A DNA stretch of 63,901 bases, counting the filler, from an uncultured Methanosarcinales archaeon (lineage in GTDB: Archaea > Nanobdellota > Nanobdellia > Woesearchaeales > CAYSVS01), in NCBI GenBank assembly GCA_964434475.1. It is 3 parts of 3 records of this genome, joined end to end, with 100 filler letters (N's around TTAATTAATTAA, not from the genome) between each part and the next. Parts side by side here need not be neighbours in the genome. Positions count along the whole stretch, not along the records: positions 24,286 to 47,083 come from CAYSVS010000018.1; 2 more parts are not named here. The stretch is one strand, 5' to 3'. Each line of letters begins with the position of its first letter. Positions within the stretch are counted from its first letter, which is position 1. The notes beneath the pieces were generated by a model, which had not been told where the DNA came from, did no database searches, and saw nothing but the letters and a program-made list of their open reading frames with translations. The position numbers were made by a program, and so were the translations under genes. Below, in pieces: positions 1 to 63,901 of this stretch.

Positions 1-95
1 AATATTTAGAGGTTTAGCCAAGGCTAGAGTTTAAATCTGCACAACTCCAGTAATAATTAGAAAAATATTTAATTGATCATATATTTTAGTGTAGT

Positions 96-1235
96 ATGAA
101 GCGTTTTTTACCTGATTACAAAGGAGGAAGCATAGTAAATCTTATGAGTTCTATAGCAAAAGCATTCAAATCTGAGCATAGTTACAAAGAGCTAAAACTA
201 TTGCCTTCAAAAAGTTTAAAGAAATCAAAAAACATAGTGCTTCTTGTTATTGACGGCATGGGTTATGAATACATAAAAAACATCACAGAACTTAAACCTT
301 ATATTTTAGGAAGCATAACATCTGTGTTTCCACCTACAACAACCAGCGCAATATCTACTTTTATGACAGGCAATGCACCAATGCAGCATGCACTGACAGG
401 ATGGACAATCAATTTTAAGGAGATAGGCACGATAGGCAATATTTTTAGGTTTGCGCCAAAGTATCAGGGACTACCTTTTAGCTTTTTTGGAATAGATATA
501 GATGATATAATTGACCAAAAGCCGTTTCTAAACAAAAAAAATGTAGAAAAATATCATATAATGTTCAAAGAGATAATAAAAACAGACTATAACATATATC
601 TTTCAAAAGGCTATACTAAATTAGGTTACAACAATCTTAACGGATTGTTCAGGCAGATAAACAAAGCAGTAAGATCAAGCGATAAACGAAAGTATATCTA
701 TGCTTATTGGTACGGGCTTGACATGATAAAGCATGAACTAGGAACAGAGCATAAAGAAACAAAAAAACATTTTGAGGATATTAAGAATAACATATTAAGT
801 TTGATAAAAAAACTGAAAAATACGACATTGATAATAACAGCAGACCACGGCCTTATAGATATTCCTCTTAATAAAGTATTATACATAAGCAAACATCCAA
901 AGTTGATAGAATGCTTAAGCATGCCTTTATGCGGAGAAGGAAGAGCAGCATATTGTTATGTGCATCCTTCAAAAACAAAACAGTTTGAGACCTATGTGAA
1001 GAAAAATCTAAAAAAATACTGCACATTGCACAAAAGTGAAGAACTTATCAATAAAAACTATTTCGGATTGTTCAAGCAGAATCCAAAACTATATGACAGG
1101 ATAGGAGATTATGTTCTGATATCTAAAGAAGACCATATAATAAAAAACAAACCAAAAGAATATCCTTTATTTGCTCATCATTCAGGACTATCAAAAAAAG
1201 AGATGCTTGTGCCTTTGATAGTTATTAAGAAATAA
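96..1235 (+). CDS. Alkaline phosphatase superfamily / type I phosphodiesterase-nucleotide pyrophosphatase
   Basis: Motifs LLVIDGMG, SVFPPTT (catalytic Thr), IITADHG and HHSGLS..EM.VP. Confidence 0.85.
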   Translation: MKRFLPDYKGGSIVNLMSSIAKAFKSEHSYKELKLLPSKSLKKSKNIVLLVIDGMGYEYIKNITELKPYILGSITSVFPPTTTSAISTFMTGNAPMQHALTGWTINFKEIGTIGNIFRFAPKYQGLPFSFFGIDIDDIIDQKPFLNKKNVEKYHIMFKEIIKTDYNIYLSKGYTKLGYNNLNGLFRQINKAVRSSDKRKYIYAYWYGLDMIKHELGTEHKETKKHFEDIKNNILSLIKKLKNTTLIITADHGLIDIPLNKVLYISKHPKLIECLSMPLCGEGRAAYCYVHPSKTKQFETYVKKNLKKYCTLHKSEELINKNYFGLFKQNPKLYDRIGDYVLISKEDHIIKNKPKEYPLFAHHSGLSKKEMLVPLIVIKK

Positions 1236-1237
1236 GC

Positions 1238-3637
1238 TTATTCATTAAGAACACCAACAATAATATCGTACACTTCAGGATATAATTCAGGATCCAATAT
1301 TTTATTATGCAGCTCTATCCCTAAATAATCAGTGCAATTGCCTTCTATATAATGGTTGTCTGCATAGCTTAGTTCAGCACTATCTACAGAAACAACACCA
1401 TCCCCTTCATTATCATTAGTCTCGCATCCTTGAGCTATTATTGTATGTATCTCAACATTTTCAGGTTCTTTAACAGAATTCAATCTTTTCAAAAAAATGC
1501 TACCTTCAGTCATATCCTCGCATTCAGGATCAGCTCCAGTGAACTTGCACAGCCGTTCCATTCTCGGAGAGATGCCTTGGTTAGGTGATGCTATAAGCAC
1601 AAGCTTATCTACGCTATCATCTCCGAAGATAGATATATATTCTCTTGCTACCAATCCACCCATAGAATGTGTAACAATCTTCACCTTATCATAACCTGTC
1701 TTGAACTTAACATAGTCTATAATCTCTTTCAACCTAATTGCATAGTTCTCTATCCTGTCTGATTTCTGTGCAGATAAGCTATAAAGACCTAAATCATAAT
1801 ATCTTATTATATAGTATGTTGCTCTTACGCTTACAGGATAACCGCTTCTTCCCCAATAACCATACTCTGTCTCTTCCAGTGATTTGCTTATGTCTACCTC
1901 TCCTGCATTTATGAAACCTTCATCAACCAATTTATGCTGTATACTAGAAAAAGCATTCAAGCTTGCTTCAGGCTTTTCTTCTTTATTAAAAGAGTGACCA
2001 TGCAAAAATACTACAGGATATAATCTTGGATTATCTCCGCAGGTTTGAGGAGTGCAGCAAGGCTCGCATTTACTGAAAACACAGCATTCAGGAAGATTTT
2101 CAGGAAGAGCTGTAGAAATTTCGCTTTCAACATCAACCAAAGTCTTGTTTATCTTATCTATCTTAGGTATTTCTTTCAAAATGTTTCTTCTGCTAAGATT
2201 GCAGTCTAGGCTATACAGTTCAATTATATCTATCACCAGATCAAACCGTTGTTCAGTTATGTTGCCTTTTGTCAGGTTTTCCAATTCCAAAATTCTATTT
2301 ATCTTCTCGCCCATATCTTCAGATATTTTTTCATGGAAATTTGTTATTATCATGTTCTTTATAAAAATAGATTGTTGTTCTGTTATATTCGTATCGCGAT
2401 TATAGAAATTAAATGTTTCTATGGAGTCTATAGTTTTGCTGATATGTTTACATGTAGAATTCATCTCTTTTATATAATCTATATCTTCATCGTATTCTAA
2501 AGTATCATTAATTTCTGCATCATAAGATTCGCTTTCCAATGCATCAAGCAAGAACCTGTATTTCAATAATTCATATCTTACCCTTATAATCTTATTGTTT
2601 GCCTTTTCAACATAATCATCATAATATTTATCGATATCTGGCAATTCCAGAGCATAATTATCAAGTTTATTATCGCTTATCTTTATATATGTAAAAAAAA
2701 TATCTTTATATACTTGATTAATCGAATCATTGAACAACGCTATATTATTGATCCTTTCATCATCAAGAATATTTGACATATTTTCTATAATTTTATTGTA
2801 ATGATCTATAAAATGAAATATATTCTCTCTTTGCTGCATTATCTTTTTTCTTATCATACTTAGGTCATCAAGATTGGTGAAAATATAGTCTAATTCAACA
2901 TATCTTTGCTTATCCCATAATAGTTTTAAAGAATTGTATATGTCAAATATCTCAACAAGTTCATTATCTATAAAATCTTGTTGTTTTTTCAATTTCGTTG
3001 TCTCATCAGAATCAACATCTATCCTGTACATAAGCTGCTTATTCTGGATATTAAACTCATCTAGCTTCTTTAGCTGTTCCAATGCCATAACCAGTTGTTT
3101 GTTAATCTTTGCCTTTACTGTTTTTTCCTCTTCTGACAGATCATAGTTTAATGTGACAAAAGATGATTCTATCTTCTTTTCTCCTTCTGTTCTGCATAAC
3201 AAGGATCTTAAGTTATTGCACTCCACTTCAAAAATATAAATTTTCTGGCCGCTTCCTACCTTATCTGATTTAAGGGTATAGTTTACCTCTATCTGTTCAT
3301 CATGCTCCAAATATACTATATTCTCGTCTATAGTCTTATTTTCGCTGATGTCTTTTAACCGATAGATGCATTCACTATTGCACCAAAAGAAATTATCATT
3401 TACAAATTCAAAATTAGCTTCATAAGGTTCGTTATATTGTATAATTATGGATTTATCCTTAGGTGTCAAGATTATGTTCATCTCTTCGTTAAAGGCAAAA
3501 CTTATAGTATTGCTTGCAAAAAAGGTTATAATCAGAAATATTACCGCAACAAGTATAATTATAATTGTTCTCCTTATCAGCCTCTTTTTTTCAATCTTGG
3601 CAATATTTTTTTTAAGTTTCTTTTGAATATCTGCCAT
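1238..3637 (-). CDS. Membrane-anchored protein with long helical stalk and C-terminal alpha/beta hydrolase (lipase/PGAP1-like) domain
   Basis: N-terminal TM helix; C-terminal VVFLHGH, nucleophile elbow THSMGG, DGVV and late His. Confidence 0.8.
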   Translation of the reverse strand: MADIQKKLKKNIAKIEKKRLIRRTIIIILVAVIFLIITFFASNTISFAFNEEMNIILTPKDKSIIIQYNEPYEANFEFVNDNFFWCNSECIYRLKDISENKTIDENIVYLEHDEQIEVNYTLKSDKVGSGQKIYIFEVECNNLRSLLCRTEGEKKIESSFVTLNYDLSEEEKTVKAKINKQLVMALEQLKKLDEFNIQNKQLMYRIDVDSDETTKLKKQQDFIDNELVEIFDIYNSLKLLWDKQRYVELDYIFTNLDDLSMIRKKIMQQRENIFHFIDHYNKIIENMSNILDDERINNIALFNDSINQVYKDIFFTYIKISDNKLDNYALELPDIDKYYDDYVEKANNKIIRVRYELLKYRFLLDALESESYDAEINDTLEYDEDIDYIKEMNSTCKHISKTIDSIETFNFYNRDTNITEQQSIFIKNMIITNFHEKISEDMGEKINRILELENLTKGNITEQRFDLVIDIIELYSLDCNLSRRNILKEIPKIDKINKTLVDVESEISTALPENLPECCVFSKCEPCCTPQTCGDNPRLYPVVFLHGHSFNKEEKPEASLNAFSSIQHKLVDEGFINAGEVDISKSLEETEYGYWGRSGYPVSVRATYYIIRYYDLGLYSLSAQKSDRIENYAIRLKEIIDYVKFKTGYDKVKIVTHSMGGLVAREYISIFGDDSVDKLVLIASPNQGISPRMERLCKFTGADPECEDMTEGSIFLKRLNSVKEPENVEIHTIIAQGCETNDNEGDGVVSVDSAELSYADNHYIEGNCTDYLGIELHNKILDPELYPEVYDIIVGVLNE

Positions 3638-3668
3638 TACAATTTATTATCAAGCTTCATTTAAAAAC

Positions 3669-4025
3669 TTAGCGTTTTAATCTTGTTTTAAATGCACCAG
3701 GATATTTCATCTTAAGATATTTATAAAACCAGACATCATACCTATCAGACATGCTCAAACCCATCTTTTGCCTTAATCCAGTGAATGCCTTTTGTTCGAT
3801 CATCTTATGTTCGGAAACTAATACACCATTATACTCAGAAATAGCCATACTGCCGTAATTTATTCCAAGCCCAATATAATCCAACATATCTTTTAATCTT
3901 ATTTTATTTTTTTCATCAAGATATTTGATATCTTTATCTTTGATTATGCCTTTTAATGTGCTTTTCTGTATTCCATAATCTATCTTGATCACATCATAGA
4001 ATTTGTTTATATCATCTTCAAGCAT
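3669..4025 (-). CDS. Hypothetical protein
   Basis: 118-aa ORF filling the space between neighbours; no recognisable motif. Confidence 0.5.
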   Translation of the reverse strand: MLEDDINKFYDVIKIDYGIQKSTLKGIIKDKDIKYLDEKNKIRLKDMLDYIGLGINYGSMAISEYNGVLVSEHKMIEQKAFTGLRQKMGLSMSDRYDVWFYKYLKMKYPGAFKTRLKR

Positions 4026-4079
4026 AATAAAGGTAAAGTAATATTACTTAAAAATCTTATTCATCATCATAGTATTTTT

Positions 4080-4459
4080 TTAATATATTATATTATCATT
4101 GTATAAGGTTATTTTGATTGTAACATTCTTTTGGGTATATACATCTGTATCTTGTATGCTCATCATTAGTCAAGGTTATATAACTATCAAAATATATCCG
4201 ATAAGCATGAAAATCTACACTTTCATCTTCACTCTTAAACGTTAAGAATCCTAAATATTCCTAATAGTCTTAAAAAGCAGTATAGCCTATCTCTTCTTGA
4301 AGTTCCCTTACAGCAGCTTCAATAGAATATTCATCTTTTTTTACCTGTTCAGTCTACCAAACCCTGCTTATTCTCTTCAAACGTGCCTTTACGTCTGTAT
4401 AAAGCCAATATTGGTCCATCATTCCGCTCTAAGATAATGGCTACTGCGTTCATATACAT
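4080..4459 (-). pseudogene. NUDIX hydrolase pseudogene
   Basis: Manual translation gives MYMNAVAIILERNDGPILALYRRKG..., then a frameshift into ...KDEYSIEAAVRELQEEIGY (NUDIX box), followed by in-frame stops TAA and TAG. Confidence 0.8.
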
Positions 4460-4490
4460 ACAAGTTAAAAGTTAAATAATACTTAAAGAT

Positions 4491-6161
4491 CTAATGCGTA
4501 AACCAGAATATATACTTATTATCTCCTTTCTCAAACTGGTCCAGTTTGCAGAAGCCAAATCTTTCAAATTGTATAACTTGGCCTTCTTTTAGTTTGCTTA
4601 TATAAGGAGAAGCTTTTCCTGTTACAACTTTCTTGTCAGGCATCAATATCTCAACATCAAGCAAATCTTTTTGCTGCGGAAGAAAATGCATTATCTTCCT
4701 ACCTTTACCTTTAAAATCCTTATGAGATTGAGAATGATACACAAATTTGTCTCCTTTTTTCTCAAAGTTCAGGCAATCCATAAGCCTAACCATTTCTTTG
4801 TCCTTTAGTTTGTCAAAGTCATTTTTTGATATCAAGAATCTATCATTTGTTTTGTATTTTCTATATCCTTTTTTCTCATCTTCTGGATGTATATTTAACT
4901 TAATCTCCTGTTCAGGAGCTCCTTCTATTATTATTTCAACAGGACTATCTATAAAGAAATACCTATTAGCTTCTTTATCCAGCAAACGTTTGTTATGCAT
5001 TATTATATCGTCCCAAGTTAATGTTGCTTCATTCTTTGTCAATCCTGTGCTTAGTACAAAATCCTTGATAGCTTTTGGTTGAAAACCCCTTCTCCTTAAA
5101 GCAACTATAGTAGGAAGCATAGGATCATCCCAACCTATAAGCTTGCCTTCATGTATCATTTCTCTAATTACCCTGCCAGAACTTGGAACACCTTCTATAT
5201 TGAATCTTCCTATCTCATATGTGTTTGTCTCTTTTATTCCCAATGCATCTTGTATCCATCTCTGTAGTTCACTTCTCATCTCAAACTCCTTGGTTCTTAT
5301 ACGCATATCTATATCACTGAAAGAGTCCTGTATAGAATTCTGAAAATCATAATTAGGCCATACTCTGTATTTTTTAGCGTGTCTTGCATGATCATGATCT
5401 ATTATCCTAAATACTGTAGGATCCCTCATAGTTGTATTCTTATGTTTTAAATCTATCTTTAGTCTTAATATCATACTTCCCGGCTCTGCTTCAAAAAAGC
5501 CTTTCCACAACTCGAGATTCTCTTCTACAGTATTTCCTCTACAATTGCATGGCTTGCCTTTTGCCCTGCTTTCCTTTATAGTATCTCCGTTACATCTGCA
5601 CATGTATGCTTTCCCATCTTTAATTAATTTTTCAGCATGATTATAGTACATATCCATATGATCAGATGCATACACCAACTCATCCCATTCTATACCCAGC
5701 CATCTAAGATTATCAAGAATTATATCATAAAACTCTTTTTTTACAAGTTTAGGATTAGTATCTTCGAATCTCAATATGAACTTTCCGCCAGTTTTTTTAG
5801 CTAATTCATAATTAACAAAAGAAGCTTTAGCATGCCCTATATGAGGATATTTTTCAGGACCAGGAGGATAGCCTGTATTAATCTTGCCTTTAAGTTTCAA
5901 GAATGCGAAAAGGTCTTTTTCTTTTTTCTCTTTTTTTTCTAATAATTCTGGAGCTATCTGCTGTAATTTCTCTTTTTGGCTGTCAACACTTAAGATATTA
6001 ACTTCACCAACTATCTCTTTGATAGTCTGCATAGTAACTTTTGGGTTTGCTCTTGCTTCTGGAAACTCGCCCATTATCTTTCCTATCAATGCTTTAGGAT
6101 TAGCTTTACCATTATACTTTATAGCATTCTGTAATGCATATTTTTCGATCGCTTTTTTCAT
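4491..6161 (-). CDS. gltX: Glutamyl-tRNA synthetase (archaeal type)
   Basis: HIGH motif, LRFEDTNP, Cys cluster, DDP.LPT..LRRRG, QFERFGF; archaeal N-terminal ALQNA..YNGKA domain; likely start MKKAIEK at 6161. Confidence 0.93.
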   Translation of the reverse strand: MKKAIEKYALQNAIKYNGKANPKALIGKIMGEFPEARANPKVTMQTIKEIVGEVNILSVDSQKEKLQQIAPELLEKKEKKEKDLFAFLKLKGKINTGYPPGPEKYPHIGHAKASFVNYELAKKTGGKFILRFEDTNPKLVKKEFYDIILDNLRWLGIEWDELVYASDHMDMYYNHAEKLIKDGKAYMCRCNGDTIKESRAKGKPCNCRGNTVEENLELWKGFFEAEPGSMILRLKIDLKHKNTTMRDPTVFRIIDHDHARHAKKYRVWPNYDFQNSIQDSFSDIDMRIRTKEFEMRSELQRWIQDALGIKETNTYEIGRFNIEGVPSSGRVIREMIHEGKLIGWDDPMLPTIVALRRRGFQPKAIKDFVLSTGLTKNEATLTWDDIIMHNKRLLDKEANRYFFIDSPVEIIIEGAPEQEIKLNIHPEDEKKGYRKYKTNDRFLISKNDFDKLKDKEMVRLMDCLNFEKKGDKFVYHSQSHKDFKGKGRKIMHFLPQQKDLLDVEILMPDKKVVTGKASPYISKLKEGQVIQFERFGFCKLDQFEKGDNKYIFWFTH

Positions 6162-6231
6162 ACTAACCAAACCAGAACAAAGTTTCATTTAAATATTTAT
6201 CTGAATAACAGTAAAATCAACAATATTTAAT

Positions 6232-6247
6232 CAAAAATTTTATAAAG
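6232..6247 (+). promoter_or_regulatory. Putative BRE/TATA promoter of the histone gene
   Basis: CAAAAATTTTATAAAG about 35 nt upstream of the ATG; GGTGAT Shine-Dalgarno-like site follows. Confidence 0.5.
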
Positions 6248-6281
6248 CATCATTAAACTATATATCTTGGTGATTCATCTT

Positions 6282-6500
6282 ATGGTTCAACAAAGAAAAA
6301 CACAGACAATTCCACGAGCTCCTGTCGGAAGAATACTTCAAAAATCAGGTGCTAAAAGAGTAAGTCAGGATGCTACTGAAGCTTTTGCTGATATAATCGA
6401 AGAAATTGCAACAGAGATAGCGACAAAAGCTAACCAGATAGCAAAGCACAGTGGCAGAAAAACTGTTCTGGATAAGGATGTAAAGCTTGCTGCTAAATAA
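6282..6500 (+). CDS. Archaeal histone (HMfA/B family)
   Basis: IPRAPVGRILQKSGAKRVS...AKHSGRKTV..KDVKLA histone-fold signature; SD GGTGAT precedes ATG 6282. Confidence 0.95.
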   Translation: MVQQRKTQTIPRAPVGRILQKSGAKRVSQDATEAFADIIEEIATEIATKANQIAKHSGRKTVLDKDVKLAAK

Positions 6501-6541
6501 TCAAGATAAGATTTATTAACTTATAGGATTATTATTTCTCT

Positions 6542-6940
6542 ATGGCTCATATTTTACTTGTTGTAATGTCAAGCAATATACGAAGTGAAAAACCTTTAAA
6601 GTATAGGATATTCGAAAAGAACCTAGAAAAAATAAAAAGTTATACACCCATAACAAAGGTAGATTATCTTGATAAGATTATAGATTCCTGTAAAAATATG
6701 GAGGAATATTTTAACAATTATGAATATGATAGATTATATTGTACTTTGTTCGATCTAGATTCTGAAGATAATTTTCTTAAATCCGCATTAGAGTATGACA
6801 TAATTAAAAACTCTCCCCATATATACCTTGAAACAACCAACAATATTGAACAACCTCAAAAGTCAAAACTGCATCTGAACTGGAATAATCCTGCATTATG
6901 GGGAAATATAGAGGCTTTTTTAAAATATTTAGATAAATAG
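6542..6940 (+). CDS. Hypothetical protein
   Basis: 132-aa ORF; no motif recognised. Confidence 0.5.
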   Translation: MAHILLVVMSSNIRSEKPLKYRIFEKNLEKIKSYTPITKVDYLDKIIDSCKNMEEYFNNYEYDRLYCTLFDLDSEDNFLKSALEYDIIKNSPHIYLETTNNIEQPQKSKLHLNWNNPALWGNIEAFLKYLDK

Positions 6941-7028
6941 TGCAAGAGTTAATATGTTCTAAAATAATATGAAAAAAACAGAAACCTTTTTAAATAACAC
7001 CTTAACCCATTGAGTTAGGTGATACAAT

Positions 7029-7262
7029 ATGCCATTTGATCCAGAATTAGATAAAACATTATGGAGCGAAGAAAAAGAATTAGAAAATACAAAACTAAGT
7101 GTTTCAATAAAGCAGTACAATGAAGGTACAAAAAAGATTCAGATATCAAGGGAAAACGCTAATGCTGAAGGCGAATATAAGTTTTCCAAGCTTGGAAGAA
7201 TGACCAAAGAAGAGGCTGAAGCGATTGCACCTATGCTACAAAAAGCTATTGAAAACATGTGA
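7029..7262 (+). CDS. Small protein, possibly PC4/YdbC-like ssDNA-binding fold
   Basis: SD AGGTGAT; pattern VSIKQYNEG.KKIQISRE....GEYKFSKLGRMT.EEA resembles PC4-type proteins. Confidence 0.6.
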   Translation: MPFDPELDKTLWSEEKELENTKLSVSIKQYNEGTKKIQISRENANAEGEYKFSKLGRMTKEEAEAIAPMLQKAIENM

Positions 7263-7347
7263 TTTTATTTTTTTATCGTAATATTTTTAAATCAACATAG
7301 AATTCTTTTTAATATTATATTATAAATCAAACAAAGGTGAATTATCT

Positions 7348-10300
7348 ATGAAATATGATGCTCAAGTTTTAGAACCAGAAATAATAGAATATTGGGACAA
7401 TAACAAGATATACAAAAAAATTAAAGAAAAGAATAAAGGTAAAAAAAAATACTACTTTTTAGATGGTCCGCCTTATACTTCTGGAAAGATACACATAGGT
7501 CAAGCATGGAACAAATCGATGAAGGATATGATTATACGTTATAAACGTATGAAAGGGCTTGACGTATGGGATAGAGCAGGATATGATATGCATGGGCTGC
7601 CTACTGCTCATAAGGTAGAAGCAAAGTTCGGCATAGAGAGCAAGGATGAGATACCTAAGTTTGGCGTAGATAAATTCATAAGAGAATGTGAAAAGCTTGC
7701 CACAGAAAATATGGACCAGATGAATCTTGATTTCAAAAGGTTAGGCGTATGGATGGATTTCGAAAACGCATATAAACCGATAACCAAAAAATTCATAGAA
7801 GGTGAATGGTGGCTTATCAAAAAAGCACATGAAAACAACAGATTATATGAAGGAAAAAGAACAATACATTGGTGCTCGCATTGCGCAACAGCATTAGCTA
7901 AACATGAGCTTGAATATAAAGAGATCAAAGATACAAGCATCTTTGTTAAATTAAAGATAGCTGATAAAGAAAATGAATACTTGATAATATGGACAACTAC
8001 ACCATGGACTATTCCTTTTAATCTTGCTGTAATGGTTAATCCTGAACTTGAATACATTAAAGCAAAAGTTGATGATGAAATATGGGTTATCGCAAAAGGC
8101 TTGGCTGCTCCAGTAGTGCAATCTGTGGTTAACAAGAAACTTGAGATTATAGACGAATTCAAAGGAGATAAGCTTGAAGGCATAAAATACATACACCCTT
8201 TTTCAGATACTATAAAAGACTATAAAGAGATGGCTGCAAAACATCCTAAATTACACACTGTTGTGCTTTCAAGCGAGTATGTTGATCTTAGCGCAGGAAC
8301 AGGACTGGTGCATTGCGCTCCTGGATGCGGACCAGAAGATTATGAAGTAGGTTACAGGAACGGACTGCCTACATACAACAATATAGATGAATTTGGTATT
8401 TTTCCAGAACATATGGGAGATTTTGCAGGCAAATATGCAAAAAAGGATGATGACGATTTCATAGAAGCTTTAAGAGATAGGAAAGCGTTGATAGAGACAA
8501 CAGATGTTGAACATGATTATGCACATTGCTGGAGATGCAAACAACCAGTAGTATTCAGAACAACAAAACAATGGTTCTTTAAGATAGAGGATCTAAAAGA
8601 AGAGATGAGAGAATTAAACAAACAGGTGAAATGGCAGCCTGATTGGGCAGGCAATAGGCAATTTGATTCATGGCTTAACAACTTAAGAGATAATTCTATA
8701 ACCAGACAAAGATACTGGGGATGCCCTGTACCTATATGGAGATGCACTGAATGCGGTAAGTATGATGTTATAGGAACAGTAAAGGAACTGGTAGAAAAAG
8801 GTGGAAAAGAGCCAGAAAATCTGCACAGACCTTGGATAGATAAAGTTGAGATTCCTTGCGAATGCGGTGCAACCAAGATAAGGGTGCCTGACATATTAGA
8901 TGTATGGATAGATGCAGGAACAAATTCATGGACTTGTTTGGATTATCCAGAAAGAGAGGACTATTTCAAGGAATTATTTCCAGCAGATTTCATACTAGAA
9001 GGAAAAGACCAGATAAGAGGATGGTTTAACCTGTTGTTTGTAGCAAGCATGGTAAGCATGAAAAAGCCAAGCTATAAAGCAGTATATATGCACGGATTTG
9101 TACAGGATGCAGAAGGAAGAAAGATGTCAAAGTCATTAGGCAACATTATATCACCATATGAAGTCATAGACAGGTTTGGATCAGATACCTTAAGATACTA
9201 CATGATAAGCGGAAGCAAGGCAGGAGTAGACATAAACTATAACTTTGATGATATGAAAGTAAAGAATAAGAATCTATCTGTTTTGTGGAACATACACAAT
9301 TTCCTGTTGAATTATTCAAATGAATTAGGAGAAAACACCACTGAGATTGATATGTCTTTGTTTGAAAATCATGGAAGTATAGAAGAAAAATACATGTTTT
9401 CTAAGCTGTATTCAGCCATGCAAAAAGCGACAAACCTATTTGAAGAATATAGGCTTGATGAAATACCTGACGTCATAGAAGAACTATTCTTAGACCTGTC
9501 TAGAACATACATGCAGATGGTAAGAGAAAAATCAGTTATGGGAAGCAAAGAAGAGAAAAAAACAATACTATTTACTATATACAAAGTTTTTTTAGAAACT
9601 TTAAAAATGTTCTCTACTATAGCTCCATTCATAACAGAGAAGATGTATCTTAACATAAAAGATAAATTCAAGCTTAAGGAAGAGAGTATACATCATTTTG
9701 AATGGCCTAAATCATACGGCAATATTGTCAGAAAGGATCTTGAAGAGAACATGGGAGTTGCAAAGATGATTATACAGTCTAGCTTAGCAGCAAGAGAAAA
9801 AGCTCAGCTTGGATTAAGATGGCCTTTGAAAGAGATAACTGTTGTTACAGAAAAGGATTATGTCAATAAAGCAACAAGGGAAATGTATGAGATAATTAAA
9901 AATCAGGTAAACACAAAAGAAGTGCACCTTGCTAAAAAGATAGAAGGCATAAAAAAATTAGTAAAACCTGATTTTGCCAAACTAGGTCCTGACTTTGGAG
10001 ATAAAGCACCAAAGATAATCGCTGCCTTGTCAACAACCTCAGCTGAAACAATACTTGACAGTATAAAAAAGAAAGAGAAATTTGTAGTTGAAATAGACGG
10101 CAAGAAATATAACATAGTCAAAGAACACATCATAGTTCAGGAACAATGTCCTGTGAACCTTGAAGGGATGGAATTCAGAGGAGGAGTAGTTTACATAAAT
10201 ACAGACAGGACACCAGAGCTTGATGCTGAAGGATTTGCAAGGGAAATAACAAGAAGGGTGCAGAGCAATAGAAAGATTGCTGAACTGCAAAAGACAGACA

Positions 10301-10488
10301 GAATAGAATTAGGTATAGTTGTTCCTGAAGAATTGAAAACAGATATTACCAAGCTTTCAAAAGTGATAGCAGAAAAATGCGGTGCAGATAAGATAGAGAT
10401 TGCAACAGAGATGACCAAAGAATACAAGATTAAAGCAGAAGAAAAGATAAAGGGCAAGATGTTTGGAATAAGGTTTACAAAGGTTTAG
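7348..10488 (+). CDS. ileS: Isoleucyl-tRNA synthetase
   Basis: DGPPY..G.IHIGQ, WTTTPWT, GTGLVH.APG, EGKDQIRGWF, KMSKS. Confidence 0.98.
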   Translation: MKYDAQVLEPEIIEYWDNNKIYKKIKEKNKGKKKYYFLDGPPYTSGKIHIGQAWNKSMKDMIIRYKRMKGLDVWDRAGYDMHGLPTAHKVEAKFGIESKDEIPKFGVDKFIRECEKLATENMDQMNLDFKRLGVWMDFENAYKPITKKFIEGEWWLIKKAHENNRLYEGKRTIHWCSHCATALAKHELEYKEIKDTSIFVKLKIADKENEYLIIWTTTPWTIPFNLAVMVNPELEYIKAKVDDEIWVIAKGLAAPVVQSVVNKKLEIIDEFKGDKLEGIKYIHPFSDTIKDYKEMAAKHPKLHTVVLSSEYVDLSAGTGLVHCAPGCGPEDYEVGYRNGLPTYNNIDEFGIFPEHMGDFAGKYAKKDDDDFIEALRDRKALIETTDVEHDYAHCWRCKQPVVFRTTKQWFFKIEDLKEEMRELNKQVKWQPDWAGNRQFDSWLNNLRDNSITRQRYWGCPVPIWRCTECGKYDVIGTVKELVEKGGKEPENLHRPWIDKVEIPCECGATKIRVPDILDVWIDAGTNSWTCLDYPEREDYFKELFPADFILEGKDQIRGWFNLLFVASMVSMKKPSYKAVYMHGFVQDAEGRKMSKSLGNIISPYEVIDRFGSDTLRYYMISGSKAGVDINYNFDDMKVKNKNLSVLWNIHNFLLNYSNELGENTTEIDMSLFENHGSIEEKYMFSKLYSAMQKATNLFEEYRLDEIPDVIEELFLDLSRTYMQMVREKSVMGSKEEKKTILFTIYKVFLETLKMFSTIAPFITEKMYLNIKDKFKLKEESIHHFEWPKSYGNIVRKDLEENMGVAKMIIQSSLAAREKAQLGLRWPLKEITVVTEKDYVNKATREMYEIIKNQVNTKEVHLAKKIEGIKKLVKPDFAKLGPDFGDKAPKIIAALSTTSAETILDSIKKKEKFVVEIDGKKYNIVKEHIIVQEQCPVNLEGMEFRGGVVYINTDRTPELDAEGFAREITRRVQSNRKIAELQKTDRIELGIVVPEELKTDITKLSKVIAEKCGADKIEIATEMTKEYKIKAEEKIKGKMFGIRFTKV

Positions 10489-10632
10489 ATCCTTTTGACT
10501 GTTTTCGGCAGAAATATAATTTAATCCTTGATTACACAGGTCTTAAAGACAACCATATCTTGAAATGGTAATCAAAAAGACAGATACCTACAAATCATCA
10601 AAGATAAGGTTTGATAAGTTCAAGAATAATAT

Positions 10633-10940
10633 TTAATCTTTGTTATTTTTTCTCAATAGCTTATCAAATATCTCTTTGATCACATTTATCTTTTGAGAAT
10701 GTTCCATCAGTATACTAAATGCTGCAGCCAAATAAAGTAAACCTACTGCCATAGATATTATTCCTGAAATAAAGAAAAAATCCCAAGTTATTTCAGAAAA
10801 ACCTAAAAAAGCTATGCCGAACAGGAATGTTGTAGAGGCAGTTCTTAGATCAGCACTCATCGTTCTTCATATGCAAGTTCTGTTCTGACTTCTGCCAGCT
10901 GTGTCCTTTTTTCAGCTAATACGTCTGATTTTTGTGTCAT
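10633..10940 (-). pseudogene. DUF202 (YidH-like) membrane protein, frameshifted
   Basis: MTQKSDVLAEKRTQLAEVRTELAYE, then restoring one base gives RTMSADLRTASTTFLFG (the RTxLAxERT..A..RT motif) followed by TM helices. Confidence 0.75.
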
Positions 10941-10966
10941 ATGTTAAACAAATAATTTTCAATTAT

Positions 10967-11116
10967 TTAAAGTTTTTTCTTTGATATGTCCCTGCTTAAA
11001 CCTTCAATACTATATGCAGCATCCCTATAAGCTCTTGGTTTCCATTCTATTTCTTCCAACTCATACATCAGGGCCATCTCCCTGAACATCTTTGCCAGTT
11101 TTCGGTTTGTGCTCAT
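10967..11116 (-). pseudogene. polX: N-terminal remnant of a family X DNA polymerase (8-kDa/HHH_8 domain)
   Basis: 49-codon ORF MSTNRKLAKMFREMALMYELEEIEWKPRAYRDAAYSIEGLSRDI matches the PolX N-terminus pattern (N..IA..F.E.A...E.....WK.RAYR.AA.SIE.L). Confidence 0.75.
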
Positions 11117-11207
11117 CTTATTTTGTTAAGTTTTCATGTTTTTTTTATGAAATTATCAATTTTTCTAAAACTAAACTTAAGTATTTTTTATTATTTTCAA
11201 AACATTC

Positions 11208-12638
11208 TTAGTATTTTCTGAATACCTTAAACATATGCCTAATCATCAGCATGATAGGATACATTTCTACCCTACCAAGCAGCATTCCCAGCATCAAGAC
11301 AGTCTTGCCTATCCAATGCAATGTACTTAGATTCATAGTGCTTAATCCAACAGTTCCCAATGCAGATGTCATCTGGAAAGAAGAATCTAAAAAATTGTTT
11401 CCCAATACCATCAATACTAGTGTACCAATAGTCAGCAGCATAAGCCATAATGAAAAAAATACCTGTATCGAAAGAAGCGTTTTTTCAGGGACAGGTTTTT
11501 TATCGAACTTGAAAGGTATTAAAGCATTAAGCGGACTAGCTAGTTTTTTTAGATACCAAAAAGGAATCTTCAGCACAGTATAAAACCTGAACACCTTCAT
11601 TCCTCCAGCAGTGCTTATTGTGCTTCCTCCTATAATCATCCCGAGCATAATTATAAATATAAATAATTGAGGAAGGAGTGCAATAGTTGTCAAAGAATAA
11701 CCTGTTGTAGTATAAGCAGATATTGTCTCAAAAAGCGCAATCTTGATGTCAGGAAAAGTAAAGAATGCAGCAACAACAGCCAATGAAGTAAAAAGCAGCA
11801 TAATGTTTCTTTCAGACTGCAGGATAAATTCTTTTATCTCTTTGCTGAACAGTTTTTGATGTACTATGAATGAAGTAGCGCCTGTCAGCATCATCAAAGA
11901 AAGGATGAATAGCTGAATATTATTAGTGTAAAATTGTTCACTAACAACAAAACCTCCAGTAGATATGGAAGTGAAAGACATCGCGATAGAATCATAAAAA
12001 GGCATACCTGCCAAAAATAAAAGAAGAATTCCCAATAAGGTATAGAAAAGATATATCTTTATGCCTGTTGAGATCTTTACCCCTTTTTTCAAAGCAGAAT
12101 TTATCCCGTGAGCAAGAGATAATGTAGCCCTTATCTGCCCTGATTCTTCAGCATAGCCTAAGTCTCTTGGTTTTGCTTCTTTCTTGAACAATAAAAACAA
12201 TAAGAACAACACTATTCCTAATCCTCCCATCCACTGCAGCTCTGCTCTCCATAACAACAAGCTTTTTGGAAGGTCTGCAATAGAAGAATATGCAGTAAGC
12301 CCTGTTGTCGTTATGCCTGATGTCGACTCAAAAAGAGCATCTACAAAGTTATAATTGAAAGAAGGCAGGAAAGATATTGAACCAGTCAACGCGATAAGTA
12401 TAAAAGAAAGCCCTACAAAAATAAAAGCTTGGTTAACAGAAAGAAATTCAAACTGTGTTTTGGGTGTTAGTTTTTTTTCAATACCTAAAAATATCAACCC
12501 GAGTACTATTGACAAGAATGCGCTCAGCAGAAAAGAAGAATAGGGTTCATCATATATCAATGCAGCAGTGAGAGGTATTATCCTGAAAATTGAAGATATT
12601 AGCAGTACAAATCCAAGATAACGCAGTATAATCTTCAT
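11208..12638 (-). CDS. trkH: Trk potassium uptake membrane protein
   Basis: FESTSGITTTG, QWMGGLG, STGGF, STAGGMK, SALGTVGLS pore motifs. Confidence 0.93.
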   Translation of the reverse strand: MKIILRYLGFVLLISSIFRIIPLTAALIYDEPYSSFLLSAFLSIVLGLIFLGIEKKLTPKTQFEFLSVNQAFIFVGLSFILIALTGSISFLPSFNYNFVDALFESTSGITTTGLTAYSSIADLPKSLLLWRAELQWMGGLGIVLFLLFLLFKKEAKPRDLGYAEESGQIRATLSLAHGINSALKKGVKISTGIKIYLFYTLLGILLLFLAGMPFYDSIAMSFTSISTGGFVVSEQFYTNNIQLFILSLMMLTGATSFIVHQKLFSKEIKEFILQSERNIMLLFTSLAVVAAFFTFPDIKIALFETISAYTTTGYSLTTIALLPQLFIFIIMLGMIIGGSTISTAGGMKVFRFYTVLKIPFWYLKKLASPLNALIPFKFDKKPVPEKTLLSIQVFFSLWLMLLTIGTLVLMVLGNNFLDSSFQMTSALGTVGLSTMNLSTLHWIGKTVLMLGMLLGRVEMYPIMLMIRHMFKVFRKY

Positions 12639-13360
12639 TCTCCCTTGAAATCCTCAAGAATCTTGGATACATCTTTTGTCCTAGCTGCGATTATCAACAG
12701 ATCTCCTTCTTTTATCTTTTTATCTTCAGAAGATATGATTATTTTTGAGCCATCTTTTCTGGTTATTGCAGCTACGACAGCATTTTTAATCTGCGCTTTC
12801 TTTCCTATATATCTGCTTTTTTTACCGACCTTAAGTTCTATAATTTGCGCTTCACCATTTATAAGATGTATTATCCTTTCATCAGAACGCTCATATAAAG
12901 CCTTTCGTGTTAAAGCGACAGCGCTTTGCACCTTAGAAATTATTTTAGTTATATCCAGATGAGAAAAAAGCGACTCGTTTTTAGGAGAATTTACTATTGA
13001 TATGATTTTTTTCAGTTTAGTGTTTTTGGCTATCATGCAGGCCATAAGGTTAGTCTTGTCATCTCCTGTTGTGGCTATCAATGCGTCTGCCTTATCGATA
13101 CCTGCTTCTTTTAGCACATTTGAATCTATCCCGTCTTCATTTATCACAAGAAAATTTGTCCTGTTTGCTATTTCTTCAGCAATACTCTTGTCTATTTCTA
13201 TAATGATTATCTGATTGTTTTTTTCTAAAACATTCGCTAAAGCTAAACCTGTATCTCCGCCGCCTATGATGATGATCTTTTGAGACTTGTTGCTTTTTGA
13301 CCTGGTGAATAATTTTTTCACTTTTTGGCTTATTTTCAAGGATTTTTTTCTCTTTGGCAT
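12635..13360 (-). CDS. trkA: Trk potassium uptake NAD-binding subunit (RCK_N + RCK_C)
   Basis: IIIIGGGDTG Rossmann motif, EAGIDKAD, DDKTNL; 4-nt overlap with trkH. Confidence 0.9.
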   Translation of the reverse strand: MPKRKKSLKISQKVKKLFTRSKSNKSQKIIIIGGGDTGLALANVLEKNNQIIIIEIDKSIAEEIANRTNFLVINEDGIDSNVLKEAGIDKADALIATTGDDKTNLMACMIAKNTKLKKIISIVNSPKNESLFSHLDITKIISKVQSAVALTRKALYERSDERIIHLINGEAQIIELKVGKKSRYIGKKAQIKNAVVAAITRKDGSKIIISSEDKKIKEGDLLIIAARTKDVSKILEDFKGE

Positions 13361-13460
13361 AAGTTACACCTCTTTGTACGGAATATATTAATGTAAATAT
13401 ATTAACTGTTACACTTCAACTTAATCTAGTCATAATATATAAAGCATGTGCTTTTTAAAT

Positions 13461-13778
13461 TTATTTTTTCAAATACTTGACTTCTTTAACTGTGATTGAA
13501 TCTTCAGCAATCTTCAGCAAATTTGTCTGTCCTTATCCTCTGGAACCTTGAAATTTTTAATGCCAGGATTTTGGTTTTCTTAAAGTAATCCTTGCTATAT
13601 ATTTATATTCAAACCTTGGATTTATATTGCCGAGCAAAAAATAAGGAGTATATTTAATTGAAGATTTCGGAACTTTCCTTAAATACTTCTTTAATTCTTT
13701 TCTCAGATAAATATTTGAAGATATGCTTTTTAGTTTCTTACACAGCTTTGCAAATTTGTGGAATGAATCTCTTTTCAT
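13461..13778 (-). pseudogene. ATP-dependent DNA ligase remnant (N- and C-terminal ends joined by a large internal deletion)
   Basis: N-part F.KFAKLCKKLKSISS...KELKKYLRKVP....YTPYFLLG.I.P resembles a ligase N-terminal domain. In another frame LALKISRFQRIRTDKFAED(SITVKEV) matches the ligase C-terminal LRFPRF.RIR.DK..EDA motif. A 10-bp tandem duplication (TCTTCAGCAA x2, 13501-13520) disrupts it. Confidence 0.7.
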
Positions 13779-13839
13779 GTTTATTCACCTTATTTCAAAA
13801 CACATATGACTTTTGATAATGTTTTATGAATTAAATATA

Positions 13840-14376
13840 TTAATGCACATAATTTCTTACAAGATATCCTGTTATATATGTAGCTGCTATCACGAACAAC
13901 GCAAACAAGAGATGCTCTCCGACGACCTTCCATGCTGTCTTATCTTGTTTTTTTGCCAGGAAATAACTAAAGATACATATTACAGACAAGCCGAATAAGA
14001 TACTGAACATAAGTGCGTAAAACAATTCCATAAAGATAAAAGATATCAGAAATATCAATGCAATACTAAATTTTGATAGGAATGTGTAAATCGTACTTGT
14101 CCATTCTTTCATATCTCCTTCAGCCTCTTCACTGATATGTATGCCGAAACTGTCTGACAAAGTGTCAGCAACCGCGACAGTCACTATGCCTGCTATAACA
14201 GATAATCTGTTATGCGTCGCTGTATTCAACCCGATAATCATACCAAGTATTGTAATTATTCCTGAAGTTAAGCCAAAACTGAATCCTTTTGTAATTGCTC
14301 TGTCTTTCATAACGCTTTCTTTCATTCTTTTGATATTCTTTTTCATAGTATTTACCTTTTTAATTCTTTTTTCCAA
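13840..14376 (-). CDS. VIT1/CCC1 family transporter-like membrane protein
   Basis: SFGLTSGIITILG and AVADTLSDSFGIHISEE motifs. Confidence 0.75.
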   Translation of the reverse strand: MEKRIKKVNTMKKNIKRMKESVMKDRAITKGFSFGLTSGIITILGMIIGLNTATHNRLSVIAGIVTVAVADTLSDSFGIHISEEAEGDMKEWTSTIYTFLSKFSIALIFLISFIFMELFYALMFSILFGLSVICIFSYFLAKKQDKTAWKVVGEHLLFALFVIAATYITGYLVRNYVH

Positions 14377-15037
14377 TATTAAGCAAAGATTTTATTATAG
14401 AGGCTATTGTACCTTTCTTAAATTTCCATTGTTTTGATTTTGCTGCTTTTTTTGCTGCTTTTTTCTTTTTCTTATTTTTTTTCTTATTTAAAAGTGTCTG
14501 CTTTGAACTTTTCGTCATAGGAATCATATGCTTGATGATCTGAAGAACAATAAGCAAAAAGACGAACAAGAATATCGATGCTATCAATGTATTGATGTTC
14601 AAAATAAAACTGCCTATTATAACAGATATTATGATATAAGCAAGTATATAGACTGAATCTGATGACGATATGATAAATGCTAGTTTCTTAGGCATTATAT
14701 GAAAAAAGTTAAGGTATAAAAGCAATACAACCCATAATGTCAATGCACCAACAATAATCAAGCTTTTCATCGCACCTGGCTGTGTCATCATTGCAGCAAA
14801 ATCAAATTTATCAAATAAAAAACGGAAAAGTATTGCGCATATCCATAATAAAGATATAGAATTCCCGAATGCTGAATTCCAACCTAATTCTTCTGTCCTA
14901 TGCCTTCCAAAATACAGATGGATAAGAACAAGTATCAATACCAGAGGCAGTATAATCCACAAGGTATCAAACGTAGTCCATGGTCTAATGAAAATCTTCC
15001 ATGCAAGTTTTAAGTATTCTAATATTTTGTTTATCAT
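14360..15037 (-). CDS. Hypothetical polytopic membrane protein with Lys-rich C-terminal tail
   Basis: About 5 TM segments; EELGWNSAFGN motif. Confidence 0.65.
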   Translation of the reverse strand: MINKILEYLKLAWKIFIRPWTTFDTLWIILPLVLILVLIHLYFGRHRTEELGWNSAFGNSISLLWICAILFRFLFDKFDFAAMMTQPGAMKSLIIVGALTLWVVLLLYLNFFHIMPKKLAFIISSSDSVYILAYIIISVIIGSFILNINTLIASIFLFVFLLIVLQIIKHMIPMTKSSKQTLLNKKKNKKKKKAAKKAAKSKQWKFKKGTIASIIKSLLNIGKKN

Positions 15038-15066
15038 CTTTTGTATTATAGGTCTATTTTATGCAC

Positions 15067-15411
15067 TCATATATTTTCGCATCCATTGCCGTTCCAACAT
15101 TTTCCTTCGCCGCAGTCACAACCATATGTCAACACCTGAGCACACATCATATCATCTCTCTGGCTCTCACAAGAATCTACACAAGCATTGGACATCTGTC
15201 TCCATGTTCCTCCTGCTTCAGCACATTTTTGTTCTGTTGATCCAGCACCTTCTTCTTTTTTCAGCTCGTCTTCCGAAACATTGTCTATTTCCATATCTGC
15301 GATATCTGGAGCTTCATGCTTATCTATCGACGTAACATCTTCCTTATTGACATTACAGCCTAGTACAAAAAATAAAATAAACAAAATTAAAGATATCAAA
15401 ACTTTTTTCAT
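15067..15411 (-). CDS. Small Cys-rich lipoprotein
   Basis: Lipobox VLGC; C.EAGGTW....C..SC.......CAQV.TYGCDCG..KCWNG..C. Confidence 0.7.
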   Translation of the reverse strand: MKKVLISLILFILFFVLGCNVNKEDVTSIDKHEAPDIADMEIDNVSEDELKKEEGAGSTEQKCAEAGGTWRQMSNACVDSCESQRDDMMCAQVLTYGCDCGEGKCWNGNGCENI

Positions 15412-15491
15412 GATTACACCTCTTATCCAGGATTAACATTTTACATTATAAATAATTTTCTTTTTTCCTGAATAAATCAACATCAGACAGT

Positions 15492-15575
15492 TCATACATC
15501 CAGTTCACCCCTTATCATTCTTGCATTCCTAACAGCATTCACATTATAGTCATTATTGAAATAGCAATAAAAATG
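15492..15575 (-). pseudogene. C-terminal remnant of a DUF72 (YecE) family gene
   Basis: Translates to HFYCYFNNDYNVNAVRNARMIRGELDV*, matching the DUF72 C-terminal Y.YFNND....A..NA motif; no upstream open frame. Confidence 0.6.
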
Positions 15576-15615
15576 CTAAAACACATAATAATTCATGTTT
15601 TTTGTTTTTCGGATA

Positions 15616-15885
15616 TCAATACCTTACCTCAAAATCATCAAACTCTTTTGGCTCTTCTGACCTGACATTTACATAAGTAACATCTGCAGATGAAGGACCT
15701 TGCCTGCACCATCCAATAATCTCTTCGACGTTTTTGTCATCTCCAGAAAACACGGCTTCCACCCTGCCATCTGCAAGATTTTTTATCCAGCCTTTTACAT
15801 CCAATTCATCTGCTTTATTCTTAGCATTATCCCTAAAAAACACACCCTGCACTTTTCCTTCAATAAACACGTGTTTTGTTTTCAT
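15616..15885 (-). CDS. acyP: Acylphosphatase
   Basis: GKVQGVFFR and GWIKNLADGRVEAV, C.QGP..A.V; start MKTKH at 15885. Confidence 0.93.
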   Translation of the reverse strand: MKTKHVFIEGKVQGVFFRDNAKNKADELDVKGWIKNLADGRVEAVFSGDDKNVEEIIGWCRQGPSSADVTYVNVRSEEPKEFDDFEVRY

Positions 15886-16010
15886 TTTTTTGAATGTTTT
15901 TTTGCCAAATACGCTTTGTAAGCGCACATCGCTGCAGCTTTTGTCTTATACATACATTTACCAGAGCCGATTCTCCATTTTCCGTTCGAACATTTTCTTA
16001 CAGGCATCAT
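15882..16010 (-). CDS. 42-aa basic micro-protein (missing from the ORF track)
   Basis: MMPVRKCSNGKWRIGSGKCMYKTKAAAMCAYKAYLAKKHSKK; begins right after the treT stop, and its TGA overlaps the acyP ATG (ATGA). Confidence 0.65.
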   Translation of the reverse strand: MMPVRKCSNGKWRIGSGKCMYKTKAAAMCAYKAYLAKKHSKK

Positions 16011-16011
16011 A

Positions 16012-17286
16012 TCATCCCTGCTTTTTGTCCAATAATTCTTTGTAGAGGTCAAGATGATCCTCTAACAATCTGGTCAGCAGATAATTTTTCTTGACGCTTT
16101 CTTTTGCTTTTTTACCCATCTCTTCAGCTTTTTTAGGATTATTGATAAGATACACTATCTTTTCAGCAGTCTCTTCGACAGAATCTACAAGAAAACCGTT
16201 TTCTCCGTCTTTTATCTGGACTTTTATTCCTCCTACATTACCTCCTATAACAGGCTTAGCTTTCCACATCGCTTCAGTAACAGTCAAGCCAAATCCCTCT
16301 CTTATAGATTTCTGGAGAACAACTGTAGCTCTTCTCTGGAGTGCATTGACCAAAGCTGAATCCTGTACACTCAAAATAATTATATCATCACTCTGTTCAT
16401 CAAGAAGCGAGTCATATACTTCCTGACCTTCAGGATCATCTGTCGCTATATTACCGAGAAGTACAAGCCTTGCATCAACTTTCTTCTTAGCTATCTTAAA
16501 TGCCTTTATCACACCTTCAGGATCTTTCCACTTGTCAAACCTTGATACCTGGACAACCAAAGGCTTGTCTGTCGGAATCTTATGATGTTTGAACCTATCT
16601 CTTATGTTTTTCTCACCTAAATCCCTGTTCTGGGTTGCAAAAGGATCTAATGCAGGCGGGATAAACTTTTGTTGGGTCTTTAGCTTTTTCTTATATCTCT
16701 TCAGGCTGGATACGATCAAATCATATTTTTCAATATGCGGCTTGATATACTTCCAGAATTTTTTATGCGGATCAGAAAGATCGACATGGCATCTCCATAT
16801 CCAGGGTGTTTTGTGCTCTTTCTTGCTTTTATAATGCTCTATCATGAACAAAGGCTGAGGGTCATGCACAACAACAATATCATGATCAAGATGATTCCTT
16901 AAAGAGTTTTCATAGATAACGTTTTCATATATCTTTTTTTTCATCTTTGTCAGATGTATATCTCCTCCCTGTAAAGCGTTATGCATCTTTTTGGTTATAC
17001 TAAAGAAATCAGGCGAACCCTCTATTATCCTCCAGCCTGTCTTTATGCCTAATGTATTCATCAACAATGTCAAGGAAGATAATATCTCTGCTACACCTCC
17101 ACCATAATATGTTGAATTGATATGCGCTATATGCACATCCTTCAAGGATTCTGCTTTCTTCTTTATCCTATTCAGTGCTTTTTTACCTATAAATTTTTGA
17201 TAATCATCAATCTTGATTACATCGTATTCTTTATTTTTATCTTTCTTATTATTTTTTTTGACTTTTTTGCTTTTTTTCATCTTCAA
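16012..17286 (-). CDS. treT: Trehalose synthase (GT4 glycosyltransferase)
   Basis: HINSTYYGGGVAEIL, FFSITKKMHNALQG, HDPQP, WIWRCHVD, QVSRFDKWKDP, EGFGLTVTEAMWK. Confidence 0.9.
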   Translation of the reverse strand: MKMKKSKKVKKNNKKDKNKEYDVIKIDDYQKFIGKKALNRIKKKAESLKDVHIAHINSTYYGGGVAEILSSLTLLMNTLGIKTGWRIIEGSPDFFSITKKMHNALQGGDIHLTKMKKKIYENVIYENSLRNHLDHDIVVVHDPQPLFMIEHYKSKKEHKTPWIWRCHVDLSDPHKKFWKYIKPHIEKYDLIVSSLKRYKKKLKTQQKFIPPALDPFATQNRDLGEKNIRDRFKHHKIPTDKPLVVQVSRFDKWKDPEGVIKAFKIAKKKVDARLVLLGNIATDDPEGQEVYDSLLDEQSDDIIILSVQDSALVNALQRRATVVLQKSIREGFGLTVTEAMWKAKPVIGGNVGGIKVQIKDGENGFLVDSVEETAEKIVYLINNPKKAEEMGKKAKESVKKNYLLTRLLEDHLDLYKELLDKKQG

Positions 17287-17292
17287 TTGTTT

Positions 17293-17874
17293 TTATTTTT
17301 CCTCTTTTTCGATCTGCTTAAGAGTCATGCTGCTTTTAACAGACTTTTTCTTGTTCAATATATCTACGCGCTTATCAGCCTCTTCATCTTTCTGCTTGAT
17401 AAGGAGCCATTTATCTTCTCTGAATCTATTTAATGAGAAAGCACCTTTAAGTTTTTTTCCTTTAAGCTCAAAAGACATATGACCATTTTCATAGCCTTTT
17501 TTTGCAGATATATTTTTACCGTCCTTTTCTGTCATATTTTCATAGCTTCCTTTATCCCACACCATAACAGTTCCTGCACCGTAATGCCCTTCAGGTATAA
17601 CACCTTCAAAATTGGCGTAGTCTATAGGATGATCCTCTGTCTCTATAGCTAATCTTTTATCTTCTGGATTAAGCGAAGGTCCTTTAGGCACAGCCCATGA
17701 TTTTAATACACCTTCTATCTCAAGCCTAAAGTCATAATGCAGATGAGTGGCATCATGCTTCTGAACCACGAAGATAGACTTGCTGCTTTTAGCTTTACTA
17801 TTGCCTTTTTTATTTCCTTCAGGTTCAGGTGTTTTGTTGAATTTTCTTTTTTTCTTGTACTCTTTTAACGCCAT
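17293..17874 (-). CDS. Stand-alone LigD 3'-phosphoesterase (PE) domain protein
   Basis: Y..KR.F.KTPEP, FVVQKHDATHLHYDFRLE..GVLKSWAVPKGP, RLAIETEDHP.DY..FEG.IP...YGAG.V.VWD.G. Confidence 0.93.
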   Translation of the reverse strand: MALKEYKKKRKFNKTPEPEGNKKGNSKAKSSKSIFVVQKHDATHLHYDFRLEIEGVLKSWAVPKGPSLNPEDKRLAIETEDHPIDYANFEGVIPEGHYGAGTVMVWDKGSYENMTEKDGKNISAKKGYENGHMSFELKGKKLKGAFSLNRFREDKWLLIKQKDEEADKRVDILNKKKSVKSSMTLKQIEKEEK

Positions 17875-17909
17875 TTTCTAACCGTTTACACTTATGATCT
17901 CAATTTTCT

Positions 17910-20831
17910 TCAGTTTTCCTGATGTGTAAATCTTTTCACTATCTTGTTTGCAAAAATTCCTATGATCAACACTATGAATGAAGTTGATAGGATATAAACC
18001 CACTCCATAAGGTTTAACGGTATAGTGTTAAAGAATGCATTCAAAGGAGAATACAATACCAATAACTGCATACCTATAGACAATACTACAGCCAAAACCA
18101 GCCAATTATTAGACAACATTTTAATATTATAGTCTGACCGTATCATATACAACCTGACAAATTCAAGAATAACCAATGTCGTAAAAACAATAGTCTGAGC
18201 TTTGACAAGATCAGCTTCATAATAGCGGTTAAACAGGAAAAGACTAGCCAAAGTCATCAATATGCTTATGATTATTATGTTTGCTGCTGTATTCTTTGTG
18301 ATTATGCCTTCCTCCTTCTTTCTTGGCTTTCTTTGCATTATATTAGGGCTAGCAGGGTCAAGTCCCAAAGCTAAAGCAGGCAGTCCGTCTGTTATCAGAT
18401 TTATCCACAATATCTGAATAGCGGTAATGGGCAACGGCAAGCCTATCAATATTGCGGTTAATATTACCATCACTTCGCCAAGATTTGATGAAAGCAAATA
18501 ATTGACAAACTTCCTAATATTATCAAATATTGTCCTGCCTTCGCTCATAGCATTTACTATAGATGCAAAATTATCATCAGTAAGCACCATATCGCTGGCT
18601 TCCTTGCTTACATCTGTTCCAGTAATACCCATAGCAACACCTATATCTGCTTTCTTCAATGCAGGCGCATCATTCACACCATCTCCAGTCATACCTACAA
18701 TATGGCCTTTTGACTTCAATGCTTCAAGTATCTTTACCTTATGTTTAGGATCTACTCTTGCATATACTGCAATCTCTTCAACATGTTTCTTCAGCTCTTT
18801 TTTGCTCATCTTCTCCAGTTCTGCACCTTCTATAGATTTGCCCTCTATGCCTAGCTGCTTGCCTATAGCCACAGCAGTTTTCTTATGATCTCCAGTGATC
18901 ATTATTACCTTTATACCTGCAGTATTGCATTTCTTGACAGCATCCTTTACTTCCTCTCTTGGCGGATCTATCATCGCCTGAAGACCAACAAAAACAAACT
19001 CCTTTTCCAAGTTTTTCTTGCTGTATTTCTTTCCTATTTTTTTATACGCAAAGCCTAAAACACGTAAAGCGTCATCAGCAAAGCCATCATTCTGTTTCAA
19101 GATCTCTTTTTGCTTGTCTTTTGTGAGTTTCTGTTCTTTTCCGTTTATCAAAATTTTAGTGCAAAGATCAAGTATGCCATCAGGCGCGCCTTTCATATAT
19201 GCTATATTACCTTTATCTGTAGAATGTATAGTAGTCATCCTTTTTCTTTCAGAAGTAAAACCCAGTTCATCCTTTCTTTTCTTCTGCTTATTTAATTTTA
19301 TAGAATTCATACCTGCTTTTCTTGCGCTTACTATCAATGCACCCTCTGTAGGATCGCCTGTAACTTCCCATTTCTTTTTTTCTTTCTTCAATTCAGAATC
19401 ATTGCATAATGCACCTATCTCAAGCAATGCACCTATATTTTTACTGTCAGAAAAATCACCTTCAGGCTTATAACCTTTGCCGCTTACTTCTACAACCTTA
19501 TCATTCACATACATCTTTGTGACTGTCATCTGATTATGTGTTAATGTGCCTGTCTTATCTGTGCATATTACAGTCGTAGCGCCCAGTGTTTCAACACTCG
19601 GCAATCTTCTTATAAGCGCATTCTTTTTTATCATCCTTCTAACGCCTAATGCCAAAGATATAGTAACTACAGCAGGCAGACCTTCAGGTATTGCAGCTAC
19701 AGCTAACGCTATCGAAAATATAAGCATCTCCTTAACTAAAGCAAAGTCTATGCCTTCAGTAAGATAGCCTCTTAACAAGCCTATGCCAAATATTAATATG
19801 CTTATTATGATTACCAATATAGTCAAGAGTTTTCCTAATTTTGCAAGCTTTTTCTGTAAAGGCGTCTTTTCTTTTTTAGATGCGCTGATCATTTCCGCGA
19901 TCTTTCCTGTTTCTGTTTTCATGCCAGTTCTTGTAACTACAGCTTTTGCTCTTCCTTTTGTTGTCACGGTTCCTGCAAAGACCATATTTAGCCTGTCTCC
20001 AACACCAAGGCCAGACTTTAATTTATCAGTTGTTTTCGCAACAGGGTTTGATTCGCCTGTCAAAGCAGCTTCCTGCGCTTCCAGTTCAGATTCTTCTATT
20101 ATCCTTGCATCTGCAGGCATCCTGTCACCTGTCTCTATCTTTATTATATCTCCAGGCACAATCTCTTCTGCATCTATGTCTTTTTCTTTGCCATCCCTTA
20201 TTACAGTGGCTTTAGGAGAACTTAATTCTCTTAATTTTTCTATGGCCTTCTCAGCTTTATATTCCTGGATAAATCCAAAGATAGCATTAAAGATTAATAT
20301 CACAAATATAATTATAGCATCAGTAAGCTCACTAATAGAAACACCGTTGTTGCTTTCGATGAATGCAACCACTATAGAAATTATCATCGCTGCGATCAAT
20401 ACCCACACCAAAGGGCTCATGAACTGCTGTGCAAAAATCTTCCATGGCGATATCTTATCCTTTTCTTCGAGCTTGTTTCTTCCGTATTCTTCAAGCCTTT
20501 TCTTTACTTCTTTCTCTGATAAACCTTTTTCTGTTGTTTCAAATTCCTTTAATACATCCTTACTATCCATATCATAATAGGTTTTCTTGTTTTCTTCATA
20601 ATCTTCCTTTGCTTCTTGTTTTTCTGATTTGTTTTTTGCTTCTTGTTTTTTATTTTTTTCTTCTCTTTTCTTTTTAATATCACTATCTTTATTATTTTCT
20701 TTATTTTCTGATTTTTTCTTTGACTTCTTATCTTCTTGTTTCTTTTTTTTATCCTTATCTTTATTCTTTTGTTTATTATTATATTTTTTCTTCTCTTTTT
20801 TCTTTTTATTTTTCTTAGCCATAGGAATCAC
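17910..20831 (-). CDS. P-type IIA (Ca2+-transporting) ATPase with Lys/Glu-rich N-terminal extension
   Basis: TGES, PEGL, DKTGTLT, KGAP, MITGD, TGDGVNDAP, LWINLITDG. Confidence 0.95.
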   Translation of the reverse strand: MIPMAKKNKKKKEKKKYNNKQKNKDKDKKKKQEDKKSKKKSENKENNKDSDIKKKREEKNKKQEAKNKSEKQEAKEDYEENKKTYYDMDSKDVLKEFETTEKGLSEKEVKKRLEEYGRNKLEEKDKISPWKIFAQQFMSPLVWVLIAAMIISIVVAFIESNNGVSISELTDAIIIFVILIFNAIFGFIQEYKAEKAIEKLRELSSPKATVIRDGKEKDIDAEEIVPGDIIKIETGDRMPADARIIEESELEAQEAALTGESNPVAKTTDKLKSGLGVGDRLNMVFAGTVTTKGRAKAVVTRTGMKTETGKIAEMISASKKEKTPLQKKLAKLGKLLTILVIIISILIFGIGLLRGYLTEGIDFALVKEMLIFSIALAVAAIPEGLPAVVTISLALGVRRMIKKNALIRRLPSVETLGATTVICTDKTGTLTHNQMTVTKMYVNDKVVEVSGKGYKPEGDFSDSKNIGALLEIGALCNDSELKKEKKKWEVTGDPTEGALIVSARKAGMNSIKLNKQKKRKDELGFTSERKRMTTIHSTDKGNIAYMKGAPDGILDLCTKILINGKEQKLTKDKQKEILKQNDGFADDALRVLGFAYKKIGKKYSKKNLEKEFVFVGLQAMIDPPREEVKDAVKKCNTAGIKVIMITGDHKKTAVAIGKQLGIEGKSIEGAELEKMSKKELKKHVEEIAVYARVDPKHKVKILEALKSKGHIVGMTGDGVNDAPALKKADIGVAMGITGTDVSKEASDMVLTDDNFASIVNAMSEGRTIFDNIRKFVNYLLSSNLGEVMVILTAILIGLPLPITAIQILWINLITDGLPALALGLDPASPNIMQRKPRKKEEGIITKNTAANIIIISILMTLASLFLFNRYYEADLVKAQTIVFTTLVILEFVRLYMIRSDYNIKMLSNNWLVLAVVLSIGMQLLVLYSPLNAFFNTIPLNLMEWVYILSTSFIVLIIGIFANKIVKRFTHQEN

Positions 20832-21523
20832 ATCTTTTTCATCTTTCTTATACCTTTCTCTGTTTCCATAATCACTTTTTTCATTATTTTTATCGCCAAT
20901 ACAGGATATTCGCCGATCGCTGTCTCTTCTGAAAGCATCAATATATCAGAGCCGTCCAGCACAGCATTTGCTATATCGCTTGCTTCAGATCTCTCAGGAA
21001 CCTTTGAATGCATTAAAGAAAGAAGCATCTCTGTTGCAGTTACAACTAACTTCTTTTTCTTATTGCATCTCTTGATTATCATCTTCTGTGCAAGAGGAAC
21101 CTTTTCAAAAGAGATGTTTTTCCCCAAATCACCTCTTGCAACCATTATTCCGTCGCTTTCTCTGATTAGAGCATCAATATTGTCTATACCTTTTTTTGTC
21201 TCTATTTTCGAGATTATTTTAATTTTTCTATTTCCAAACCTTGACCTTATTTTTCTTATCTGAGGAACAGTTTCTGCAAAAGAAACAGCAAGATAATCAA
21301 AATCCTGATCTTTAAGCCAGTCAAGAATATTTAAGCTCTTTATATCAAAGAGTATTTTGCATTTGCCTATCTTCTTTAGACTTTTTGTGATTTCAGTATA
21401 TTCTTCTATAGAACCGTACTTGGTGTTGATTCTTGCAATATCCATACCTGCTTTAATCATCTTTTTAAGAGTAGGATGATTCCTACTTGAAGGACCTATT
21501 GTCGCGATTATTTTTGTTTTCAT
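20828..21523 (-). CDS. Minimal pyruvate kinase-like protein (barrel domain only)
   Basis: KTKIIATIGP, ISKIET, DGIMVARGDLG, SDIANAVLDGSD.LMLSEETA.GEYP; B (lid) and C domains absent. Confidence 0.85.
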   Translation of the reverse strand: MKTKIIATIGPSSRNHPTLKKMIKAGMDIARINTKYGSIEEYTEITKSLKKIGKCKILFDIKSLNILDWLKDQDFDYLAVSFAETVPQIRKIRSRFGNRKIKIISKIETKKGIDNIDALIRESDGIMVARGDLGKNISFEKVPLAQKMIIKRCNKKKKLVVTATEMLLSLMHSKVPERSEASDIANAVLDGSDILMLSEETAIGEYPVLAIKIMKKVIMETEKGIRKMKKM

Positions 21524-22285
21524 TTAAAACATCCATATTTTCAGTATAACAGACACACCTATTATAATACTTATTATGCCCATAGTAACCCTTATCTTTT
21601 TTGGTTCTGATATCTTTACAGCATACACCGCCAAAGGCATAGATAAAAAACCACCTATAAGCAAAGACGCTATCAAAGACCAATTCAGACTATTGTTTTG
21701 CTGAAAAAACATATGACCCAGAACACCGATTATGCTTAACAATCCTTCTGTCAATTGAGTCATGCCTACGGCTCTTTTGCTTTTCACTCCAGATATTATC
21801 TGACCTCCTGACAGCACAGGCCCGAATCCGCCGCCTGTAATACCTTTGTTCAAAGCAGCAATTGATGCAAACACTGTAATCCTCTTAAAAGATATTTTTC
21901 TTTGTATCTTGAATTTTCTAAGTATTATTATTCCTATGGCTAAAGTAAGCAGCCCAATATAGATATCCAATAAATACTCAGGTATATTAACTGCTATGAA
22001 TGCTCCTACCAATATAGCCAAGATACCAAAGCCAAGAAAAATGCACAATATCTTTTTGTTTTCTTTTTTATAGAAATTAACATTCTTCATATTATGGTGC
22101 ATAATTCCAGCACTAAAGCTAAGAGCTGCGCTTGCGAACAGTACTGCAGGAACAACCTGCAAAGGCGGATAACCCAATAATAGCAATACTGGTGTCAAAG
22201 TACCGAAACCCATGCCAACTGCTGAATCAAAGAATTCCAATAAAAACGCAGCTATAATAACTGTTATGATTATTTCCGGAAACAT
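21524..22285 (-). CDS. TauE/SafE family exporter
   Basis: DSAVGMGFGTL.PVLLL.GY.P...VPAVL and GGGFGPV motifs; about 8 TM. Confidence 0.85.
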   Translation of the reverse strand: MFPEIIITVIIAAFLLEFFDSAVGMGFGTLTPVLLLLGYPPLQVVPAVLFASAALSFSAGIMHHNMKNVNFYKKENKKILCIFLGFGILAILVGAFIAVNIPEYLLDIYIGLLTLAIGIIILRKFKIQRKISFKRITVFASIAALNKGITGGGFGPVLSGGQIISGVKSKRAVGMTQLTEGLLSIIGVLGHMFFQQNNSLNWSLIASLLIGGFLSMPLAVYAVKISEPKKIRVTMGIISIIIGVSVILKIWMF

Positions 22286-22548
22286 AATACATTAACACCT
22301 CAATTTTTTAAAAACTTTCTCATTAATTAATATGTATAATATATAATGATTTTGTTTTTTTGAGATAAATTTGTTATACAAAATCCACATCACCGCAATC
22401 AAAAATAATATATTTAATCTTTATCTTTAGTATAAAAAAATAAGAGATGTGACAAAACATTTTAGGTTTCCATTCATTAAGATGAAATTCAGAATATTGT
22501 AAAATCTTTCACATAACATTTATAAATTAAAACTGTTTTTTTATATTC

Positions 22549-22740
22549 ATGAATACTTTAAGCAGAACAATATCAGGCAGTGTAGCTATGTTACTAGGAT
22601 TGTATCTTTCAACCGTAGCGATATTATCTGATTTATGGTTATTGATTTATGGAATACCTATAATAGTAATAGGCATCTTTATATTTATCAATAAAGAAGA
22701 GGACAAGATAGAAAAGATAAAAACAGGAGGTAAGATATAA
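22549..22740 (+). CDS. Small two-TM membrane protein
   Basis: Two hydrophobic helices, C-terminal EEDKIEKIK; stop abuts next start. Confidence 0.65.
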   Translation: MNTLSRTISGSVAMLLGLYLSTVAILSDLWLLIYGIPIIVIGIFIFINKEEDKIEKIKTGGKI

Positions 22741-22741
22741 T

Positions 22742-23065
22742 ATGGCGGAAATAATAATCACAACAGGAAACGAAATTCCAGGCAAAAAAATAAGCAAGAT
22801 AATAAAAATTGCTAAAGGAAGCACAGTAAGAGCTAGAAATATAGGAAGAGATATAGGAGCAGGACTTAAGAATTTAATTGGAGGAGAAGTAAAGACATAT
22901 ACCAAAATGGCAGAACATGCAAGAGACGAAGCATATAACAGGATGGTAAATGAAGCTATAAACGCTGGAGCTGATGCAATAATAGGTGTAAGGTTTACAA
23001 CATCGATGATACAACAAGGAGCTTCTGAAATGCTTGCATACGGAACAGCAGTCAAGCTAAAATAA
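22742..23065 (+). CDS. YbjQ/UPF0145 family protein
   Basis: ITT.NEIPG, GRDIGAGLKNLIGGE..TY, GADAIIGVRF, EMLAYGTAV. Confidence 0.93.
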   Translation: MAEIIITTGNEIPGKKISKIIKIAKGSTVRARNIGRDIGAGLKNLIGGEVKTYTKMAEHARDEAYNRMVNEAINAGADAIIGVRFTTSMIQQGASEMLAYGTAVKLK

Positions 23066-23075
23066 ACATATTAAG

Positions 23076-23420
23076 ATGTTAACTTTTTCATGTAAAAGGA
23101 TATCCAAAGAAGAGCTGATCAAATGCGCTTTTGAATTGAATAAGACAGAATATAATCTGCTGATGTTCTTATTGCAAAAAAGAGGAGAATATTCTATAAT
23201 AAATATCTCAAAACAGATGAAACTAGACAGGACAACCATACAGAAAGCAATAAAGAAACTTGTTGAAAAAGACCTAGCAAATAGAATACAAAATAATATA
23301 TCTAAAGGAGGATATACTTTCTTATATACTATAAACAATAAAGAAGAGATAAAAAATAAGATCAAGGAAACCATACGAAGATGGTCTAAAGCAGTTGAAG
23401 AGGTCATCAACAACATATGA
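23076..23420 (+). CDS. Winged-helix transcriptional regulator (COG3355/TrmB-like)
   Basis: CAFELNKTEY, LDRTTIQKAIKKL.EK.L, GGYTFLY. Confidence 0.8.
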   Translation: MLTFSCKRISKEELIKCAFELNKTEYNLLMFLLQKRGEYSIINISKQMKLDRTTIQKAIKKLVEKDLANRIQNNISKGGYTFLYTINNKEEIKNKIKETIRRWSKAVEEVINNI

Positions 23421-23422
23421 TT

Positions 23423-24040
23423 TTATTTCTTATTTAACCTCAAAATAAATCCTACCAGAACTACTAAAAACGCTATAGAAACAAAAATAATCTGATAATA
23501 AAAAGGCACAATTCCCAGATAAGCAATCATGAATGTAAAAGGTATCAAACCCAATAATGTTGCAAGAGTGTAAGTTTTCAGGCTCATCTTACTGAACAAT
23601 CCCATCAGATAACTAATGCCATCGATAGGTATGACCATCCTGAGAAAAACAAGCGTTAGAAATATATGTTCTTGCGGAATCTTTTGTTCAACATAATATA
23701 TCTTCTTTAAAGGCAAAACCTTCTTTACCAAAGCAATACCATATTTTCTTGCTAATAGGAATGCTATGATCGCTCCCAAAGTCCAACCTATAGTCCCTAA
23801 TATTCCTGTGATAAACCAACCCCATATATTTGAACCTAATGGAAATAAAGGAACAGAACTTATTGGAGCAAAAATGATAGACAATGCTACGATCAAAATG
23901 AACAAGAGCATACCCGATAAACCTAAATCAATATGCTGCCTAAAAAAAGTAAGATTGCTTTGGATCAAATATGAAAATAAGACAAATAAGGAAATTATCG
24001 TAATGATTCCTATGCACGATTGTATCCTTTCTTTATTCAT
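23423..24040 (-). CDS. DedA/VTT (TVP38/TMEM64) family membrane protein
   Basis: APISSVPL, GAIIAFLLARKYG, FLRMVIP.DGISY.MGL. Confidence 0.85.
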   Translation of the reverse strand: MNKERIQSCIGIITIISLFVLFSYLIQSNLTFFRQHIDLGLSGMLLFILIVALSIIFAPISSVPLFPLGSNIWGWFITGILGTIGWTLGAIIAFLLARKYGIALVKKVLPLKKIYYVEQKIPQEHIFLTLVFLRMVIPIDGISYLMGLFSKMSLKTYTLATLLGLIPFTFMIAYLGIVPFYYQIIFVSIAFLVVLVGFILRLNKK

Positions 24041-24134
24041 ACAATCAAGATATAATTATTGATTATATAATTCTTATGTTTATATCTTACCACATATGTA
24101 AGTTTAAAATATCTTTTTCATATACTGTTATAAA

Positions 24135-24185
24135 GAGAACTTTGCATAATTGCTGTTTAGCTTAGCTTTTTAGATTAATTGCACA
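24135..24185 (-). mobile_element. Terminus of an IS5-like insertion sequence at an assembly-piece end
   Basis: 24135-24182 is the exact reverse complement of 47184-47231; begins with TIR-like GAGAACTTTGCATAATT. Confidence 0.75.
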
Positions 24186-24285
24186 NNNNNNNNNNNNNNN
24201 NNNNNNNNNNNNNNNNNNNNNNNNNNNNNTTAATTAATTAANNNNNNNNNNNNNNNNNNNNNNNNNNNNNNNNNNNNNNNNNNNN
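24186..24285. other. Artificial assembly spacer
   Basis: 100 nt of N containing TTAATTAATTAA (stops in all six frames). Confidence 0.98.
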
Positions 24286-24384
24286 AGAATGATTAATCTC
24301 ATATTTAGAATATTATTTGAACCTTATTCCGGATGAACCCAAATATTCATAAGTATTATATATGATACAATAAAATAATAGTTT

Positions 24385-25545
24385 ATGCTTAGCAAAATAC
24401 TTGAAATCAAAGGAAGAAAAACATTTCCTATTGTTCAACAAGGTATGGGCGCAGGTATTTCTTTAATGAATCTTGCTGCCGCTGTTGCTAAAGAAGATTG
24501 TGTTGGAACAATATCGAGTGTAGCTCTGAATTATTTGACTGCAAGAAGATTAAAAAAAAATAAGATGAGCTTATACGAAGCAACAGTAAAAGAGGTTAAA
24601 GATGCTAAAACAGCAGCAAACGGAAAAGGCGCAATCGCAATGAATATAATGTGTGCTTTATTCAGAGATTATAAAACATCTGTTGAAGCTTCTATTGATG
24701 GCGGAATTGATATGATCGTTTCTGGAGCTGGATTCCCTACGCGAGACAGGGTTCTCGGAGATAATCATAATTTACCAAAGATAGTAAAAGAAAAATATGG
24801 CAAGAACCATAATATTGCATTGATACCTATTGTTTCAAACTCAGCAGGATTAAATTATATTCTTAAAAAATGGAAACAAGAAAAATATCTGCCAGATGCA
24901 ATAATAGTAGAAGGTCCAAAAGCAGGCGGACATCTTGGATTCAACTATAAAAAGATAAAAGCAGCAGGAGATAAATTCTTGGAAAAATACGATTTATTCA
25001 AAGAATTGCTTCCGCCAGTATTAGATCTAGTAAACGAAAAAAAGAACTATAAAAACAATCTGCCTATTCCAGTGATTGTTGCTGGTGGGATATACACGCA
25101 TAAAGATATTATCTATGCACTTAATCAAGGTGCTTCAGGAGTTGGCATTGGCTCAAGATATGCAGCAACGTATGAAAGCACAGCACCTTCTGAATTTAAG
25201 CAAGCGATAATAGATTCTACAAAACAAGACATAGTGATTGCAGACAAATTATGGGGAAGCCCTTGCGGATTTCCGTTCAGATATATAAAAAAATCTCCTT
25301 TAGCAGATAAAAAATCAGGGAATAGCTTTTGCATCTGCTCAGGATTATTAGCAGCTGCAGATTTTTATTTTCCAAAAAAAGAATCAATTCCTTGTCCAGA
25401 AGGTTATGTTATTCCACCTGGAAAAGAATGCCCTGGAAAAAACAATGTAAAATATCAAGCCATTTATACAATAGGAACAAATGGCCATAGAATAGACAAA
25501 ATCCTAGGTGTTAAAGAACTAACAGACGAGTTAAAAGGAAAATAA
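24385..25545 (+). CDS. Nitronate monooxygenase / FabK-like FMN oxidoreductase
   Basis: PIVQQGMGAGIS, IVSGAGFP, VEGPKAGGHLG, VIVAGGI, GASGVGIGSR, SPCGFP.R. Confidence 0.88.
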   Translation: MLSKILEIKGRKTFPIVQQGMGAGISLMNLAAAVAKEDCVGTISSVALNYLTARRLKKNKMSLYEATVKEVKDAKTAANGKGAIAMNIMCALFRDYKTSVEASIDGGIDMIVSGAGFPTRDRVLGDNHNLPKIVKEKYGKNHNIALIPIVSNSAGLNYILKKWKQEKYLPDAIIVEGPKAGGHLGFNYKKIKAAGDKFLEKYDLFKELLPPVLDLVNEKKNYKNNLPIPVIVAGGIYTHKDIIYALNQGASGVGIGSRYAATYESTAPSEFKQAIIDSTKQDIVIADKLWGSPCGFPFRYIKKSPLADKKSGNSFCICSGLLAAADFYFPKKESIPCPEGYVIPPGKECPGKNNVKYQAIYTIGTNGHRIDKILGVKELTDELKGK

Positions 25546-25553
25546 AAAAAAAT

Positions 25554-26309
25554 CTATTTTGTCTTCTTCAATCCTTCCAAAGCCCTCAAGACTTCAAGAG
25601 GAATAGCAAATATCACAGTATTGCTTTGATCACTGGATAAATCATTGATGCTCTGCAATGTCCTCAGATGCAATGCGCCCGGTGCTTTATACATCATATC
25701 TGCAGCCTTTGACATATTTTTAGCAGCTATAACTTCGCCTTCTGCCTTGATTATAACAGCTCTTTTCTCTCTTTCAGCTTCTGCTTCCTTGCCTATCACA
25801 CGTTTCATGTCTGCTGGCAGCTCAACATGTTTTAATTCAACGCTTTCAACCTTGATTCCCCAGGGATCAGTAGCTTTATCCACAATCTCTCTTATTCTTT
25901 TGCTTATTTGATCACGTTTGCTAAGCAGTTCATCTAATGTAACTTCACCTACAACATCACGCATAGTTGTTTGTGATAATTGAGAAACAGCATAATTGTA
26001 ATGTTCTACTTCAATAATCGCTCTTTTAGCTTCTACAACCTTATAATACAGAACAGCATTCACTGATATTGAAACATTATCTTTTGTAATCGCGTCTTGA
26101 TCAGGAACATCTACTGCTTTGATACGCAAATCAACCTTCTGCCAAGTCTGAATAAGTGGCAATACAAGTCTTAACCCTGGCTGCATCAGTCCTTGATACT
26201 TTCCTAAAAAGAATCTCACTCCTCTTTCATATTCAGTCACTACTTTCAAACCAGCTAGAATATAAACTACAACCAGCCAAAAGATCCAACTCCATCCAAA
26301 AAACATCAT
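25554..26309 (-). CDS. SPFH/band 7 (stomatin/slipin) protein
   Basis: EYERGV.F.LG, QDAITKDNV, SQTTMRDVVG, WGIKV..VELK, AEAEREKRA.IIKAEGE. Confidence 0.93.
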   Translation of the reverse strand: MMFFGWSWIFWLVVVYILAGLKVVTEYERGVRFFLGKYQGLMQPGLRLVLPLIQTWQKVDLRIKAVDVPDQDAITKDNVSISVNAVLYYKVVEAKRAIIEVEHYNYAVSQLSQTTMRDVVGEVTLDELLSKRDQISKRIREIVDKATDPWGIKVESVELKHVELPADMKRVIGKEAEAEREKRAVIIKAEGEVIAAKNMSKAADMMYKAPGALHLRTLQSINDLSSDQSNTVIFAIPLEVLRALEGLKKTK

Positions 26310-26316
26310 CTTTCAT

Positions 26317-27591
26317 CTACCCCCATTTATCAAATGCTCTTTTCAATTCATTATGATTTTTAGCATATTCTCTTAAAGGCACATCATCCATCGTCGCTTC
26401 AACACTCTGCCTTATCGCTTTTGCTCCTGACAAAGTACCATCAGGATGTCCATGGCACCCTCCGCCATATTGAGCTATGATGTTCTTACCCATTATTTTT
26501 ACTAATTTACTCGTCATCAATGGGCTTAATCCTCCGCTTGCTACTGCAAAAACAGGCTTTATATTGTGCCAATTCTCTGTAAGAGCATGCTCCTTAAAAT
26601 TTTCATGCACATCCTTATTCTCTATCATTTCTTCTATCATCAATTCTTCATGTCTTGAACCATGCATTTTTCCGACAGCAGCTGTACCTATATGCAATTG
26701 ATCCACTCCTATCAACCTTGCTGTTTTAGCAATAGTCAACATACTTATCCCGTGCTTAGGGTTTCTTGTCAATGCACCATGCATCGCTCTGTGTGCGTGG
26801 ATTGCCATCTTCAAATCTTCATTATATTCTCTCATCGCCTGCAATCCTGCCCAGCCAGCAGTCAATATATCAACCATAAAATACTCTCCGCCCTGCTGTT
26901 TGACAAACTTTGCTCTCTTTTTCATCTCATCACTATCTGCTGTAACATTTGCCATGTATACTTTTCTTTCTCCAGTTTCCTTCTCAGCCTTGTCTCTCAT
27001 CTTTAATGTTAACTTAAATCTTTTTTTATAGGTATTAAAACTCATGCTAGTTAAATTCTCATCATCCTTTACCAAATCTAATCCTCCTAACCAGGATTCA
27101 TACGCTACTTTTGCGTGCTGTTTTGCTGTCAATCCCACTTTGGGCTTGACTATTGTACCACATAAAGGCCTGTGCTTTACCTTAAGCATTTTTCGTATAC
27201 CTTTTATACCATACTTAGGGCCTTTGAATTTTTTCATAAAAATATCTGGAAAATTTATATCCATAAGCTTTAGATTCTTTACAGCTTTCATGCCAAATAT
27301 ATTGCCTGCTACGCTACTCCAAATTCCAGGCATATTTCCAGCTTCAAACAATTCATGAGGATAAGCTATCTTAATATAACCTTTTTTTGATATGCTAAAT
27401 ACTTTCGGCTTAAGTTTTCTAGCTATTTTAGGATTCATCGTGCTAATAGTTGTCCAAGTTCCAATGCTTGACTCTGCAGCTAAATATCTGCAGGTTTTTC
27501 TTAGACTCATTCCTTTGGTAGGCTCAACATAATAAGCTGCTACAAGATCATTCTTTCCTGGGTTGTATTTTGTATCTATATATTCAACCAT
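26317..27591 (-). CDS. rbcL: RuBisCO large subunit, form III
   Basis: AAESSIGTWT, GTIVKPKVG, GGLDLVKDDENL (carbamylation motif), HAHRAMHG, HIGT..GKM (loop 6), SGG, GGG.HGHP. Confidence 0.95.
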   Translation of the reverse strand: MVEYIDTKYNPGKNDLVAAYYVEPTKGMSLRKTCRYLAAESSIGTWTTISTMNPKIARKLKPKVFSISKKGYIKIAYPHELFEAGNMPGIWSSVAGNIFGMKAVKNLKLMDINFPDIFMKKFKGPKYGIKGIRKMLKVKHRPLCGTIVKPKVGLTAKQHAKVAYESWLGGLDLVKDDENLTSMSFNTYKKRFKLTLKMRDKAEKETGERKVYMANVTADSDEMKKRAKFVKQQGGEYFMVDILTAGWAGLQAMREYNEDLKMAIHAHRAMHGALTRNPKHGISMLTIAKTARLIGVDQLHIGTAAVGKMHGSRHEELMIEEMIENKDVHENFKEHALTENWHNIKPVFAVASGGLSPLMTSKLVKIMGKNIIAQYGGGCHGHPDGTLSGAKAIRQSVEATMDDVPLREYAKNHNELKRAFDKWG

Positions 27592-27594
27592 GAT

Positions 27595-28323
27595 TTACAC
27601 CTCTTTTAAAAAATTAAAAGCATTATCTTTGACAGAATTATACGCTAAATCCTGATAAAGCTCTTCTTTTCCATCTTCCTTATAAAATAAGGGAATTCCT
27701 TTATAATCCCATAATCCCATCTGTATTGTTTTACCGTTTTCTGAGAATTCTATAATCTTACAATTCTTATTCGTGTCGCACTGCCTTTCCTCTATTATTT
27801 CTGCAGCAGCTTTTATCTCGCTTAATCTGTCAAAAGGAGTCTTATAGTAATTGCTTTCATAATCTATCTCACTAGATGTTTCATCCATTGCCATACATTC
27901 AGGCAATCCCTCGCATACTTTGTATGCTTTTTTGTTCTGCTTGTCAAAATATATCGCAGTATACTCATTATCATTAAGTTTAGAATAAAATATTTTCATA
28001 TACTGCCTACTTACCTTAACCTTAAAGCTTGTTTCTCCGTCATATGTATAAGCTAATGAGCTTACAGATTGCGATTTTTGAAGCAATTCTTCAAGCTCTT
28101 CATTGACTTCTATCTGTTCGGACTCTTGTATCTCTGACTCTTGTGTCTCAGGCTCTTGCACTATATTTTTAGGCTCTTCTTGAGTTTCTGGCTCTATAGC
28201 TTTTACTTTTTCTTGAGGACACATACTCTTATCTTCAACAACACTTCCATCTGGGCAAACATACTGCTGACCGCATCCAACCAAAAAAAGCATAATAAAT
28301 AAAATAACAAAATATTTTTTCAT
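27595..28323 (-). CDS. Lipoprotein of unknown function
   Basis: Lipobox LVGC, YVCPDGS motif, Glu/Pro-rich linker. Confidence 0.75.
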   Translation of the reverse strand: MKKYFVILFIMLFLVGCGQQYVCPDGSVVEDKSMCPQEKVKAIEPETQEEPKNIVQEPETQESEIQESEQIEVNEELEELLQKSQSVSSLAYTYDGETSFKVKVSRQYMKIFYSKLNDNEYTAIYFDKQNKKAYKVCEGLPECMAMDETSSEIDYESNYYKTPFDRLSEIKAAAEIIEERQCDTNKNCKIIEFSENGKTIQMGLWDYKGIPLFYKEDGKEELYQDLAYNSVKDNAFNFLKEV

Positions 28324-28324
28324 C

Positions 28325-28939
28325 TTAACACCTCTGACTCATATATTCGCTGCCTTCTGTCGTATCTATAAGATATTCATTTGACTTGTATTCACCAGAC
28401 GGCATAGTAAAATCAATCTTCAAAACATAGTATTTGCCTTTTTCTAAAGTATCATACTTAGAATATCTTGGACACTCTCTTTCTTCACAGATAATATAAT
28501 AATTCCAACTGTTATATTTATTGGTTTCAGAAGTTAATGTTGTATATTCCTTATCATATTCCTTTATCATTATATCAACATCTGCTACCTGTCCTGCTTC
28601 ATAATACACAGCAAAACCTAGTGTACTCATAACGCAAGTTGGCTTTACTATTACGTCTTTTACATATATGCTGTCCTCATCTCCTGTCATCAATTCAATT
28701 GTAGGTTTTTCTTCAATAACTTCTGCGGATTCCTCTGCAACAGGCTCTTTTTGCACTATTGTCTCGCATTCAGCTGCGCTATTCTTTATGCTTCCGTCAG
28801 CACAAACATATTTTACAACTTCTTGCTCGACAAATTTAGTGACTGTCTCAGGCTCGCACTCAGGACATATACATTCTGGACACTTGGTGCATCCAGTCAA
28901 AACAAAAACCAAGATCAACATTAATAAAATTCTTCTCAT
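28325..28939 (-). CDS. Cys-rich lipoprotein of unknown function
   Basis: Lipobox LTGC, CPECICPEC, YVCADGS motif. Confidence 0.75.
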   Translation of the reverse strand: MRRILLMLILVFVLTGCTKCPECICPECEPETVTKFVEQEVVKYVCADGSIKNSAAECETIVQKEPVAEESAEVIEEKPTIELMTGDEDSIYVKDVIVKPTCVMSTLGFAVYYEAGQVADVDIMIKEYDKEYTTLTSETNKYNSWNYYIICEERECPRYSKYDTLEKGKYYVLKIDFTMPSGEYKSNEYLIDTTEGSEYMSQRC

Positions 28940-28968
28940 TTCTAACCACCCTTTTTTTATTTTTATAA

Positions 28969-30801
28969 TTATTCTTCTGCATAATTATCCGCTAAACTAA
29001 GCAGATTTTTCTTTTCATTTACAAATCTGTTAGCAACAGCTTCTTGTACTTTCTTATCGCTGCTTTTAAAATATGCTAAAGCTCCATCATCATTCCTTTT
29101 GAGTTTTTCAGCACTCACTGCATTGATTATCTCTTGTTCTGATAAACTAGAAACATCTTCCCCTTTTAAAGCAGAATTGATCACATTTGAACCAGGACCA
29201 AACTGCACAGCTGTAGACCAAACCATCTCCTGTATTGCTGGAGATTTTACATTGACATTCAATCCAGTATCTTTATTCACATTATCAGCCATAACATCAT
29301 AATGAGTCTTTTTGATAAACTTATATTGCGCTTCTGAAAAAACCGTATTATCCTTTTTTGCAACCTGTTTCCATTTTTTATCAAACTCATCTGTGCCTGG
29401 GTCTAGTCCCTTAAATTGTTCGCCATAAGCAGGAAATTTTTTCAAAAAACTTGCTGCTCTTCCTTTTGTAAGTTGATATATGCCATACTCTTTTCTAGGA
29501 GATATTGCACCAGCATCGTCTCTTGATTCATAATAACTGCTTATCTGACCAATCTTATATACCCTATCCAATTCAGAGATATGCACATAAGCCCCTCCTA
29601 TTCCAGAAAAACCAGAATCTTGTTTATTCTTACTGTATATGCTTGTTTCTCCTTTCTCTGCGTCTACATCTCCGTTCTTATTCATATGTATAGTATGCTC
29701 TTCAAGAACAACATCAAGATCATAATCCAAATTATCCAAAGTGCCCCATGTTTCCTGAACAAAATTATTATCTTGTATCTTTATCTTATTTCTGTTTGCC
29801 TTTACGACTATGCTTTGGTCGTCATCAATAGTCTGCTGCGGAACATAAACCTTGTTTTCCTTTACCCTTATTTTTGCTCCTATAACTTCAATATCATCAT
29901 AATCATCAAAATATATGCTTGCAGAACCTTTTGTTGTCTGTATCTCTTTTCTTTCTCCGCCAGATGTTTCAGCATAAAATCCATTAGTTTCAATATTAGT
30001 TTCAATCTCACTATATCCTAACACTGCTTTTTTTATCTTATTGTCTTCAAGTATAATAATAGGATTGTCTTCTGAATATATTGATTTGATAGCTGCACCT
30101 TCTTTTACATTAAGTTTTCCTTCTCCGTTTATGCCTTGTTTGTTTCCGTTATCCATAGAATAGTATTTTGCAGTTTCTGTGGTCAGATGAGCTTCAACAT
30201 TTTGGTTTTTAATCTTTAGATTATTGCCAGTTTCTAATACAACCCCTAAATCTCCATTTGCTCTTTTTATCAGCCTATAGCCTATTCCTTGATCGCTTTT
30301 CTCTCCTACTATATCCAAACCATTAAATTCTAAATTTTCAACATCCTTTACAACAATCTCATCCTCTGCTTTTACTTCAACATTCATACCTTCTACTGCA
30401 TCTATATTAAAATCTCCAATCATAAGCCTATCTTCACTAAATTTTATCTCTCCTGCGTTTATGTTATTTGTCTTAATTTCAGTATCTGCTATCTTAACTC
30501 CTCCTTCAAAAAAGACAACATCTTTGTCTTGAAGCTGCCCTTTATTTATTTTTGTGCCATCTTTAAGCACAAAATAATTATCTTCAGTATATTTTATACC
30601 CTCAACACGAGCAAAAGTTATAGACCTTAATCCAGTAGCTTTCGCCAGTTCTTCTGAATTTAATTGAGATATATCTTCTTGTTCACTAAGAAAATTAGCA
30701 TCCATCTGTTCTGCTTTAATCTCTTCTCCATCATGAGCTATAGCAGAGATAGACAAAATTAATAATATTACAACAATAACAAAATAATTAAGCAGCTTCA
30801 T
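28969..30801 (-). CDS. Secreted protein with C-terminal VgrG3-like lysozyme/peptidoglycan hydrolase domain
   Basis: SD AGGAGG, signal peptide MKLLNYF...AIA. C-terminal about 190 aa: IGQISSYYES...YGIYQL...F.GL.PGT.EF.KKWK.VA...F.EAQY.FIKKTHYD...S.AIQE.VWSTAVQFGP...YFKSS...VQ..V..RF..E. Confidence 0.75.
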   Translation of the reverse strand: MKLLNYFVIVVILLILSISAIAHDGEEIKAEQMDANFLSEQEDISQLNSEELAKATGLRSITFARVEGIKYTEDNYFVLKDGTKINKGQLQDKDVVFFEGGVKIADTEIKTNNINAGEIKFSEDRLMIGDFNIDAVEGMNVEVKAEDEIVVKDVENLEFNGLDIVGEKSDQGIGYRLIKRANGDLGVVLETGNNLKIKNQNVEAHLTTETAKYYSMDNGNKQGINGEGKLNVKEGAAIKSIYSEDNPIIILEDNKIKKAVLGYSEIETNIETNGFYAETSGGERKEIQTTKGSASIYFDDYDDIEVIGAKIRVKENKVYVPQQTIDDDQSIVVKANRNKIKIQDNNFVQETWGTLDNLDYDLDVVLEEHTIHMNKNGDVDAEKGETSIYSKNKQDSGFSGIGGAYVHISELDRVYKIGQISSYYESRDDAGAISPRKEYGIYQLTKGRAASFLKKFPAYGEQFKGLDPGTDEFDKKWKQVAKKDNTVFSEAQYKFIKKTHYDVMADNVNKDTGLNVNVKSPAIQEMVWSTAVQFGPGSNVINSALKGEDVSSLSEQEIINAVSAEKLKRNDDGALAYFKSSDKKVQEAVANRFVNEKKNLLSLADNYAEE

Positions 30802-31513
30802 TTTCTCCTCCTTTAACAGCGAACATAAATATAAAATCCTGCTCAGATATTTCAATAACATAGATAGTATAACCTAATGCGTTATATGCGTTGATGTCAT
30901 AACCATTGTTTTCCTTCAAACTAAGCATAAGCATCAAAGGTACTTCATCTGGTTTTTCAAGAACAACATCCAGCAATTTGTTTGTCACATTAACCAAAGA
31001 ATCAATATCAACATCTATAGAATATGTAAAATCAGAATAAGCTTTTGTTGTTCCTGCTTTTGTGACTTTCATAGGATAATCAAGATTAAATGTTATCTTG
31101 CTGTTGCCAAATATCTCTATCTCTTTTTCAAAAAACTCAAAACTATAACCTTGGTTTTTCAAAGCATTGAAATCATCAAAACAAAAATCAATATTAATCT
31201 TAACCATCTTTTCAAGATTTTTTATAAAAATGCTCTTGTTTAGCTTATCGCCTAAAACATAGACAGGCACATCCCCAATATCAGAGATGATATAATCATC
31301 TGATTCAAGCATACCTCCAATATATCCTAACTGATACAATTGCTCTTTACTTGTTTGCTCCAAACATTCCTGAACATACATCTCAACATTATCAAAACTT
31401 TCAATATTTTGTTCAACTTTTCTTTCCTGCATAAATGACCATAAGAAAAACATAGCTACAATAAGTATTCCAATAATAATGTAAATTGTTATCTGCCCTC
31501 TTTTGTTCTTCAT
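30788..31513 (-). CDS. Class III signal peptide, pilin-like protein (paralog 1)
   Basis: KNKRG/QITIYIIIGILIV; YVQECLEQ...LGYIGG; CFDDF..LK.QG; LDYP; overlaps the start of the downstream secreted gene. Confidence 0.75.
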   Translation of the reverse strand: MKNKRGQITIYIIIGILIVAMFFLWSFMQERKVEQNIESFDNVEMYVQECLEQTSKEQLYQLGYIGGMLESDDYIISDIGDVPVYVLGDKLNKSIFIKNLEKMVKINIDFCFDDFNALKNQGYSFEFFEKEIEIFGNSKITFNLDYPMKVTKAGTTKAYSDFTYSIDVDIDSLVNVTNKLLDVVLEKPDEVPLMLMLSLKENNGYDINAYNALGYTIYVIEISEQDFIFMFAVKGGENEAA

Positions 31514-31550
31514 ATTAATATTATTCTTTATCATCTTAATCTCATCAAGC

Positions 31551-32051
31551 TTAATCAACAGTTGTAGTAAAAAAATCTCCATGTTTCATATGGAATAATC
31601 TTTTGCCTATGCCTTCTTCATGCTTTCCTGTTATTTTCCCTATAATAAATATATGATCTCCTGTCTCAATCTCTTTTACAACTTCGCATTCAAAATATGC
31701 CAATACGCCTTTTATCCTGCAGCAGTCTATAGAACTGCAATCTTCAATCTCAATATTAGCTTTCTCAAATTTGTCTATATGCTCTCCGCTATGCCTTCCT
31801 ACATATTCAACAACTTCCTTAAAATGTTTTGGTATGAAGTTGACACAAAAAACTTTACTTTCCCTTATCAAATGCAGACTATACCTTGTCTTTGCTATGC
31901 TTATGCCATAAAGTTTAGGTTCAAAAGACAATGGAGTATGCCAGTCAACCGCCATCACATTATCCTTTTCGATTATCTTGGTCGAAAACTTATCTTTAAC
32001 CCTGTGCCTTGTAGTCACTAAAACAGTTTGTCGTGGATAAGCTTCATACAT
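31551..32051 (-). CDS. Flavin reductase-like protein
   Basis: YPRQTVLVT, W.TPLSFEP, FCVNF, GRHSG..IDKF, ECEV...IETGDH.FIIGK. Confidence 0.88.
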   Translation of the reverse strand: MYEAYPRQTVLVTTRHRVKDKFSTKIIEKDNVMAVDWHTPLSFEPKLYGISIAKTRYSLHLIRESKVFCVNFIPKHFKEVVEYVGRHSGEHIDKFEKANIEIEDCSSIDCCRIKGVLAYFECEVVKEIETGDHIFIIGKITGKHEEGIGKRLFHMKHGDFFTTTVD

Positions 32052-32052
32052 T

Positions 32053-32811
32053 TTAAAATTTCATCCTTATTGGTTTTCTTGATATACTGAATACATTAAC
32101 TAGATAAAACACGAAAAATATTGCATAATGTACATAGTAAAAATTAAAAAATAGATTGATCATCTCCAATACCATCAATAATATTGAACTATATAATCCT
32201 GCTTTCAATATAGATATATAATCTGCCCTGTGCTTTGCCACATATATTATGATATATAATATTGCGCTGAATGCAAGGATGACCAATAAAATCTTAATCA
32301 GCATGAAGAAATACGATGCAATCACAAATCCAGGAAGCATTAACAAAAAAAGTAGATAAAGAAAATCGCTTGTCTTTTCCGTATCTTCTGTAAAATCCTT
32401 ATATTCGCTAAAATCATAATATCTTTTTCCTATTGCAGATTTAAAAAAAAGGTTTTCTCCGGTTATAAGAAATTTTTCATTTCCTAATCCTGTATACTGA
32501 CCTGTTGTGTCTATTATTAATCTAGGATTATTTTCTGGAATCAAAATAGGATCGTTCATAGAAGCGTTTATGTTTAAACTCAAAGTATCAAATTTAGACA
32601 TATGATGTCCAATATTGTTAGGCATAGCAAAAAGCTTAGGCAATAATAGAACAAAGCTTATAAGAAATATCAACAATAATACTGATGTAAAGAATTGCAT
32701 ACCTTTAGTCAGATCTCTTTTGCTTAGTTCAGGATATTGACTTGGTAGACAACTCCTATAAATAGTCTTAAAAAATGTCCTAAATTCGTCTTTAACCCCT
32801 TCTTTTATCAT
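32053..32811 (-). CDS. Membrane protein (DUF1189-like)
   Basis: N-terminal TM, extracellular loop with IIDTTG, several C-terminal TM helices. Confidence 0.55.
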   Translation of the reverse strand: MIKEGVKDEFRTFFKTIYRSCLPSQYPELSKRDLTKGMQFFTSVLLLIFLISFVLLLPKLFAMPNNIGHHMSKFDTLSLNINASMNDPILIPENNPRLIIDTTGQYTGLGNEKFLITGENLFFKSAIGKRYYDFSEYKDFTEDTEKTSDFLYLLFLLMLPGFVIASYFFMLIKILLVILAFSAILYIIIYVAKHRADYISILKAGLYSSILLMVLEMINLFFNFYYVHYAIFFVFYLVNVFSISRKPIRMKF

Positions 32812-32891
32812 CTTTGCTATATAATATATAATCTATTTATATAGTTTACGATTTAGTTTTAGTTAAAATAATAGAAAAAAACAAGAAATAA

Positions 32892-33464
32892 TCAATCATC
32901 AATTATCAGAATAATATCTTTGTCTTCTTCAATTTGAGTTATATTGAAATTAACAAATATGTGTTCAACCAATTCAAGAATATATTCTTTTCTTTCTGAA
33001 CGCTTAAGAAAGCTCAATGCAAACTTTTTTTTGCCGACGCGCTTCATCTCTTTTAATCCTTGCTTTATATCGTCAAAATTCTGTATTGCTGTCAAACTGA
33101 GTATATAGTCAAACTCATTGTCTTTGAAAGGAAGTTCTTCTGCACACGCTTGCTTTATGAATATTTTATTTTGATTTTTTTTTATATCTTTTTCAAAACC
33201 AGCATCATTTTTCTTATTTTTATTTTGTTTATCTTCTTTTTTTATCCTATCTTTAAAAATACGCAACAACCCCTGAGAAGGATCTACAGCATATACAATA
33301 CAATCCCAATCACTGCTTATACCTGTTCCACAGCCAACATCTAACAATTTGTCATTCTTTTTTGGCTTGATGTTTTGTTTAACTATCGCAAGCTTCTTCA
33401 GCTGCTCTTCAGAATGCAATTCATCATATCCAGAGGATATAGAATCGTAGTAGTTCATCTTCAT
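32892..33464 (-). CDS. Class I SAM-dependent methyltransferase
   Basis: LLDVGCGTG, AEELPFKDNEFD, LKEMKRV. Confidence 0.9.
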   Translation of the reverse strand: MKMNYYDSISSGYDELHSEEQLKKLAIVKQNIKPKKNDKLLDVGCGTGISSDWDCIVYAVDPSQGLLRIFKDRIKKEDKQNKNKKNDAGFEKDIKKNQNKIFIKQACAEELPFKDNEFDYILSLTAIQNFDDIKQGLKEMKRVGKKKFALSFLKRSERKEYILELVEHIFVNFNITQIEEDKDIILIIDD

Positions 33465-34516
33465 CCTGCTTCTTCAACAGCTTTAAGCGCAGTTCTTGCA
33501 TTTTTGCTTACTGATGCTGTTCCAAAGACAGACTCTACAATACGAAGAAACAATCCCTTGTTTTCAGTTGCATCTTGATCAACGTAGGCCATTGCGGAAT
33601 TATCAATAATTGTTCCATCTTTTTGAACTACCATAAGGTCAATATCTTCATCCGCTCTTGGAGAATAACTTTGAAATCTGATTTCATCATCAACCTCGCC
33701 CCATCTTGCATCAAAATAGGAATATGTTGCTTTTTGACGTCCGCCTTCATTGCTCAAATAAATATCCCGCCCATTCTCTAAAGTAACGGTTGCACTTGCA
33801 TCCCTGGGTAAATCACTAAATATCCTATTAATTGTTTTTGTCTCTACTTCACCACCATCATTTGTAACCTGTTCAGTAAATTCATCAACTTGAACATCGC
33901 CACCACTAAACAATTCAATATATTTTTCACCGGTGTTAGTAACTGTCCTTCCATGCCAATCATCAGTCTTAATGCTTGCACCCGGAGTTAAACCAGCTCT
34001 GACTAGTACACCTTCTTCATCTGTAAATATCTTTACTTTCCCGTTTATCTCAACAGTCTCTATAACATCTCCATCATTATTTTTTAAATAAAGAGTGGTT
34101 TTACCAAACATTGTACTTTTTCCAGTTACATCATAAGTATTGTCACCATAAGAGATTATTTCTCCATCACCAGATGGCTCAAAGATAAGAGAATCTCCAA
34201 CACCTACACTAGAAGCTGTTTTTATGGTAACCTTACCTGAATCCTTATTATATATAATATTATCACCATCGCCTAAAAGATAGTCCTGATCACCTATTGT
34301 AACACACATAGCTTCTGAACTTTTAACCTGTAAAACGTTCCCTCGAGTTTTAAAATTACCTTTTGCATCATCTGAAAACGCAACATCATCAAAGCCTTCA
34401 ATAGGATCTTCTCCTATATCACTCAGACTTCCTGATTCACCCTCTTCCTCTGCAACAACACAAAAAGAAAGCAATAAAATCACTAAAATATAAACAAACT
34501 TCTTCATCATATTCAC
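33461..34516 (-). CDS. Secreted acidic beta-rich protein (cassette passenger 2)
   Basis: Signal peptide MKKFVYILVILLLSFCVVA; 4-nt overlap with the upstream pilin-like gene. Confidence 0.7.
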   Translation of the reverse strand: MNMMKKFVYILVILLLSFCVVAEEEGESGSLSDIGEDPIEGFDDVAFSDDAKGNFKTRGNVLQVKSSEAMCVTIGDQDYLLGDGDNIIYNKDSGKVTIKTASSVGVGDSLIFEPSGDGEIISYGDNTYDVTGKSTMFGKTTLYLKNNDGDVIETVEINGKVKIFTDEEGVLVRAGLTPGASIKTDDWHGRTVTNTGEKYIELFSGGDVQVDEFTEQVTNDGGEVETKTINRIFSDLPRDASATVTLENGRDIYLSNEGGRQKATYSYFDARWGEVDDEIRFQSYSPRADEDIDLMVVQKDGTIIDNSAMAYVDQDATENKGLFLRIVESVFGTASVSKNARTALKAVEEAG

Positions 34517-35235
34517 CTTCTCACACCAAACGCATAAACTAATGCCGAACCCTGAACATTTGAAATAGGATCTGAAACAACAAACAACTTTTCATTATCC
34601 TTTACCTGAAATAGTCTAAAATTCAGGCCGAACTGTGCATAATATGCAGGTTCACTTATATCTGGATGACTTTCAATTTCAGCAGTAACATTATTTATAG
34701 TCTCAATCATATAATTCAATCTTATTGGAAATTTCATAGTAAACTTACTAAATTCTGAAACAGAATCCCCTTGCTTGACTGTCAAAGGATAATCGACATT
34801 CAACAAAATATCTTCATCCCTTATAATAAGGTCAGAAGTTACATTTCCAACAGAAATATCAAAACCTTGTTTTTCAAAAAAATCATAAGTACAAACAACT
34901 TCTACAGGAATAGGATACATCCTACTAAATTCCCTTTGTATTATTTCTTTTGTCAATACATTTCTTAACCCACTACTATATAGATAAACAGTATCAAATC
35001 CAGGCAAAGACATCCTATCAGTAGGCTGCTCCATAAATCCACCTCTTAGGCCAGAAATTGCAATAGTGATTTCTGCAGCTTCTTCTAAACATTTTTGAGT
35101 ATAATGCTTCACTGAAGATGTATCTATAAACTCTTGTTCAATCCTTTGGGTATTTGTATAAATTAAAAATGCTGCACCCATAACCAAGAACAATCCTAAT
35201 ATTATAAACAAAGTGATTTGACTCTTTTTTTTCAT
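34513..35235 (-). CDS. Class III signal peptide, pilin-like protein (paralog 2)
   Basis: KKKS/QITLFIILGLFLV; YTQKCLEE...GLRGG; CTYDFFEKQG; VDYPL; PIRL. Confidence 0.75.
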   Translation of the reverse strand: MKKKSQITLFIILGLFLVMGAAFLIYTNTQRIEQEFIDTSSVKHYTQKCLEEAAEITIAISGLRGGFMEQPTDRMSLPGFDTVYLYSSGLRNVLTKEIIQREFSRMYPIPVEVVCTYDFFEKQGFDISVGNVTSDLIIRDEDILLNVDYPLTVKQGDSVSEFSKFTMKFPIRLNYMIETINNVTAEIESHPDISEPAYYAQFGLNFRLFQVKDNEKLFVVSDPISNVQGSALVYAFGVRR

Positions 35236-35352
35236 TTTAATATAATATAATATAATTTCCTTGTTTAAATATTTTACCTAAAAGTAAAATATGTCACTTG
35301 ATAGTTGTTATATATCCGTTAGATTTATAAATGTTAATCCAATATCTTGCCT

Positions 35353-35766
35353 ATGAGCCTAAAAGACATAGTTTTAAAGCTTAATGACTACAAATATGCA
35401 GCAGCTACAGCTTTAACAACATATGGGCTTGATAATGCAACAACATGGTATGCTTGTGAAAAATTAGGCATCCATTGTGAAACAAGAAGCATAATAATTG
35501 ATGATTTTCTAAGACATGACCCTGCTCAAGGCCTTCTTACAAGATATGCAATAGGCGGAACTGTTCTTTTAATCGGATCAAAAGCTTTAGACGTTGCAGG
35601 AAACAAAGCAGCTAGCTACGTCTCAAAAAAGTTAAGCGAAAAATTTCCTGAAAAATTCTCAGGAAAAGAGTTAAAACCAAATTTAGGTTCAATAGGATTA
35701 TATGCATATGCGCTCTACATAGCTCCTGCAGTGATAAATAATGTTTCAGTAATTCTCGACAAATAG
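35353..35766 (+). CDS. Small membrane protein (DUF5658-like), paralog of 46450-46950
   Basis: LD..TT.Y...K.G...E pattern plus hydrophobic helices. Confidence 0.5.
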   Translation: MSLKDIVLKLNDYKYAAATALTTYGLDNATTWYACEKLGIHCETRSIIIDDFLRHDPAQGLLTRYAIGGTVLLIGSKALDVAGNKAASYVSKKLSEKFPEKFSGKELKPNLGSIGLYAYALYIAPAVINNVSVILDK

Positions 35767-35836
35767 CCCCACATAAGTGATTAAATTCCAGTTAGTTTTA
35801 TAAACTTCTATCATTAAATAAATATACGTGCGAACG

Positions 35837-36874
35837 ATGGTAAAACAATACAGCTTAGACGAAATAGTAACAGAATATGATATATTAATAAATTCTAAAG
35901 CAAACAAAATATGTGATATAAAAGACAAGAATCTTCTGCATAATTTCCTAAAAGAATCATCATTATATCTGCACGCACTTCATAAAGAAATCATCAATCC
36001 AGAAACATTCAAAAAACATCTGGATATTATAAAAGGATTATCCATTTCTGAATTAAAGTTGATCAATGATTATTTATATTTTTTTGGAAAAAAAGAAAAT
36101 TATCCTATCATAGATAAGATTATCAACAAAGGAATTATTTTAGATGATTTTGAAAGAAAAGCACACAAGGTATCTATAGAATGTTATGGTTCATATAAAC
36201 CAGATAAAGATAGTGAAAAGAAAAGCTATAGAGATATGATCATTCATTTTATAAGATATATCTCAGCCATAGGCGATGAAGAAACAAGAGAACTCGCACA
36301 GAACTCAATATCAAATATCAAATCCAAAGTGTTAGACCCAATCATAAAACTATATCAAGCCACTGATAAAGGATTAAGAACAACACTCCAATTAAAAGCC
36401 TATCATCAGGAATTATATTATTTAAATGTAATAGGGATTAAAAAATATGGCATTTTTCCTCAACTTGACAGGGAATACCATACATTAATAAAAACTTATG
36501 AGAATAACAAGATAGATCTTAAAGAGATAGAAAGATACATGAACATCATAAATGGATTATCTATGGAAGATATGTTTATGATAGGGTATTGGTCAGATTT
36601 ATTAAAGCTTGATAAAAGCAGAGATATAGTAAAAAAGGTACTAAAAGATGAGACAGATGGATTAAAAGATGAACCAAAAAAAACATATGATATTATAATA
36701 GAAAAACATGAAAACCTCAAACAAAACTTCAACACAAATATGAGCTTTAAACAAACACTCATGCATTCAGTAAGACATATGTACAATAACAACAAATACA
36801 AAAGGTTAAAGCAAAAGATAGAACCTCTTCTTGAATATGTTGACAAAGATATTTTAATAATCCCGAAAAAATAA
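35837..36874 (+). CDS. Hypothetical helical protein with internal duplication
   Basis: Two similar halves, e.g. HLDIIKGLS/YMNIINGLS and SYRDMIIHFIRYI/SFKQTLMHSVRHM. Confidence 0.6.
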   Translation: MVKQYSLDEIVTEYDILINSKANKICDIKDKNLLHNFLKESSLYLHALHKEIINPETFKKHLDIIKGLSISELKLINDYLYFFGKKENYPIIDKIINKGIILDDFERKAHKVSIECYGSYKPDKDSEKKSYRDMIIHFIRYISAIGDEETRELAQNSISNIKSKVLDPIIKLYQATDKGLRTTLQLKAYHQELYYLNVIGIKKYGIFPQLDREYHTLIKTYENNKIDLKEIERYMNIINGLSMEDMFMIGYWSDLLKLDKSRDIVKKVLKDETDGLKDEPKKTYDIIIEKHENLKQNFNTNMSFKQTLMHSVRHMYNNNKYKRLKQKIEPLLEYVDKDILIIPKK

Positions 36875-36880
36875 TGTAAA

Positions 36881-39800
36881 TTAAGAATCCATTATTACGA
36901 AAGTTATATCATCCGTAAATTTTGAAGCATCATATACAGGGGTTAATAAATCTGAACTTTCCACAACTGTCTTAAATTCATCTACTGATCCGTATTTATC
37001 AGTACTCCACTTATACGCCTTGTTTAGCATTATGTTATGAACTTCTTTATTAGTATGTCCTTTACTAAAAAGATCAGATACTACTCCTGTTATTATATCA
37101 TCATCTAACCTGCCCAAAGTACTATGAGAAATATCTGTTATCCCATCAGTGTACATGAAAACCTTATCGCCTTTACCTAAAGTTAAAGCAACATCAGGTC
37201 CCTCAGTTATAGGAGTAGGAAATCCTAGTTTAGTGCTGCCCCCTTTGTCGATAAAAGAATAACTTCCATCTGGTTTGATAACTGATGTTTGCACCTCACC
37301 CATCCTTTTAAATTTCATAACTTTTGTTGATTTATCGTAATTTATCTCTCCAACAGAACAACCTGAAGAATACCAATCATCTAATTTATATATATCATCA
37401 TGTAACTGAACAAAACTCTTTCCTTCTTGAATACCTTTTTCAACTCTGTGTGAGGCTACTGCACCCGGAACACCGTGACCAGTTCCATCAAATACCTTAA
37501 CATTAATCACCTCTCCTTTCCTAGAATACATTATATTATCTCCTCCCGGAGTTATACCTTTCTTTATAAGATGAACCTGTTCAAGATCATCAGAATCAAT
37601 CTTTGAAACATATCCTAATACAATATCAGGATCCTGACTTGCTGCTTCAATGTTCATCAAGGTTGACTGCTCTGCTTGACGAGCAAACTCAATCCTTGCA
37701 TCTTTTCCATATAAATTAGCATAATTTTTAGCGATTCTTTCATTATTATGGATAGAATTTTTCAGATCGTCTATCTTTGTTTGCATCGAGATAAGATCGT
37801 CCCCTGAAGCAGAAGATAATTGCGTTTCAAGCTTAGTCAAGTCATCATCCAACAGTATATTCCTATTGTTTAATTTATTTATCCTTTCTTTCAGCCATCC
37901 AGATGTTTTGGTAGCAGGAATTCCTTGTTCATCAAGAACTGTTTTAGGTATCTCAATAGGCTTAAATTCTTTTATCACTCCTTTATCTCCTGCCTTTATT
38001 AAACCTACTGGTTTCTGTCCTATTTTTCCTTGTTGACGAAAAACAGCCATATCAACTCTTCTATAAATATCATCATAAGCATCCTGTTTAATCAAACCAT
38101 TTTTAACAGATTTACTCAATTCATCCATGTAATTTTGCATCTCCACAATTCCTTCAGCATTATCCTCTTTATTCATATAGGTTATTAACTCATCCACTTG
38201 TTTGTTTGCTGCTGAAGCAGTTTCATCAGACAATCCTACAACTTCAGAACCTTTGATAGTATCTATAGTTTCATCTCCTAAAGAAAATAATTTTGCCTGA
38301 CCTTTGTTTGCAGATAAAGAAGAATAATCATCAAGATTAAGTGTTACCTTATTAGGCAGAGTGTTTTTCAAGGATTCTACTACACGTCTGCTTGTATCTT
38401 TAAGACTTTCTACATTTGAAAAGAACCTTTCATTTATGTAGTTTGACTTTGCTTTTGACAAAGATTGAGAATAACCTGCTAATCTATTACCACCCATAAC
38501 AGGTTCTTGTACTGCTATCCCTGAAGTTCGTAAATCTCCAAGTACTGCGTTTAGATCATCCCAATATTTAGCTGCTAAAGCATTATCTCCAGCTTCTCCT
38601 GCAACTCTTATCTGTTTGACTAATTTTTCTCCTTTAGCGATAGCATTTAGATTCTTTGAACCTGGACCTATGTTCTGCAAAAAAAAAGAATCACCGGAAG
38701 TTAATCTATTTGTAACCTTACCCAGCGTGTTTCCGACAGGCTTCATCACTTTTGAAAAAGTTGGCAATAATTCATCTACAGTTCCAAAATTAAATCCTTT
38801 GCCCGCATTATAAAGATTCTTTACTCCATTACTTAAGGATGATGCGCCAGGTATCTTGCTCAATGTTCCACCTACTGCAGTCGTTATGGTTGTAAATTCA
38901 GGAGCTAATCCTAATCCTTTAAGTGCACTAAATCCCAAAGTGCCTATAGTCAATGGATCTCCTGCAAACATCTGCGATATTTCACCGTATTTGTCCAATG
39001 ATTCAGGACTTGCTTCTAGGCTTAACACCTTATAGTTTCCCTCAATCAAATTTTGGATAGAACTCTGGCTGCCAAGCGCTGCAGAAGTCAATGTTGTCAA
39101 TAAGCTGCCTGTTGTTAAATAATCTAACTTTTCTTGAGCTTTTTCACCATATTCTACTGATTTTGTAGCTAGCTCATAATGAGGTATAGCTAAAGCAGAA
39201 TCATACATATCTTCCATAAGATCGCCAATCTCGATGCTATACTTAGCAGTATCTATGTTTCCATTCTGGTATTGATCAGCAGACTGTTTCAAATAAGGAT
39301 GCTCTACTGCAGATTTTAAGTCATTGAATTTTTCAACATAAGTTTTTTCAGGAGACAATTCTCCTCCTCCTAAAAGATTAAACTTCTGCTCATTATCATT
39401 TGAATTCACAAAAGTTTGTATTTGATTAGGTGTCAAACCTTTATCCAACAAACCACTATATACTTCAAAACCATCAGCATATCTTTGAGCATCATTTAAT
39501 GCAGCCTCTGCTATAACAAGCTGATCCTCCTTAACTCCTAAAAGGTTAAATACATTTATTGACCTGAAAACTCCTGTTGCAATCTTGCCAGGAAGAGAAA
39601 CAGAACTTGGATCTGCTATAGATTCTGCATCTATCTTTTTCTCAGCATAGTTTTTTTGAGCAAATTTTAAATCGCGTTGTATCTTTACTAGATCCTTTCG
39701 AAATTGCTCTTTTGCCAGCTTATTTTTACTTTCTGATACAGTATCAAAATACAATGAATCTTCATCAATATTATTAAGATGTTCATAAACAGAAGCAACA

Positions 39801-42427
39801 TCTCCATACATAGACGCTTTTGCTAATTTATAGAATTCAACAACATCGTCGCTTCCTTCTATCTTGCTTGCTGTCTCTATAGATTTATCAAACTGAAGAG
39901 TATTTTTGTACGCTTCTGCCTTTAACTCAAATAATCTTCTGTCTATATGTTCTGCTAAAAGTTCACCCTCTACCATATTATTTCTTTCATCACTCAATAC
40001 TTGAGCGTAAGCTTGTTCGATAAGATCAGATGATTCCATCTGCAAAGATTCCATATTAGACATATGCTGGTCTAATTGTTCAACATAGCCAGCTATCTTC
40101 TCCTGACTCAAAGCAGCATCTCCATAAGGCACCATATCCCACCAAGCAGCCGCTTTTTCTAAGATGCCCAGGTTTCCTTCTGCAATCCTATTCGCATATT
40201 CCCTATTCTGTACACCGCCAATAAGGGAATTTAACTTATCTATCTCTTTTTGTTCAGCTTGTATCCTATCTGAATAAGATCTTATCTCATTCAATGTTTC
40301 AGCATCAACATTTCTAGAAACTATATCATCAGCAGCTTTCCTCAACAATATATCTTTTTCATATTTTTCATTTAAAGCAGCATATCTTGCTTCATCTAGA
40401 TATTGTTTTGGAGAATTCAATGAACCATAATCATTTATATTTTCATTTAATTTCATTGCCAGCTTTGGATTAGTATTCTCTAAAGACATCGCTAATTCTC
40501 TTGCTTCTTGATATTTTTCTTGCTCCAACAAATTATTAATCTCTTCATTAAGCGCAATCTCTGAATCAGAAGCAAATACTATTTCATTACCTCCATAGTA
40601 ATCTCCCAGATAGCTAATTATAGCGTTTCTTTCCCCATCACTATATCCAATAACGCCTGCTCTGTTTACATCCAAAAGATTATCGCCTTCAAGATTCAAC
40701 AAAGATAATCTGTTTTTCATAAGAACCTGAGCATCATTTTTTACATATTCACTTAACCTTGGAAAATCTTCAACAGACAATGAGATAAGATCATCATTGA
40801 AACCAAAGCTTAATGTATCTTTTTTCGCTATACCATTGCCAAGATTATATACTATGCCTTTTGTTATTGTTCCTGTTCCTTTCTCATACATATAATCCAC
40901 ATCGTTTTCCCTTCTGAAACTAAACTTACCCTCTTCAAGATGTGTCTTGAAATAATCAGCAACATCCTTATCGCCAAAAGAAAACTCAAAACCATGATTC
41001 ATATTAGCCTCTTCAGCCACGGCATTTATTACAACATTCCCTGAATTATATTCATAATCAAGATTGTTCCCATATGATTTTGAAAAAGAATCAAAATTAC
41101 CCTGCGAAACATCAAACTTGCCCCTCATGCTTAAAGTACCATCTTTCTCATACACAAAATTCTTAAGAGGCTTGTACTTCTCAAAAGGCAGCCTATCTTC
41201 AGATATATGCAAAGGAGAATCTATATCTACTGGTTTTGCTATAGTACCAGTAACATGGTTCTGGTAAGATGTTATTCCATCTTGATTGAATAAGGTATAA
41301 ACATTGTTTGTTCTCCTGAATGTTCCTGATAATGTCTTGTGTTCATCAACAGCATCATCTAACTGTCTTAATATCCCAACAACAGTATTCTTTGCATCAA
41401 AATTTCCTTTATTGTCAAAAGCAAATCTTCCTTCATAGCTTTTTTTAGTATAACTAGTTCCTGCAAGGTTGATATCAGCCCATACATCTCCTTCCATAAT
41501 CCTTCTAAAAGAATTAATCTGGACAACTGACTTCAAAGAAGCATCAATTGGAAGCTCATCGCTTGAGATATCAAGAACTAAAGGATTTATTGAGGACTTA
41601 TACAAATTATTACCTTCAAAAACTTCCATACCTTGAATATTGGTTATCCTTGTCCTATCTGAAAGAACATCAATCTCAAAATCACCTGATGCTGATATTT
41701 TTCCATAATAATTGCCTTGAGATATTGAATATGAGCAAGATTTGGCATCAATAGTATTTCCAAAAACATCAATAATCCCTTCATCATCTGCATTTATGTC
41801 TATAACTTTTCCAAGATTAACATCATAGAACTTAAGATAAGCATCTTTACCAGATATAGTATATGAACCATCTGGTCTGATCATAATATCTCCGTTAAAC
41901 TCATTGCCTGCAATATTTCCAAAGCCCGATGAAATCAGATTATTATCCTGATCAACAAAAATATCTCCAATAAGGTCAAAAGACTTTTGTTCAATAACTA
42001 CCCTAAATCCGCCTTCCTTAAGCGCAACAATACCTGTTATATCATTCCTTTGTTTTATGTCTTCTATGCTTATAGTATTTCCATCTCCATTCGTAAGTAT
42101 TTTAGTATCAGGATTGTAATCTACTTTAGATACAGAACTAAAATCAAGATCAGGGGTTATTCCCAAATACTTTTTGAACTGTTCATAATACTTAGCTACA
42201 TTCTCGCTATCTTGTGCATAAAAAGAGTCAAGTTTTTCCATATTAGCAGGATTTGACAACTGCTCATCGCTTAAAGTTGTAATAGAATCAGAATTATCTA
42301 TTATGTTTTGCCATTGGCTGTCAGATATTTCTGAATCATCATTTGGAGCGATTATATTAAAGGAAAGCATAATCACTAATAAAAATAATACAAACATCCT
42401 TCTCTTTATACTTTTTTCAATCCTCAT
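36881..42427 (-). CDS. Giant secreted protein (1848 aa) with TPR-like helical region and C-terminal SpoIIE/PP2C-type phosphatase domain
   Basis: N-terminal signal peptide; C-terminal motifs VFDGTGHGVPGA, GDKVFMYTDGITD, DDITFVIM. Confidence 0.8.
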   Translation of the reverse strand: MRIEKSIKRRMFVLFLLVIMLSFNIIAPNDDSEISDSQWQNIIDNSDSITTLSDEQLSNPANMEKLDSFYAQDSENVAKYYEQFKKYLGITPDLDFSSVSKVDYNPDTKILTNGDGNTISIEDIKQRNDITGIVALKEGGFRVVIEQKSFDLIGDIFVDQDNNLISSGFGNIAGNEFNGDIMIRPDGSYTISGKDAYLKFYDVNLGKVIDINADDEGIIDVFGNTIDAKSCSYSISQGNYYGKISASGDFEIDVLSDRTRITNIQGMEVFEGNNLYKSSINPLVLDISSDELPIDASLKSVVQINSFRRIMEGDVWADINLAGTSYTKKSYEGRFAFDNKGNFDAKNTVVGILRQLDDAVDEHKTLSGTFRRTNNVYTLFNQDGITSYQNHVTGTIAKPVDIDSPLHISEDRLPFEKYKPLKNFVYEKDGTLSMRGKFDVSQGNFDSFSKSYGNNLDYEYNSGNVVINAVAEEANMNHGFEFSFGDKDVADYFKTHLEEGKFSFRRENDVDYMYEKGTGTITKGIVYNLGNGIAKKDTLSFGFNDDLISLSVEDFPRLSEYVKNDAQVLMKNRLSLLNLEGDNLLDVNRAGVIGYSDGERNAIISYLGDYYGGNEIVFASDSEIALNEEINNLLEQEKYQEARELAMSLENTNPKLAMKLNENINDYGSLNSPKQYLDEARYAALNEKYEKDILLRKAADDIVSRNVDAETLNEIRSYSDRIQAEQKEIDKLNSLIGGVQNREYANRIAEGNLGILEKAAAWWDMVPYGDAALSQEKIAGYVEQLDQHMSNMESLQMESSDLIEQAYAQVLSDERNNMVEGELLAEHIDRRLFELKAEAYKNTLQFDKSIETASKIEGSDDVVEFYKLAKASMYGDVASVYEHLNNIDEDSLYFDTVSESKNKLAKEQFRKDLVKIQRDLKFAQKNYAEKKIDAESIADPSSVSLPGKIATGVFRSINVFNLLGVKEDQLVIAEAALNDAQRYADGFEVYSGLLDKGLTPNQIQTFVNSNDNEQKFNLLGGGELSPEKTYVEKFNDLKSAVEHPYLKQSADQYQNGNIDTAKYSIEIGDLMEDMYDSALAIPHYELATKSVEYGEKAQEKLDYLTTGSLLTTLTSAALGSQSSIQNLIEGNYKVLSLEASPESLDKYGEISQMFAGDPLTIGTLGFSALKGLGLAPEFTTITTAVGGTLSKIPGASSLSNGVKNLYNAGKGFNFGTVDELLPTFSKVMKPVGNTLGKVTNRLTSGDSFFLQNIGPGSKNLNAIAKGEKLVKQIRVAGEAGDNALAAKYWDDLNAVLGDLRTSGIAVQEPVMGGNRLAGYSQSLSKAKSNYINERFFSNVESLKDTSRRVVESLKNTLPNKVTLNLDDYSSLSANKGQAKLFSLGDETIDTIKGSEVVGLSDETASAANKQVDELITYMNKEDNAEGIVEMQNYMDELSKSVKNGLIKQDAYDDIYRRVDMAVFRQQGKIGQKPVGLIKAGDKGVIKEFKPIEIPKTVLDEQGIPATKTSGWLKERINKLNNRNILLDDDLTKLETQLSSASGDDLISMQTKIDDLKNSIHNNERIAKNYANLYGKDARIEFARQAEQSTLMNIEAASQDPDIVLGYVSKIDSDDLEQVHLIKKGITPGGDNIMYSRKGEVINVKVFDGTGHGVPGAVASHRVEKGIQEGKSFVQLHDDIYKLDDWYSSGCSVGEINYDKSTKVMKFKRMGEVQTSVIKPDGSYSFIDKGGSTKLGFPTPITEGPDVALTLGKGDKVFMYTDGITDISHSTLGRLDDDIITGVVSDLFSKGHTNKEVHNIMLNKAYKWSTDKYGSVDEFKTVVESSDLLTPVYDASKFTDDITFVIMDS

Positions 42428-43461
42428 TCCACAACAAACCTCACATCAACTGAATCAACAGCTCTTTTTTCGTCAACTACACTGATAGTGGTTTCATATT
42501 CTCCAGGAGAATCAAATCTTTTGGATATCAATCCAGTATCCTCATCAATAGGAATATAATCATTTGATGATTGAAAAAATAATCTATCAAGATCATCATC
42601 AGATGCTAAGACATTATACTCAAAAACAGTGCCAGAAGTAATCTTAAAATCAGGCAATGGCTCAAGCAGAGGTCTTGAGTTTGGCTGTGTTTTTTTAACA
42701 AAACTGAAAATATAAGGCTCATGGAACATGTCTGAGTAAGGATCAACGATTGAGTAAAGTATAGTCCTTTTATCGAAAGGCACTATCATAACATCATAAC
42801 CAAGAACAGTAAATCCAGTTAATGAAACAGAATTTTCAATATCCATATTATTCAGCACATCATCAACTATCTTTCCTAGTCTTACAGGAACTGCAACTAT
42901 GAATCTGTCTATATTTGTTTTAGTGTTGCCAGAACTCGCACTTATTTCATAATCAAGCTCAACTACAACTTCTTCTGGATTTATCAAAGTTTCAACAACC
43001 ATATCTTTTGCTTCAACATTTATTCCTTTTCTTTTGAATACAGAAAAATCATCCAAGCAAAGTCCAATATTTTCTTCAATATATCTATTTATACCCTTCT
43101 GCATAAAATTCATATTAAAAAAAGTATTACTGTCATCCACTATACCATAATCCCTATATTTAGTAGAATATACCATAAGAGAATTTTCAGCAGAGTATAA
43201 TATGCCTCCTCTTTGACCTAATAGATACACTGCATCTTCTGTTGTTTGTTTTAAACATGAACTTACAAAAGAATACAACCCTAAAGAATCATCAGAAATC
43301 TTGATTGAGGATCCAATATCTTCATCTACAGAAAGATTGATTATCAACAAAATGACAGAAGAAAATAGAAGCATAAGTATCGCTACTATTATAAATATAC
43401 TTATCTGCGCTTTTTTATTCTTATCTTTATTAATCATATTAATAATCACACAATTATTCAT
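42424..43461 (-). CDS. Class III signal peptide, pilin-like protein (paralog 3) with C-terminal cadherin/Ig-like domain
   Basis: KNKKA/QISIFIIVAILML; FVSSCLKQ...LGQRGG; CLDDF..FKRKG; PVRL; C-terminal N.RP.L...F.Y.V.ASD.D.D.L.F...ID..TG.I......G.Y..TI.V.D. Confidence 0.78.
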   Translation of the reverse strand: MNNCVIINMINKDKNKKAQISIFIIVAILMLLFSSVILLIINLSVDEDIGSSIKISDDSLGLYSFVSSCLKQTTEDAVYLLGQRGGILYSAENSLMVYSTKYRDYGIVDDSNTFFNMNFMQKGINRYIEENIGLCLDDFSVFKRKGINVEAKDMVVETLINPEEVVVELDYEISASSGNTKTNIDRFIVAVPVRLGKIVDDVLNNMDIENSVSLTGFTVLGYDVMIVPFDKRTILYSIVDPYSDMFHEPYIFSFVKKTQPNSRPLLEPLPDFKITSGTVFEYNVLASDDDLDRLFFQSSNDYIPIDEDTGLISKRFDSPGEYETTISVVDEKRAVDSVDVRFVVE

Positions 43462-43501
43462 TTAATTATTCAATTAATTTTTATAAAACAGCAATCCTAA
43501 C

Positions 43502-43630
43502 TCATACCTTAAATCTGCTAAAATCATAGCTCAATGCTTTTATCCTTTGCACTTCTTTTATATTCTTAATCTGCTCTACGCTTATCTTCTGATTAAGCTG
43601 TCTTGCTTTCTCAAAATTCGTTAAATTCAT
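43502..43630 (-). CDS. 42-aa micro-ORF coupled to the AbrB gene
   Basis: MNLTNFEKARQLNQKISVEQIKNIKEVQRIKALSYDFSRFKV; strong SD AGGAGG; ATGA overlap. Confidence 0.55.
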   Translation of the reverse strand: MNLTNFEKARQLNQKISVEQIKNIKEVQRIKALSYDFSRFKV

Positions 43631-43791
43631 CTTTTATCTCCTCCTTTATCTAGAACCAATCTTCCTTTTTCATCAAAGGAAAAATTCAGAACATCGCCTT
43701 TTTTCCAGCCTTTGGCTTCAACAATACTTTTAGGTAATGTTATTGTGTATTGTTTCTTGTTTGGAAACTGTAGTCTTGATCTTGCTGCCAT
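43627..43791 (-). CDS. AbrB/MazE/SpoVT family DNA-binding protein (54 aa, missing from the ORF track)
   Basis: MAARSRLQFPNKKQYTITLPKSIVEAKGWKKGDVLNFSFDEKGRLVLDK: ITLPK.I....GW..GD.L swapped-hairpin signature. Confidence 0.85.
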   Translation of the reverse strand: MAARSRLQFPNKKQYTITLPKSIVEAKGWKKGDVLNFSFDEKGRLVLDKGGDKR

Positions 43792-43979
43792 TTATGTTCG
43801 CTCCACATTATATATAATTATAATAATATTAATAGTATTACTTATATATATACTTTTTGTTTTTCATTTAATTCTTAATATATGTATTTTTAATAATATT
43901 AATATTTATACTAATATATATATATTTTTCTATTATTACAATCCAAATATTTATAAATCAAAATCAAATCCTATGAAAT

Positions 43980-44783
43980 ATGCAAAACAAAATACAGAAT
44001 TTGCTTAAAGAATACACAAAACACGACCATATTAAATTGACAAGCAGAGGAAATATGTCAATATTTTTAGCTATGTATATGGCAAAAAAAGAAAATTCCA
44101 AACCTTATTTCCTCATACCTGATCAAGGAGGATGGCTAACATACAAAACTTATCCAAAGATATTCAACTTCAACATTAAAGAACTCAAGACAGATAAAGG
44201 CATAATAGACTTAGAAGAACTTAAACAAGTCGCAAGAAAATGTTCCGCATTACTTTACTCAAATCCTGCAGGATATTTTGCTGAACAGCCAGCAAAAGAA
44301 ATATATGAGATTTGTAAAGAAGAAGAATGCTTAGTAATAATGGATGTTTCAGGATCTATAGGCAACGAGATATGCAATGGAGAATATGCAGATTTTATGG
44401 TAGGAAGCTTTGGAAGATGGAAACCTGTGAATGTAGAATATGGAGGTTTCATAAGCGCAAAAGAACAATGGCCAGATAAAAACATATTCTCACTTTACAG
44501 AAGCTGCGACGAGAAACTGCAGCAAATATATGAAAAACTAAAAGAAGCTCCTGAAAAGATCAATTCATTTATGCAAAAAGCTGAAAAGATTAAACAAGAC
44601 CTCAATGAACTTGAAATCATCCATAAAGATAAGAAAGGGATCAATGTTGTTGTTGCATATAAGACTGATTTTGAAAAGACAAAAATAATAGAATATTGTG
44701 AAAAAAATAATCTAGAATACACTGAATGCCCTAGATACATAAGGGTAGAAGAGCCGGCAATAAGCATAGAAATAAAGAGATAA
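43980..44783 (+). CDS. PLP-dependent transferase-like protein (DegT/DnrJ-like fold, short)
   Basis: TSRGN, IMDVSGSIG, GSFGRWKP...YGGFI. Confidence 0.6.
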   Translation: MQNKIQNLLKEYTKHDHIKLTSRGNMSIFLAMYMAKKENSKPYFLIPDQGGWLTYKTYPKIFNFNIKELKTDKGIIDLEELKQVARKCSALLYSNPAGYFAEQPAKEIYEICKEEECLVIMDVSGSIGNEICNGEYADFMVGSFGRWKPVNVEYGGFISAKEQWPDKNIFSLYRSCDEKLQQIYEKLKEAPEKINSFMQKAEKIKQDLNELEIIHKDKKGINVVVAYKTDFEKTKIIEYCEKNNLEYTECPRYIRVEEPAISIEIKR

Positions 44784-44817
44784 TCTCAGCGTAATTAGGA
44801 ATAATCTATCATCTAAA

Positions 44818-45297
44818 ATGAATCAAGATACAAAAAAAGGAAGATTGAAATTATTGAACAAGATACAAGACAGTAAGATTAAAATAAATGATAAGCTAAC
44901 AGAAAGAAAGCTGATACTATTACACAATCTAAAAAATAAAAAGCTAATCCTAGACAATAAAAAAAACATCATCAAATATAAGCTAAAAGAAAAAAAGCAA
45001 AAATTCCTAGAAAAAGTAAAAAAAAGAAAAACAGACATGAAACTGTTCTACTACGGATTATACCTCGCAAGTTCCAGGTATGCAATAAGCACATTGGCTT
45101 ATTTTTACGTTATATTTCATTTCAGAAGCGGTTATTATATGACATTAGGCATAACAATATACTTGTTAAGCTGGATACTTTTGATCATCGGTTTATATAT
45201 AGCAGGCAAAAGTTATTTATTTAAGAAAATAATTCTTATATTATTTGGAAACAAAGAGGTGAAAAAATATGGTTACAGAGCCAGAATCAATGGATGA
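44818..45297 (+). CDS. Hypothetical membrane protein with basic N-terminus
   Basis: Lys-rich N-half and two TM helices. Confidence 0.5.
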   Translation: MNQDTKKGRLKLLNKIQDSKIKINDKLTERKLILLHNLKNKKLILDNKKNIIKYKLKEKKQKFLEKVKKRKTDMKLFYYGLYLASSRYAISTLAYFYVIFHFRSGYYMTLGITIYLLSWILLIIGLYIAGKSYLFKKIILILFGNKEVKKYGYRARING

Positions 45298-45685
45298 ATT
45301 GATATATCATACTTTAAGAGTATTGCCTAACAATGGCATGATAAGAGTTTGGGTTTACAAAAAAAAATGTCCTGAATGCGGAAAAGCTAAGATGGGCAAG
45401 CCTAAAAATCCAAAAACAGGCAAACCAAAGATAAGAGCAAAAGAATATGTTTGTCCAGAATGCAATTATACAACAGAAAAGAAAGAGTACGAAGATACAT
45501 TGGAAGCAGAAGCGAAATACAAATGCCCTGAGTGCGGAAAAGAAGGCGAATGGCATGGACCTTACAAAAGAAAGATGATCCAGGGAGCTCCAACATTAAG
45601 AGTTGTCTGTGAACACTGTGGCGCAAACATCGACGTGACAAAAAAGTTCAAGGAAAAGAAGAAAAAAAAGAAGAAGAAAAAATGA
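45269..45685 (+). CDS. Multi-zinc-ribbon protein
   Basis: Four CxxC motifs (CPEC x3, CEHC); SD GAGGTGA; poly-Lys tail. Confidence 0.8.
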   Translation: MVTEPESMDELIYHTLRVLPNNGMIRVWVYKKKCPECGKAKMGKPKNPKTGKPKIRAKEYVCPECNYTTEKKEYEDTLEAEAKYKCPECGKEGEWHGPYKRKMIQGAPTLRVVCEHCGANIDVTKKFKEKKKKKKKKK

Positions 45686-45761
45686 TTTTTCAGAGTACTG
45701 TTGAGCGTTAGCGAAACATACTTGTTTTCGCCAACGTTTTATTAAAAAGTTAAAAGACAAA

Positions 45762-46154
45762 ATGAAAATCCCACAACAAATACAAGAAGTCATCGAAAAA
45801 CAAGAATTGTATACTCTTTCAACAGCTTCAAAAGAAGGTATTCCTAACGAAATATATGTTAAGTTTCTGAAAGTATATAACGAGTATCAAATATTGATAG
45901 CAAACAATAAGTTCTTCAAGACAGAGAAAAACCTTCTTGATAATCCTAAACTCGCGTTTGTTGTTTGGGATAAAGAGCAAAAAAAAGCATACCAAATAAA
46001 AGGAACTGCGGAGATACACAAAGAAGGCAAAATTTTTGAGGATACTGTAAATTGGGTAGAAGATTTAAGATCTGCCCCTACAATATACCCAAAATCAGCA
46101 GTGATCGTAAATGTTGAAGAGATATATTGCGGAGCAGAAAGAATTGAAGAATAG
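45762..46154 (+). CDS. Pyridoxamine 5'-phosphate oxidase-like FMN-binding protein
   Basis: LSTASKEGIPN, KT.KNL.DNP, YQIKG.A, V.VEEIY. Confidence 0.85.
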   Translation: MKIPQQIQEVIEKQELYTLSTASKEGIPNEIYVKFLKVYNEYQILIANNKFFKTEKNLLDNPKLAFVVWDKEQKKAYQIKGTAEIHKEGKIFEDTVNWVEDLRSAPTIYPKSAVIVNVEEIYCGAERIEE

Positions 46155-46246
46155 AAATCTACATCTAGAAAACATATTAGCAGGAACTTATATTGCAGCA
46201 AGTTGTAGCCATATTATCTAATCAACCCATAATTTCAAGTTTATGA
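46153..46246 (+). pseudogene. Degenerate 3' fragment of a paralog of 46450-46950
   Basis: Nucleotide similarity to 46855-46950 (TATTAGCAGGA..TATATTGCAGCA...ATATTATC.AAT). Confidence 0.65.
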
Positions 46247-46449
46247 CTTTTTTTTATTTTTACTATTTCTCTAATTCTTTTTCAGATTTTTTTTATTTTC
46301 TGCTTAGAGTTTTTGCTTTTATTCATTTTCCTTTTTTCATCTCTTATTTCAATAACAGAACAGTTCTTATTTGAAAAAAAATATTTATAACTGCCCAGTA
46401 ACTAAAACCCATTAGCTTTATAAATGTTATTCATCTAACAGATATTAAA

Positions 46450-46950
46450 ATGGGCAAGGGAGAAACTTTGGAAAAAGTAGTTGAAAATAATAAAAGTATT
46501 TTAAAAAAAAGCAAAGATTGCTTAGTAGATTGCTTTGGAAAAACATACTGGAACTCTTTAGGATATCTGCTAGGAATCAAAGCAGCAGATTTTCTACAAA
46601 CAACATATTATTGCAGTAAAATGGGAACAAGAGCAGAGAGTGTAGATTTTGCAAAAAGCTTAATGGATAATTACGGTATAATAGGCGGTCAATTGATACA
46701 CGAATCATTATTTTGGTTCGCATTTTTGCCATTAAGCATGACTGCAAATAAGATAGGAAAATACACAAAGATAAACAAAGGGTTAAGTTATTTAGCGACA
46801 AAAACTTCAGATAAAATGCATGAGATCGCTCCAAATTATATAAAGAAAAAAGAAAGAAATCTTGACTTGGGAAGCGTATTAGCAGGAGTTTATATTGCAG
46901 CAGGCACTGCAGTAATATTATCCAATTACTTTATAGTTTCAAAATTATAA
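46450..46950 (+). CDS. Membrane protein (DUF5658-like)
   Basis: ADFLQTTYY..KMG..AE pattern, TM helices; similar to 35353-35766. Confidence 0.55.
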   Translation: MGKGETLEKVVENNKSILKKSKDCLVDCFGKTYWNSLGYLLGIKAADFLQTTYYCSKMGTRAESVDFAKSLMDNYGIIGGQLIHESLFWFAFLPLSMTANKIGKYTKINKGLSYLATKTSDKMHEIAPNYIKKKERNLDLGSVLAGVYIAAGTAVILSNYFIVSKL

Positions 46951-47032
46951 TTATTATTTCTGATCGCTTTTCCATTTTACCCAGTTTTTCAGCTTAAAAC
47001 CTACCTTTGTATAATCTGTATCACTCCTTGAA

Positions 47033-47083
47033 GGGAACTTTGCAAAATTAGCAAAAACGTAAACTCTATATATCTACTTGATA
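47033..47083 (+). mobile_element. Opposite terminus (putative left end) of the IS5-like element
   Basis: GGGAACTTTGCAAAATT matches GAGAACTTTGCATAATT at 15/17 positions; followed by a TATA-like sequence and the assembly break. Confidence 0.7.
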
Positions 47084-47183
47084 NNNNNNNNNNNNNNNNN
47101 NNNNNNNNNNNNNNNNNNNNNNNNNNNTTAATTAATTAANNNNNNNNNNNNNNNNNNNNNNNNNNNNNNNNNNNNNNNNNNNN
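47084..47183. other. Artificial assembly spacer
   Basis: 100 nt of N containing TTAATTAATTAA. Confidence 0.98.
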
Positions 47184-47231
47184 GCAATTAATCTAAAAAG
47201 CTAAGCTAAACAGCAATTATGCAAAGTTCTC
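47184..47231 (+). mobile_element. Terminus (putative right end) of the IS5-like element
   Basis: Identical in reverse complement to 24135-24182; ends AATTATGCAAAGTTCTC. Confidence 0.75.
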
Positions 47232-49392
47232 TAAACAATTTATCTTTATCATTTGTTACATATAAAGTAAATTGCATCGAGTTTTTTGTAAAGCCATCAT
47301 CTCCTATTATTTCAACTTTAAGTCTATATCTTCCTTCCTCTGTTGTATCTGGAATGTTTAGACCTATATTTTCACTCCATGCTTTATCTTCTATCTCATC
47401 TATATACTCAGATGCGCTTATGCCTAATTCTGGAACGCTTACTTTTACTTTGATATTTTTTTGTGTCTTATCGCTGTCGTGCTCAATAAGAAATTTCTGT
47501 AATATTATCTTTCCTGGTTCAACTACATTGCTTGGATATATTTCTGGAATAAGAATTTTAAAATTTACTTTTGATTCTTCTTCATTATGTTCACATATGC
47601 TTGGTTTATCTCCTTTGATTGCATCACATACTGCTTTTTTCACCGCTGAATATGTCTTAGCTCCAGTATATTCTTCTCCGTTGATTAATAAGGTTGGGCT
47701 TTTTGCTACATCGTATATTTCCATCATATCAATGTCGTAGTTGAACTTATGTGTGATTATCTTTTTTATGTCCATAATCATATTATTCCATAAGTCTATC
47801 TCTTTTTCTGTTATGAAATCTCCAAACTCTTGTTCTATGTTTTCTGCAAAGCATTGCTTTATTTCAGTATCTGTACTATAATCATCAACGCAATCTAAAG
47901 AGAATTTAATAAGCGCTTCTTTTTCATCTCCTAGTTCATCTAGGCATTGGTCAAATTCGCTGTATGTGTTTGCATCCATTAAACATTTAAAATCCTTGTC
48001 TTCCATAATCTCAAAATAATCCCCTGTATCTCCTACAGTATAGAAAAATGCCTGTAATGCGTTTGTCAGAACTTCTAATTTTCCGTGCATTGCGTAGTAG
48101 TCTGCAAAGCTTTCATTACTGCTTTGAGATAGATTCTGCATAAATATAGGAGAATATGTTATATATTCCTCAAAATCTTCATATATCTTTCCAAGCTCTG
48201 GTTCAAGTTGTATACTATAAGGACATTTGGACCTCTTGAAGAACATTAGCTCTACTTTGTCCTCTACCTTTATATTATAGGTTAAATCTTGATTCTTTTC
48301 CCCTTCAAATTCTAACTTTAAAATATATTGGTCCTCGTCAGAAAGCAGTTCAATATCACCTACTATCATAGGTATAGGGCCTTCATCATTAATGTTAATT
48401 GTCCATGCTTCTAAAACAGTTCCATATATTTTTGACATCAATTTATATGATATTTTGTCTATATCATAATTAGTATTAAAATACAATTTATACTTGTTCT
48501 TGTCAGAATTTTTGTTTAATATGATGTTTTTTCCTTTTGCTAGCTTTCCGTTGATCATCAACATATGGCTGAATACCTTTTCTATATCGCTTTCTTCTTT
48601 TTGGTAGACTATCATCTGGCCATTTTCCTGTTTTTGGATATATGCCTTGTTGCTAGTATAGTTTTCAAACATATTGGATAATGCATTTACAGCAATTTTC
48701 AATATATCATCACTTCCTCCAATTATCAATAATTGCTTGTAACCATTGTTTTCAATCAATTCTATATATGCTTCATTTTCCTCTAATTTAGGATATGAAT
48801 TAAGAAACTGCTTAAACATACTGTTGCTTTCTGCTGTTCCTATTATAATCAGATTCTGCTCGCTGTAAGGATAACCTATCTCTGATTCAAGCTTAGCAGC
48901 TGGAACGTTTAGGTCAATCAATTTAGTCATTGAGAATTCAACAATTTCTGCATTGACATTAGCTTCATTATCTGGTATGCTTTTTATCTCAATCTGAATA
49001 TTGTTGCCTAATGTTTCAATATCTCCCTCTTTTAAGGAGCTTGTAGTTAAACCATTAATCATAAGCATTGTTTCTTTAGAATCGTGTGAATCAGAAACAA
49101 TGATACATTCTACAGTATATTCTTTTTCGAAAAATATATATGTTTTGATTTCTCCTTCTTGGATAGTATCTTTAAAATTTCCTTTATTGGAAAAGTAATA
49201 TTGCAGATCTGTCAAAAGATCAACAGCAGCTATAACATGCTCTGCTGGAGCATTGTCTCCAACAACAACCTTTGCGTTAAAATTATCATCAAGAAACATC
49301 TCTGGATAATCTGATAGGTCTGCTGCGACTGCACAGCTCATCAATGCAAAAAAAATAGTGATAGTGATCAGTGTTTTCATAAGTTTCTTCAT
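47206..49392 (-). CDS. S-layer-domain surface protein with thioredoxin-like and Ig-like domains, 3'-truncated by the IS
   Basis: Signal peptide then ADLSDYPEMF....VVVG.NAPA.HV.AA.D (S-layer N-domain); FF..SKCPY and SPTL.ING..Y.G; the last residues RELCIIAV* are encoded by the IS end. Confidence 0.7.
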   Translation of the reverse strand: MKKLMKTLITITIFFALMSCAVAADLSDYPEMFLDDNFNAKVVVGDNAPAEHVIAAVDLLTDLQYYFSNKGNFKDTIQEGEIKTYIFFEKEYTVECIIVSDSHDSKETMLMINGLTTSSLKEGDIETLGNNIQIEIKSIPDNEANVNAEIVEFSMTKLIDLNVPAAKLESEIGYPYSEQNLIIIGTAESNSMFKQFLNSYPKLEENEAYIELIENNGYKQLLIIGGSDDILKIAVNALSNMFENYTSNKAYIQKQENGQMIVYQKEESDIEKVFSHMLMINGKLAKGKNIILNKNSDKNKYKLYFNTNYDIDKISYKLMSKIYGTVLEAWTININDEGPIPMIVGDIELLSDEDQYILKLEFEGEKNQDLTYNIKVEDKVELMFFKRSKCPYSIQLEPELGKIYEDFEEYITYSPIFMQNLSQSSNESFADYYAMHGKLEVLTNALQAFFYTVGDTGDYFEIMEDKDFKCLMDANTYSEFDQCLDELGDEKEALIKFSLDCVDDYSTDTEIKQCFAENIEQEFGDFITEKEIDLWNNMIMDIKKIITHKFNYDIDMMEIYDVAKSPTLLINGEEYTGAKTYSAVKKAVCDAIKGDKPSICEHNEEESKVNFKILIPEIYPSNVVEPGKIILQKFLIEHDSDKTQKNIKVKVSVPELGISASEYIDEIEDKAWSENIGLNIPDTTEEGRYRLKVEIIGDDGFTKNSMQFTLYVTNDKDKLFRELCIIAV

Positions 49393-49531
49393 TTTTATAG
49401 CCACCTTTGAGATTGTTATCACTGTAAAGTAAAGTTTATTTATAAATCTAATTGTTATTTTATGTTTTTTCTTGATTTTTGTCTATTTATAAATGAAAAA
49501 AATTATAAACAGAGCCATAATTCTTTATTAT

Positions 49532-50644
49532 ATGGACGAAAGAGCAAAAAAACTAGCAAAGATAGTAATTGAATATTCAACATTGGTCAAAGAAGGAGAT
49601 ATGGTAAGGATAACCGGAGAAGAGATTGCTAAAGAATTTGCATATGAGATAGCAAGGTTAGCAGTTGACAAAGGAGCTTATCCTATAGTTAATATTAAGA
49701 ATCCTGAGTTTTCCAGATATTTTCTTAAGAACAGTAATGATCAACAATTGATCAGACTTCCTAACTATCTGCTTGAATGTGCAGAAGAAGTAGATGTTAA
49801 TATATCTATAGCAGCAAATTTTGATCCTAAATATCTTGAAGATGTTGATTCTCATAGTCTTGCTTTAAGGCAAAAAGCGAATAAGCCATTTAAGGATAGG
49901 ATTGTTGGAGATGGCAAGGATTTTCCAGGCAAAAGATGGACTGTTGTTGGTTTTCCTACTGAAGGCGATGCAGGAGCTGCTGGAATGGGCTTTGAAGAAT
50001 ATAAGGATATTGTGTTCAATGCAACAAATATAGATTGGTCAAAAACAAGAGCAAAGATGAATGAGGTAAAAAGAATATTTGACAATGCTGAAGAAGTGCA
50101 TATTAAAGTTCCAGGAAAAACAGATCTAAAATTTACCCTTAAAGGAAGAGGAGGCGAAATATGCGACGGAAAGATGAACATGCCTGACGGTGAAGTATAT
50201 TATGGTCCTGTAGAGGACAGCTTAAACGGCTATATTACATTCATACATCCTGCTATACGCGGAGGAAACGAAGTAAAATGCATAAGACTGGAGTTTAAGG
50301 ATGGAAAAATAGTCAAAGCAGAAGCAGAAGAGAATGAACAATTCCTTAAATCCATGCTTGAGCTTAAAGGAGCCAGAAGGATAGGCGAATTCGGTATAGG
50401 TTGCAATTATGGCATAAAAAGATACATGAAAAATTTGCTGTTTGATGAAAAGATAGGCGGCACGATACATCTAGCTATTGGAGATTCATATAAACGCGAT
50501 CTTGATGATGGAGGAGGTTTGAATAATTCCGAAATACATTGGGATATTGTTTGTGATTTGAGAAAAACAGAGAAAAATCCTGAAGGTGGCGAGATGTATG
50601 TTAACGGTAAGCTTGTGCAGAAAGACGGCGAATGGTGTTTTTGA
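49532..50644 (+). CDS. Aminopeptidase, M29 (AmpS/PepS/aminopeptidase T) family
   Basis: NMPDGEVY.GP, IGEFGIG.N, LFDEKIGGTIHLAIG.SY, S.IHWD. Confidence 0.93.
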   Translation: MDERAKKLAKIVIEYSTLVKEGDMVRITGEEIAKEFAYEIARLAVDKGAYPIVNIKNPEFSRYFLKNSNDQQLIRLPNYLLECAEEVDVNISIAANFDPKYLEDVDSHSLALRQKANKPFKDRIVGDGKDFPGKRWTVVGFPTEGDAGAAGMGFEEYKDIVFNATNIDWSKTRAKMNEVKRIFDNAEEVHIKVPGKTDLKFTLKGRGGEICDGKMNMPDGEVYYGPVEDSLNGYITFIHPAIRGGNEVKCIRLEFKDGKIVKAEAEENEQFLKSMLELKGARRIGEFGIGCNYGIKRYMKNLLFDEKIGGTIHLAIGDSYKRDLDDGGGLNNSEIHWDIVCDLRKTEKNPEGGEMYVNGKLVQKDGEWCF

Positions 50645-50746
50645 ATTATTTTTCATTCATAAAATAAGTTTAATACTTCTGGAGTTAATATGAATCCATA
50701 ACTTTTAAATAATACTTCTAATATTTTCATTGCTGGGTGGTTAATC

Positions 50747-51799
50747 ATGGTAAAAAAATTATTGATCATAGCTATTATGATATTACTTGTAGTGTCTGCT
50801 GTCAATGCTTCGATGCTTGAATTTTATAAAATTGATGCTCAGGTTAATGGAAAAGATAGATCAGATGTTGATAAAAATGGTGGAAGTCTTGAAAATCTAA
50901 GGCCAGGAGATGTTTTAGATATTGAAGTAAGGCTTAAGAATGCTTATACCAGCGGTGATGATATTGATATAAATGATGTTGAGATTACTGCAATATTAGA
51001 AAGTATAGATGACGGAAGCGATATAGAGAAAGAGGATTCAACTTCTAGGATAAAGCCAAGAGACAAGAAAACCTTTGATTTTCAGTTCCAGATTCCTTAT
51101 GAAGTAGAAGAAAGCACTTTTACACTTACTATAGAAGCAAGAGGAGATGATGATAATACTTCAGAAGAGCATACTGTTGAGGAAACAATAGATATTGAGA
51201 TAGAAAAACTTGTGCATGAACTTATCTTCAGGAAGATAGATTATAGCAATACTGAAATATGTACGGGTTCAATATTAGTAGATGTTGATATTATGAATAT
51301 AGGTGAAAATGACGAAGAAGATATTGAGCTTACCTTAAAAAACAGTAATCTTAATCTTAACGAGAAAGAAACATTTACACTAGATTATGACCCTTTTGAC
51401 GGAGATAATAGGGTTAGAAAATATTTTACTATCAATATTCCTGAAAATACTGAAAATGGATATTATCCTGTGTTAATAGAAGCAAAATATGGAAGCTATT
51501 CATTATCAAATTCAACAATATTGACCATAAAATGCGAAGAACAAGAGATATCAGAAGATAAAACTACAGAAGAGATAGAGACTAAGGAGGATGACCAGAA
51601 TACTCAACAGAATATTCAGAATAATCAACAAACTCAGGAAGTTCAAAGTAATCTACCTCCAACAAAGCTTGTGAATAAGCCAGCATCATCAGATGTTGTT
51701 TCAATTGGAAATGATTATGGTTTTATAGCTATGATCGTGATTATACAGTTGTTGCTTGTTGCATTGGTCGTATTTGTGATAATCAAGCTTAAGAAATAA
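50747..51799 (+). CDS. Secreted Ig-fold (S-layer/CARDB-like) protein with C-terminal TM anchor
   Basis: Signal peptide, acidic beta-rich domains, Gln/Glu linker, C-terminal TM followed by KLKK. Confidence 0.7.
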   Translation: MVKKLLIIAIMILLVVSAVNASMLEFYKIDAQVNGKDRSDVDKNGGSLENLRPGDVLDIEVRLKNAYTSGDDIDINDVEITAILESIDDGSDIEKEDSTSRIKPRDKKTFDFQFQIPYEVEESTFTLTIEARGDDDNTSEEHTVEETIDIEIEKLVHELIFRKIDYSNTEICTGSILVDVDIMNIGENDEEDIELTLKNSNLNLNEKETFTLDYDPFDGDNRVRKYFTINIPENTENGYYPVLIEAKYGSYSLSNSTILTIKCEEQEISEDKTTEEIETKEDDQNTQQNIQNNQQTQEVQSNLPPTKLVNKPASSDVVSIGNDYGFIAMIVIIQLLLVALVVFVIIKLKK

Positions 51800-51826
51800 G
51801 TCTTTATTTTTTTATACTTTTAATAC

Positions 51827-51915
51827 TCAGTCTCATAAAAATCAGAGATTTTTAGGATACAAAAAATATTTTAATATTTTTTCGTGTATTGACTGATTGT
51901 CATGAACTTTTGACA
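51827..51915. repeat. Nested inverted-repeat (multi-hairpin) intergenic element
   Basis: Outer stem TCAGTC/GACTGA enclosing TAAAAATC-AGA-GATTTTTA and AAAAAATATT-TT-AATATTTTTT hairpins; adjacent TGTCA...TGACA hairpin. Confidence 0.55.
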
Positions 51916-52058
51916 TTAATTCTTTATTTAAATAACTCTTGTTGTTTATTTTGTTACCCATCAGTGCTAAAAATACATAAGCTTTATATATTTTTATCAT
52001 TTTACATATAATAATTTTGCTATAAAAGAGGTTCTTAGATAATCTTGGGAGGGATTAA

Positions 52059-52820
52059 ATGATGATTATAGAGAAAGAATTCATTGAATCGATAAAAGAC
52101 AATTTTGACTTGAACATATATGAAGTGAAAATCTGGACAGCTTTGCTGTCAAGAGGCGTAGCAGCAGCAGGAGATTTGTCAGAGATAAGTAATGTTCCAC
52201 GAAGCAGGGCTTATGATGTTCTTGAAAGCTTAGAAAGAAAAGGATTCATCATAATGAAGGTCGGCAGACCAGTAAAATATATCGCGGTTCCTCCTGAAGA
52301 AGTTGTAAAAAGATTGAAGAAAAAGGTTCATAAGGATAAATCCTTTAAGATTAATCAGGTAGATAAACTAAAAGATACTAATGTATTCAATGAATTAGAA
52401 GCATTGCATTCTCAAGGCATAGAGAAAGTAGATGCTGCTGAACTTACAGGCAGTATACATGGAAGAAGCAACGTTTATAATTTTATAAAGTCAGCTATAG
52501 ACAATGCTAAAAAATCTATAATTATGGCTTCTGGCAAAGAAGGCTTGATTAGAAAGCATAATTTCATGAGAACAAATATCACAAGAGCATTAAAAAGAGG
52601 AGTAAAGATAAATGTTATTTCAGATACTAATGATATTCCTGATGAACTTAGGAAAGGCGATTTCAAGAAGATTGATCATGACGCAAGGTTCGTACTTGTG
52701 GATGACAATGTATTGGTATTTATGCTTATGAAGGATGAGAAGAACTTACATCCAAGTTATGATTCAGCTGTATGGGTAAAATCGCCTTATTTTATCAAGA
52801 CTATGAAAAGCTTGATCTAG
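52059..52820 (+). CDS. TrmB family transcriptional regulator
   Basis: LNIYEVKIWTALL, SNVPRSRAYDVLESLERKGF, GRP.KY.AVPP. Confidence 0.92.
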   Translation: MMIIEKEFIESIKDNFDLNIYEVKIWTALLSRGVAAAGDLSEISNVPRSRAYDVLESLERKGFIIMKVGRPVKYIAVPPEEVVKRLKKKVHKDKSFKINQVDKLKDTNVFNELEALHSQGIEKVDAAELTGSIHGRSNVYNFIKSAIDNAKKSIIMASGKEGLIRKHNFMRTNITRALKRGVKINVISDTNDIPDELRKGDFKKIDHDARFVLVDDNVLVFMLMKDEKNLHPSYDSAVWVKSPYFIKTMKSLI

Positions 52821-52920
52821 ATATTTATCCTTATTATGTATTTGTTTTATTTGTATTTCTAATTTTAATACTATTTGTTGACATATAACGCTTATATATG
52901 AAAAGAGATGTAAATATATC

Positions 52921-53131
52921 ATGACAAACAGATGGAAAATAATATCAGAAGAAAAGAGATTATTAAAGAGATAATAGGTTTTTTCGAAAAATCGCTGCAG
53001 AGAATTTATTGGATTATTTCTTGCAGATACTTGAAATAAATATTTATAATAAAGGTGTTGAAGATACAAAAGATTTTTTAAAAGAACGCATTGAAATATT
53101 GGAATCTGACATAGAATCTTTAAGAAAATGA
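52921..53131 (+). pseudogene. DUF2164 family pseudogene
   Basis: Fragments in three frames: MTNRWKIISEEKR / IKEIIGFFE / IAAENLLDYFLQILEINIYNKGVEDTKDFLKERIEILESDIESLRK*. Confidence 0.65.
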
Positions 53132-53151
53132 TTAGTGTTATAAGACATCTA

Positions 53152-53167
53152 CCGAAAGATTTATATA
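53152..53167 (+). promoter_or_regulatory. Putative BRE/TATA promoter of psmB-aCPSF1
   Basis: CCGAAAGATTTATATA about 60 nt upstream of psmB. Confidence 0.55.
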
Positions 53168-53226
53168 TGAACTCTCAATAGAAACATTATAATTCTTAAT
53201 AAGAATTCTGAGAGGTTAGATGAAAC

Positions 53227-53862
53227 ATGACAAACGAACAATTAAAAACTGGTACAACCACAATAGGATTAGTTGCAAAAGACGGTATTGTCCTTGCTGC
53301 TGATATGAGAGCTACAGCAGGCAATCTTATAGTCAATAGAAGGACAGATAAGATATTTTCTATTTCAGACAATATGGCTATAACTATGGCAGGAACAGTG
53401 AGTGATGCTCAATTACTTACCAAATTGATCAAGGCAGAACTTGCTTTATTGAAAATAAGAAACCAAAGGGAACCAACAGTAAAAGAAGCAGCTAATCTGT
53501 TGTCAGGTATGGTCTATTCCAATATTAGGAAGATGTCCATGATTCCAGGAATCGCACACTTTATTGTAGGCGGAAAGGATGAAACTGGCTTCTATGTGTA
53601 TGATATATTTCCTGATGGTTCGATACAGAAGGTTACAGATTTCATAAGTTCTGGTTCAGGAAGCGTCTTTGCTTACGGTGTTCTTGAAACACAATTCAAG
53701 AAAGAAATGAGTGTTGAACAAGCTGCGAAATTGGCATTAAAATCGATAAACACATCTCTTAAGAGAGACAGCGCTTCAGGTGATGGTGTTAACATTTTCC
53801 AGATAACAAGTGAGGGAATAAAGAAATTACAACCAAAAACATTGGATTTAGAATTGAACTGA
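53227..53862 (+). CDS. psmB: Proteasome beta subunit
   Basis: Propeptide KTG/TTTIG, AADMRAT, AGTVSDAQ, SGSGS..AYGVLE, RDSASG. Confidence 0.97.
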   Translation: MTNEQLKTGTTTIGLVAKDGIVLAADMRATAGNLIVNRRTDKIFSISDNMAITMAGTVSDAQLLTKLIKAELALLKIRNQREPTVKEAANLLSGMVYSNIRKMSMIPGIAHFIVGGKDETGFYVYDIFPDGSIQKVTDFISSGSGSVFAYGVLETQFKKEMSVEQAAKLALKSINTSLKRDSASGDGVNIFQITSEGIKKLQPKTLDLELN

Positions 53863-53890
53863 TCTAAAAAATTCTAAGGAGTTGAAATAT

Positions 53891-55786
53891 ATGGCTGATA
53901 TACTAAAGGAAATATTAAATAAGATACCTAATTCAAAGAGATTAATCAGCGATGCTGTATTTGAAGGAGCAAATATAGTTTTGTATACAAAATTTAAAGA
54001 TTTCTTTTTTAATAATAAAGGTGTCATAAGAGAGATTGTGAATGAGTTCAAGAAAAGAGTAGAGTTAAGACCTGATCCTTCTATAATCATGGATGAAGCT
54101 AAGGCTGAAAAAGAGATCAAGAAATTGATACACGAGGATGCAGGAGTAGATCAGATTATTTTCGATTCTCATAGAAGTCAGGTTATAATAGAGGCTGAAA
54201 AACCCGGTGTTGCTATAGGTAAACAAGGATCAACATTAAAAGAGATAAAAGAAAGCACTTTATGGATTCCTATAATAAAAAGAAAACCAGCAATAAGAAG
54301 CAAGCTTATCGAGAACATTAGAGCTGTCCTTTACCAGCATTCAGATGAAAGAAGAAAATTTTTGCATCAGGTAGGTCATAGGATATATGACGGATGGATA
54401 AGAGAAAAGAAGCATGAATGGGTAAGATTGAGCTGTTTAGGAGGAGCAAGACAAGTAGGAAGAAGCTGTTTTTTGCTGCAAACTCCAGAATCAAGAGTAT
54501 TGCTTGACTGCGGCATAGACGTCGCAAATGAACGTGAAGCATATCCTTTTCTTGAGGCTCCTGAATTTAAGATCAATGAGCTTGATGCTGTAATAATAAG
54601 TCATAGCCATCTTGATCACAGCGGATTATTGCCTTTATTGTTTAAATACGGCTACAATGGTCCTGTATATTGTACTTCTCCTACAAGGGATGTAATGTCT
54701 TTGCTTGCTCTTGATATGGTAAAGATAATGAGAAATGAAGGCAAAGAGCCGTTATATAGTTCTGAAGAAGTTAAAGAGATGGTAAAACATTGTATTACTT
54801 TAGATTATGAAGAAGTTACAGATATAACACCGGATGTAAGGTTAACCTTGTATAATGCAGGACATATCCTTGGTGCAAGCGTAATCCATCTGCATATAGG
54901 CAATGGATTGCATAATTTTGTATACACTGGTGATTTAAAGTTTGCAAAAACTCCATTGCTTGAAGGAGCAAACCTAAAATTTCCTAGGGTAGAAACCTTG
55001 ATGATTGAGTCAACTTATGGCGGAAAAGATAATATCTTGCCTAGTCCTAGAGAAGGTGACAGGATATTGGGTGAAATTATCAAAAATACTATAGAACGTA
55101 AAGGTAAAATACTGATGCCTGTATTAGGATCAGGTAGAGCGCAGGATGTCATAGTCATGGTTGAAAGCTTAATAAGGAAAGGTATAATCCCTGAGATACC
55201 TATTTACATAGATGGTATGGTATGGGATATTACAGCCATACATACTGCATATCCTGAATTCTTAAACAGAACAATAAGGACTCAGATATTTCACAAGGAT
55301 AATAATCCTTTTTTAGCGCCTTTCTTTAACCGTATAGGCAGCAAAAAAGAAAGGATGGAAGTTATTGATTTCAAGGGTCCTTGTCTTATACTTGCAACAT
55401 CAGGTATGATGGTAGGCGGACCAAGTGTCGAATACCTAAGACATTTAGCTGACAACCCTAAAAATAGTTTGATATTCAGCTGTTATCAAGGTGAAGGAAG
55501 CTTAGGTAAAAGGATAAAGAACGGACTAAGGGAATTGGTAATACAAAAAGGTGCAGGTCAAGAGATTACAGAGATAAAGATGGAAGTTCAAAAGATAGAA
55601 ATTTCAGGTCATTCTGATAGGAAAGAACTGATGAACTATGCTTTCAGATGCAATCCTAGACCAAAAAAAGTCATAATTGTACACGGTGAGAATTCTAGAT
55701 GCCTTGATCTTGCAAGAAGTATACACAAGCAGAATCGGGTTGAAACAACAGCACCAAGAAATCTTGAAGCAGTAAGATTAAGGTAA
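53891..55786 (+). CDS. fttA: aCPSF1 / FttA beta-CASP ribonuclease (KH + metallo-beta-lactamase)
   Basis: KH domains (KPGVAIGKQG), LGGARQVGRS, HSHLDH, AGHILG, ESTYG, SGHSD, VHGE; conserved synteny with psmB. Confidence 0.95.
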   Translation: MADILKEILNKIPNSKRLISDAVFEGANIVLYTKFKDFFFNNKGVIREIVNEFKKRVELRPDPSIIMDEAKAEKEIKKLIHEDAGVDQIIFDSHRSQVIIEAEKPGVAIGKQGSTLKEIKESTLWIPIIKRKPAIRSKLIENIRAVLYQHSDERRKFLHQVGHRIYDGWIREKKHEWVRLSCLGGARQVGRSCFLLQTPESRVLLDCGIDVANEREAYPFLEAPEFKINELDAVIISHSHLDHSGLLPLLFKYGYNGPVYCTSPTRDVMSLLALDMVKIMRNEGKEPLYSSEEVKEMVKHCITLDYEEVTDITPDVRLTLYNAGHILGASVIHLHIGNGLHNFVYTGDLKFAKTPLLEGANLKFPRVETLMIESTYGGKDNILPSPREGDRILGEIIKNTIERKGKILMPVLGSGRAQDVIVMVESLIRKGIIPEIPIYIDGMVWDITAIHTAYPEFLNRTIRTQIFHKDNNPFLAPFFNRIGSKKERMEVIDFKGPCLILATSGMMVGGPSVEYLRHLADNPKNSLIFSCYQGEGSLGKRIKNGLRELVIQKGAGQEITEIKMEVQKIEISGHSDRKELMNYAFRCNPRPKKVIIVHGENSRCLDLARSIHKQNRVETTAPRNLEAVRLR

Positions 55787-56401
55787 TTTTTTTTTTGCTT
55801 TTACACTTATTTTATGAGCCATATGCAGCGGCAAAGGCAGTTTGTTTCCTGTGCATGTATGCTCTATAATTTCTAATGTTCTTCTTATACTTATCTTATG
55901 TCCAGGTGAAACAAAGATAGGTTTAGCTTTTTCTTTTGTGTTTATCATATGTGCTCTTAATTCATTATTTACATATATTTTGTTATTTTTTATATCTCCT
56001 AACAATAATCTTTTTGCTACACCTATTGTTGGAGTATCTAACAATAGTCCTATATGGCTTGCCAATCCTATCTTTCTTGGATGCAGTATACCGTTCCCAT
56101 CCAACATAATAAGATCAGGCTTATTCTGGAGTTTGTTGAAAGCTTCAACTATTACTTCAGCTTCTCTATAACTCAAAAAACCAGGAATATAAGGGATTTT
56201 CGGCTTAGATACAGCATACTTATATTCTACTTTCTCTAATGTATTATAATCAAGAATAACAATTGCAGAAATTATTTTATCTTCAGTGTATGATTGATCA
56301 ACACCAGCTATGAGTTTGATTTCATCTATCTCATTCTTTAATGATAGTTTTTTTGCTAGTCTTAACTGCTCTTTTTTCATCGCTGGTATATTGAATCTCA
56401 T
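55778..56401 (-). CDS. nfi: Endonuclease V
   Basis: AGVDQSY, PYIPGFLSYRE, DGNGILHPR.IGLASH.G, PTIGVAK, P.FVSPGH. Confidence 0.95.
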   Translation of the reverse strand: MRFNIPAMKKEQLRLAKKLSLKNEIDEIKLIAGVDQSYTEDKIISAIVILDYNTLEKVEYKYAVSKPKIPYIPGFLSYREAEVIVEAFNKLQNKPDLIMLDGNGILHPRKIGLASHIGLLLDTPTIGVAKRLLLGDIKNNKIYVNNELRAHMINTKEKAKPIFVSPGHKISIRRTLEIIEHTCTGNKLPLPLHMAHKISVKAKKKLP

Positions 56402-56492
56402 TATCACACCTATTTTTACGTTACTGGTTAGTAATTAACAATATATAAAGCTTATGGGTTATATTTAATAATATCTTTACACTGTAAACAAA

Positions 56493-56855
56493 ATGAAAAA
56501 AAAATATGATGTTTTATTGGTCGATGATGAGCATGCGATAAGAGAAATATATAACTATGTGCTTGAAATAGAAGGATATAATGTGCATACATTAGATAAT
56601 GCTGAATCTGCAATAGAATATTATGATAGCGGTAATAATATAGATGTTCTTGTAAGTGATGTGGATATGACTAATGAAGGCGATGGTATTAAATTAGCAG
56701 AATATCTTAGAAAAAATAATTATGATGGTACGATTATTCTTATGTCAGGAAATAAAAATTATTCTGGACTTGATCCTTCTTTAAACATTGCAAAATTTTT
56801 AAAAAAACCTGTGGGTTTAGATACTTTAATCAATGTGATTAAGAAGTATATTTAA
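56493..56855 (+). CDS. Stand-alone response regulator receiver (CheY-like)
   Basis: LLVDDE, VSDVDM..DG, IILMSG, FLKKP. Confidence 0.9.
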   Translation: MKKKYDVLLVDDEHAIREIYNYVLEIEGYNVHTLDNAESAIEYYDSGNNIDVLVSDVDMTNEGDGIKLAEYLRKNNYDGTIILMSGNKNYSGLDPSLNIAKFLKKPVGLDTLINVIKKYI

Positions 56856-57388
56856 TTCAATATTTTCTTTAATTCTTTATGTACATACATAAAATAATCT
56901 GCATAATCTTTGCTTATCTTACGTTTGAACCTATTATAAACCCATCTTGCTGATCTTTTCTTGTCCATATCAATGAAATTATCAATATAAGTTATTATCT
57001 TCTCTTCGATTGTTTTCGGCAAAAAATCTTTTTTTGGCAACTGCAGCTTTTGCTTGATTATATCTTCTTTGCTTATTCCTAAGCCTATATGCCTTTCAGC
57101 AATTCTTGCCAATTTGGAATAACCTTCTTTACGCAAAATCTTTCCGCCTTCTATTCCATGCCTTATTCTTTTTTCTTTATTGTCATAGACTTTGAAATAA
57201 CCTATATCATGCAGCAATGCACCATTCTTCAACAATTGCATGTCTATATCAAAACCTTTTTTCTGAAGCTTTTTAGCCAATTCAACGCAATGTTTTTGCA
57301 CAACTTTGCTATGCTTTAACACTATTCTAAAACCTTCATCAGTATCCTTATATTTTCTCAGCAATGCTATAGCTTGTTTTTGGTTCAT
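56852..57388 (-). CDS. HD-domain (HDIG) phosphohydrolase
   Basis: KHS..V, GALLHDIG, HGIEG..IL, AERHIG.G, P.TIEEKII.Y.D. Confidence 0.9.
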   Translation of the reverse strand: MNQKQAIALLRKYKDTDEGFRIVLKHSKVVQKHCVELAKKLQKKGFDIDMQLLKNGALLHDIGYFKVYDNKEKRIRHGIEGGKILRKEGYSKLARIAERHIGLGISKEDIIKQKLQLPKKDFLPKTIEEKIITYIDNFIDMDKKRSARWVYNRFKRKISKDYADYFMYVHKELKKILN

Positions 57389-57409
57389 TTTTAATAATAA
57401 ATAAAAAAT

Positions 57410-57616
57410 CTATTTCAAGAATAGATTCTTTACCAAAAGGAACAATCCCAGTACAAATATGAACACTGGCCAGAATGATAATCCATTCATAGCCCACCAG
57501 CCTAGATCCTTTCCTATAAAATATATTCCTAAAAATATTAGCAATAATGGAAATCCTAAACCTTTTTGCATAGGTTTCTTAACTTCCTTTTTCATTGTTC
57601 TTTTTTTCTTAGCCAT
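57410..57616 (-). CDS. Small membrane protein (LiaI/DUF5668-like)
   Basis: LLLIFLGIYF...LG.......FWPVF.FVLGL.LL. Confidence 0.6.
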   Translation of the reverse strand: MAKKKRTMKKEVKKPMQKGLGFPLLLIFLGIYFIGKDLGWWAMNGLSFWPVFIFVLGLFLLVKNLFLK

Positions 57617-57631
57617 AATAATCACCTCTTT

Positions 57632-58039
57632 CTATATGTTATTCTTTATATCATTTAAATATTTAATCATTTCTTCCTCTTCATATTTCTTATGTGTCCA
57701 TTCCAACTTTATACCATCATCTTCATACCTAGGTATTATATGCAGATGTAGATGAGGAACAAGCTGACCAGAAGATTTTTTATTGTTTATCAATAGATTA
57801 TATCCATCACATCCTGTTGTCTTTACGACCGCTTCAGCAACATCATGTGCAACCCGGTTTAGTGCAGCAGCCATATCTGTGTCTGCATCCAGAAAAGTTT
57901 CAATATGCTCCTTTGGTATGACTAGAGTGTGTCCTTTGTTTGCTGGACTTATATCTAATATAGCTATAAAACTCTCATCCTCATAAACTTTAGAGCTTGG
58001 TATTTCGCCTTTTATTATTTTGCAAAATATACAATCCAT
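57632..58039 (-). CDS. HIT family nucleotide hydrolase
   Basis: CIFCKII.GEIP, GHTLVIPK.H, GQLVPHLHLHIIPR. Confidence 0.95.
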   Translation of the reverse strand: MDCIFCKIIKGEIPSSKVYEDESFIAILDISPANKGHTLVIPKEHIETFLDADTDMAAALNRVAHDVAEAVVKTTGCDGYNLLINNKKSSGQLVPHLHLHIIPRYEDDGIKLEWTHKKYEEEEMIKYLNDIKNNI

Positions 58040-58041
58040 TT

Positions 58042-58494
58042 CTAATCACCTTCAAATTCTTTTAATAGACTATCATTATCCATTCCTATCGAAAACTCAA
58101 ACCAATCTAAATTCTTATTTTTTATGAATTCTACAAACTTTTTCTTTTTATCGTCAGACCATTGCTTGTAACAAAATGCTGCTTTGCAAAGATAATGTAT
58201 ATCGCAGTATCCTATCCTTATATCATTTCCTTTATTTAGCTCAGGATGTGCAGGACAAAACACCTTATTGTGCTTTAGTATTACGTTATGGCACACTCCT
58301 GAATGATGTACATCATTATATCTATTGATGAATTCTGATAATTGCTTGCCTTTCTCAATATGCTCTTCATACTCTTTTGTATTTTTTATTATCCTATCTA
58401 CAACTTCTTTTCTTGTCTTATAGTTCCTTCCGCAGCATCCGAAGCAAGTAAGATTGCCAATCTGACAAACATTACTTTTTATGTAGTTTTTCAT
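58042..58494 (-). CDS. Cys-rich hypothetical protein (possible metal or Fe-S binding)
   Basis: CQ....TCFGCCG, GVC.N, FCPAHP, YCD..YLC. Confidence 0.65.
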   Translation of the reverse strand: MKNYIKSNVCQIGNLTCFGCCGRNYKTRKEVVDRIIKNTKEYEEHIEKGKQLSEFINRYNDVHHSGVCHNVILKHNKVFCPAHPELNKGNDIRIGYCDIHYLCKAAFCYKQWSDDKKKKFVEFIKNKNLDWFEFSIGMDNDSLLKEFEGD

Positions 58495-58849
58495 TTTGTT
58501 TAACTTTTTTCCATTCTTCTACAGCTTTTTCTGGTGTATCGATTCCTTCCATATCGCTGTACACCCATGGCTTTCTGTTCTTGAATTTCTTGATATGATT
58601 TTCAATGATATGTTTAGTATCCAATCCTTTCTCTTCAGCAAGTATAGACAATAAAAACAGAGCACCAAAAGTATCTCCTATCTCTTCCTCAAGATTTTCT
58701 AAGTCGTCTTTGTTTACTGCTTCAAGTATCTCATCAAGTTCATCCTTGACAAATCCTATGTAATCCTTGATGTCTTTTTCTCTTGTCCACGGGCATTTTT
58801 CTCTGTTCTGTTTCATCACATAAAACAATTCTTTCAGTGTTTTTTCCAT
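58472..58849 (-). CDS. MazG-like nucleotide pyrophosphohydrolase
   Basis: REKCPW, DELDE..EA, LEEEIGD, K..NRKPWV. Confidence 0.9.
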   Translation of the reverse strand: MEKTLKELFYVMKQNREKCPWTREKDIKDYIGFVKDELDEILEAVNKDDLENLEEEIGDTFGALFLLSILAEEKGLDTKHIIENHIKKFKNRKPWVYSDMEGIDTPEKAVEEWKKVKQNEKLHKK

Positions 58850-59072
58850 TTTTAAGTTCTAGAAGAAGATTTGATTTGGGAATATTTAAATATTAGGTAA
58901 AATGCTGCAATTAGATAGAAAAAAAGGATAATCAATTTAGAAAGCTTTAAATACTACCTTCATATAAATACTTTTATTTTCTTATATTCTCGTCGCTGTT
59001 ACACACTAGATTGAGTGATGTTTTTACTATATGTTATAGAAGGATTGCTAAGTTTTAGCAAAGGTAGGGACT

Positions 59073-59237
59073 ATGGAAGATATTAATTATATCAAAAAAA
59101 GGATTGCGATATTGGAATGGGATCTGCCTAGAATAAAGAACAACGATTTAAGTGAGACAAGGATAAAACAGATTAAACGCTTAAAGACAAAGCTTAGTGA
59201 TCTTTTAAATAAGAAGGAGGTCATACAAAATGGCTAA
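59073..59237 (+). CDS. 54-aa coiled-coil micro-ORF
   Basis: MEDINYIKKRIAILEWDLPRIKNNDLSETRIKQIKRLKTKLSDLLNKKEVIQNG; purine-rich SD-like AGGTAGGGA upstream. Confidence 0.5.
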   Translation: MEDINYIKKRIAILEWDLPRIKNNDLSETRIKQIKRLKTKLSDLLNKKEVIQNG

Positions 59238-59316
59238 GAAAAAAGCTTCTAAAAAACAGAAAGCAAAACCTAAATATGGCGATGATGAAGATTATGACGA
59301 CGATGATGATTATTGA
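59230..59316 (+). CDS. 28-aa charge-segregated micro-peptide
   Basis: SD AAGGAGGT; MAKKKASKKQKAKPKYGDDEDYDDDDDY. Confidence 0.45.
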   Translation: MAKKKASKKQKAKPKYGDDEDYDDDDDY

Positions 59317-59351
59317 TTATGATAGGATTTGAACAGCAAGATCCTATTTTT

Positions 59352-60002
59352 TTATTTTTTTAAAATAGAATATATCGTAGATATCCTATACTTCAGATTA
59401 TCCAATGTTGAGTTGTTGGCTATTACCACAGGAGCTATGTTGAATCTGGTCCAATTGCATAGTTTCCTAAAATTAAGATCATAGACGCATTTCACTCTTC
59501 TGATATTATTTTCAACCCATATATCTGTTTCTGTCTTCACTTTTTTCTTATTTAAATTTCTGATAACATTTTCTGGTTCTGTAGTAACATAAAGCATAAT
59601 GATATCTTTGTTATTTGTATTGGATCTTAATTCTGTTTCGCATCTTAAGAAAACCTTTGCTAGATAATCCTCGAATCTTTTCCTGCTCTCTTTATTATGT
59701 CTTGATTCCCAAAGATATTCAGTGAATGATTTTGTTGTTACAAAGCTTCTGTCTATTATAGTATTTTCATACTGGTTTGAAACTATGGCTTCAATGTTCT
59801 TTACAAAACATTTTGTGTTTAAGAACTTTATATATTTTTTAGGAATATCTTTTTCTATTTTTTTCCTTAAATTTTCATATGAAGTTGTATTATCTGTTTC
59901 ATAGGTAGTTAAGTTTATTGACTTATAACCTGTCAATTCATGCAAAAAAGAAACTATACTTGTCTTTCCTGAACCATCCATACCATCAATCAGATAAATC
60001 AT
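59352..60002 (-). CDS. Thymidylate/deoxynucleoside kinase-like P-loop protein
   Basis: IDGMDGSGKTS and IIDRS motifs. Confidence 0.75.
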   Translation of the reverse strand: MIYLIDGMDGSGKTSIVSFLHELTGYKSINLTTYETDNTTSYENLRKKIEKDIPKKYIKFLNTKCFVKNIEAIVSNQYENTIIDRSFVTTKSFTEYLWESRHNKESRKRFEDYLAKVFLRCETELRSNTNNKDIIMLYVTTEPENVIRNLNKKKVKTETDIWVENNIRRVKCVYDLNFRKLCNWTRFNIAPVVIANNSTLDNLKYRISTIYSILKK

Positions 60003-60382
60003 CCTATATATCCTATATTATTATCTTTACTTTTCTTTATCTCGATCTTCTTGATATCAAATATCTTTGCTAATTCTTTTGCTTTTTCGGGATTAACATC
60101 TTGAAGCAGATTAAATATGAACAATATATTGTCTCTTATCAACTTTATTTTCTCTTTCTTATCAAGATTTGGCTTAACTATTGTTGATGTGTTTATCAAC
60201 GCTTTTCCTAAGCTCAAAGCTTCTTGCGGTGAAATGCCATAACCTCCTAATAATGTTGGTTTGCCTTCTCCTGAAAAAAGACACATATCAACCAATCCCA
60301 TATTCTTGATAGCAGCAACACAATGATTGCTTATCAGATATCTTTTTAATTCTAGATTATATTTCTTGACTATGCACATCAT
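59999..60382 (-). CDS. Hypothetical protein
   Basis: 4-nt overlaps with both neighbours. Confidence 0.6.
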   Translation of the reverse strand: MMCIVKKYNLELKRYLISNHCVAAIKNMGLVDMCLFSGEGKPTLLGGYGISPQEALSLGKALINTSTIVKPNLDKKEKIKLIRDNILFIFNLLQDVNPEKAKELAKIFDIKKIEIKKSKDNNIGYIG

Positions 60383-60711
60383 AACCCCTCCTTCAGTATT
60401 TTATAATCTTCTTCTATTATCTGTTTAATTTTTTTTGCGAACAACTTGTATGTCCTTTCATTGACAAAATCTATGAAAGAAAGTTTACTATAAAATTCAG
60501 ATAATCTTGGCTTTTTTTCAGACAATTTCTCTGCTATTAAAAAATCATCCTTCAACCTATAGGCACCTGATAAGATTCCTAAGCCAGATACATGAACTAT
60601 GAATTTATCCTTTTCATCTACTTCTTCGTTAATGTAGTCTATCTGGATTGTTCTTTTATCCTTTATCTTTTCATATTCTTCTTTTTTTAATCTATAAAGC
60701 CAGTATTTCAT
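60379..60711 (-). CDS. EVE/PUA-like domain protein
   Basis: MKYWL start, V...DKFIVHVSG.GI..G.Y, LSFI, IKQI.EEDY..L pattern. Confidence 0.55.
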   Translation of the reverse strand: MKYWLYRLKKEEYEKIKDKRTIQIDYINEEVDEKDKFIVHVSGLGILSGAYRLKDDFLIAEKLSEKKPRLSEFYSKLSFIDFVNERTYKLFAKKIKQIIEEDYKILKEGL

Positions 60712-60746
60712 ATTCTATTTGGTTAATTGATATTATATAAAACTAA

Positions 60747-60820
60747 TGGACTGATCGGGATTTGAACCCGAATAAATCGGCTGCCAGCCGACTATACTAA
60801 CCAGATTATATTACCAGCCC
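60747..60820 (-). tRNA. tRNA-Ala (anticodon GGC)
   Basis: Cloverleaf: acceptor GGGCTGG/TCAGTCC with G3:U70 Ala identity pair, anticodon stem GTCGG/CCGAT with loop CT-GGC-AG, T arm TCGGG-TTCAAAT-CCCGA, discriminator A; CCA not encoded. Confidence 0.92.
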
Positions 60821-60933
60821 ATAAATTATCTTATTTATGGAGTATTTTAAACATTTTTCTAAAATCAGTATACTAAACAGTAACATTTATATATTGATAA
60901 CACTTATTTATATGTTATTGGGGGTAAGTTACT

Positions 60934-61341
60934 ATGGTTATACTATTTGACCAATTTAATATGCCAGATGATATTTTCAAGATCATCTTCGCAACTGAAC
61001 AACAAGAGATAGTTGCTAAACTTCTTATAAATTATATTAAACAGAATGATGGCGATATAAGCAAAAGCGAGATGTCAGCTTTTGCGATCAAATTGCATGA
61101 CGGCAATTATGAAACTACAATAAACCAAGAACCATATATCGGCAAAAAAGTAAAGCTGAGCTATAATAAAAGACAATTTTATGATAGAATTTTGACACCT
61201 ATGAAATCAATGGGCTTGATCGATTATGATATGTATAAGAGAAGCTATAAGCTTAGCGAGAAATTCAATAAGTTGATGATCAAGATAGGGTTGATGTGGT
61301 TAAAGGAACTAGGACAGTTTAGACAAAGAAAGGTTTTCTAA
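60934..61341 (+). CDS. Hypothetical protein, probable winged helix
   Basis: QFYDRIL.PMK.MGLIDYD...R.YKLS wHTH-like pattern. Confidence 0.6.
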   Translation: MVILFDQFNMPDDIFKIIFATEQQEIVAKLLINYIKQNDGDISKSEMSAFAIKLHDGNYETTINQEPYIGKKVKLSYNKRQFYDRILTPMKSMGLIDYDMYKRSYKLSEKFNKLMIKIGLMWLKELGQFRQRKVF

Positions 61342-61418
61342 TTTTTTCTTGTATTTTGAGTAAGGAAATATTTAAATAGAACATTATATCATTTATCTTA
61401 TTTTAGGAGGGACTATGT

Positions 61419-62033
61419 ATGGATAATAAACATATCTGCGATATTATTGAAAGATTACCTTTTATTCCGGTTGATATTGATAAGGATTCTTTAGATTTTA
61501 TTAAGTCTATTGAAAAAACAGATAAAGATTTTGCTGTATGTGTTGAAGATGGAAAACTCAATGTTTTGTATAGTAAATCTGACGGATGGGGCAATTATAA
61601 CTTTTATCATCTAAAAAAGGACAAATATGGTAATATAGAAGAATCGAATTTTTCAGATAAAAATATGAACGATTCAAGTTCATTCTTTGGATTACTTATT
61701 CCATACTTCAAACGTAAGTATAAAGAATGTGTTAGGTTAAGAGATGAACATTTATCTAAAATAAATAGATATGCTAAAATCAATGAAGCAAAAATTGAAG
61801 AAGCGATAAAGGATATTCAAGTTTATCAGTTAAGCAAAGATGAATATGAAAAGGAATTCGGTGTAAAGACAGAATTAGCTTTAAAAGATAAACCCAGTAC
61901 TTTCTTATGTGAAAATAATCGTAGAGATCTTAGAATTGCAGCATATCTAATAGGAGCCAATGCTGTAGTGCATTATCATAGGGGGTCTGCGATGGGCACT
62001 CCTATAAAAATAATAGATGATGACAATGCCTAA
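61419..62033 (+). CDS. Hypothetical protein with C-terminal YbjQ-like segment
   Basis: SD AGGAGG; LR..A..IGANAVVHY....MGTP. Confidence 0.5.
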   Translation: MDNKHICDIIERLPFIPVDIDKDSLDFIKSIEKTDKDFAVCVEDGKLNVLYSKSDGWGNYNFYHLKKDKYGNIEESNFSDKNMNDSSSFFGLLIPYFKRKYKECVRLRDEHLSKINRYAKINEAKIEEAIKDIQVYQLSKDEYEKEFGVKTELALKDKPSTFLCENNRRDLRIAAYLIGANAVVHYHRGSAMGTPIKIIDDDNA

Positions 62034-62616
62034 ACTTATAGGAATAGCAGGACCAAGCTGCAGCGGCAAATCCTCTTTGACAGAGCAGCTGGAATCTTCA
62101 TTTAAAGATATGGAGTTCATTTCTCTAGATAGTTATTGGAAAGATTCGAATAATTTCAAAAAAGTATGGTGGCCCTTTGGAAAATTGTTTGGTTGTAAAA
62201 ATTGGGAACTGCCGCAAAATCTTAAGCTTGATGATTTGTACGATAATCTTTTTGAGTTGAAGCAAGGTTATGAAACAAAGATTCCTATCTGTAATGATGC
62301 AGATTATCAAAAGATGTATAGGATTGCTTCTCCTAAGTCTAGGATAATTGTTGAAGGTTTTCTTTTGTTTTATGATAAAAGTATAAGAGATATTTTTGAT
62401 ACTAAAATCTACCTTGATCTGCCTGATGAAGAAATTATAAAAAGGAGATTAGAAAGAAACAAGTCAAATAAACCCGATAGAGAATCATATTATAGAAAAG
62501 TTGTTGTAAATGAATATAAAAAATATGGCTTGCCAGGCAAACAATATGCAGATCTTATTTTAGACGGCACTAAACCGCTTGAAGATAATTTAAATAAGAT
62601 CTTGTTGAACCTTTAA
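62026..62616 (+). CDS. udk: Uridine kinase family protein
   Basis: LIGIAGPSCSGKS, ISLDSYW, NWELP, IIVEGF, FDTKIYLD, RRLER, YADLIL. Confidence 0.8.
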   Translation: MPKLIGIAGPSCSGKSSLTEQLESSFKDMEFISLDSYWKDSNNFKKVWWPFGKLFGCKNWELPQNLKLDDLYDNLFELKQGYETKIPICNDADYQKMYRIASPKSRIIVEGFLLFYDKSIRDIFDTKIYLDLPDEEIIKRRLERNKSNKPDRESYYRKVVVNEYKKYGLPGKQYADLILDGTKPLEDNLNKILLNL

Positions 62617-63785
62617 CCGTATGGAGTACCTACTAACATCGGTGTTTGATTGTAAAAGTTATCTGATTTCTTTTCTACAAACGCATCTTTTGCTATTCCT
62701 GGAAGATTCTTTAATGTATCCCATAATCTTGTAAATATGTGTTTTGTCCTTCCCAAAATTCCTTTGTTTGGTTCAGGTATCTTATAGTATTCATCTTTAT
62801 CTCCATCCAAAACTAAAGGGGTATTGTCATCCTTGACGATATTTTTGTACCATTCAGATTTGAATATTATTTGTGCTTCTGATCCAGGATATAAGAATAA
62901 ATCATCTTCTGGCAATAGGTATTCATTGCCTTCTGAAACAAACACTCCCTTATATCTATGCCTTCTTACATCGACTCTTCCTTTGACTTTGATGATTTTT
63001 GCAACAGTGCAATAATTTCTGGTTATTCCTGAATCGTCTATCTTAAAGCATTCCATATCATCCACCTGCACCATGCCTTCTTTATAGATTACTTGTCCAT
63101 ATCCTGAATCAAGCAATTCTTGTGTAACTTTATTAGAATCATCTTTTATCTCTGGTTCTGCTGTTTTGTCTTTTTCTTTTTTAGATTTAGTCTCTTTTTT
63201 TTCATCTGATTTCTTTATGCATTTTCCATCTACTATTTCTTCATCATCTTCACAATACTTACATTCTCCGTCTTTCCATACTTTGCCTTCTCTTTCACAA
63301 GACACACATTCTCCTCTATATAATGTCATATTCCTCTCTTCGCATGGCAGACATTCTTTATCCTCTATGAAATATTCTTGTTTAATCCTGTACTTTGCAA
63401 GATCTTGTGCTGCACTATTTATATGTGTTACAACAAACGGATCTTCTGCTCCATACGGATTATACGGAACATCTCCTACTTGAGCTTGAAGTTTCGCTTT
63501 TTCTTCAAGTTCATATTCACGCATTAAGTCATAATATTCTTGACTTCCTTTGCTGTCTTTCCATCTGCCGTATTTAAGAGGTATATTTTCATTCTTTATC
63601 TTATTTACAAAATAAACTTCATTATTACTATCCTTAACATCGCATCCAGGACATTTTACTATATCTACATTAAAAGTATAATAAGGAACATTTTTTAGAA
63701 TAATGCATCCTTCTGGAATAGTAGAATAAGAATACGCTATAGGAATAACGATTAGAACAATAAGCAAAAGCATAATTTTTTTCAT
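62613..63785 (-). CDS. Secreted protein with Cys-rich repeats and a FecR-like C-terminal segment
   Basis: Signal peptide; repeated (D/R)GEC..C; VAKIIKVKGRVDVRR...LLPEDDL....GSEAQIIF. Confidence 0.6.
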   Translation of the reverse strand: MKKIMLLLIVLIVIPIAYSYSTIPEGCIILKNVPYYTFNVDIVKCPGCDVKDSNNEVYFVNKIKNENIPLKYGRWKDSKGSQEYYDLMREYELEEKAKLQAQVGDVPYNPYGAEDPFVVTHINSAAQDLAKYRIKQEYFIEDKECLPCEERNMTLYRGECVSCEREGKVWKDGECKYCEDDEEIVDGKCIKKSDEKKETKSKKEKDKTAEPEIKDDSNKVTQELLDSGYGQVIYKEGMVQVDDMECFKIDDSGITRNYCTVAKIIKVKGRVDVRRHRYKGVFVSEGNEYLLPEDDLFLYPGSEAQIIFKSEWYKNIVKDDNTPLVLDGDKDEYYKIPEPNKGILGRTKHIFTRLWDTLKNLPGIAKDAFVEKKSDNFYNQTPMLVGTPYG

Positions 63786-63901
63786 TGGTGACACCTCTAA
63801 TATGGAAAAATATTCTGATTATTTATAATGTTTTCTTTTAAAAATTACTGTGAAATTCGATAATTCTGCAAAATTTATTTGATCAAGTTGGTTTATAAAT
63901 T

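Follow-up and report, generated by a model that had tools for sequence, protein, structure and literature searches.

What does an archaeon gain by running a gene with a prepilin-like start straight into a gene for a larger secreted protein, three times over? The window, by which we mean the whole stretch of DNA analyzed (63,901 nucleotides, filler included), carries three such cassettes on its minus strand. An earlier note, made from the sequence, had read them as pilin-type adaptors that display polymorphic effectors on a type IV pilus. Here we ask what the small proteins are, how firmly they are tied to their secreted neighbors, and which account of the pairs fits best.

Results

The small genes lie at 30788..31513 (paralog A), 34513..35235 (paralog B) and 42424..43461 (paralog C), all on the minus strand. 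Paralog A, delimited from its ORF, alignments, an AF2 model and hydropathy, has 241 residues from its MKNKRGQ start, with alternative starts possible at 31534 or 31582. It consists of the sequence KRG/QITIY (the slash marks the predicted cleavage site), one N-terminal hydrophobic helix and then a two-cysteine globular domain of about 205 residues. Paralog B (240 residues, KKS/QITLF; ORF, alignments, hydropathy) and paralog C (345 residues, KKA/QISIF; ORF, Pfam scan, alignments) have the same A-type globular domain, to which C adds a C-terminal extension. By alignment, their pairwise identity to A is 25 to 27%, and, judged from their sequences, A, B and C are ancient true paralogs. Common to all three are the signal K-[KR]-[GAS]/Q-I-[TS]-x-[FY]-I-I, with about 22 hydrophobic residues directly after K-[KR]-[GAS]/Q, and the two-cysteine domain of about 210 residues. 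The prepilin-like N-terminus described in the earlier note is therefore real, and its core motifs correspond to the residues that are invariant among the three (A numbering: Q7, I8, C50, L51, G63, G66, G67, C111, D114, F115, G122, D145, Y146, F162 and F231). As it had also stated, PIRL or PVRL occurs in two of the three, B and C, and is absent from A, and Glu is missing from position +5, which is Y in A and F in B and C, the consensus of the family likewise having F or Y.

The extension of paralog C includes an Ig/PKD-like module (42448..42678, minus strand; residues ~262 to 338), assigned from a weak PKD_4 match (E 0.062) together with an alignment to the extensions of homologs P0004, P0005 and P0016. 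PF17963 is precomputed on P0004 and P0016, and Big_9 was matched in 2 of the 80 members scanned.

No Pfam or NCBIfam family model matched the small-protein family. A profile of the globular part collects 8229 representatives at E ≤1e-3, outside homologs reach E values down to 1.7e-37, and 205 relatives have been confirmed within species genomes. The family is present in 191 of the 201 sampled genomes of the phylum, with 1 to 12 copies in each, and includes long forms of 600 to 1000 aa that have C-terminal modules of their own.

By a FlaFind-like rule, and not by the FlaFind program itself, A, B and C are predicted to carry an archaeal class III signal of the EppA type, with Gln at +1. A short charged leader, a small -1 residue and a hydrophobic stretch are found in 70 of 72 member ORFs of the relatives. 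The +1 Gln is invariant among 23 aligned members, the two cysteines are invariant in each alignment made (23, 32 and 80 members), and the mature N-terminus is conserved to about +9, which is more conservation than simple membrane anchoring calls for. Of 80 class III-like ORFs with +1 Gln in 1 Mb of loci from relatives, 79 have the family globular domain, and in five genomes every exact DNA match to Q-I-T-x-F/Y-x-I (7 of 7) lies just upstream of a family-domain match. Among 80 members, none matched the Pfam pilin N-terminal or class III signal models at E ≤0.01, and of the NCBIfam pilin models GspG major-pseudopilin alone was matched, weakly, by one member (E 4.2e-4); the models in both collections are short and insensitive.

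The nearest parallel to this signal is found in Methanococcus maripaludis, where the Epd pilins cleaved by EppA have RAQI, KGQV, KGQL and KGQI at the site (PMC4371748, Table 1); the excerpted text adds that EppA requires Gln at +1 and that its substrates typically have Glu at +5. The small proteins share with these substrates the [KR]-[GA]/Q-[IVL] motif and +1 Gln (PMC4371748, excerpt), and their genes are likewise scattered away from the machinery. Unlike Epd pilins, they have Y or F at +5, lack matches to the Pfam class III signal models, and are far larger when mature, with a ~210-aa alpha/beta domain or, in the long forms, 600 to 1000 aa.

The AF2 model of paralog A (pLDDT 90.4) has a helix over residues 4 to 34, a low-confidence break at residues 34 to 36 that separates the hydrophobic helix from the domain, a second helix over residues 41 to 64, and then alpha/beta subdomains. 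Neither Foldseek (TM ≤0.20) nor VIA gave a significant pilin match to this model: the top VIA score, Z 5.1, points to no clear known fold, and the pilin scores fall within noise (PilX Z 3.9, PilS 3.9, TTHA1218 4.1, GspI 3.5). The pilin fold on which the display proposal depended was thus not recovered.

An A24 prepilin peptidase is encoded in all five relatives' genomes and in 197 of the 201 sampled genomes, and a T2SSE ATPase in all five relatives. The T2SSF platform (PF00482) was found in three of the five and in 158 of the 201. All 43 sampled genomes without a PF00482 match still carry the small-protein family, a test of platform absence that is weakened by a PF00482-negative second filament locus in at least one relative. 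The Epd-like archaeal "system 1" layout consists of an ATPase and two adjacent platform genes (PMC13705601, excerpt), and relatives of the window show the same arrangement. The 64-kb window itself contains no filament machinery or pilus locus, nor was machinery found among the conserved neighbors of family members. The processing and filament genes called for by the earlier proposal are present in relatives and absent from the window, and no link between the cassettes and a pilus locus emerged.

The proteins encoded downstream differ widely. Passenger A' (28969..30801, minus strand; 610 aa) has a Sec-type signal, an acidic N-terminal region of about 400 aa for which a homology search found no homolog, and a C-terminal peptidoglycan-hydrolase domain (29011..29550, minus strand; residues 418 to 597). 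This domain matches PF21277 (VgrG3-like_C) over profile positions 2 to 183 of 183 (E 2.8e-45, 155 bits against a cut-off of 27) and PDB entries 4nso/4noo (E 3.5e-23). Passenger B' (33461..34516, minus strand; 351 aa) is acidic with a Sec-type signal and gave neither a Pfam domain above threshold nor a homolog. Passenger C' (36881..42427, minus strand; 1848 aa) begins with a signal or anchor after K/R residues and continues through a long region to a C-terminal PP2C domain of the SpoIIE type (37112..37501, minus strand; residues 1643 to 1772 as matched), which aligns with positions 7 to 142 of 192 of PF07228 (E 7.1e-8, 33.1 bits against a cut-off of 25) and probably runs on to the C terminus. 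Its D-G-T-G-H-G, T-D-G and D-D-I-T motifs are what we take to be PP2C signatures. By hydropathy, each passenger has a single hydrophobic segment, at its N-terminus, and no C-terminal membrane segment.

The unrelated C-termini reported before were thus confirmed, the lysozyme-like domain being that of A'. Of the general description of the passengers, the signal and the acidity (pI 4.3 to 4.8) stand, and the label "beta-rich" does not, as it depends solely on a model of B' built from a single sequence, which has low confidence (pLDDT 48.6). BLASTP at E ≤1e-3 detected no similarity of A', B' and C' to each other or to 45 partners from relatives, and the unrelated passenger N-termini revealed no shared delivery region. 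Downstream of A', two ORFs with a lipobox (27595-28939) matched no Pfam family.

Paralog A overlaps A' by 14 nt (A' ATG at 30801), C overlaps C' by 4 nt (ATGA), and B overlaps B' by 4 nt with a GTG start or is separated from it by a 2-nt gap with the ATG 6 nt downstream, so that the overlaps first described are reproduced, for B with the GTG start only. Each small gene is translationally coupled to an acidic Sec-signal protein that has no other membrane anchor. The claim that homologs are preferentially followed by secreted proteins likewise held. A co-directional gene with a hydrophobic N-terminus begins within 130 nt downstream at 44 of 67 evaluable loci of the relatives (29 of the 36 short and 15 of the 31 long forms), and the next gene encodes a tightly coupled secreted protein of at least 400 aa for 41 of 65 members; among other genes the figure is 47 of 596 (odds ratio 20, p 4e-24). 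The remaining 24 of 65 members have no such partner. Between member and partner, gaps of -4 to a few nt are typical, and tandem cassettes recur at five relatives' loci (L020, L022, L032, L075 and L079).

Member and partner also diverge together: of 26 members, 22 have a nearest relative within the family whose partner belongs to the same class. The partners themselves are heterogeneous, with 22 singletons among 48. A Pfam scan that took in 37 of 45 partner ORFs found no family in 28 and an enzyme-like domain in 2 (Trypsin_2 and NAGPA). No N- or C-terminal docking motif is common to the partner classes, inspection by eye found no C-terminal motif common to the 48 partners, and a short shared motif C-terminal to the signal peptide is confined to a subset.

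Discussion

Our preferred explanation, which we offer tentatively and with a little less than even confidence, is that a prepilin-like protein serves as anchor or adaptor and retains its cognate secreted partner on the cell surface. That the two products of each cassette make up a cognate surface module in a DPANN archaeon of the Nanoarchaeota type is a proposal that we likewise hold at just short of an even chance. By its sequence, the upstream gene supplies a prepilin-like protein, recognizable by its short positive leader, [GAS]/Q site, Q-I-T-x-F/Y-I-I sequence and one hydrophobic helix, and the helix is followed by an extracytoplasmic alpha/beta domain of ~210 residues with its two invariant cysteines. 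The A24 prepilin peptidase of the genome probably processes the small protein, whose N-terminal helix would keep it in the membrane or place it in a type IV filament. The tightly coupled downstream gene, which would be translated from the same message, yields a large, fast-evolving Sec-exported protein with no anchor of its own, and the small protein may bind this partner and hold or present it at the cell surface. The partner would supply adhesion or enzymatic activity there; the enzymatic domains in the window are the VgrG3-type peptidoglycan hydrolase of A' and the PP2C phosphatase of C'. With several such cognate pairs, a genome would have varied surface functions built on one conserved principle of anchoring, and the gene pairs probably build the archaeon's contact surface with other cells. 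In favor of an anchor or adaptor are the EppA-type processing motif with its conserved mature N-terminus, the enriched gene pairing with its tandem recurrence and co-divergence, the single N-terminal hydrophobic segment of the passengers, the wide distribution of the family and of the A24 peptidase, and a fusion, in which a long-form member has in cis a stretch 35% identical over 191 aa to the partner of another member. Against it stand the lack of adjoining machinery, the low-confidence break in the model after the hydrophobic helix, the lack of a pilin match by fold and the near-absence of matches to curated pilin models, Y or F at +5, the 24 unpartnered members of 65 and the absence of a common docking motif.

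The same data bear on three other accounts. We regard as improbable the account in which minor or tip pilins display the passengers on an extended type IV pilus as polymorphic effectors acting on or inside other cells. It can draw on the EppA-type signal with its extended conserved mature N-terminus, on the A24 peptidase, T2SSE ATPases and paired T2SSF genes in an Epd-like "system 1" layout in relatives (PMC13705601, excerpt), on the two passengers of three that end in enzymes suited to attacking other cells, on bacterial minor pilins that hold a secreted protein (CofB-CofJ and PilK-PilC/PilY1, below), and on the secreted peptidoglycan hydrolases and predation proposed for Nanoarchaeota and Woesearchaeota (excerpts of PMC12352652 and PMC9723730). 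However, the label "polymorphic effector" is unsupported because the N-termini of the passengers are not related to one another and an enzyme-like domain was found in no more than 2 of the 37 partners scanned from relatives. No immunity-like gene was recognized, Foldseek and VIA found no pilin fold, the cassettes never adjoin machinery in the window or among conserved neighbors, and the family persists in the 43 genomes without PF00482, weakened as that test is. Near-universal presence (191 of 201), unlike that of accessory toxin cassettes, is more in keeping with a core function at the surface than with an accessory weapon.

An unlikely account, though one that we rate somewhat higher, is that the small protein is itself a pilin or surface protein and that the secreted gene is merely co-transcribed, in an envelope regulon or operon, with no specific complex. 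The unpartnered members, the extreme heterogeneity of the partners, the missing docking motif and the long forms with modules of their own would all suit it. Nevertheless, the 4-nt overlaps and the co-divergence of members and partner classes over a long evolutionary distance indicate something beyond the chance sharing of an operon, loci with two to three such pairs occur in several genomes, and the passengers lack an anchor of their own. Pairing that is one-to-one and cognate, with the small gene upstream of very large secreted proteins that are probably hard to fold, could also suggest a membrane-tethered extracytoplasmic chaperone or export-assembly helper, acting transiently and outside the final structure. 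A disulfide-type cysteine pair and tethering would put such a helper at the exit side of Sec, and the predicted alpha/beta fold appears novel and unlike pilins. Yet a plain anchor does not need a strictly conserved class III motif and mature N-terminus, chaperones rarely diversify into 1 to 12 cognate paralogs in a 1-Mb genome, and no similarity to known foldases was found, so that we consider this reading, too, rather improbable.

Anchoring of a cognate partner could be extended to the phylum as a whole, an extrapolation that we think has a slim chance of being correct. The family, found in ~95% of sampled Nanoarchaeota-type genomes in 1 to 12 copies, would then be the docking subunit of a DPANN contact apparatus, each paralog carrying one hypervariable giant secreted protein. 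If so, a single conserved A24 peptidase would cleave each paralog before it enters the filament or membrane, the carried protein would be either an adhesin or an enzyme, for instance one that hydrolyzes bacterial cell walls, and the cassette repertoire would set the hosts or prey that the cell can attach to and exploit.

Several known systems combine comparable parts. In Vibrio cholerae, the pilin-type protein TcpB reportedly binds TcpF, a Sec-exported protein encoded beside it, for presentation or export. In enterotoxigenic Escherichia coli, CofB, a minor pilin of type IVb, binds the adjacently encoded Sec-exported CofJ and presents or exports it (PMC6048534, excerpt). The cassettes resemble both in pairing a pilin-type protein with a neighboring Sec-exported one, which here would also be bound. 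They differ in standing alone instead of inside a pilus operon, in showing no sequence or fold relation, and in having a post-signal motif in only a subset of partners. Similarly, a PilK-family minor pilin pairs with the very large Sec-signal adhesin PilC/PilY1 (PMC13533445, excerpt), and large adhesins analogous to it have been proposed in archaeal pilus loci (PMC4858521, excerpt). The cassettes likewise pair a small pilin-like protein with a larger Sec-signal one, but the partners here have no conserved C-terminal strand motif, no PilY1/DUF2341-type Pfam match was found in the window passengers and 37 partners, and the small-protein genes lie outside any minor-pilin operon. In the Sulfolobus bindosome, large substrate-binding proteins encoded away from the filament machinery carry a class III signal (PMC13705601, excerpt). 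The small proteins share such a signal on a large globular protein of non-filament type, distant from machinery, whereas their domain is not a solute-binding fold by Pfam and their neighbor is a giant secreted protein and not an ABC transporter.

Secreted peptidoglycan hydrolases are described as prominent in Nanoarchaeota (PMC12352652, excerpt). The C-terminal domain of A' is homologous to the C-terminal peptidoglycan hydrolase of V. cholerae VgrG3; unlike VgrG3, it is delivered by means of a Sec signal instead of a T6SS spike, is joined to an orphan N-terminal region of ~400 aa and is paired with a prepilin-like gene. Like polymorphic toxin systems, the window holds several cassettes in one region with differing C-terminal enzyme domains; unlike them, the cassettes have no shared N-terminal trafficking region and no recognized immunity gene, and most relatives' partners lack a toxin-like domain, as against two of three passengers in the window with an enzyme domain. 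In modular type IV pilins such as Streptococcus sanguinis PilB, extra modules are said to be grafted onto the pilin part. Paralog C and the long forms likewise bear extra C-terminal modules (Ig-like and others), although the conserved part of the small proteins is not a recognized pilin fold.

Three gene pairs in the window

Three cassettes on the minus strand each combine an upstream gene for a small prepilin-like protein (A, 30788-31513, 241 aa; B, 34513-35235, 240 aa; C, 42424-43461, 345 aa) with a gene for a secreted passenger directly downstream (A', 28969-30801, 610 aa; B', 33461-34516, 351 aa; C', 36881-42427, 1848 aa). The open reading frame (ORF) coordinates bear out the overlaps of 14, 4, and 4 nt that the earlier note had claimed between these passengers and the stop codons of the genes upstream, the overlap of B' being start-dependent, as an alternative ATG lies 6 nt further downstream, from which B' would abut B.

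A, B, and C are 25% to 27% identical and alignable across their entire common length, and the invariant residues named in that note recur in all of them: the predicted +1 Gln, two cysteines, a G-x-x-G-G turn, C-x-x-D-F, D-Y, and a C-terminal Phe. At the N-terminus of each, K/R residues precede a small residue (G, S, or A) and Q-I-T/S, and a stretch of about 22 hydrophobic residues follows, the sole hydrophobic segment of the protein; position +5 is Tyr or Phe, without Glu. Judging by their sequences, the three are old paralogs; A is nearer to a protein of another genome (P0006/L001; 35% identity) than to B or C. An Ig-like module is present in C and in several homologs.

The passengers have a pI of 4.3 to 4.8 and one N-terminal hydrophobic segment each, with K/R ahead of it, and hydropathy revealed no C-terminal anchor in A', B', or C'. 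At its C-terminus A' carries a VgrG3-like peptidoglycan hydrolase domain (PF21277, E 2.8e-45; PDB 4nso/4noo, E 3.5e-23) and C' a SpoIIE-type PP2C domain (33.1 bits versus a cut-off of 25), while B' matched no Pfam family. In searches limited to proteins of near length, neither B' nor the N-terminal 400 aa of A' had a similar-length homolog among 5.8 billion proteins other than the window's own. C' had no match among PDB sequences and its residues 30-1640 no usable match in the ESM Atlas; AF2 modelled B' poorly from its single sequence (pLDDT 48.6).

The cassettes are separated by housekeeping genes (flavin reductase, a DUF1189 protein, and a methyltransferase) together with two unknown plus-strand genes, and the window, at 32% G+C, also carries RuBisCO, FttA, and proteasome genes, contents indicative of a DPANN-type archaeon. 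Directly downstream of A' lie two adjacent minus-strand ORFs (27595-28323 and 28325-28939) with the lipobox-like N-termini L-V-G-C and L-T-G-C; they share a Cys motif near the N-terminus (mutual BLASTP E 4e-4), and neither matched a Pfam family. Beyond A' and these ORFs, approximately 1.4 kb downstream of the A cassette, sits a RuBisCO large-subunit homolog (26317-27591, minus strand; PF00016, E 8.3e-92), RuBisCO being known to occur in nucleotide-salvage pathways of DPANN archaea. Directly upstream of cassette C, two small minus-strand ORFs overlap by 4 nt, encoding a 54-aa MazE/AbrB-type protein (43627-43791; PF04014, E 2.2e-7), whose start is the upper boundary that the earlier note had drawn for the system, and a 42-aa product without a family (43502-43630). 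The two could be a small regulator or antitoxin-like pair. The sequencing-run search listed no RNA sequencing runs containing the region.

Family size and distribution

A word-indexed search returned 20 outside homologs of the small proteins (E down to 1.7e-37), whose few source names were Nanoarchaeota and Pacearchaeota, and 205 relatives were confirmed when a single genome was scanned for each species. We kept 80 of the 205 relatives' loci, nearly all from metagenome-assembled genomes titled Woese-, Pace-, or Nanoarchaeota; some are automatically labelled 'Methanosarcinales' and one 'Omnitrophota'. Members range from 236 to 1014 aa, many being long forms of 600 to 750 aa with additional C-terminal regions. 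When a profile of the globular part only, without signal and helix (alignment A3, 32 sequences), was run against a library of 1.84 billion proteins, it matched 8229 cluster representatives at E ≤1e-3, 6470 at ≤1e-10, and 1734 at ≤1e-30. The domain occurred, with 1 to 12 matches each, in 191 of 201 genomes that evenly sample, at a completeness of at least 70%, the phylum of the genome carrying locus L079.

Pfam gave the 80 members no match to a curated pilin family or to any other meaningful one, and their sole pilin-related match in NCBIfam was one weak GspG hit (E 4.2e-4). B matched only unnamed Nanobdellota and Woesearchaeota clusters in the ESM Atlas, and the family profile found nothing below E 0.07 among PDB sequences. 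Since no family model of Pfam or NCBIfam matched, defining the family would improve the annotation of thousands of proteins.

Class III-type signal and fold of the small proteins

The Epd pilins of Methanococcus maripaludis reported to be processed by EppA carry the motifs RAQI, KGQV, KGQL, and KGQI, with the +1 Gln required by EppA (PMC4371748), and the predicted cleavage motif of A, B, and C is the same. Like this motif, the mature N-terminus speaks in favour of a pilin: in thousands of sequences it is conserved over about nine residues, which exceeds what a membrane anchor needs. The +1 Gln class III signal is also tied to the two-Cys domain: of the 80 class III-like ORFs with a +1 Gln within approximately 1 Mb of relatives' loci, 79 carried the domain, compared with 0 of the 10 that lacked this residue. 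A degenerate DNA pattern for Q-I-T-x-F/Y-x-I gave seven exact matches in five genomes, all seven immediately preceding a domain match.

The AF2 model of A (pLDDT 90.4, pTM 0.77) places a helix (4-34), a low-confidence break, two further helices (41-64 and 93-119), a six-stranded sheet, two helices, and a three-stranded sheet in this order. Foldseek found no significant match to this model in the PDB (TM ≤0.20); with VIA, the structure-alignment tool used beside it, the best Z was 5.1, and the pilin rows, at Z 3.5 to 4.1, lay within the tool's stated noise range. Counting against a pilin, or leaving the matter open, are the Tyr or Phe at +5, the lack of a Pfam pilin HMM match, the weakness of the lone GspG match, the absence of a significant structural match, and the location of the cassettes away from filament machinery.

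Conserved pairing and diversity of the partners

Of the 80 loci, 72 allowed the boundaries of the member ORF to be set, 67 of them on contigs that continue downstream. Of these 67, 44 have as their next gene a co-directional one, at most 130 nt away, that encodes at least 200 aa with a hydrophobic N-terminus; by length class, the same rules hold for 29 of the 36 short and 15 of the 31 long forms. Under stricter rules (gap ≤60 nt, ≥400 aa, hydrophobic N-terminus), such a gene follows 41 of 65 members versus 47 of 596 other genes of the same loci (odds ratio 20, p 4e-24), which agrees with the earlier proposal that homologs are preferentially followed by a secreted-type gene. Gaps between member and partner are mostly -4 to +5 nt, partners measure 400 to 2000 aa, and tandem arrays of two or three cassettes, like that of the window, recur at L020, L022, L032, L075, and L079.

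By BLAST, 48 partners (45 plus the three of the window) fell into clusters of 7, 6, 6, 3, 2, and 2 and 22 singletons, with A', B', and C' all among the singletons. The partner classes with six or seven orthologs come from L012, L025, L027, L028, L031, L048, and L071; from L009, L023, L053, L059, L068, and L074; and from L020, L022, L032, L049, L075, and L079. Pfam searches on 37 of the 45 gave no family at E ≤1e-4 for 28 and only Ig- or FN3-like matches for 7; the remaining two have enzyme-like domains, Trypsin_2 (L064) and NAGPA (L070). For 22 of 26 members, the partner of the nearest member relative belongs to the same class. Member subfamily and partner class go together, which shows inheritance of the pairs as units; because relatives share labels, this agreement is not proof of co-evolution. 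One of 35 long-form extensions tested holds an in-cis segment 35% identical to another member's partner, a single and weak hint of the fusion type.

We found no docking motif common across partner classes and saw no common C-terminal strand motif of the PilY1 type in the partners. By eye, a subset comprising only A' and the partners at L002, L014, L033, and L076 has a short L-N-x(4)-D-L-x(2)-A-I-like motif after the signal peptide, which might be a docking peptide. A looser form, L/M-N/S-x(3,4)-D-L/I-x(2)-A-I/V, connects otherwise unrelated partners of this subset. One partner class (L020, L022, L032, L041, L049, L072, L075, and L079) has a Cys-rich region of the C-C-E-K-T...C-Q-N type after the signal peptide and pairs with short-form members ending in C-x-[IL]-P-x-G. 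A complex prediction of B (34-240, 80-row alignment) with mature B' (23-351) scored 0.36 versus 0.32 for the control and weighs neither way.

Filament machinery

Display on a pilus, as the earlier note proposed, found its machinery in part: peptidase, ATPase, and platform genes are present in relatives, and none stands beside the cassettes, either in the window or among the relatives' conserved neighbours. The 64 kb of the window encode no A24 prepilin peptidase, T2SSE ATPase, or T2SSF platform protein. The A24 peptidase occurs in all five relatives' genomes and in 197 of the 201 sampled genomes. T2SSE ATPases, including ones of about 765 aa, are likewise found in all five; T2SSF platform genes occur in three of the five, where two adjacent T2SSF ORFs adjoin an ATPase, and in 158 of the 201. 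No archaellin was detected in the five genomes.

Presence or absence of PF00482 served as a test of platform dependence: 43 of the 201 genomes are PF00482 negative, and each of them carries the family; the 10 genomes that lack the family are all PF00482 positive. We discarded this absence as evidence against filament use, because a second locus in G001, the genome of a Pacearchaeota-titled relative, is PF00482 negative and the Pfam model thus misses some platforms. That locus (L105:869-12531 with G001:C1:455580-455918, minus strand) is a complete type IV filament-like locus, in which genes for an A24 peptidase and a 752-aa T2SSE ATPase accompany eight prepilin-like genes and one for a 731-aa protein that has about nine membrane segments and does not match PF00482. 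Its prepilin-like genes have a K-K-G signal with no Gln at +1, unlike the signal of the family.

Proposed role and relation to known systems

In function, the closest systems are bacterial pairs of a minor pilin and a secreted protein: TcpB-TcpF, reportedly one such pair, CofB-CofJ, and PilK-PilC/PilY1. An N-terminal peptide of CofJ is described as binding the tip pilin (PMC6048534), and a C-terminal strand of the PilC/PilY1 adhesin as completing the sheet of the pilin (PMC13533445). Epd pilins are closest in signal type, and the class III-signal binding proteins described for the bindosome (PMC13705601) are closest in being encoded away from machinery. The cassettes differ from these systems in being stand-alone genes, the small proteins in their unmatched globular fold and absent +5 Glu, and the partners in lacking a docking motif common across classes. 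For DPANN, a 2026 survey reports adjacent ATPase and platform genes, scattered pilins, and Epd-like 'system 1' pilins in 1990 genomes (PMC13705601). We found no paper describing the small-protein family or the gene pair; that survey's tables of T4F-related genes of Nanobdellati may already count the small proteins among the scattered 'system 1' pilins.

Our data directly support a class III-type N-terminus, an extracytoplasmic two-Cys domain, and tight, conserved, and repeated pairing with large anchorless Sec-signal proteins, in a near-universal family that occurs alongside an equally universal prepilin peptidase. We propose that the small protein would be cleaved, that its N-terminal helix would either keep it in the membrane or enter a type IV filament, and that, in either geometry, it would hold its cognate partner at the cell surface, where the partner may supply adhesion or enzymatic activity. 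Taken as a whole, we rate this scheme tentatively, at slightly under an even chance.

The earlier note had instead read the passengers as polymorphic effectors. The VgrG3-type hydrolase and the secreted PP2C in the window's cassettes link the module to proposed antagonism toward bacteria, and predicted hydrolase activity of A' fits the secreted peptidoglycan hydrolases reported in Nanoarchaeota and the predatory lifestyle proposed for some Woesearchaeota (PMC12352652, PMC9723730). However, the effector reading is unsupported, because the passengers share no delivery region, enzyme domains occur in only 2 of 37 relatives' partners, no immunity gene was recognised for the cassettes, and the family is found in 95% of the sampled genomes, a distribution that looks like core surface equipment.

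DPANN archaea rely on contact with other cells, and the contact proteins of Woese- and Pacearchaeota-type lineages are largely unknown. Near-universal, multi-copy, and bearing a class III signal, the family offers a testable handle on the DPANN cell surface, being coupled genetically to those secreted proteins of these 1-Mb genomes that are largest and evolve fastest. It may also be a main reason why 197 of the 201 genomes have retained a prepilin peptidase.

Outside the cassettes, four runs of 44 N stand between genes in two pairs, 12 bases separating the runs of a pair (24186-24285 and 47084-47183), and represent masked or withheld sequence. Elsewhere in the window, a 738-aa secreted protein (47206-49422, minus strand) combines an S-layer-like domain (PF05124, E 3.1e-9) with a GILT thiol-reductase-like domain and is a candidate S-layer or surface protein of the organism.

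Follow-up and report, generated by a model that had tools for sequence, protein, structure and literature searches.

Organization of the locus

The window, the whole 63,901-nt stretch of DNA analysed from an uncultured Woesearchaeota-like (DPANN) archaeon, carries on its minus strand an open reading frame (36881-42427) that runs from ATG to stop and encodes 1848 aa; a frame of this length in DNA of 31-35% GC rules out a chance ORF. Region 36400-43700 was matched gap-free and with 0 differences by a 19,638-nt contig that an independent assembler produced from run X1, a match that supports the assembly with data that are not independent, as this run is probably the source sample. Almost none of the sequence's words were present in the other two runs of the same study.

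The gene, its upstream neighbour and a second cassette of the same kind lie in one block (Table 1). This block is absent from both same-genus genomes (G001 and G002), in which the two genes that flank it, for the methyltransferase and the aminotransferase-like protein, are separated by 0.5 and 0.9 kb, respectively; a homologous methyltransferase gene was found downstream of the cassette in G076 and G071. The same strand is empty of genes for 1.6 kb past the 1848-aa gene, and the convergent genes there (348 and 139 aa) are without any family match, the 348-aa protein being an orphan with no counterpart in 200 other genomes. Searches of Pfam, NCBIfam, PADLOC and PHROGs gave SpoIIE as the sole family match in the 1848-aa protein. 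NCBIfam, PADLOC and PHROGs scans of the protein and its neighbours returned nothing, and so gave no sign of a virus or a known defence system. The block is accessory and its large-protein cargo is fast-evolving.

Table 1. Features of the 1848-aa gene and its surroundings, with positions along the window.
Feature	Position	Strand	Remarks
Signal peptide or signal anchor, Sec-type (predicted)	42341..42427	-	aa 1-29, MRIEKSIKRR followed by a hydrophobic core
Acidic N-terminal region, modelled at low confidence as beta-rich	40508..42340	-	aa 30-640
Detectable core common to the cassette family	41018-41497	-	aa 311-470, weak similarity
Predicted all-helical region	39128..40507	-	aa 641-1100, AF2 mostly of low confidence; no Pfam family
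Uncharged Gly/Ala/Ser/Thr-rich hydrophobic module, below TM grade	38828..39127	-	aa 1101-1200
Helical linker, AF2-predicted	37556..38827	-	aa 1201-1624, no relatives detected
SpoIIE/RsbU-type PP2C phosphatase domain	36884..37555	-	aa 1625-1848
Pilin-like protein gene, 345 aa, directly upstream	42424..43461	-	stop overlaps the start of the giant gene (ATGA)
Second small cassette, same kind, same block	33461..35235	-	pilin-like paralogue and secreted acidic protein
Pilin-like paralogue, 240 aa (second cassette)	34513-35235	-	BLASTP against the 345-aa protein, E 1e-13
Secreted acidic protein, 351 aa (second cassette)	33461-34516	-	0 sequons vs 2.5 expected
Block of ~10.5 kb comprising the two cassettes along with two orphan genes on the plus strand	33465..43979	.	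missing in both same-genus genomes

The C-terminus is a divergent SpoIIE/RsbU-type PP2C domain

The last ~220 residues of the protein are a SpoIIE/RsbU-type PP2C domain, a predicted phosphatase. Pfam SpoIIE (PF07228) matched aa 1643-1772 at 33.1 bits (cut-off 25) over profile positions 7-142 of 192, and scored 35.3 bits in a six-frame scan of the genome. When the domain is aligned to 19 SpoIIE domains from the order, the motifs GGD (D1630), DGTGHG (D1647), YTDG (D1761) and DD (D1839/1840) are kept, their Asp positions falling in invariant or near-invariant columns, and the protein ends 5 residues past the DD motif. These motifs (GD, DxxGHG, TDG and DD) we take to be the metal-binding Asp of PP2C. 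The domain was modelled by AF2 at pLDDT 80-95 over aa 1630-1848; Foldseek matches of the model included RsbU (3ke6, E 4e-9), SiaA (6k4e) and RsbX (3w40), and the 91 PDB fold matches with E<=0.001 were led by RsbU, SiaA, RsbX and Stp. By ESM features, 30/30 matches of the C-terminal domain were SpoIIE. A sequence-only reading of this DNA had placed a PP2C domain with intact metal-binding Asp motifs at the C-terminus, and both the Pfam search and the structural parsing agree with it.

The domain is the most divergent SpoIIE match in its own genome (35 vs 76-77 bits), aligns at 12-20% identity to the order's other SpoIIE domains, and has Glu in the G-H motif where His stands in most of them. The ordinary cytoplasmic SpoIIE proteins of the genome are encoded by frames of 363 and 505 aa.

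A predicted export signal and no further transmembrane-grade segment

The K/R-rich N-terminus is followed by a hydrophobic segment, aa 11-29, with a Kyte-Doolittle value of 2.19, the only one of transmembrane (TM) grade in the protein. Residues 1-29 therefore look like a Sec-type signal or signal anchor, as the proposal of an exported protein had assumed; whether the signal is cleaved is uncertain given the Pro at +1 of the likely site (IIA/PN). Behind it, the beta-rich acidic region of about 550 aa described earlier was upheld in its composition (D+E 11-19 vs K+R 7-13 per 100 aa over aa 1-600), and its strands (mainly aa 100-340 and 424-542) appeared only in an AF2 model of aa 1-650 built without alignment, which at pLDDT 37 was too poor for a fold search. 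Similarly, the region called TPR-like or coiled lies within ~980 residues (aa 650-1630) that AF2 predicted, mostly at low confidence, as all-helical, but no Pfam TPR family matched it.

The Gly/Ala-rich hydrophobic stretches were located at aa 1101-1198, and their hydropathy in 19-residue windows (0.66-1.0) is below TM grade; summed on the Hessa scale, they cost 6.8-8.6 kcal/mol vs 1.5 for the signal. The module (aa 1101-1200) was modelled at pLDDT 24-40, and no known trafficking, pre-toxin or translocation domain was matched in Pfam, NCBIfam, PADLOC or PHROGs. These values bear on the alternative that the protein is a giant sensor-phosphatase of the archaeon's own membrane, with ~1100 N-terminal residues outside, the Gly/Ala stretch spanning and the PP2C in the cytoplasm, as in enzymes of the RsbU, SiaA and SpoIIE type. 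Such a location is the normal one for SpoIIE-type PP2C, two examples being encoded in the same genome, but by Kyte-Doolittle hydropathy nothing of TM grade separates the signal from the PP2C, as such a receptor topology would need.

A pilin-like gene and a large exported protein form an order-wide cassette

Sequence searches with the protein itself were nearly empty. Of 7999 candidates scored in a word-index search with the full protein, the sole match was the protein itself, as it was for HMMER with aa 1-1200 among 1.84 billion representatives, and the full protein had 0 matches in 40 related genomes. For aa 1560-1848 against shorter proteins, none of 1513 candidates reached E<=0.01. The PDB returned nothing by sequence for the whole protein and chance-level matches only for the C-terminus (6k4e_A, E 0.95), aa 1090-1640 gave just two chance-level matches in 300 other genomes of the order (E 0.004 and 0.007), and phmmer against giant frames gave weak matches at the PP2C level only.

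The upstream gene belongs to a family present in 189/201 genomes of the order, with 12 matches in the own genome. The 345-aa protein has a class III-signal-like N-terminus (KKA/QISIFII) and an Ig/cadherin-like C-terminal part; it matched no family in Pfam (pilins included), NCBIfam or PHROGs, and its ESM Atlas matches were 'hypothetical protein', mostly of Woesearchaeota, with Big_9 in 14-16% of members. Residues Q19, C69 and C135 are invariant in the pilin-like alignment (A3). The motif K-[GAS]-Q-[IV]-[TS]-x-F-I-I, with a hydrophobic helix behind it, occurs in 11 of 11 aligned members and also in the paralogues of the own genome. Of the 23 best matches listed for the 345-aa gene, four were set aside (two lying at contig ends, one from an unpublished genome, one interrupted by a stop codon). 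In the other 19/19, whose downstream DNA was readable, the gene that follows on this strand encodes a large protein that begins with a hydrophobic segment resembling a signal. Family members begin with signals comparable to that of the 1848-aa protein, and in 10/10 complete members of up to 4,967 aa the N-terminal segment is the sole one of TM grade. Across this Woesearchaeota-like order, a pilin-like gene and, behind it, a gene for a large protein with a signal peptide make up a conserved cassette.

The 1848-aa protein could be joined to this family by weak N-terminal sequence similarity as well. A profile of 10 syntenic relatives, built with the 1848-aa protein left out, ranked it first among 3654 ORFs of its own genome (E 1.3e-5, next match 0.037), a modest match of 21.6 bits that would lack significance in a whole-database search. 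Within a 21-sequence set, phmmer linked it to G004 (4e-7) and G095 (2e-4). Comparable 40-residue Gly/Ala modules occur at similar positions in G004, G117, G073, G076 and G094, and Gly/Ala hydrophobic modules also precede the enzymes in G009 and G137; similarity between the modules is weak (0.0026 for the 1848-aa protein vs G076 in a 6-sequence set). The protein is therefore not an orphan, and is the fast-evolving cargo of an order-wide conserved cassette. Two frames of matching length were rejected as counterparts: the 1849-aa open frame of G123, which has SpoIIE near its start, stops at masked sequence and is only part of a longer gene, and the 1848-aa frame that follows a pilin-like gene in G073 is a coincidence of length with no PP2C.

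The C-termini of the family vary. No Pfam family was found in 15/17 relatives scanned. The PP2C-bearing giants of G009, G137 and G083 have the same pilin-like gene directly upstream (E 9e-128, 3e-88 and 2.5e-37, respectively) and are linked to the 1848-aa protein by synteny, architecture and composition rather than by sequence similarity. They carry PP2C_2, PPDK_N and PEP-utilizers domains (G009), Metallophos, SpoIIE and HEAT (G137), and Metallophos, M48, ABC1, SpoIIE and a RIO-like domain (G083), so that three giant relatives of 6,464-11,421 aa combine PP2C with kinases and other phosphoesterases; over relatives of 6,464-12,045 aa the modules comprise kinases, FHA, calcineurin-like phosphoesterases, PPDK-like and HEAT. 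The toxin-like architecture proposed earlier had implied homologues with a shared N-terminal part and differing C-termini, and relatives recognized by synteny and profile are in keeping with this, together with a module of matching position; with N-terminal homology this weak, the divergence is too high for module boundaries to be drawn. The opposite outcome, homologues that always end in PP2C behind a true TM helix, which the sequence-only reading had set as the refutation of its proposal, did not appear.

Another explanation is a structural or fibre protein of the envelope, in which the PP2C would be a recent and possibly inactive add-on and the sequon and Cys loss described below would come from packing or S-layer passage. 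The ~980 residues predicted as helical suit such a protein, as do the lack of an enzyme in most family members, the low SpoIIE score and the Glu for His in the G-H motif. Against it, the four metal-binding Asp positions are kept in a confidently modelled domain, and three or more further cassettes, in different families of the order, have PP2C along with other phospho-enzymes, a recurrence that argues for selection on the enzymes. We regard this explanation as very improbable.

The cargo proteins are purged of sequons and poor in cysteine

The 1848-aa protein contains no N-x-S/T sequon, although 16.9 would be expected; shuffled versions, 5000 made globally and 5000 locally, always had at least 5. 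The depletion is shared by the family: observed and expected numbers were 7/201.0 in 18 relatives and 7/206.0 in five giant frames, in total ~14 sequons vs 400 expected over 71,000 residues. Control patterns in the 1848-aa protein, the relatives and the giants were near expectation, both for S/T-x-N (13/16.9, 199/201 and 175/206, respectively) and for D-x-S/T (22/20.9, 302/286 and 267/265, respectively). AglB/STT3 is present in the genome, whose cytoplasmic-like ORFs have 734/775 sequons and secreted-like ORFs 626/489, the two sets being separated by a crude hydropathy rule on naive ORF calls. Cys is likewise scarce, with 2 residues (1.08 per 1000) vs rates of 17.5 among secreted-like ORFs and 11.4 among cytoplasmic-like ones. 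Only 5 secreted-like proteins in the genome have zero sequons, of which 4 are encoded directly after a pilin-like gene; one of the zero-sequon proteins ends in a VgrG3-type wall hydrolase domain. The sequon loss of the 1848-aa protein is complete and specific, and it proves selection against glycosylation.

The loss extends past the hydrophobic stretch, with 0 sequons vs 5.3 expected in that part of the 1848-aa protein (P=0.005; the PP2C domain alone has an expectation of just 1.0), which argues for a PP2C end that faces the exterior. For comparison, the count is 25/31.2 sequons in 17 short SpoIIE proteins of the order that are cytoplasmic. Giants G137 and G044 have receptor-like TM-grade clusters ahead of their enzymes, which would favour the own-membrane sensor, as would FHA, kinase and HEAT modules, typical intracellular partners. 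However, sequons in the giants are purged on both sides of the TM-like clusters (0/13.6, 0/27.7 and 0/24.2), and the regions past the hydrophobic clusters have 0/13.6 (G137), 0/8.1 (G009), 0/27.7 (G044) and 0/24.4 (G083). Furthermore, no partner-switch or kinase gene was recognized in the block with Pfam or NCBIfam. The giant sensor, which the sequence-only reading had kept as its alternative, is therefore disfavoured, and we judge it improbable.

Exposure outside the cell would also fit an enzyme that is secreted or held at the surface and acts there without entering another cell, dephosphorylating phosphoproteins of a partner's surface or matrix or scavenging phosphate, possibly displayed on type 4 filaments (T4F) like tips of the PilY1 type. 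The signal peptide without a TM segment and the pilin-like gene directly upstream are consistent with this, as are T4F components encoded in the genome off this contig (2 matches over cut-off for the ATPase family T2SSE and 2 for the prepilin peptidase family Peptidase_A24) and paralogous cassettes of the own genome with the adhesin-typical domains fn3, Ig-like and CarboxypepD_reg. Those adhesin-like paralogues, however, are not purged (11/16.0, 29/41.5 and 5/7.4 sequons), and the genome's own enzyme-bearing giant adhesins are sequon-saturated (258/89.7 and 226/77.8), so that a surface enzyme has no need to be glycan-free over its full length. Moreover, we know of no extracellular substrates for PP2C, kinase, FHA and HEAT modules. 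An enzyme acting outside is accordingly rather unlikely.

A candidate effector for delivery to a partner cell

The reading we favour, held tentatively and short of an even chance, is that of an exported, modular, glycan-free effector-type protein of a Woesearchaeota-like (DPANN) archaeon, whose enzyme would be delivered to a partner cell. Delivery into that cell is what we infer from the combined features, as the earlier proposal of a translocated phosphatase had done. The chain would leave through Sec, passing the oligosaccharyltransferase AglB, and glycans and disulfides would be selected against because the cargo has to undergo unfolding, threading or insertion later on. Probably together with its co-translated pilin-like partner, the conserved N-terminal domain may take the cargo to the partner cell, where the conserved Gly/Ala hydrophobic module would engage the membrane. 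Phosphoproteins of that cell might then be acted on by the C-terminal PP2C or, for the giants, by their kinases and phosphoesterases. The selection could also have a reason other than delivery, such as S-layer passage, fibre assembly or enzyme folding.

It is possible, and on present evidence doubtful, that the cassette as a whole constitutes an undescribed archaeal delivery system, in which Sec-exported cargo free of glycans and disulfides is threaded and module-inserted with interchangeable payloads. These payloads would be PP2C here, kinases, FHA, phosphoesterases, PPDK-like and HEAT modules in relatives, and the wall hydrolase in a sister cassette. If this were true, effectors of this kind could be recognized in any archaeal genome by their complete lack of N-x-S/T.

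Other cells are essential to DPANN archaea, yet next to nothing is known of how these archaea act on them. The 1848-aa gene and its relatives make up a widespread family, unnamed in the libraries searched, of exported proteins that carry normally cytoplasmic phosphatases and kinases and are sequon-free amid saturated surface neighbours. Should sequon absence reflect translocation competence, it would offer a cheap genome-wide screen for archaeal effectors and candidates for host manipulation; should it mean otherwise, it would still be a very strong selective signal in want of an explanation.

Comparison with known systems

A literature search at the level of titles and abstracts found no description of PP2C-bearing or sequon-free secreted DPANN proteins. 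With the PPM phosphatases SpoIIE, RsbU, RsbX and SiaA (PF07228; 3ke6, 3w40, 6k4e, 5ucg) the C-terminal domain shares its fold, four Asp motifs, size and C-terminal position. Those phosphatases are cytoplasmic, stand behind sensor or TM domains and serve in partner-switching, whereas the PP2C here follows a predicted Sec signal without a TM-grade segment in a sequon-free protein; no STAS antagonist or RsbW/SiaB-type kinase was found with Pfam or NCBIfam in the neighbouring ORFs scanned.

Toxins of the CdiA, Rhs and MARTX type are large exported proteins whose N-terminal part is common to the family, whose middle is hydrophobic or helical and whose enzymatic C-termini vary. The cassette resembles such polymorphic/CDI toxins by its fast evolution, by its presence or absence between close genomes and, as far as the high divergence lets modules be compared, by this layout. 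It differs in that no domain shared with them was detected (Pfam, NCBIfam, PADLOC), no conserved immunity gene follows the 1848-aa gene, the convergent 348-aa neighbour being an orphan, and the enzymes belong to signalling instead of being nucleases or deaminases, in an archaeon that has no outer membrane.

The SPEARE proteins of Nanohaloarchaeota are reportedly very large and exported, with embedded enzymes thought to act on the host. Common to both are a small-genome, symbiont-type archaeon and very large exported enzyme-carrying proteins; unlike SPEARE, the 1848-aa protein has no protease, adhesion or endonuclease domain in Pfam. Its family is sequon-free, whereas the giant adhesins of the same genome are sequon-saturated.

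The Legionella effectors of PPM fold, Lem3 (8alk/8anp) and SidD (PMC3656104), are reportedly PP2C-fold enzymes that act on proteins of another cell, and Lem3 is among the fold matches of the PP2C domain (E 1e-5). In the protein studied here the enzyme ends an 1848-aa Sec-exported archaeal protein, a setting that differs from that of Lem3 and SidD, and its delivery is a proposal.

Finally, the gene pair differs from type 4 pilus cassettes by lacking a Pfam pilin match and a PilY1-like domain, and by having a phosphatase as cargo instead of an adhesin. Nevertheless, it is like PilY1 with PilVWX and the archaeal T4F loci with adhesin-like proteins (PMC13705601) in coupling, at the level of translation, a pilin-like gene with a motif resembling class III signals to a large Sec-exported protein, and in having its filament machinery encoded at other sites of the genome.

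Gene integrity and anatomy of the giant

Because the window is three N-joined contigs (C17 at 1-24185, C18 at 24286-47083 and a third from 47184, with N runs at 24186-24285 and 47084-47183), the true gene neighbourhood of the giant is 24286-47083 only. The genome (31-35% GC, 1.5 Mb, estimated completeness 97%) has an archaeal gene content of small-genome type, including proteasome, FttA, TrmB and a RuBisCO large-chain homologue, and the family of the giant's 345-aa neighbour is assigned to Woesearchaeota in the ESM Atlas. The sequence-only reading had placed the ORF exactly, and its strand is minus. In a Logan assembly of run X1, which is probably the source sample and whose agreement is thus not independent data, a single 19.6-kb contig spans 36400-43700 with no difference, so the PP2C junction is not a chimera made by the assembler. 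The giant's gene is genuine and intact.

The signal peptide read at the N-terminus accords with the basic and hydrophobic composition there, so that the giant carries a predicted export signal, which by hydropathy is its sole membrane-grade segment; no such segment lies inside the chain. The "beta-rich acidic region" is acidic in composition and, in a poor single-sequence model (pLDDT 37), consists of a short helical head followed mainly by strands. The proposed "TPR-like/coiled" region is helical in AF2, mostly at low confidence, but without a Pfam match to TPR, while the Gly/Ala-rich stretches were located but fall below membrane grade in hydropathy. The terminal PP2C domain was borne out by Pfam (33.1 bits vs a cut-off of 25), by alignment to 19 SpoIIE domains from within the order, in which D1630 (GGD), D1647 (DGTGHG), D1761 (YTDG) and D1839/D1840 (DD) are kept, by the AF2 model built on that alignment (pLDDT 80-95), and by Foldseek, which matched RsbU of Rv1364c (4e-9), SiaA, RsbX, Stp, tPphA and SpoIIE, with the Legionella effector Lem3 lower among the matches. 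SpoIIE clusters made up 30/30 ESM feature neighbours, and the chain ends five residues past the DD motif. The giant thus appears to end in an intact PP2C domain, an ordinary SpoIIE/PP2C family member by profile, motifs and fold in a setting out of the ordinary.

Features of the locus, the giant and related frames
Feature	Position	Strand	Length	Content or basis
Giant	36881-42427	minus	1848 aa
Signal segment	aa 1-29			basic residues, then hydrophobic core, Kyte-Doolittle 2.19
N-terminal region	aa 30-640			acidic
Helical region	aa 650-1630			all helices predicted, largely low confidence
Uncharged Gly/Ala/Ser/Thr-rich stretches	aa 1101-1198			hydropathy 0.66-1.0, below membrane grade
SpoIIE-type PP2C domain	aa 1625-1848			Pfam, motifs, AF2, Foldseek, ESM
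Pilin-like gene	42424-43461	minus	345 aa	directly upstream of giant
Variable block	33465-43979
Second small cassette	within 33465-43979			240-aa pilin-like paralogue, 351-aa secreted protein
Methyltransferase	32892-33464			block flank
Aminotransferase-like gene	43980-44783			block flank
Sister cassette	28969-31582	minus
Its pilin-like paralogue	30788-31582	minus	264 aa	overlaps start of 630-aa protein
Its cargo	28969-30861	minus	630 aa	signal-bearing
S_layer_C/GILT protein	47206-49422	minus	738 aa	other contig
Partial pyruvate kinase match	20828-21523	minus	231 aa	abuts P-type ATPase gene
Zero-sequon protein outside window	G000:C74:2590-4947		786 aa	own genome
Related genome G137			7,993 aa	weak DEAD match, Metallophos, SpoIIE, long HEAT array
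Related genome G083			11,421 aa	Metallophos, M48 peptidase, ABC1 kinase, SpoIIE, RIO-like kinase
Related genome G044			12,045-aa frame	FHA, Metallophos, Pkinase, SpoIIE, FHA
Related genome G009			6,464 aa	PP2C_2, PPDK_N, PEP-utilizers
Related genome G122	C70 (L036)		1,933-aa frame, cut by contig start	SpoIIE, HopA1 effector-family domain (1.5e-18), protein kinase
Related genome G113			3,145-aa frame	SpoIIE

A pilin-like-plus-cargo cassette

The TGA of the 345-aa gene sits within the giant's ATG (ATGA overlap), and at the start of its product KKA-QISIFII precedes a hydrophobic helix. The family was present in 189/201 sampled genomes of the order, with 12 matches in the own genome whose N-termini read K-R-G-Q-I-T-I-F-I-I-G, resembling the archaeal class III (prepilin) signal; Pfam gave no support for a prepilin-type signal in the 345-aa protein. 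The family alignment has Q19 and two cysteines invariant and an Ig/cadherin-like C-terminal part. Elsewhere the genome encodes prepilin peptidases and ATPases of type IV filaments. Archaeal type IV filament loci with adhesin-like genes are described in PMC13705601.

Downstream DNA was readable for 19 of the 23 best relatives of the 345-aa gene (two others lay at contig ends, one belonged to an unpublished genome and one had an internal stop), and in 19/19 the next same-strand gene encodes a large protein whose N-terminus resembles a signal; seven are cut by contig ends, and the complete ones range from 507 to 7,993 aa. A pilin-like gene also lies directly upstream of the PP2C giants of G009 (E 9e-128), G137 (3e-88) and G083 (2.5e-37), so PP2C cargo recurs in the cassette across four families of the order; that the giant is a fibre of the envelope whose PP2C domain is incidental is very improbable. 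Judged by gene order, the giant belongs to a conserved, putative pilin-like-plus-cargo cassette with variable C-terminal content.

No Pfam family was found at E<=1e-4 in 15 of 17 scanned downstream proteins. SpoIIE matches occurred in 34/201 genomes of the order, in eight of them within an open frame of at least 1,849 aa; the cases of G122 and G113 rest on unpublished genomes, and their publication requires the depositors' consent. In four frames (G083:C13, G044:C21, G137:C18 and G009:C1; L026-L033, L069) the kinase, PP2C/SpoIIE, calcineurin-like phosphoesterase, FHA, M48 peptidase, PPDK-like and HEAT modules lie behind a signal peptide. In some members a Gly-rich linker leads into a small, Cys-rich terminal module (G083, L026, last ~330 aa; G076, L055, C-terminus).

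All global homology searches with the giant returned no homologue, and the cargo family was recognised through neighbouring genes after these had failed. In a 21-sequence set, the N-terminal 900 residues form a loose similarity network, which the giant joins via G004 (4e-7) and G095 (2e-4), and a profile of ten relatives built without it ranked it first of 3654 own-genome ORFs (E 1.3e-5, aa 311-470; runner-up 0.037). This match owes its significance to synteny alone, which restricts the search; it would fail whole-database correction, and this explains why HMMER with aa 1-1200 recovered nothing but the giant from 1.84 billion representatives. Where homologues sharing the N-terminus but differing in the C-terminus had been anticipated, relatives with different C-terminal content were found, but the putative N-terminal homology is modest. 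Near residue 950-1160, an uncharged 40-residue module rich in Gly, Ala and Thr recurs in six long members (the giant, G004, G117, G073, G076 and G094). Its sequence similarity is weak (KIPGASS in the giant vs KTIPGATT in G076, E 0.0026 in the six-sequence set), and comparable hydrophobic modules precede the enzymes of G009 and G137.

The flanking genes of the block, 10.5 kb apart here, are 0.5 and 0.9 kb apart in both congeneric genomes, indicating a block variable within the genus. In G076 and G071, of other families, a homologous methyltransferase comes after the cassette; the location is thus an old one, and loss by the congeners and gain in this genome are equally likely. With PADLOC and PHROGs, neither viral nor defence families were found. 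Besides the two cassettes, the block holds two orphan plus-strand genes (139 and 348 aa) ending 7 nt from the giant's stop; no relative of the 348-aa protein turned up in 200 genomes of the order.

In the sister cassette, the last 180 residues of the 630-aa protein match T6SS_VgrG3-like_C (3e-45), a domain known as a peptidoglycan hydrolase of a type VI secretion spike. The whole 630-aa protein has no sequons (N-x-S/T sites; 0 observed/4.9 expected) and is an archaeal candidate for a secreted wall hydrolase. Elsewhere in the window, the 738-aa protein combines an S_layer_C outer domain with a GILT-type thiol reductase domain and could be an exposed disulfide reductase, and the 231-aa ORF, whose match to the barrel domain of pyruvate kinase is confined to its second half, may encode a truncated or split form of that enzyme.

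Depletion of sequons and cysteines

Despite 130 Asn and 246 Ser+Thr, the giant has no sequon (x other than Pro), vs 16.9 expected from composition, and in 5000 global and 5000 block-wise shuffles the count never fell below five. Control motifs were near expectation (S/T-x-N 13/16.9, D-x-S/T 22/20.9, N-x-A/G 19/17.6), so the depletion is specific to the sequon. The purge is family-wide: 18 downstream proteins of relatives had 7/201.0 and five giant frames from published genomes 7/206.0, with control motifs at expectation in both sets. Singly, the frames of G083, G044, G137 and G009 had 0-5 vs 40-76 expected, all five of G083 being confined to its terminal 40 residues, which follow a hydrophobic segment, and the G122 frame 0/9.2. 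Cysteine is also scarce in the giant (2 in 1848 residues, 1.08 per 1000, vs a background of 11-17 per 1000).

This purge is the opposite of the genomic background: with ORFs called naively and sorted by our own hydropathy rule, secreted-like ORFs had 626/489 sequons and cytoplasmic-like ones 734/775, while two ~5,000-aa adhesins of this genome had 258/89.7 and 226/77.8, and 17 ordinary cytoplasmic SpoIIE proteins of the order 25/31.2. Among ORFs with at least four expected, zero-sequon cases numbered 5/33 (secreted-like) and 0/32 (cytoplasmic-like); four of the five, including the 630-aa protein, directly follow a pilin-like gene. The fifth, the 786-aa protein, bears a signal and a Cys-rich acidic middle (0/5.0) and lies 229 nt from a contig end, which hides its upstream neighbour. 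An AglB/STT3 gene is present. Since neutral drift in a cytoplasmic protein cannot strip all sequons, the cargo chains, judging by composition, must meet the oligosaccharyltransferase and suffer from glycans. That the giant acts solely outside cells, on a filament, is rather unlikely, since it leaves unexplained a purge along the entire length of proteins as long as 12,000 aa when true adhesins in this genome are glycan-rich.

The purge holds on either side of hydrophobic segments: aa 1201-1848 of the giant (0/5.3, P=0.005), G137 beyond its TM-like cluster (0/13.6), G009 after its hydrophobic segments (0/8.1), G044 between and beyond its clusters (0/27.7 and 0/24.2) and the G083 enzyme region (0/24.4). 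Segments spanning the producer membrane would leave one side cytoplasmic, where sequons could return by drift to roughly the expected number. A sensor in the producer's own membrane, as the TM-grade clusters of G137 and G044 might suggest, is accordingly improbable, given how weakly hydrophobic the giant's own stretch is and that sequons are purged beyond it.

Proposed role and comparison with known systems

Our leading reading, held tentatively, is that of an exported cargo, free of glycans and disulfides. The whole chain would leave the cell, both modifications being avoided so that it can still unfold or thread. Its hydrophobic module would engage a membrane other than the producer's, and the PP2C domain would work on a partner cell. 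No conserved immunity gene was found beside the giant. At the level of titles and abstracts, a literature search returned no paper on DPANN archaea that dealt with secreted proteins lacking sequons or bearing PP2C. What most merits follow-up is the cassette family with its compositional signature.

Three known systems invite comparison, and Pfam, NCBIfam and PADLOC detected the defining domains of none of them in the giant. Polymorphic toxins are known examples of large exported proteins whose enzymatic ends vary, and DPANN archaea are known to have giant surface proteins that bear enzymes. In Legionella, PP2C-fold enzymes are known to serve as effectors, among them Lem3, itself a Foldseek match, and SidD.
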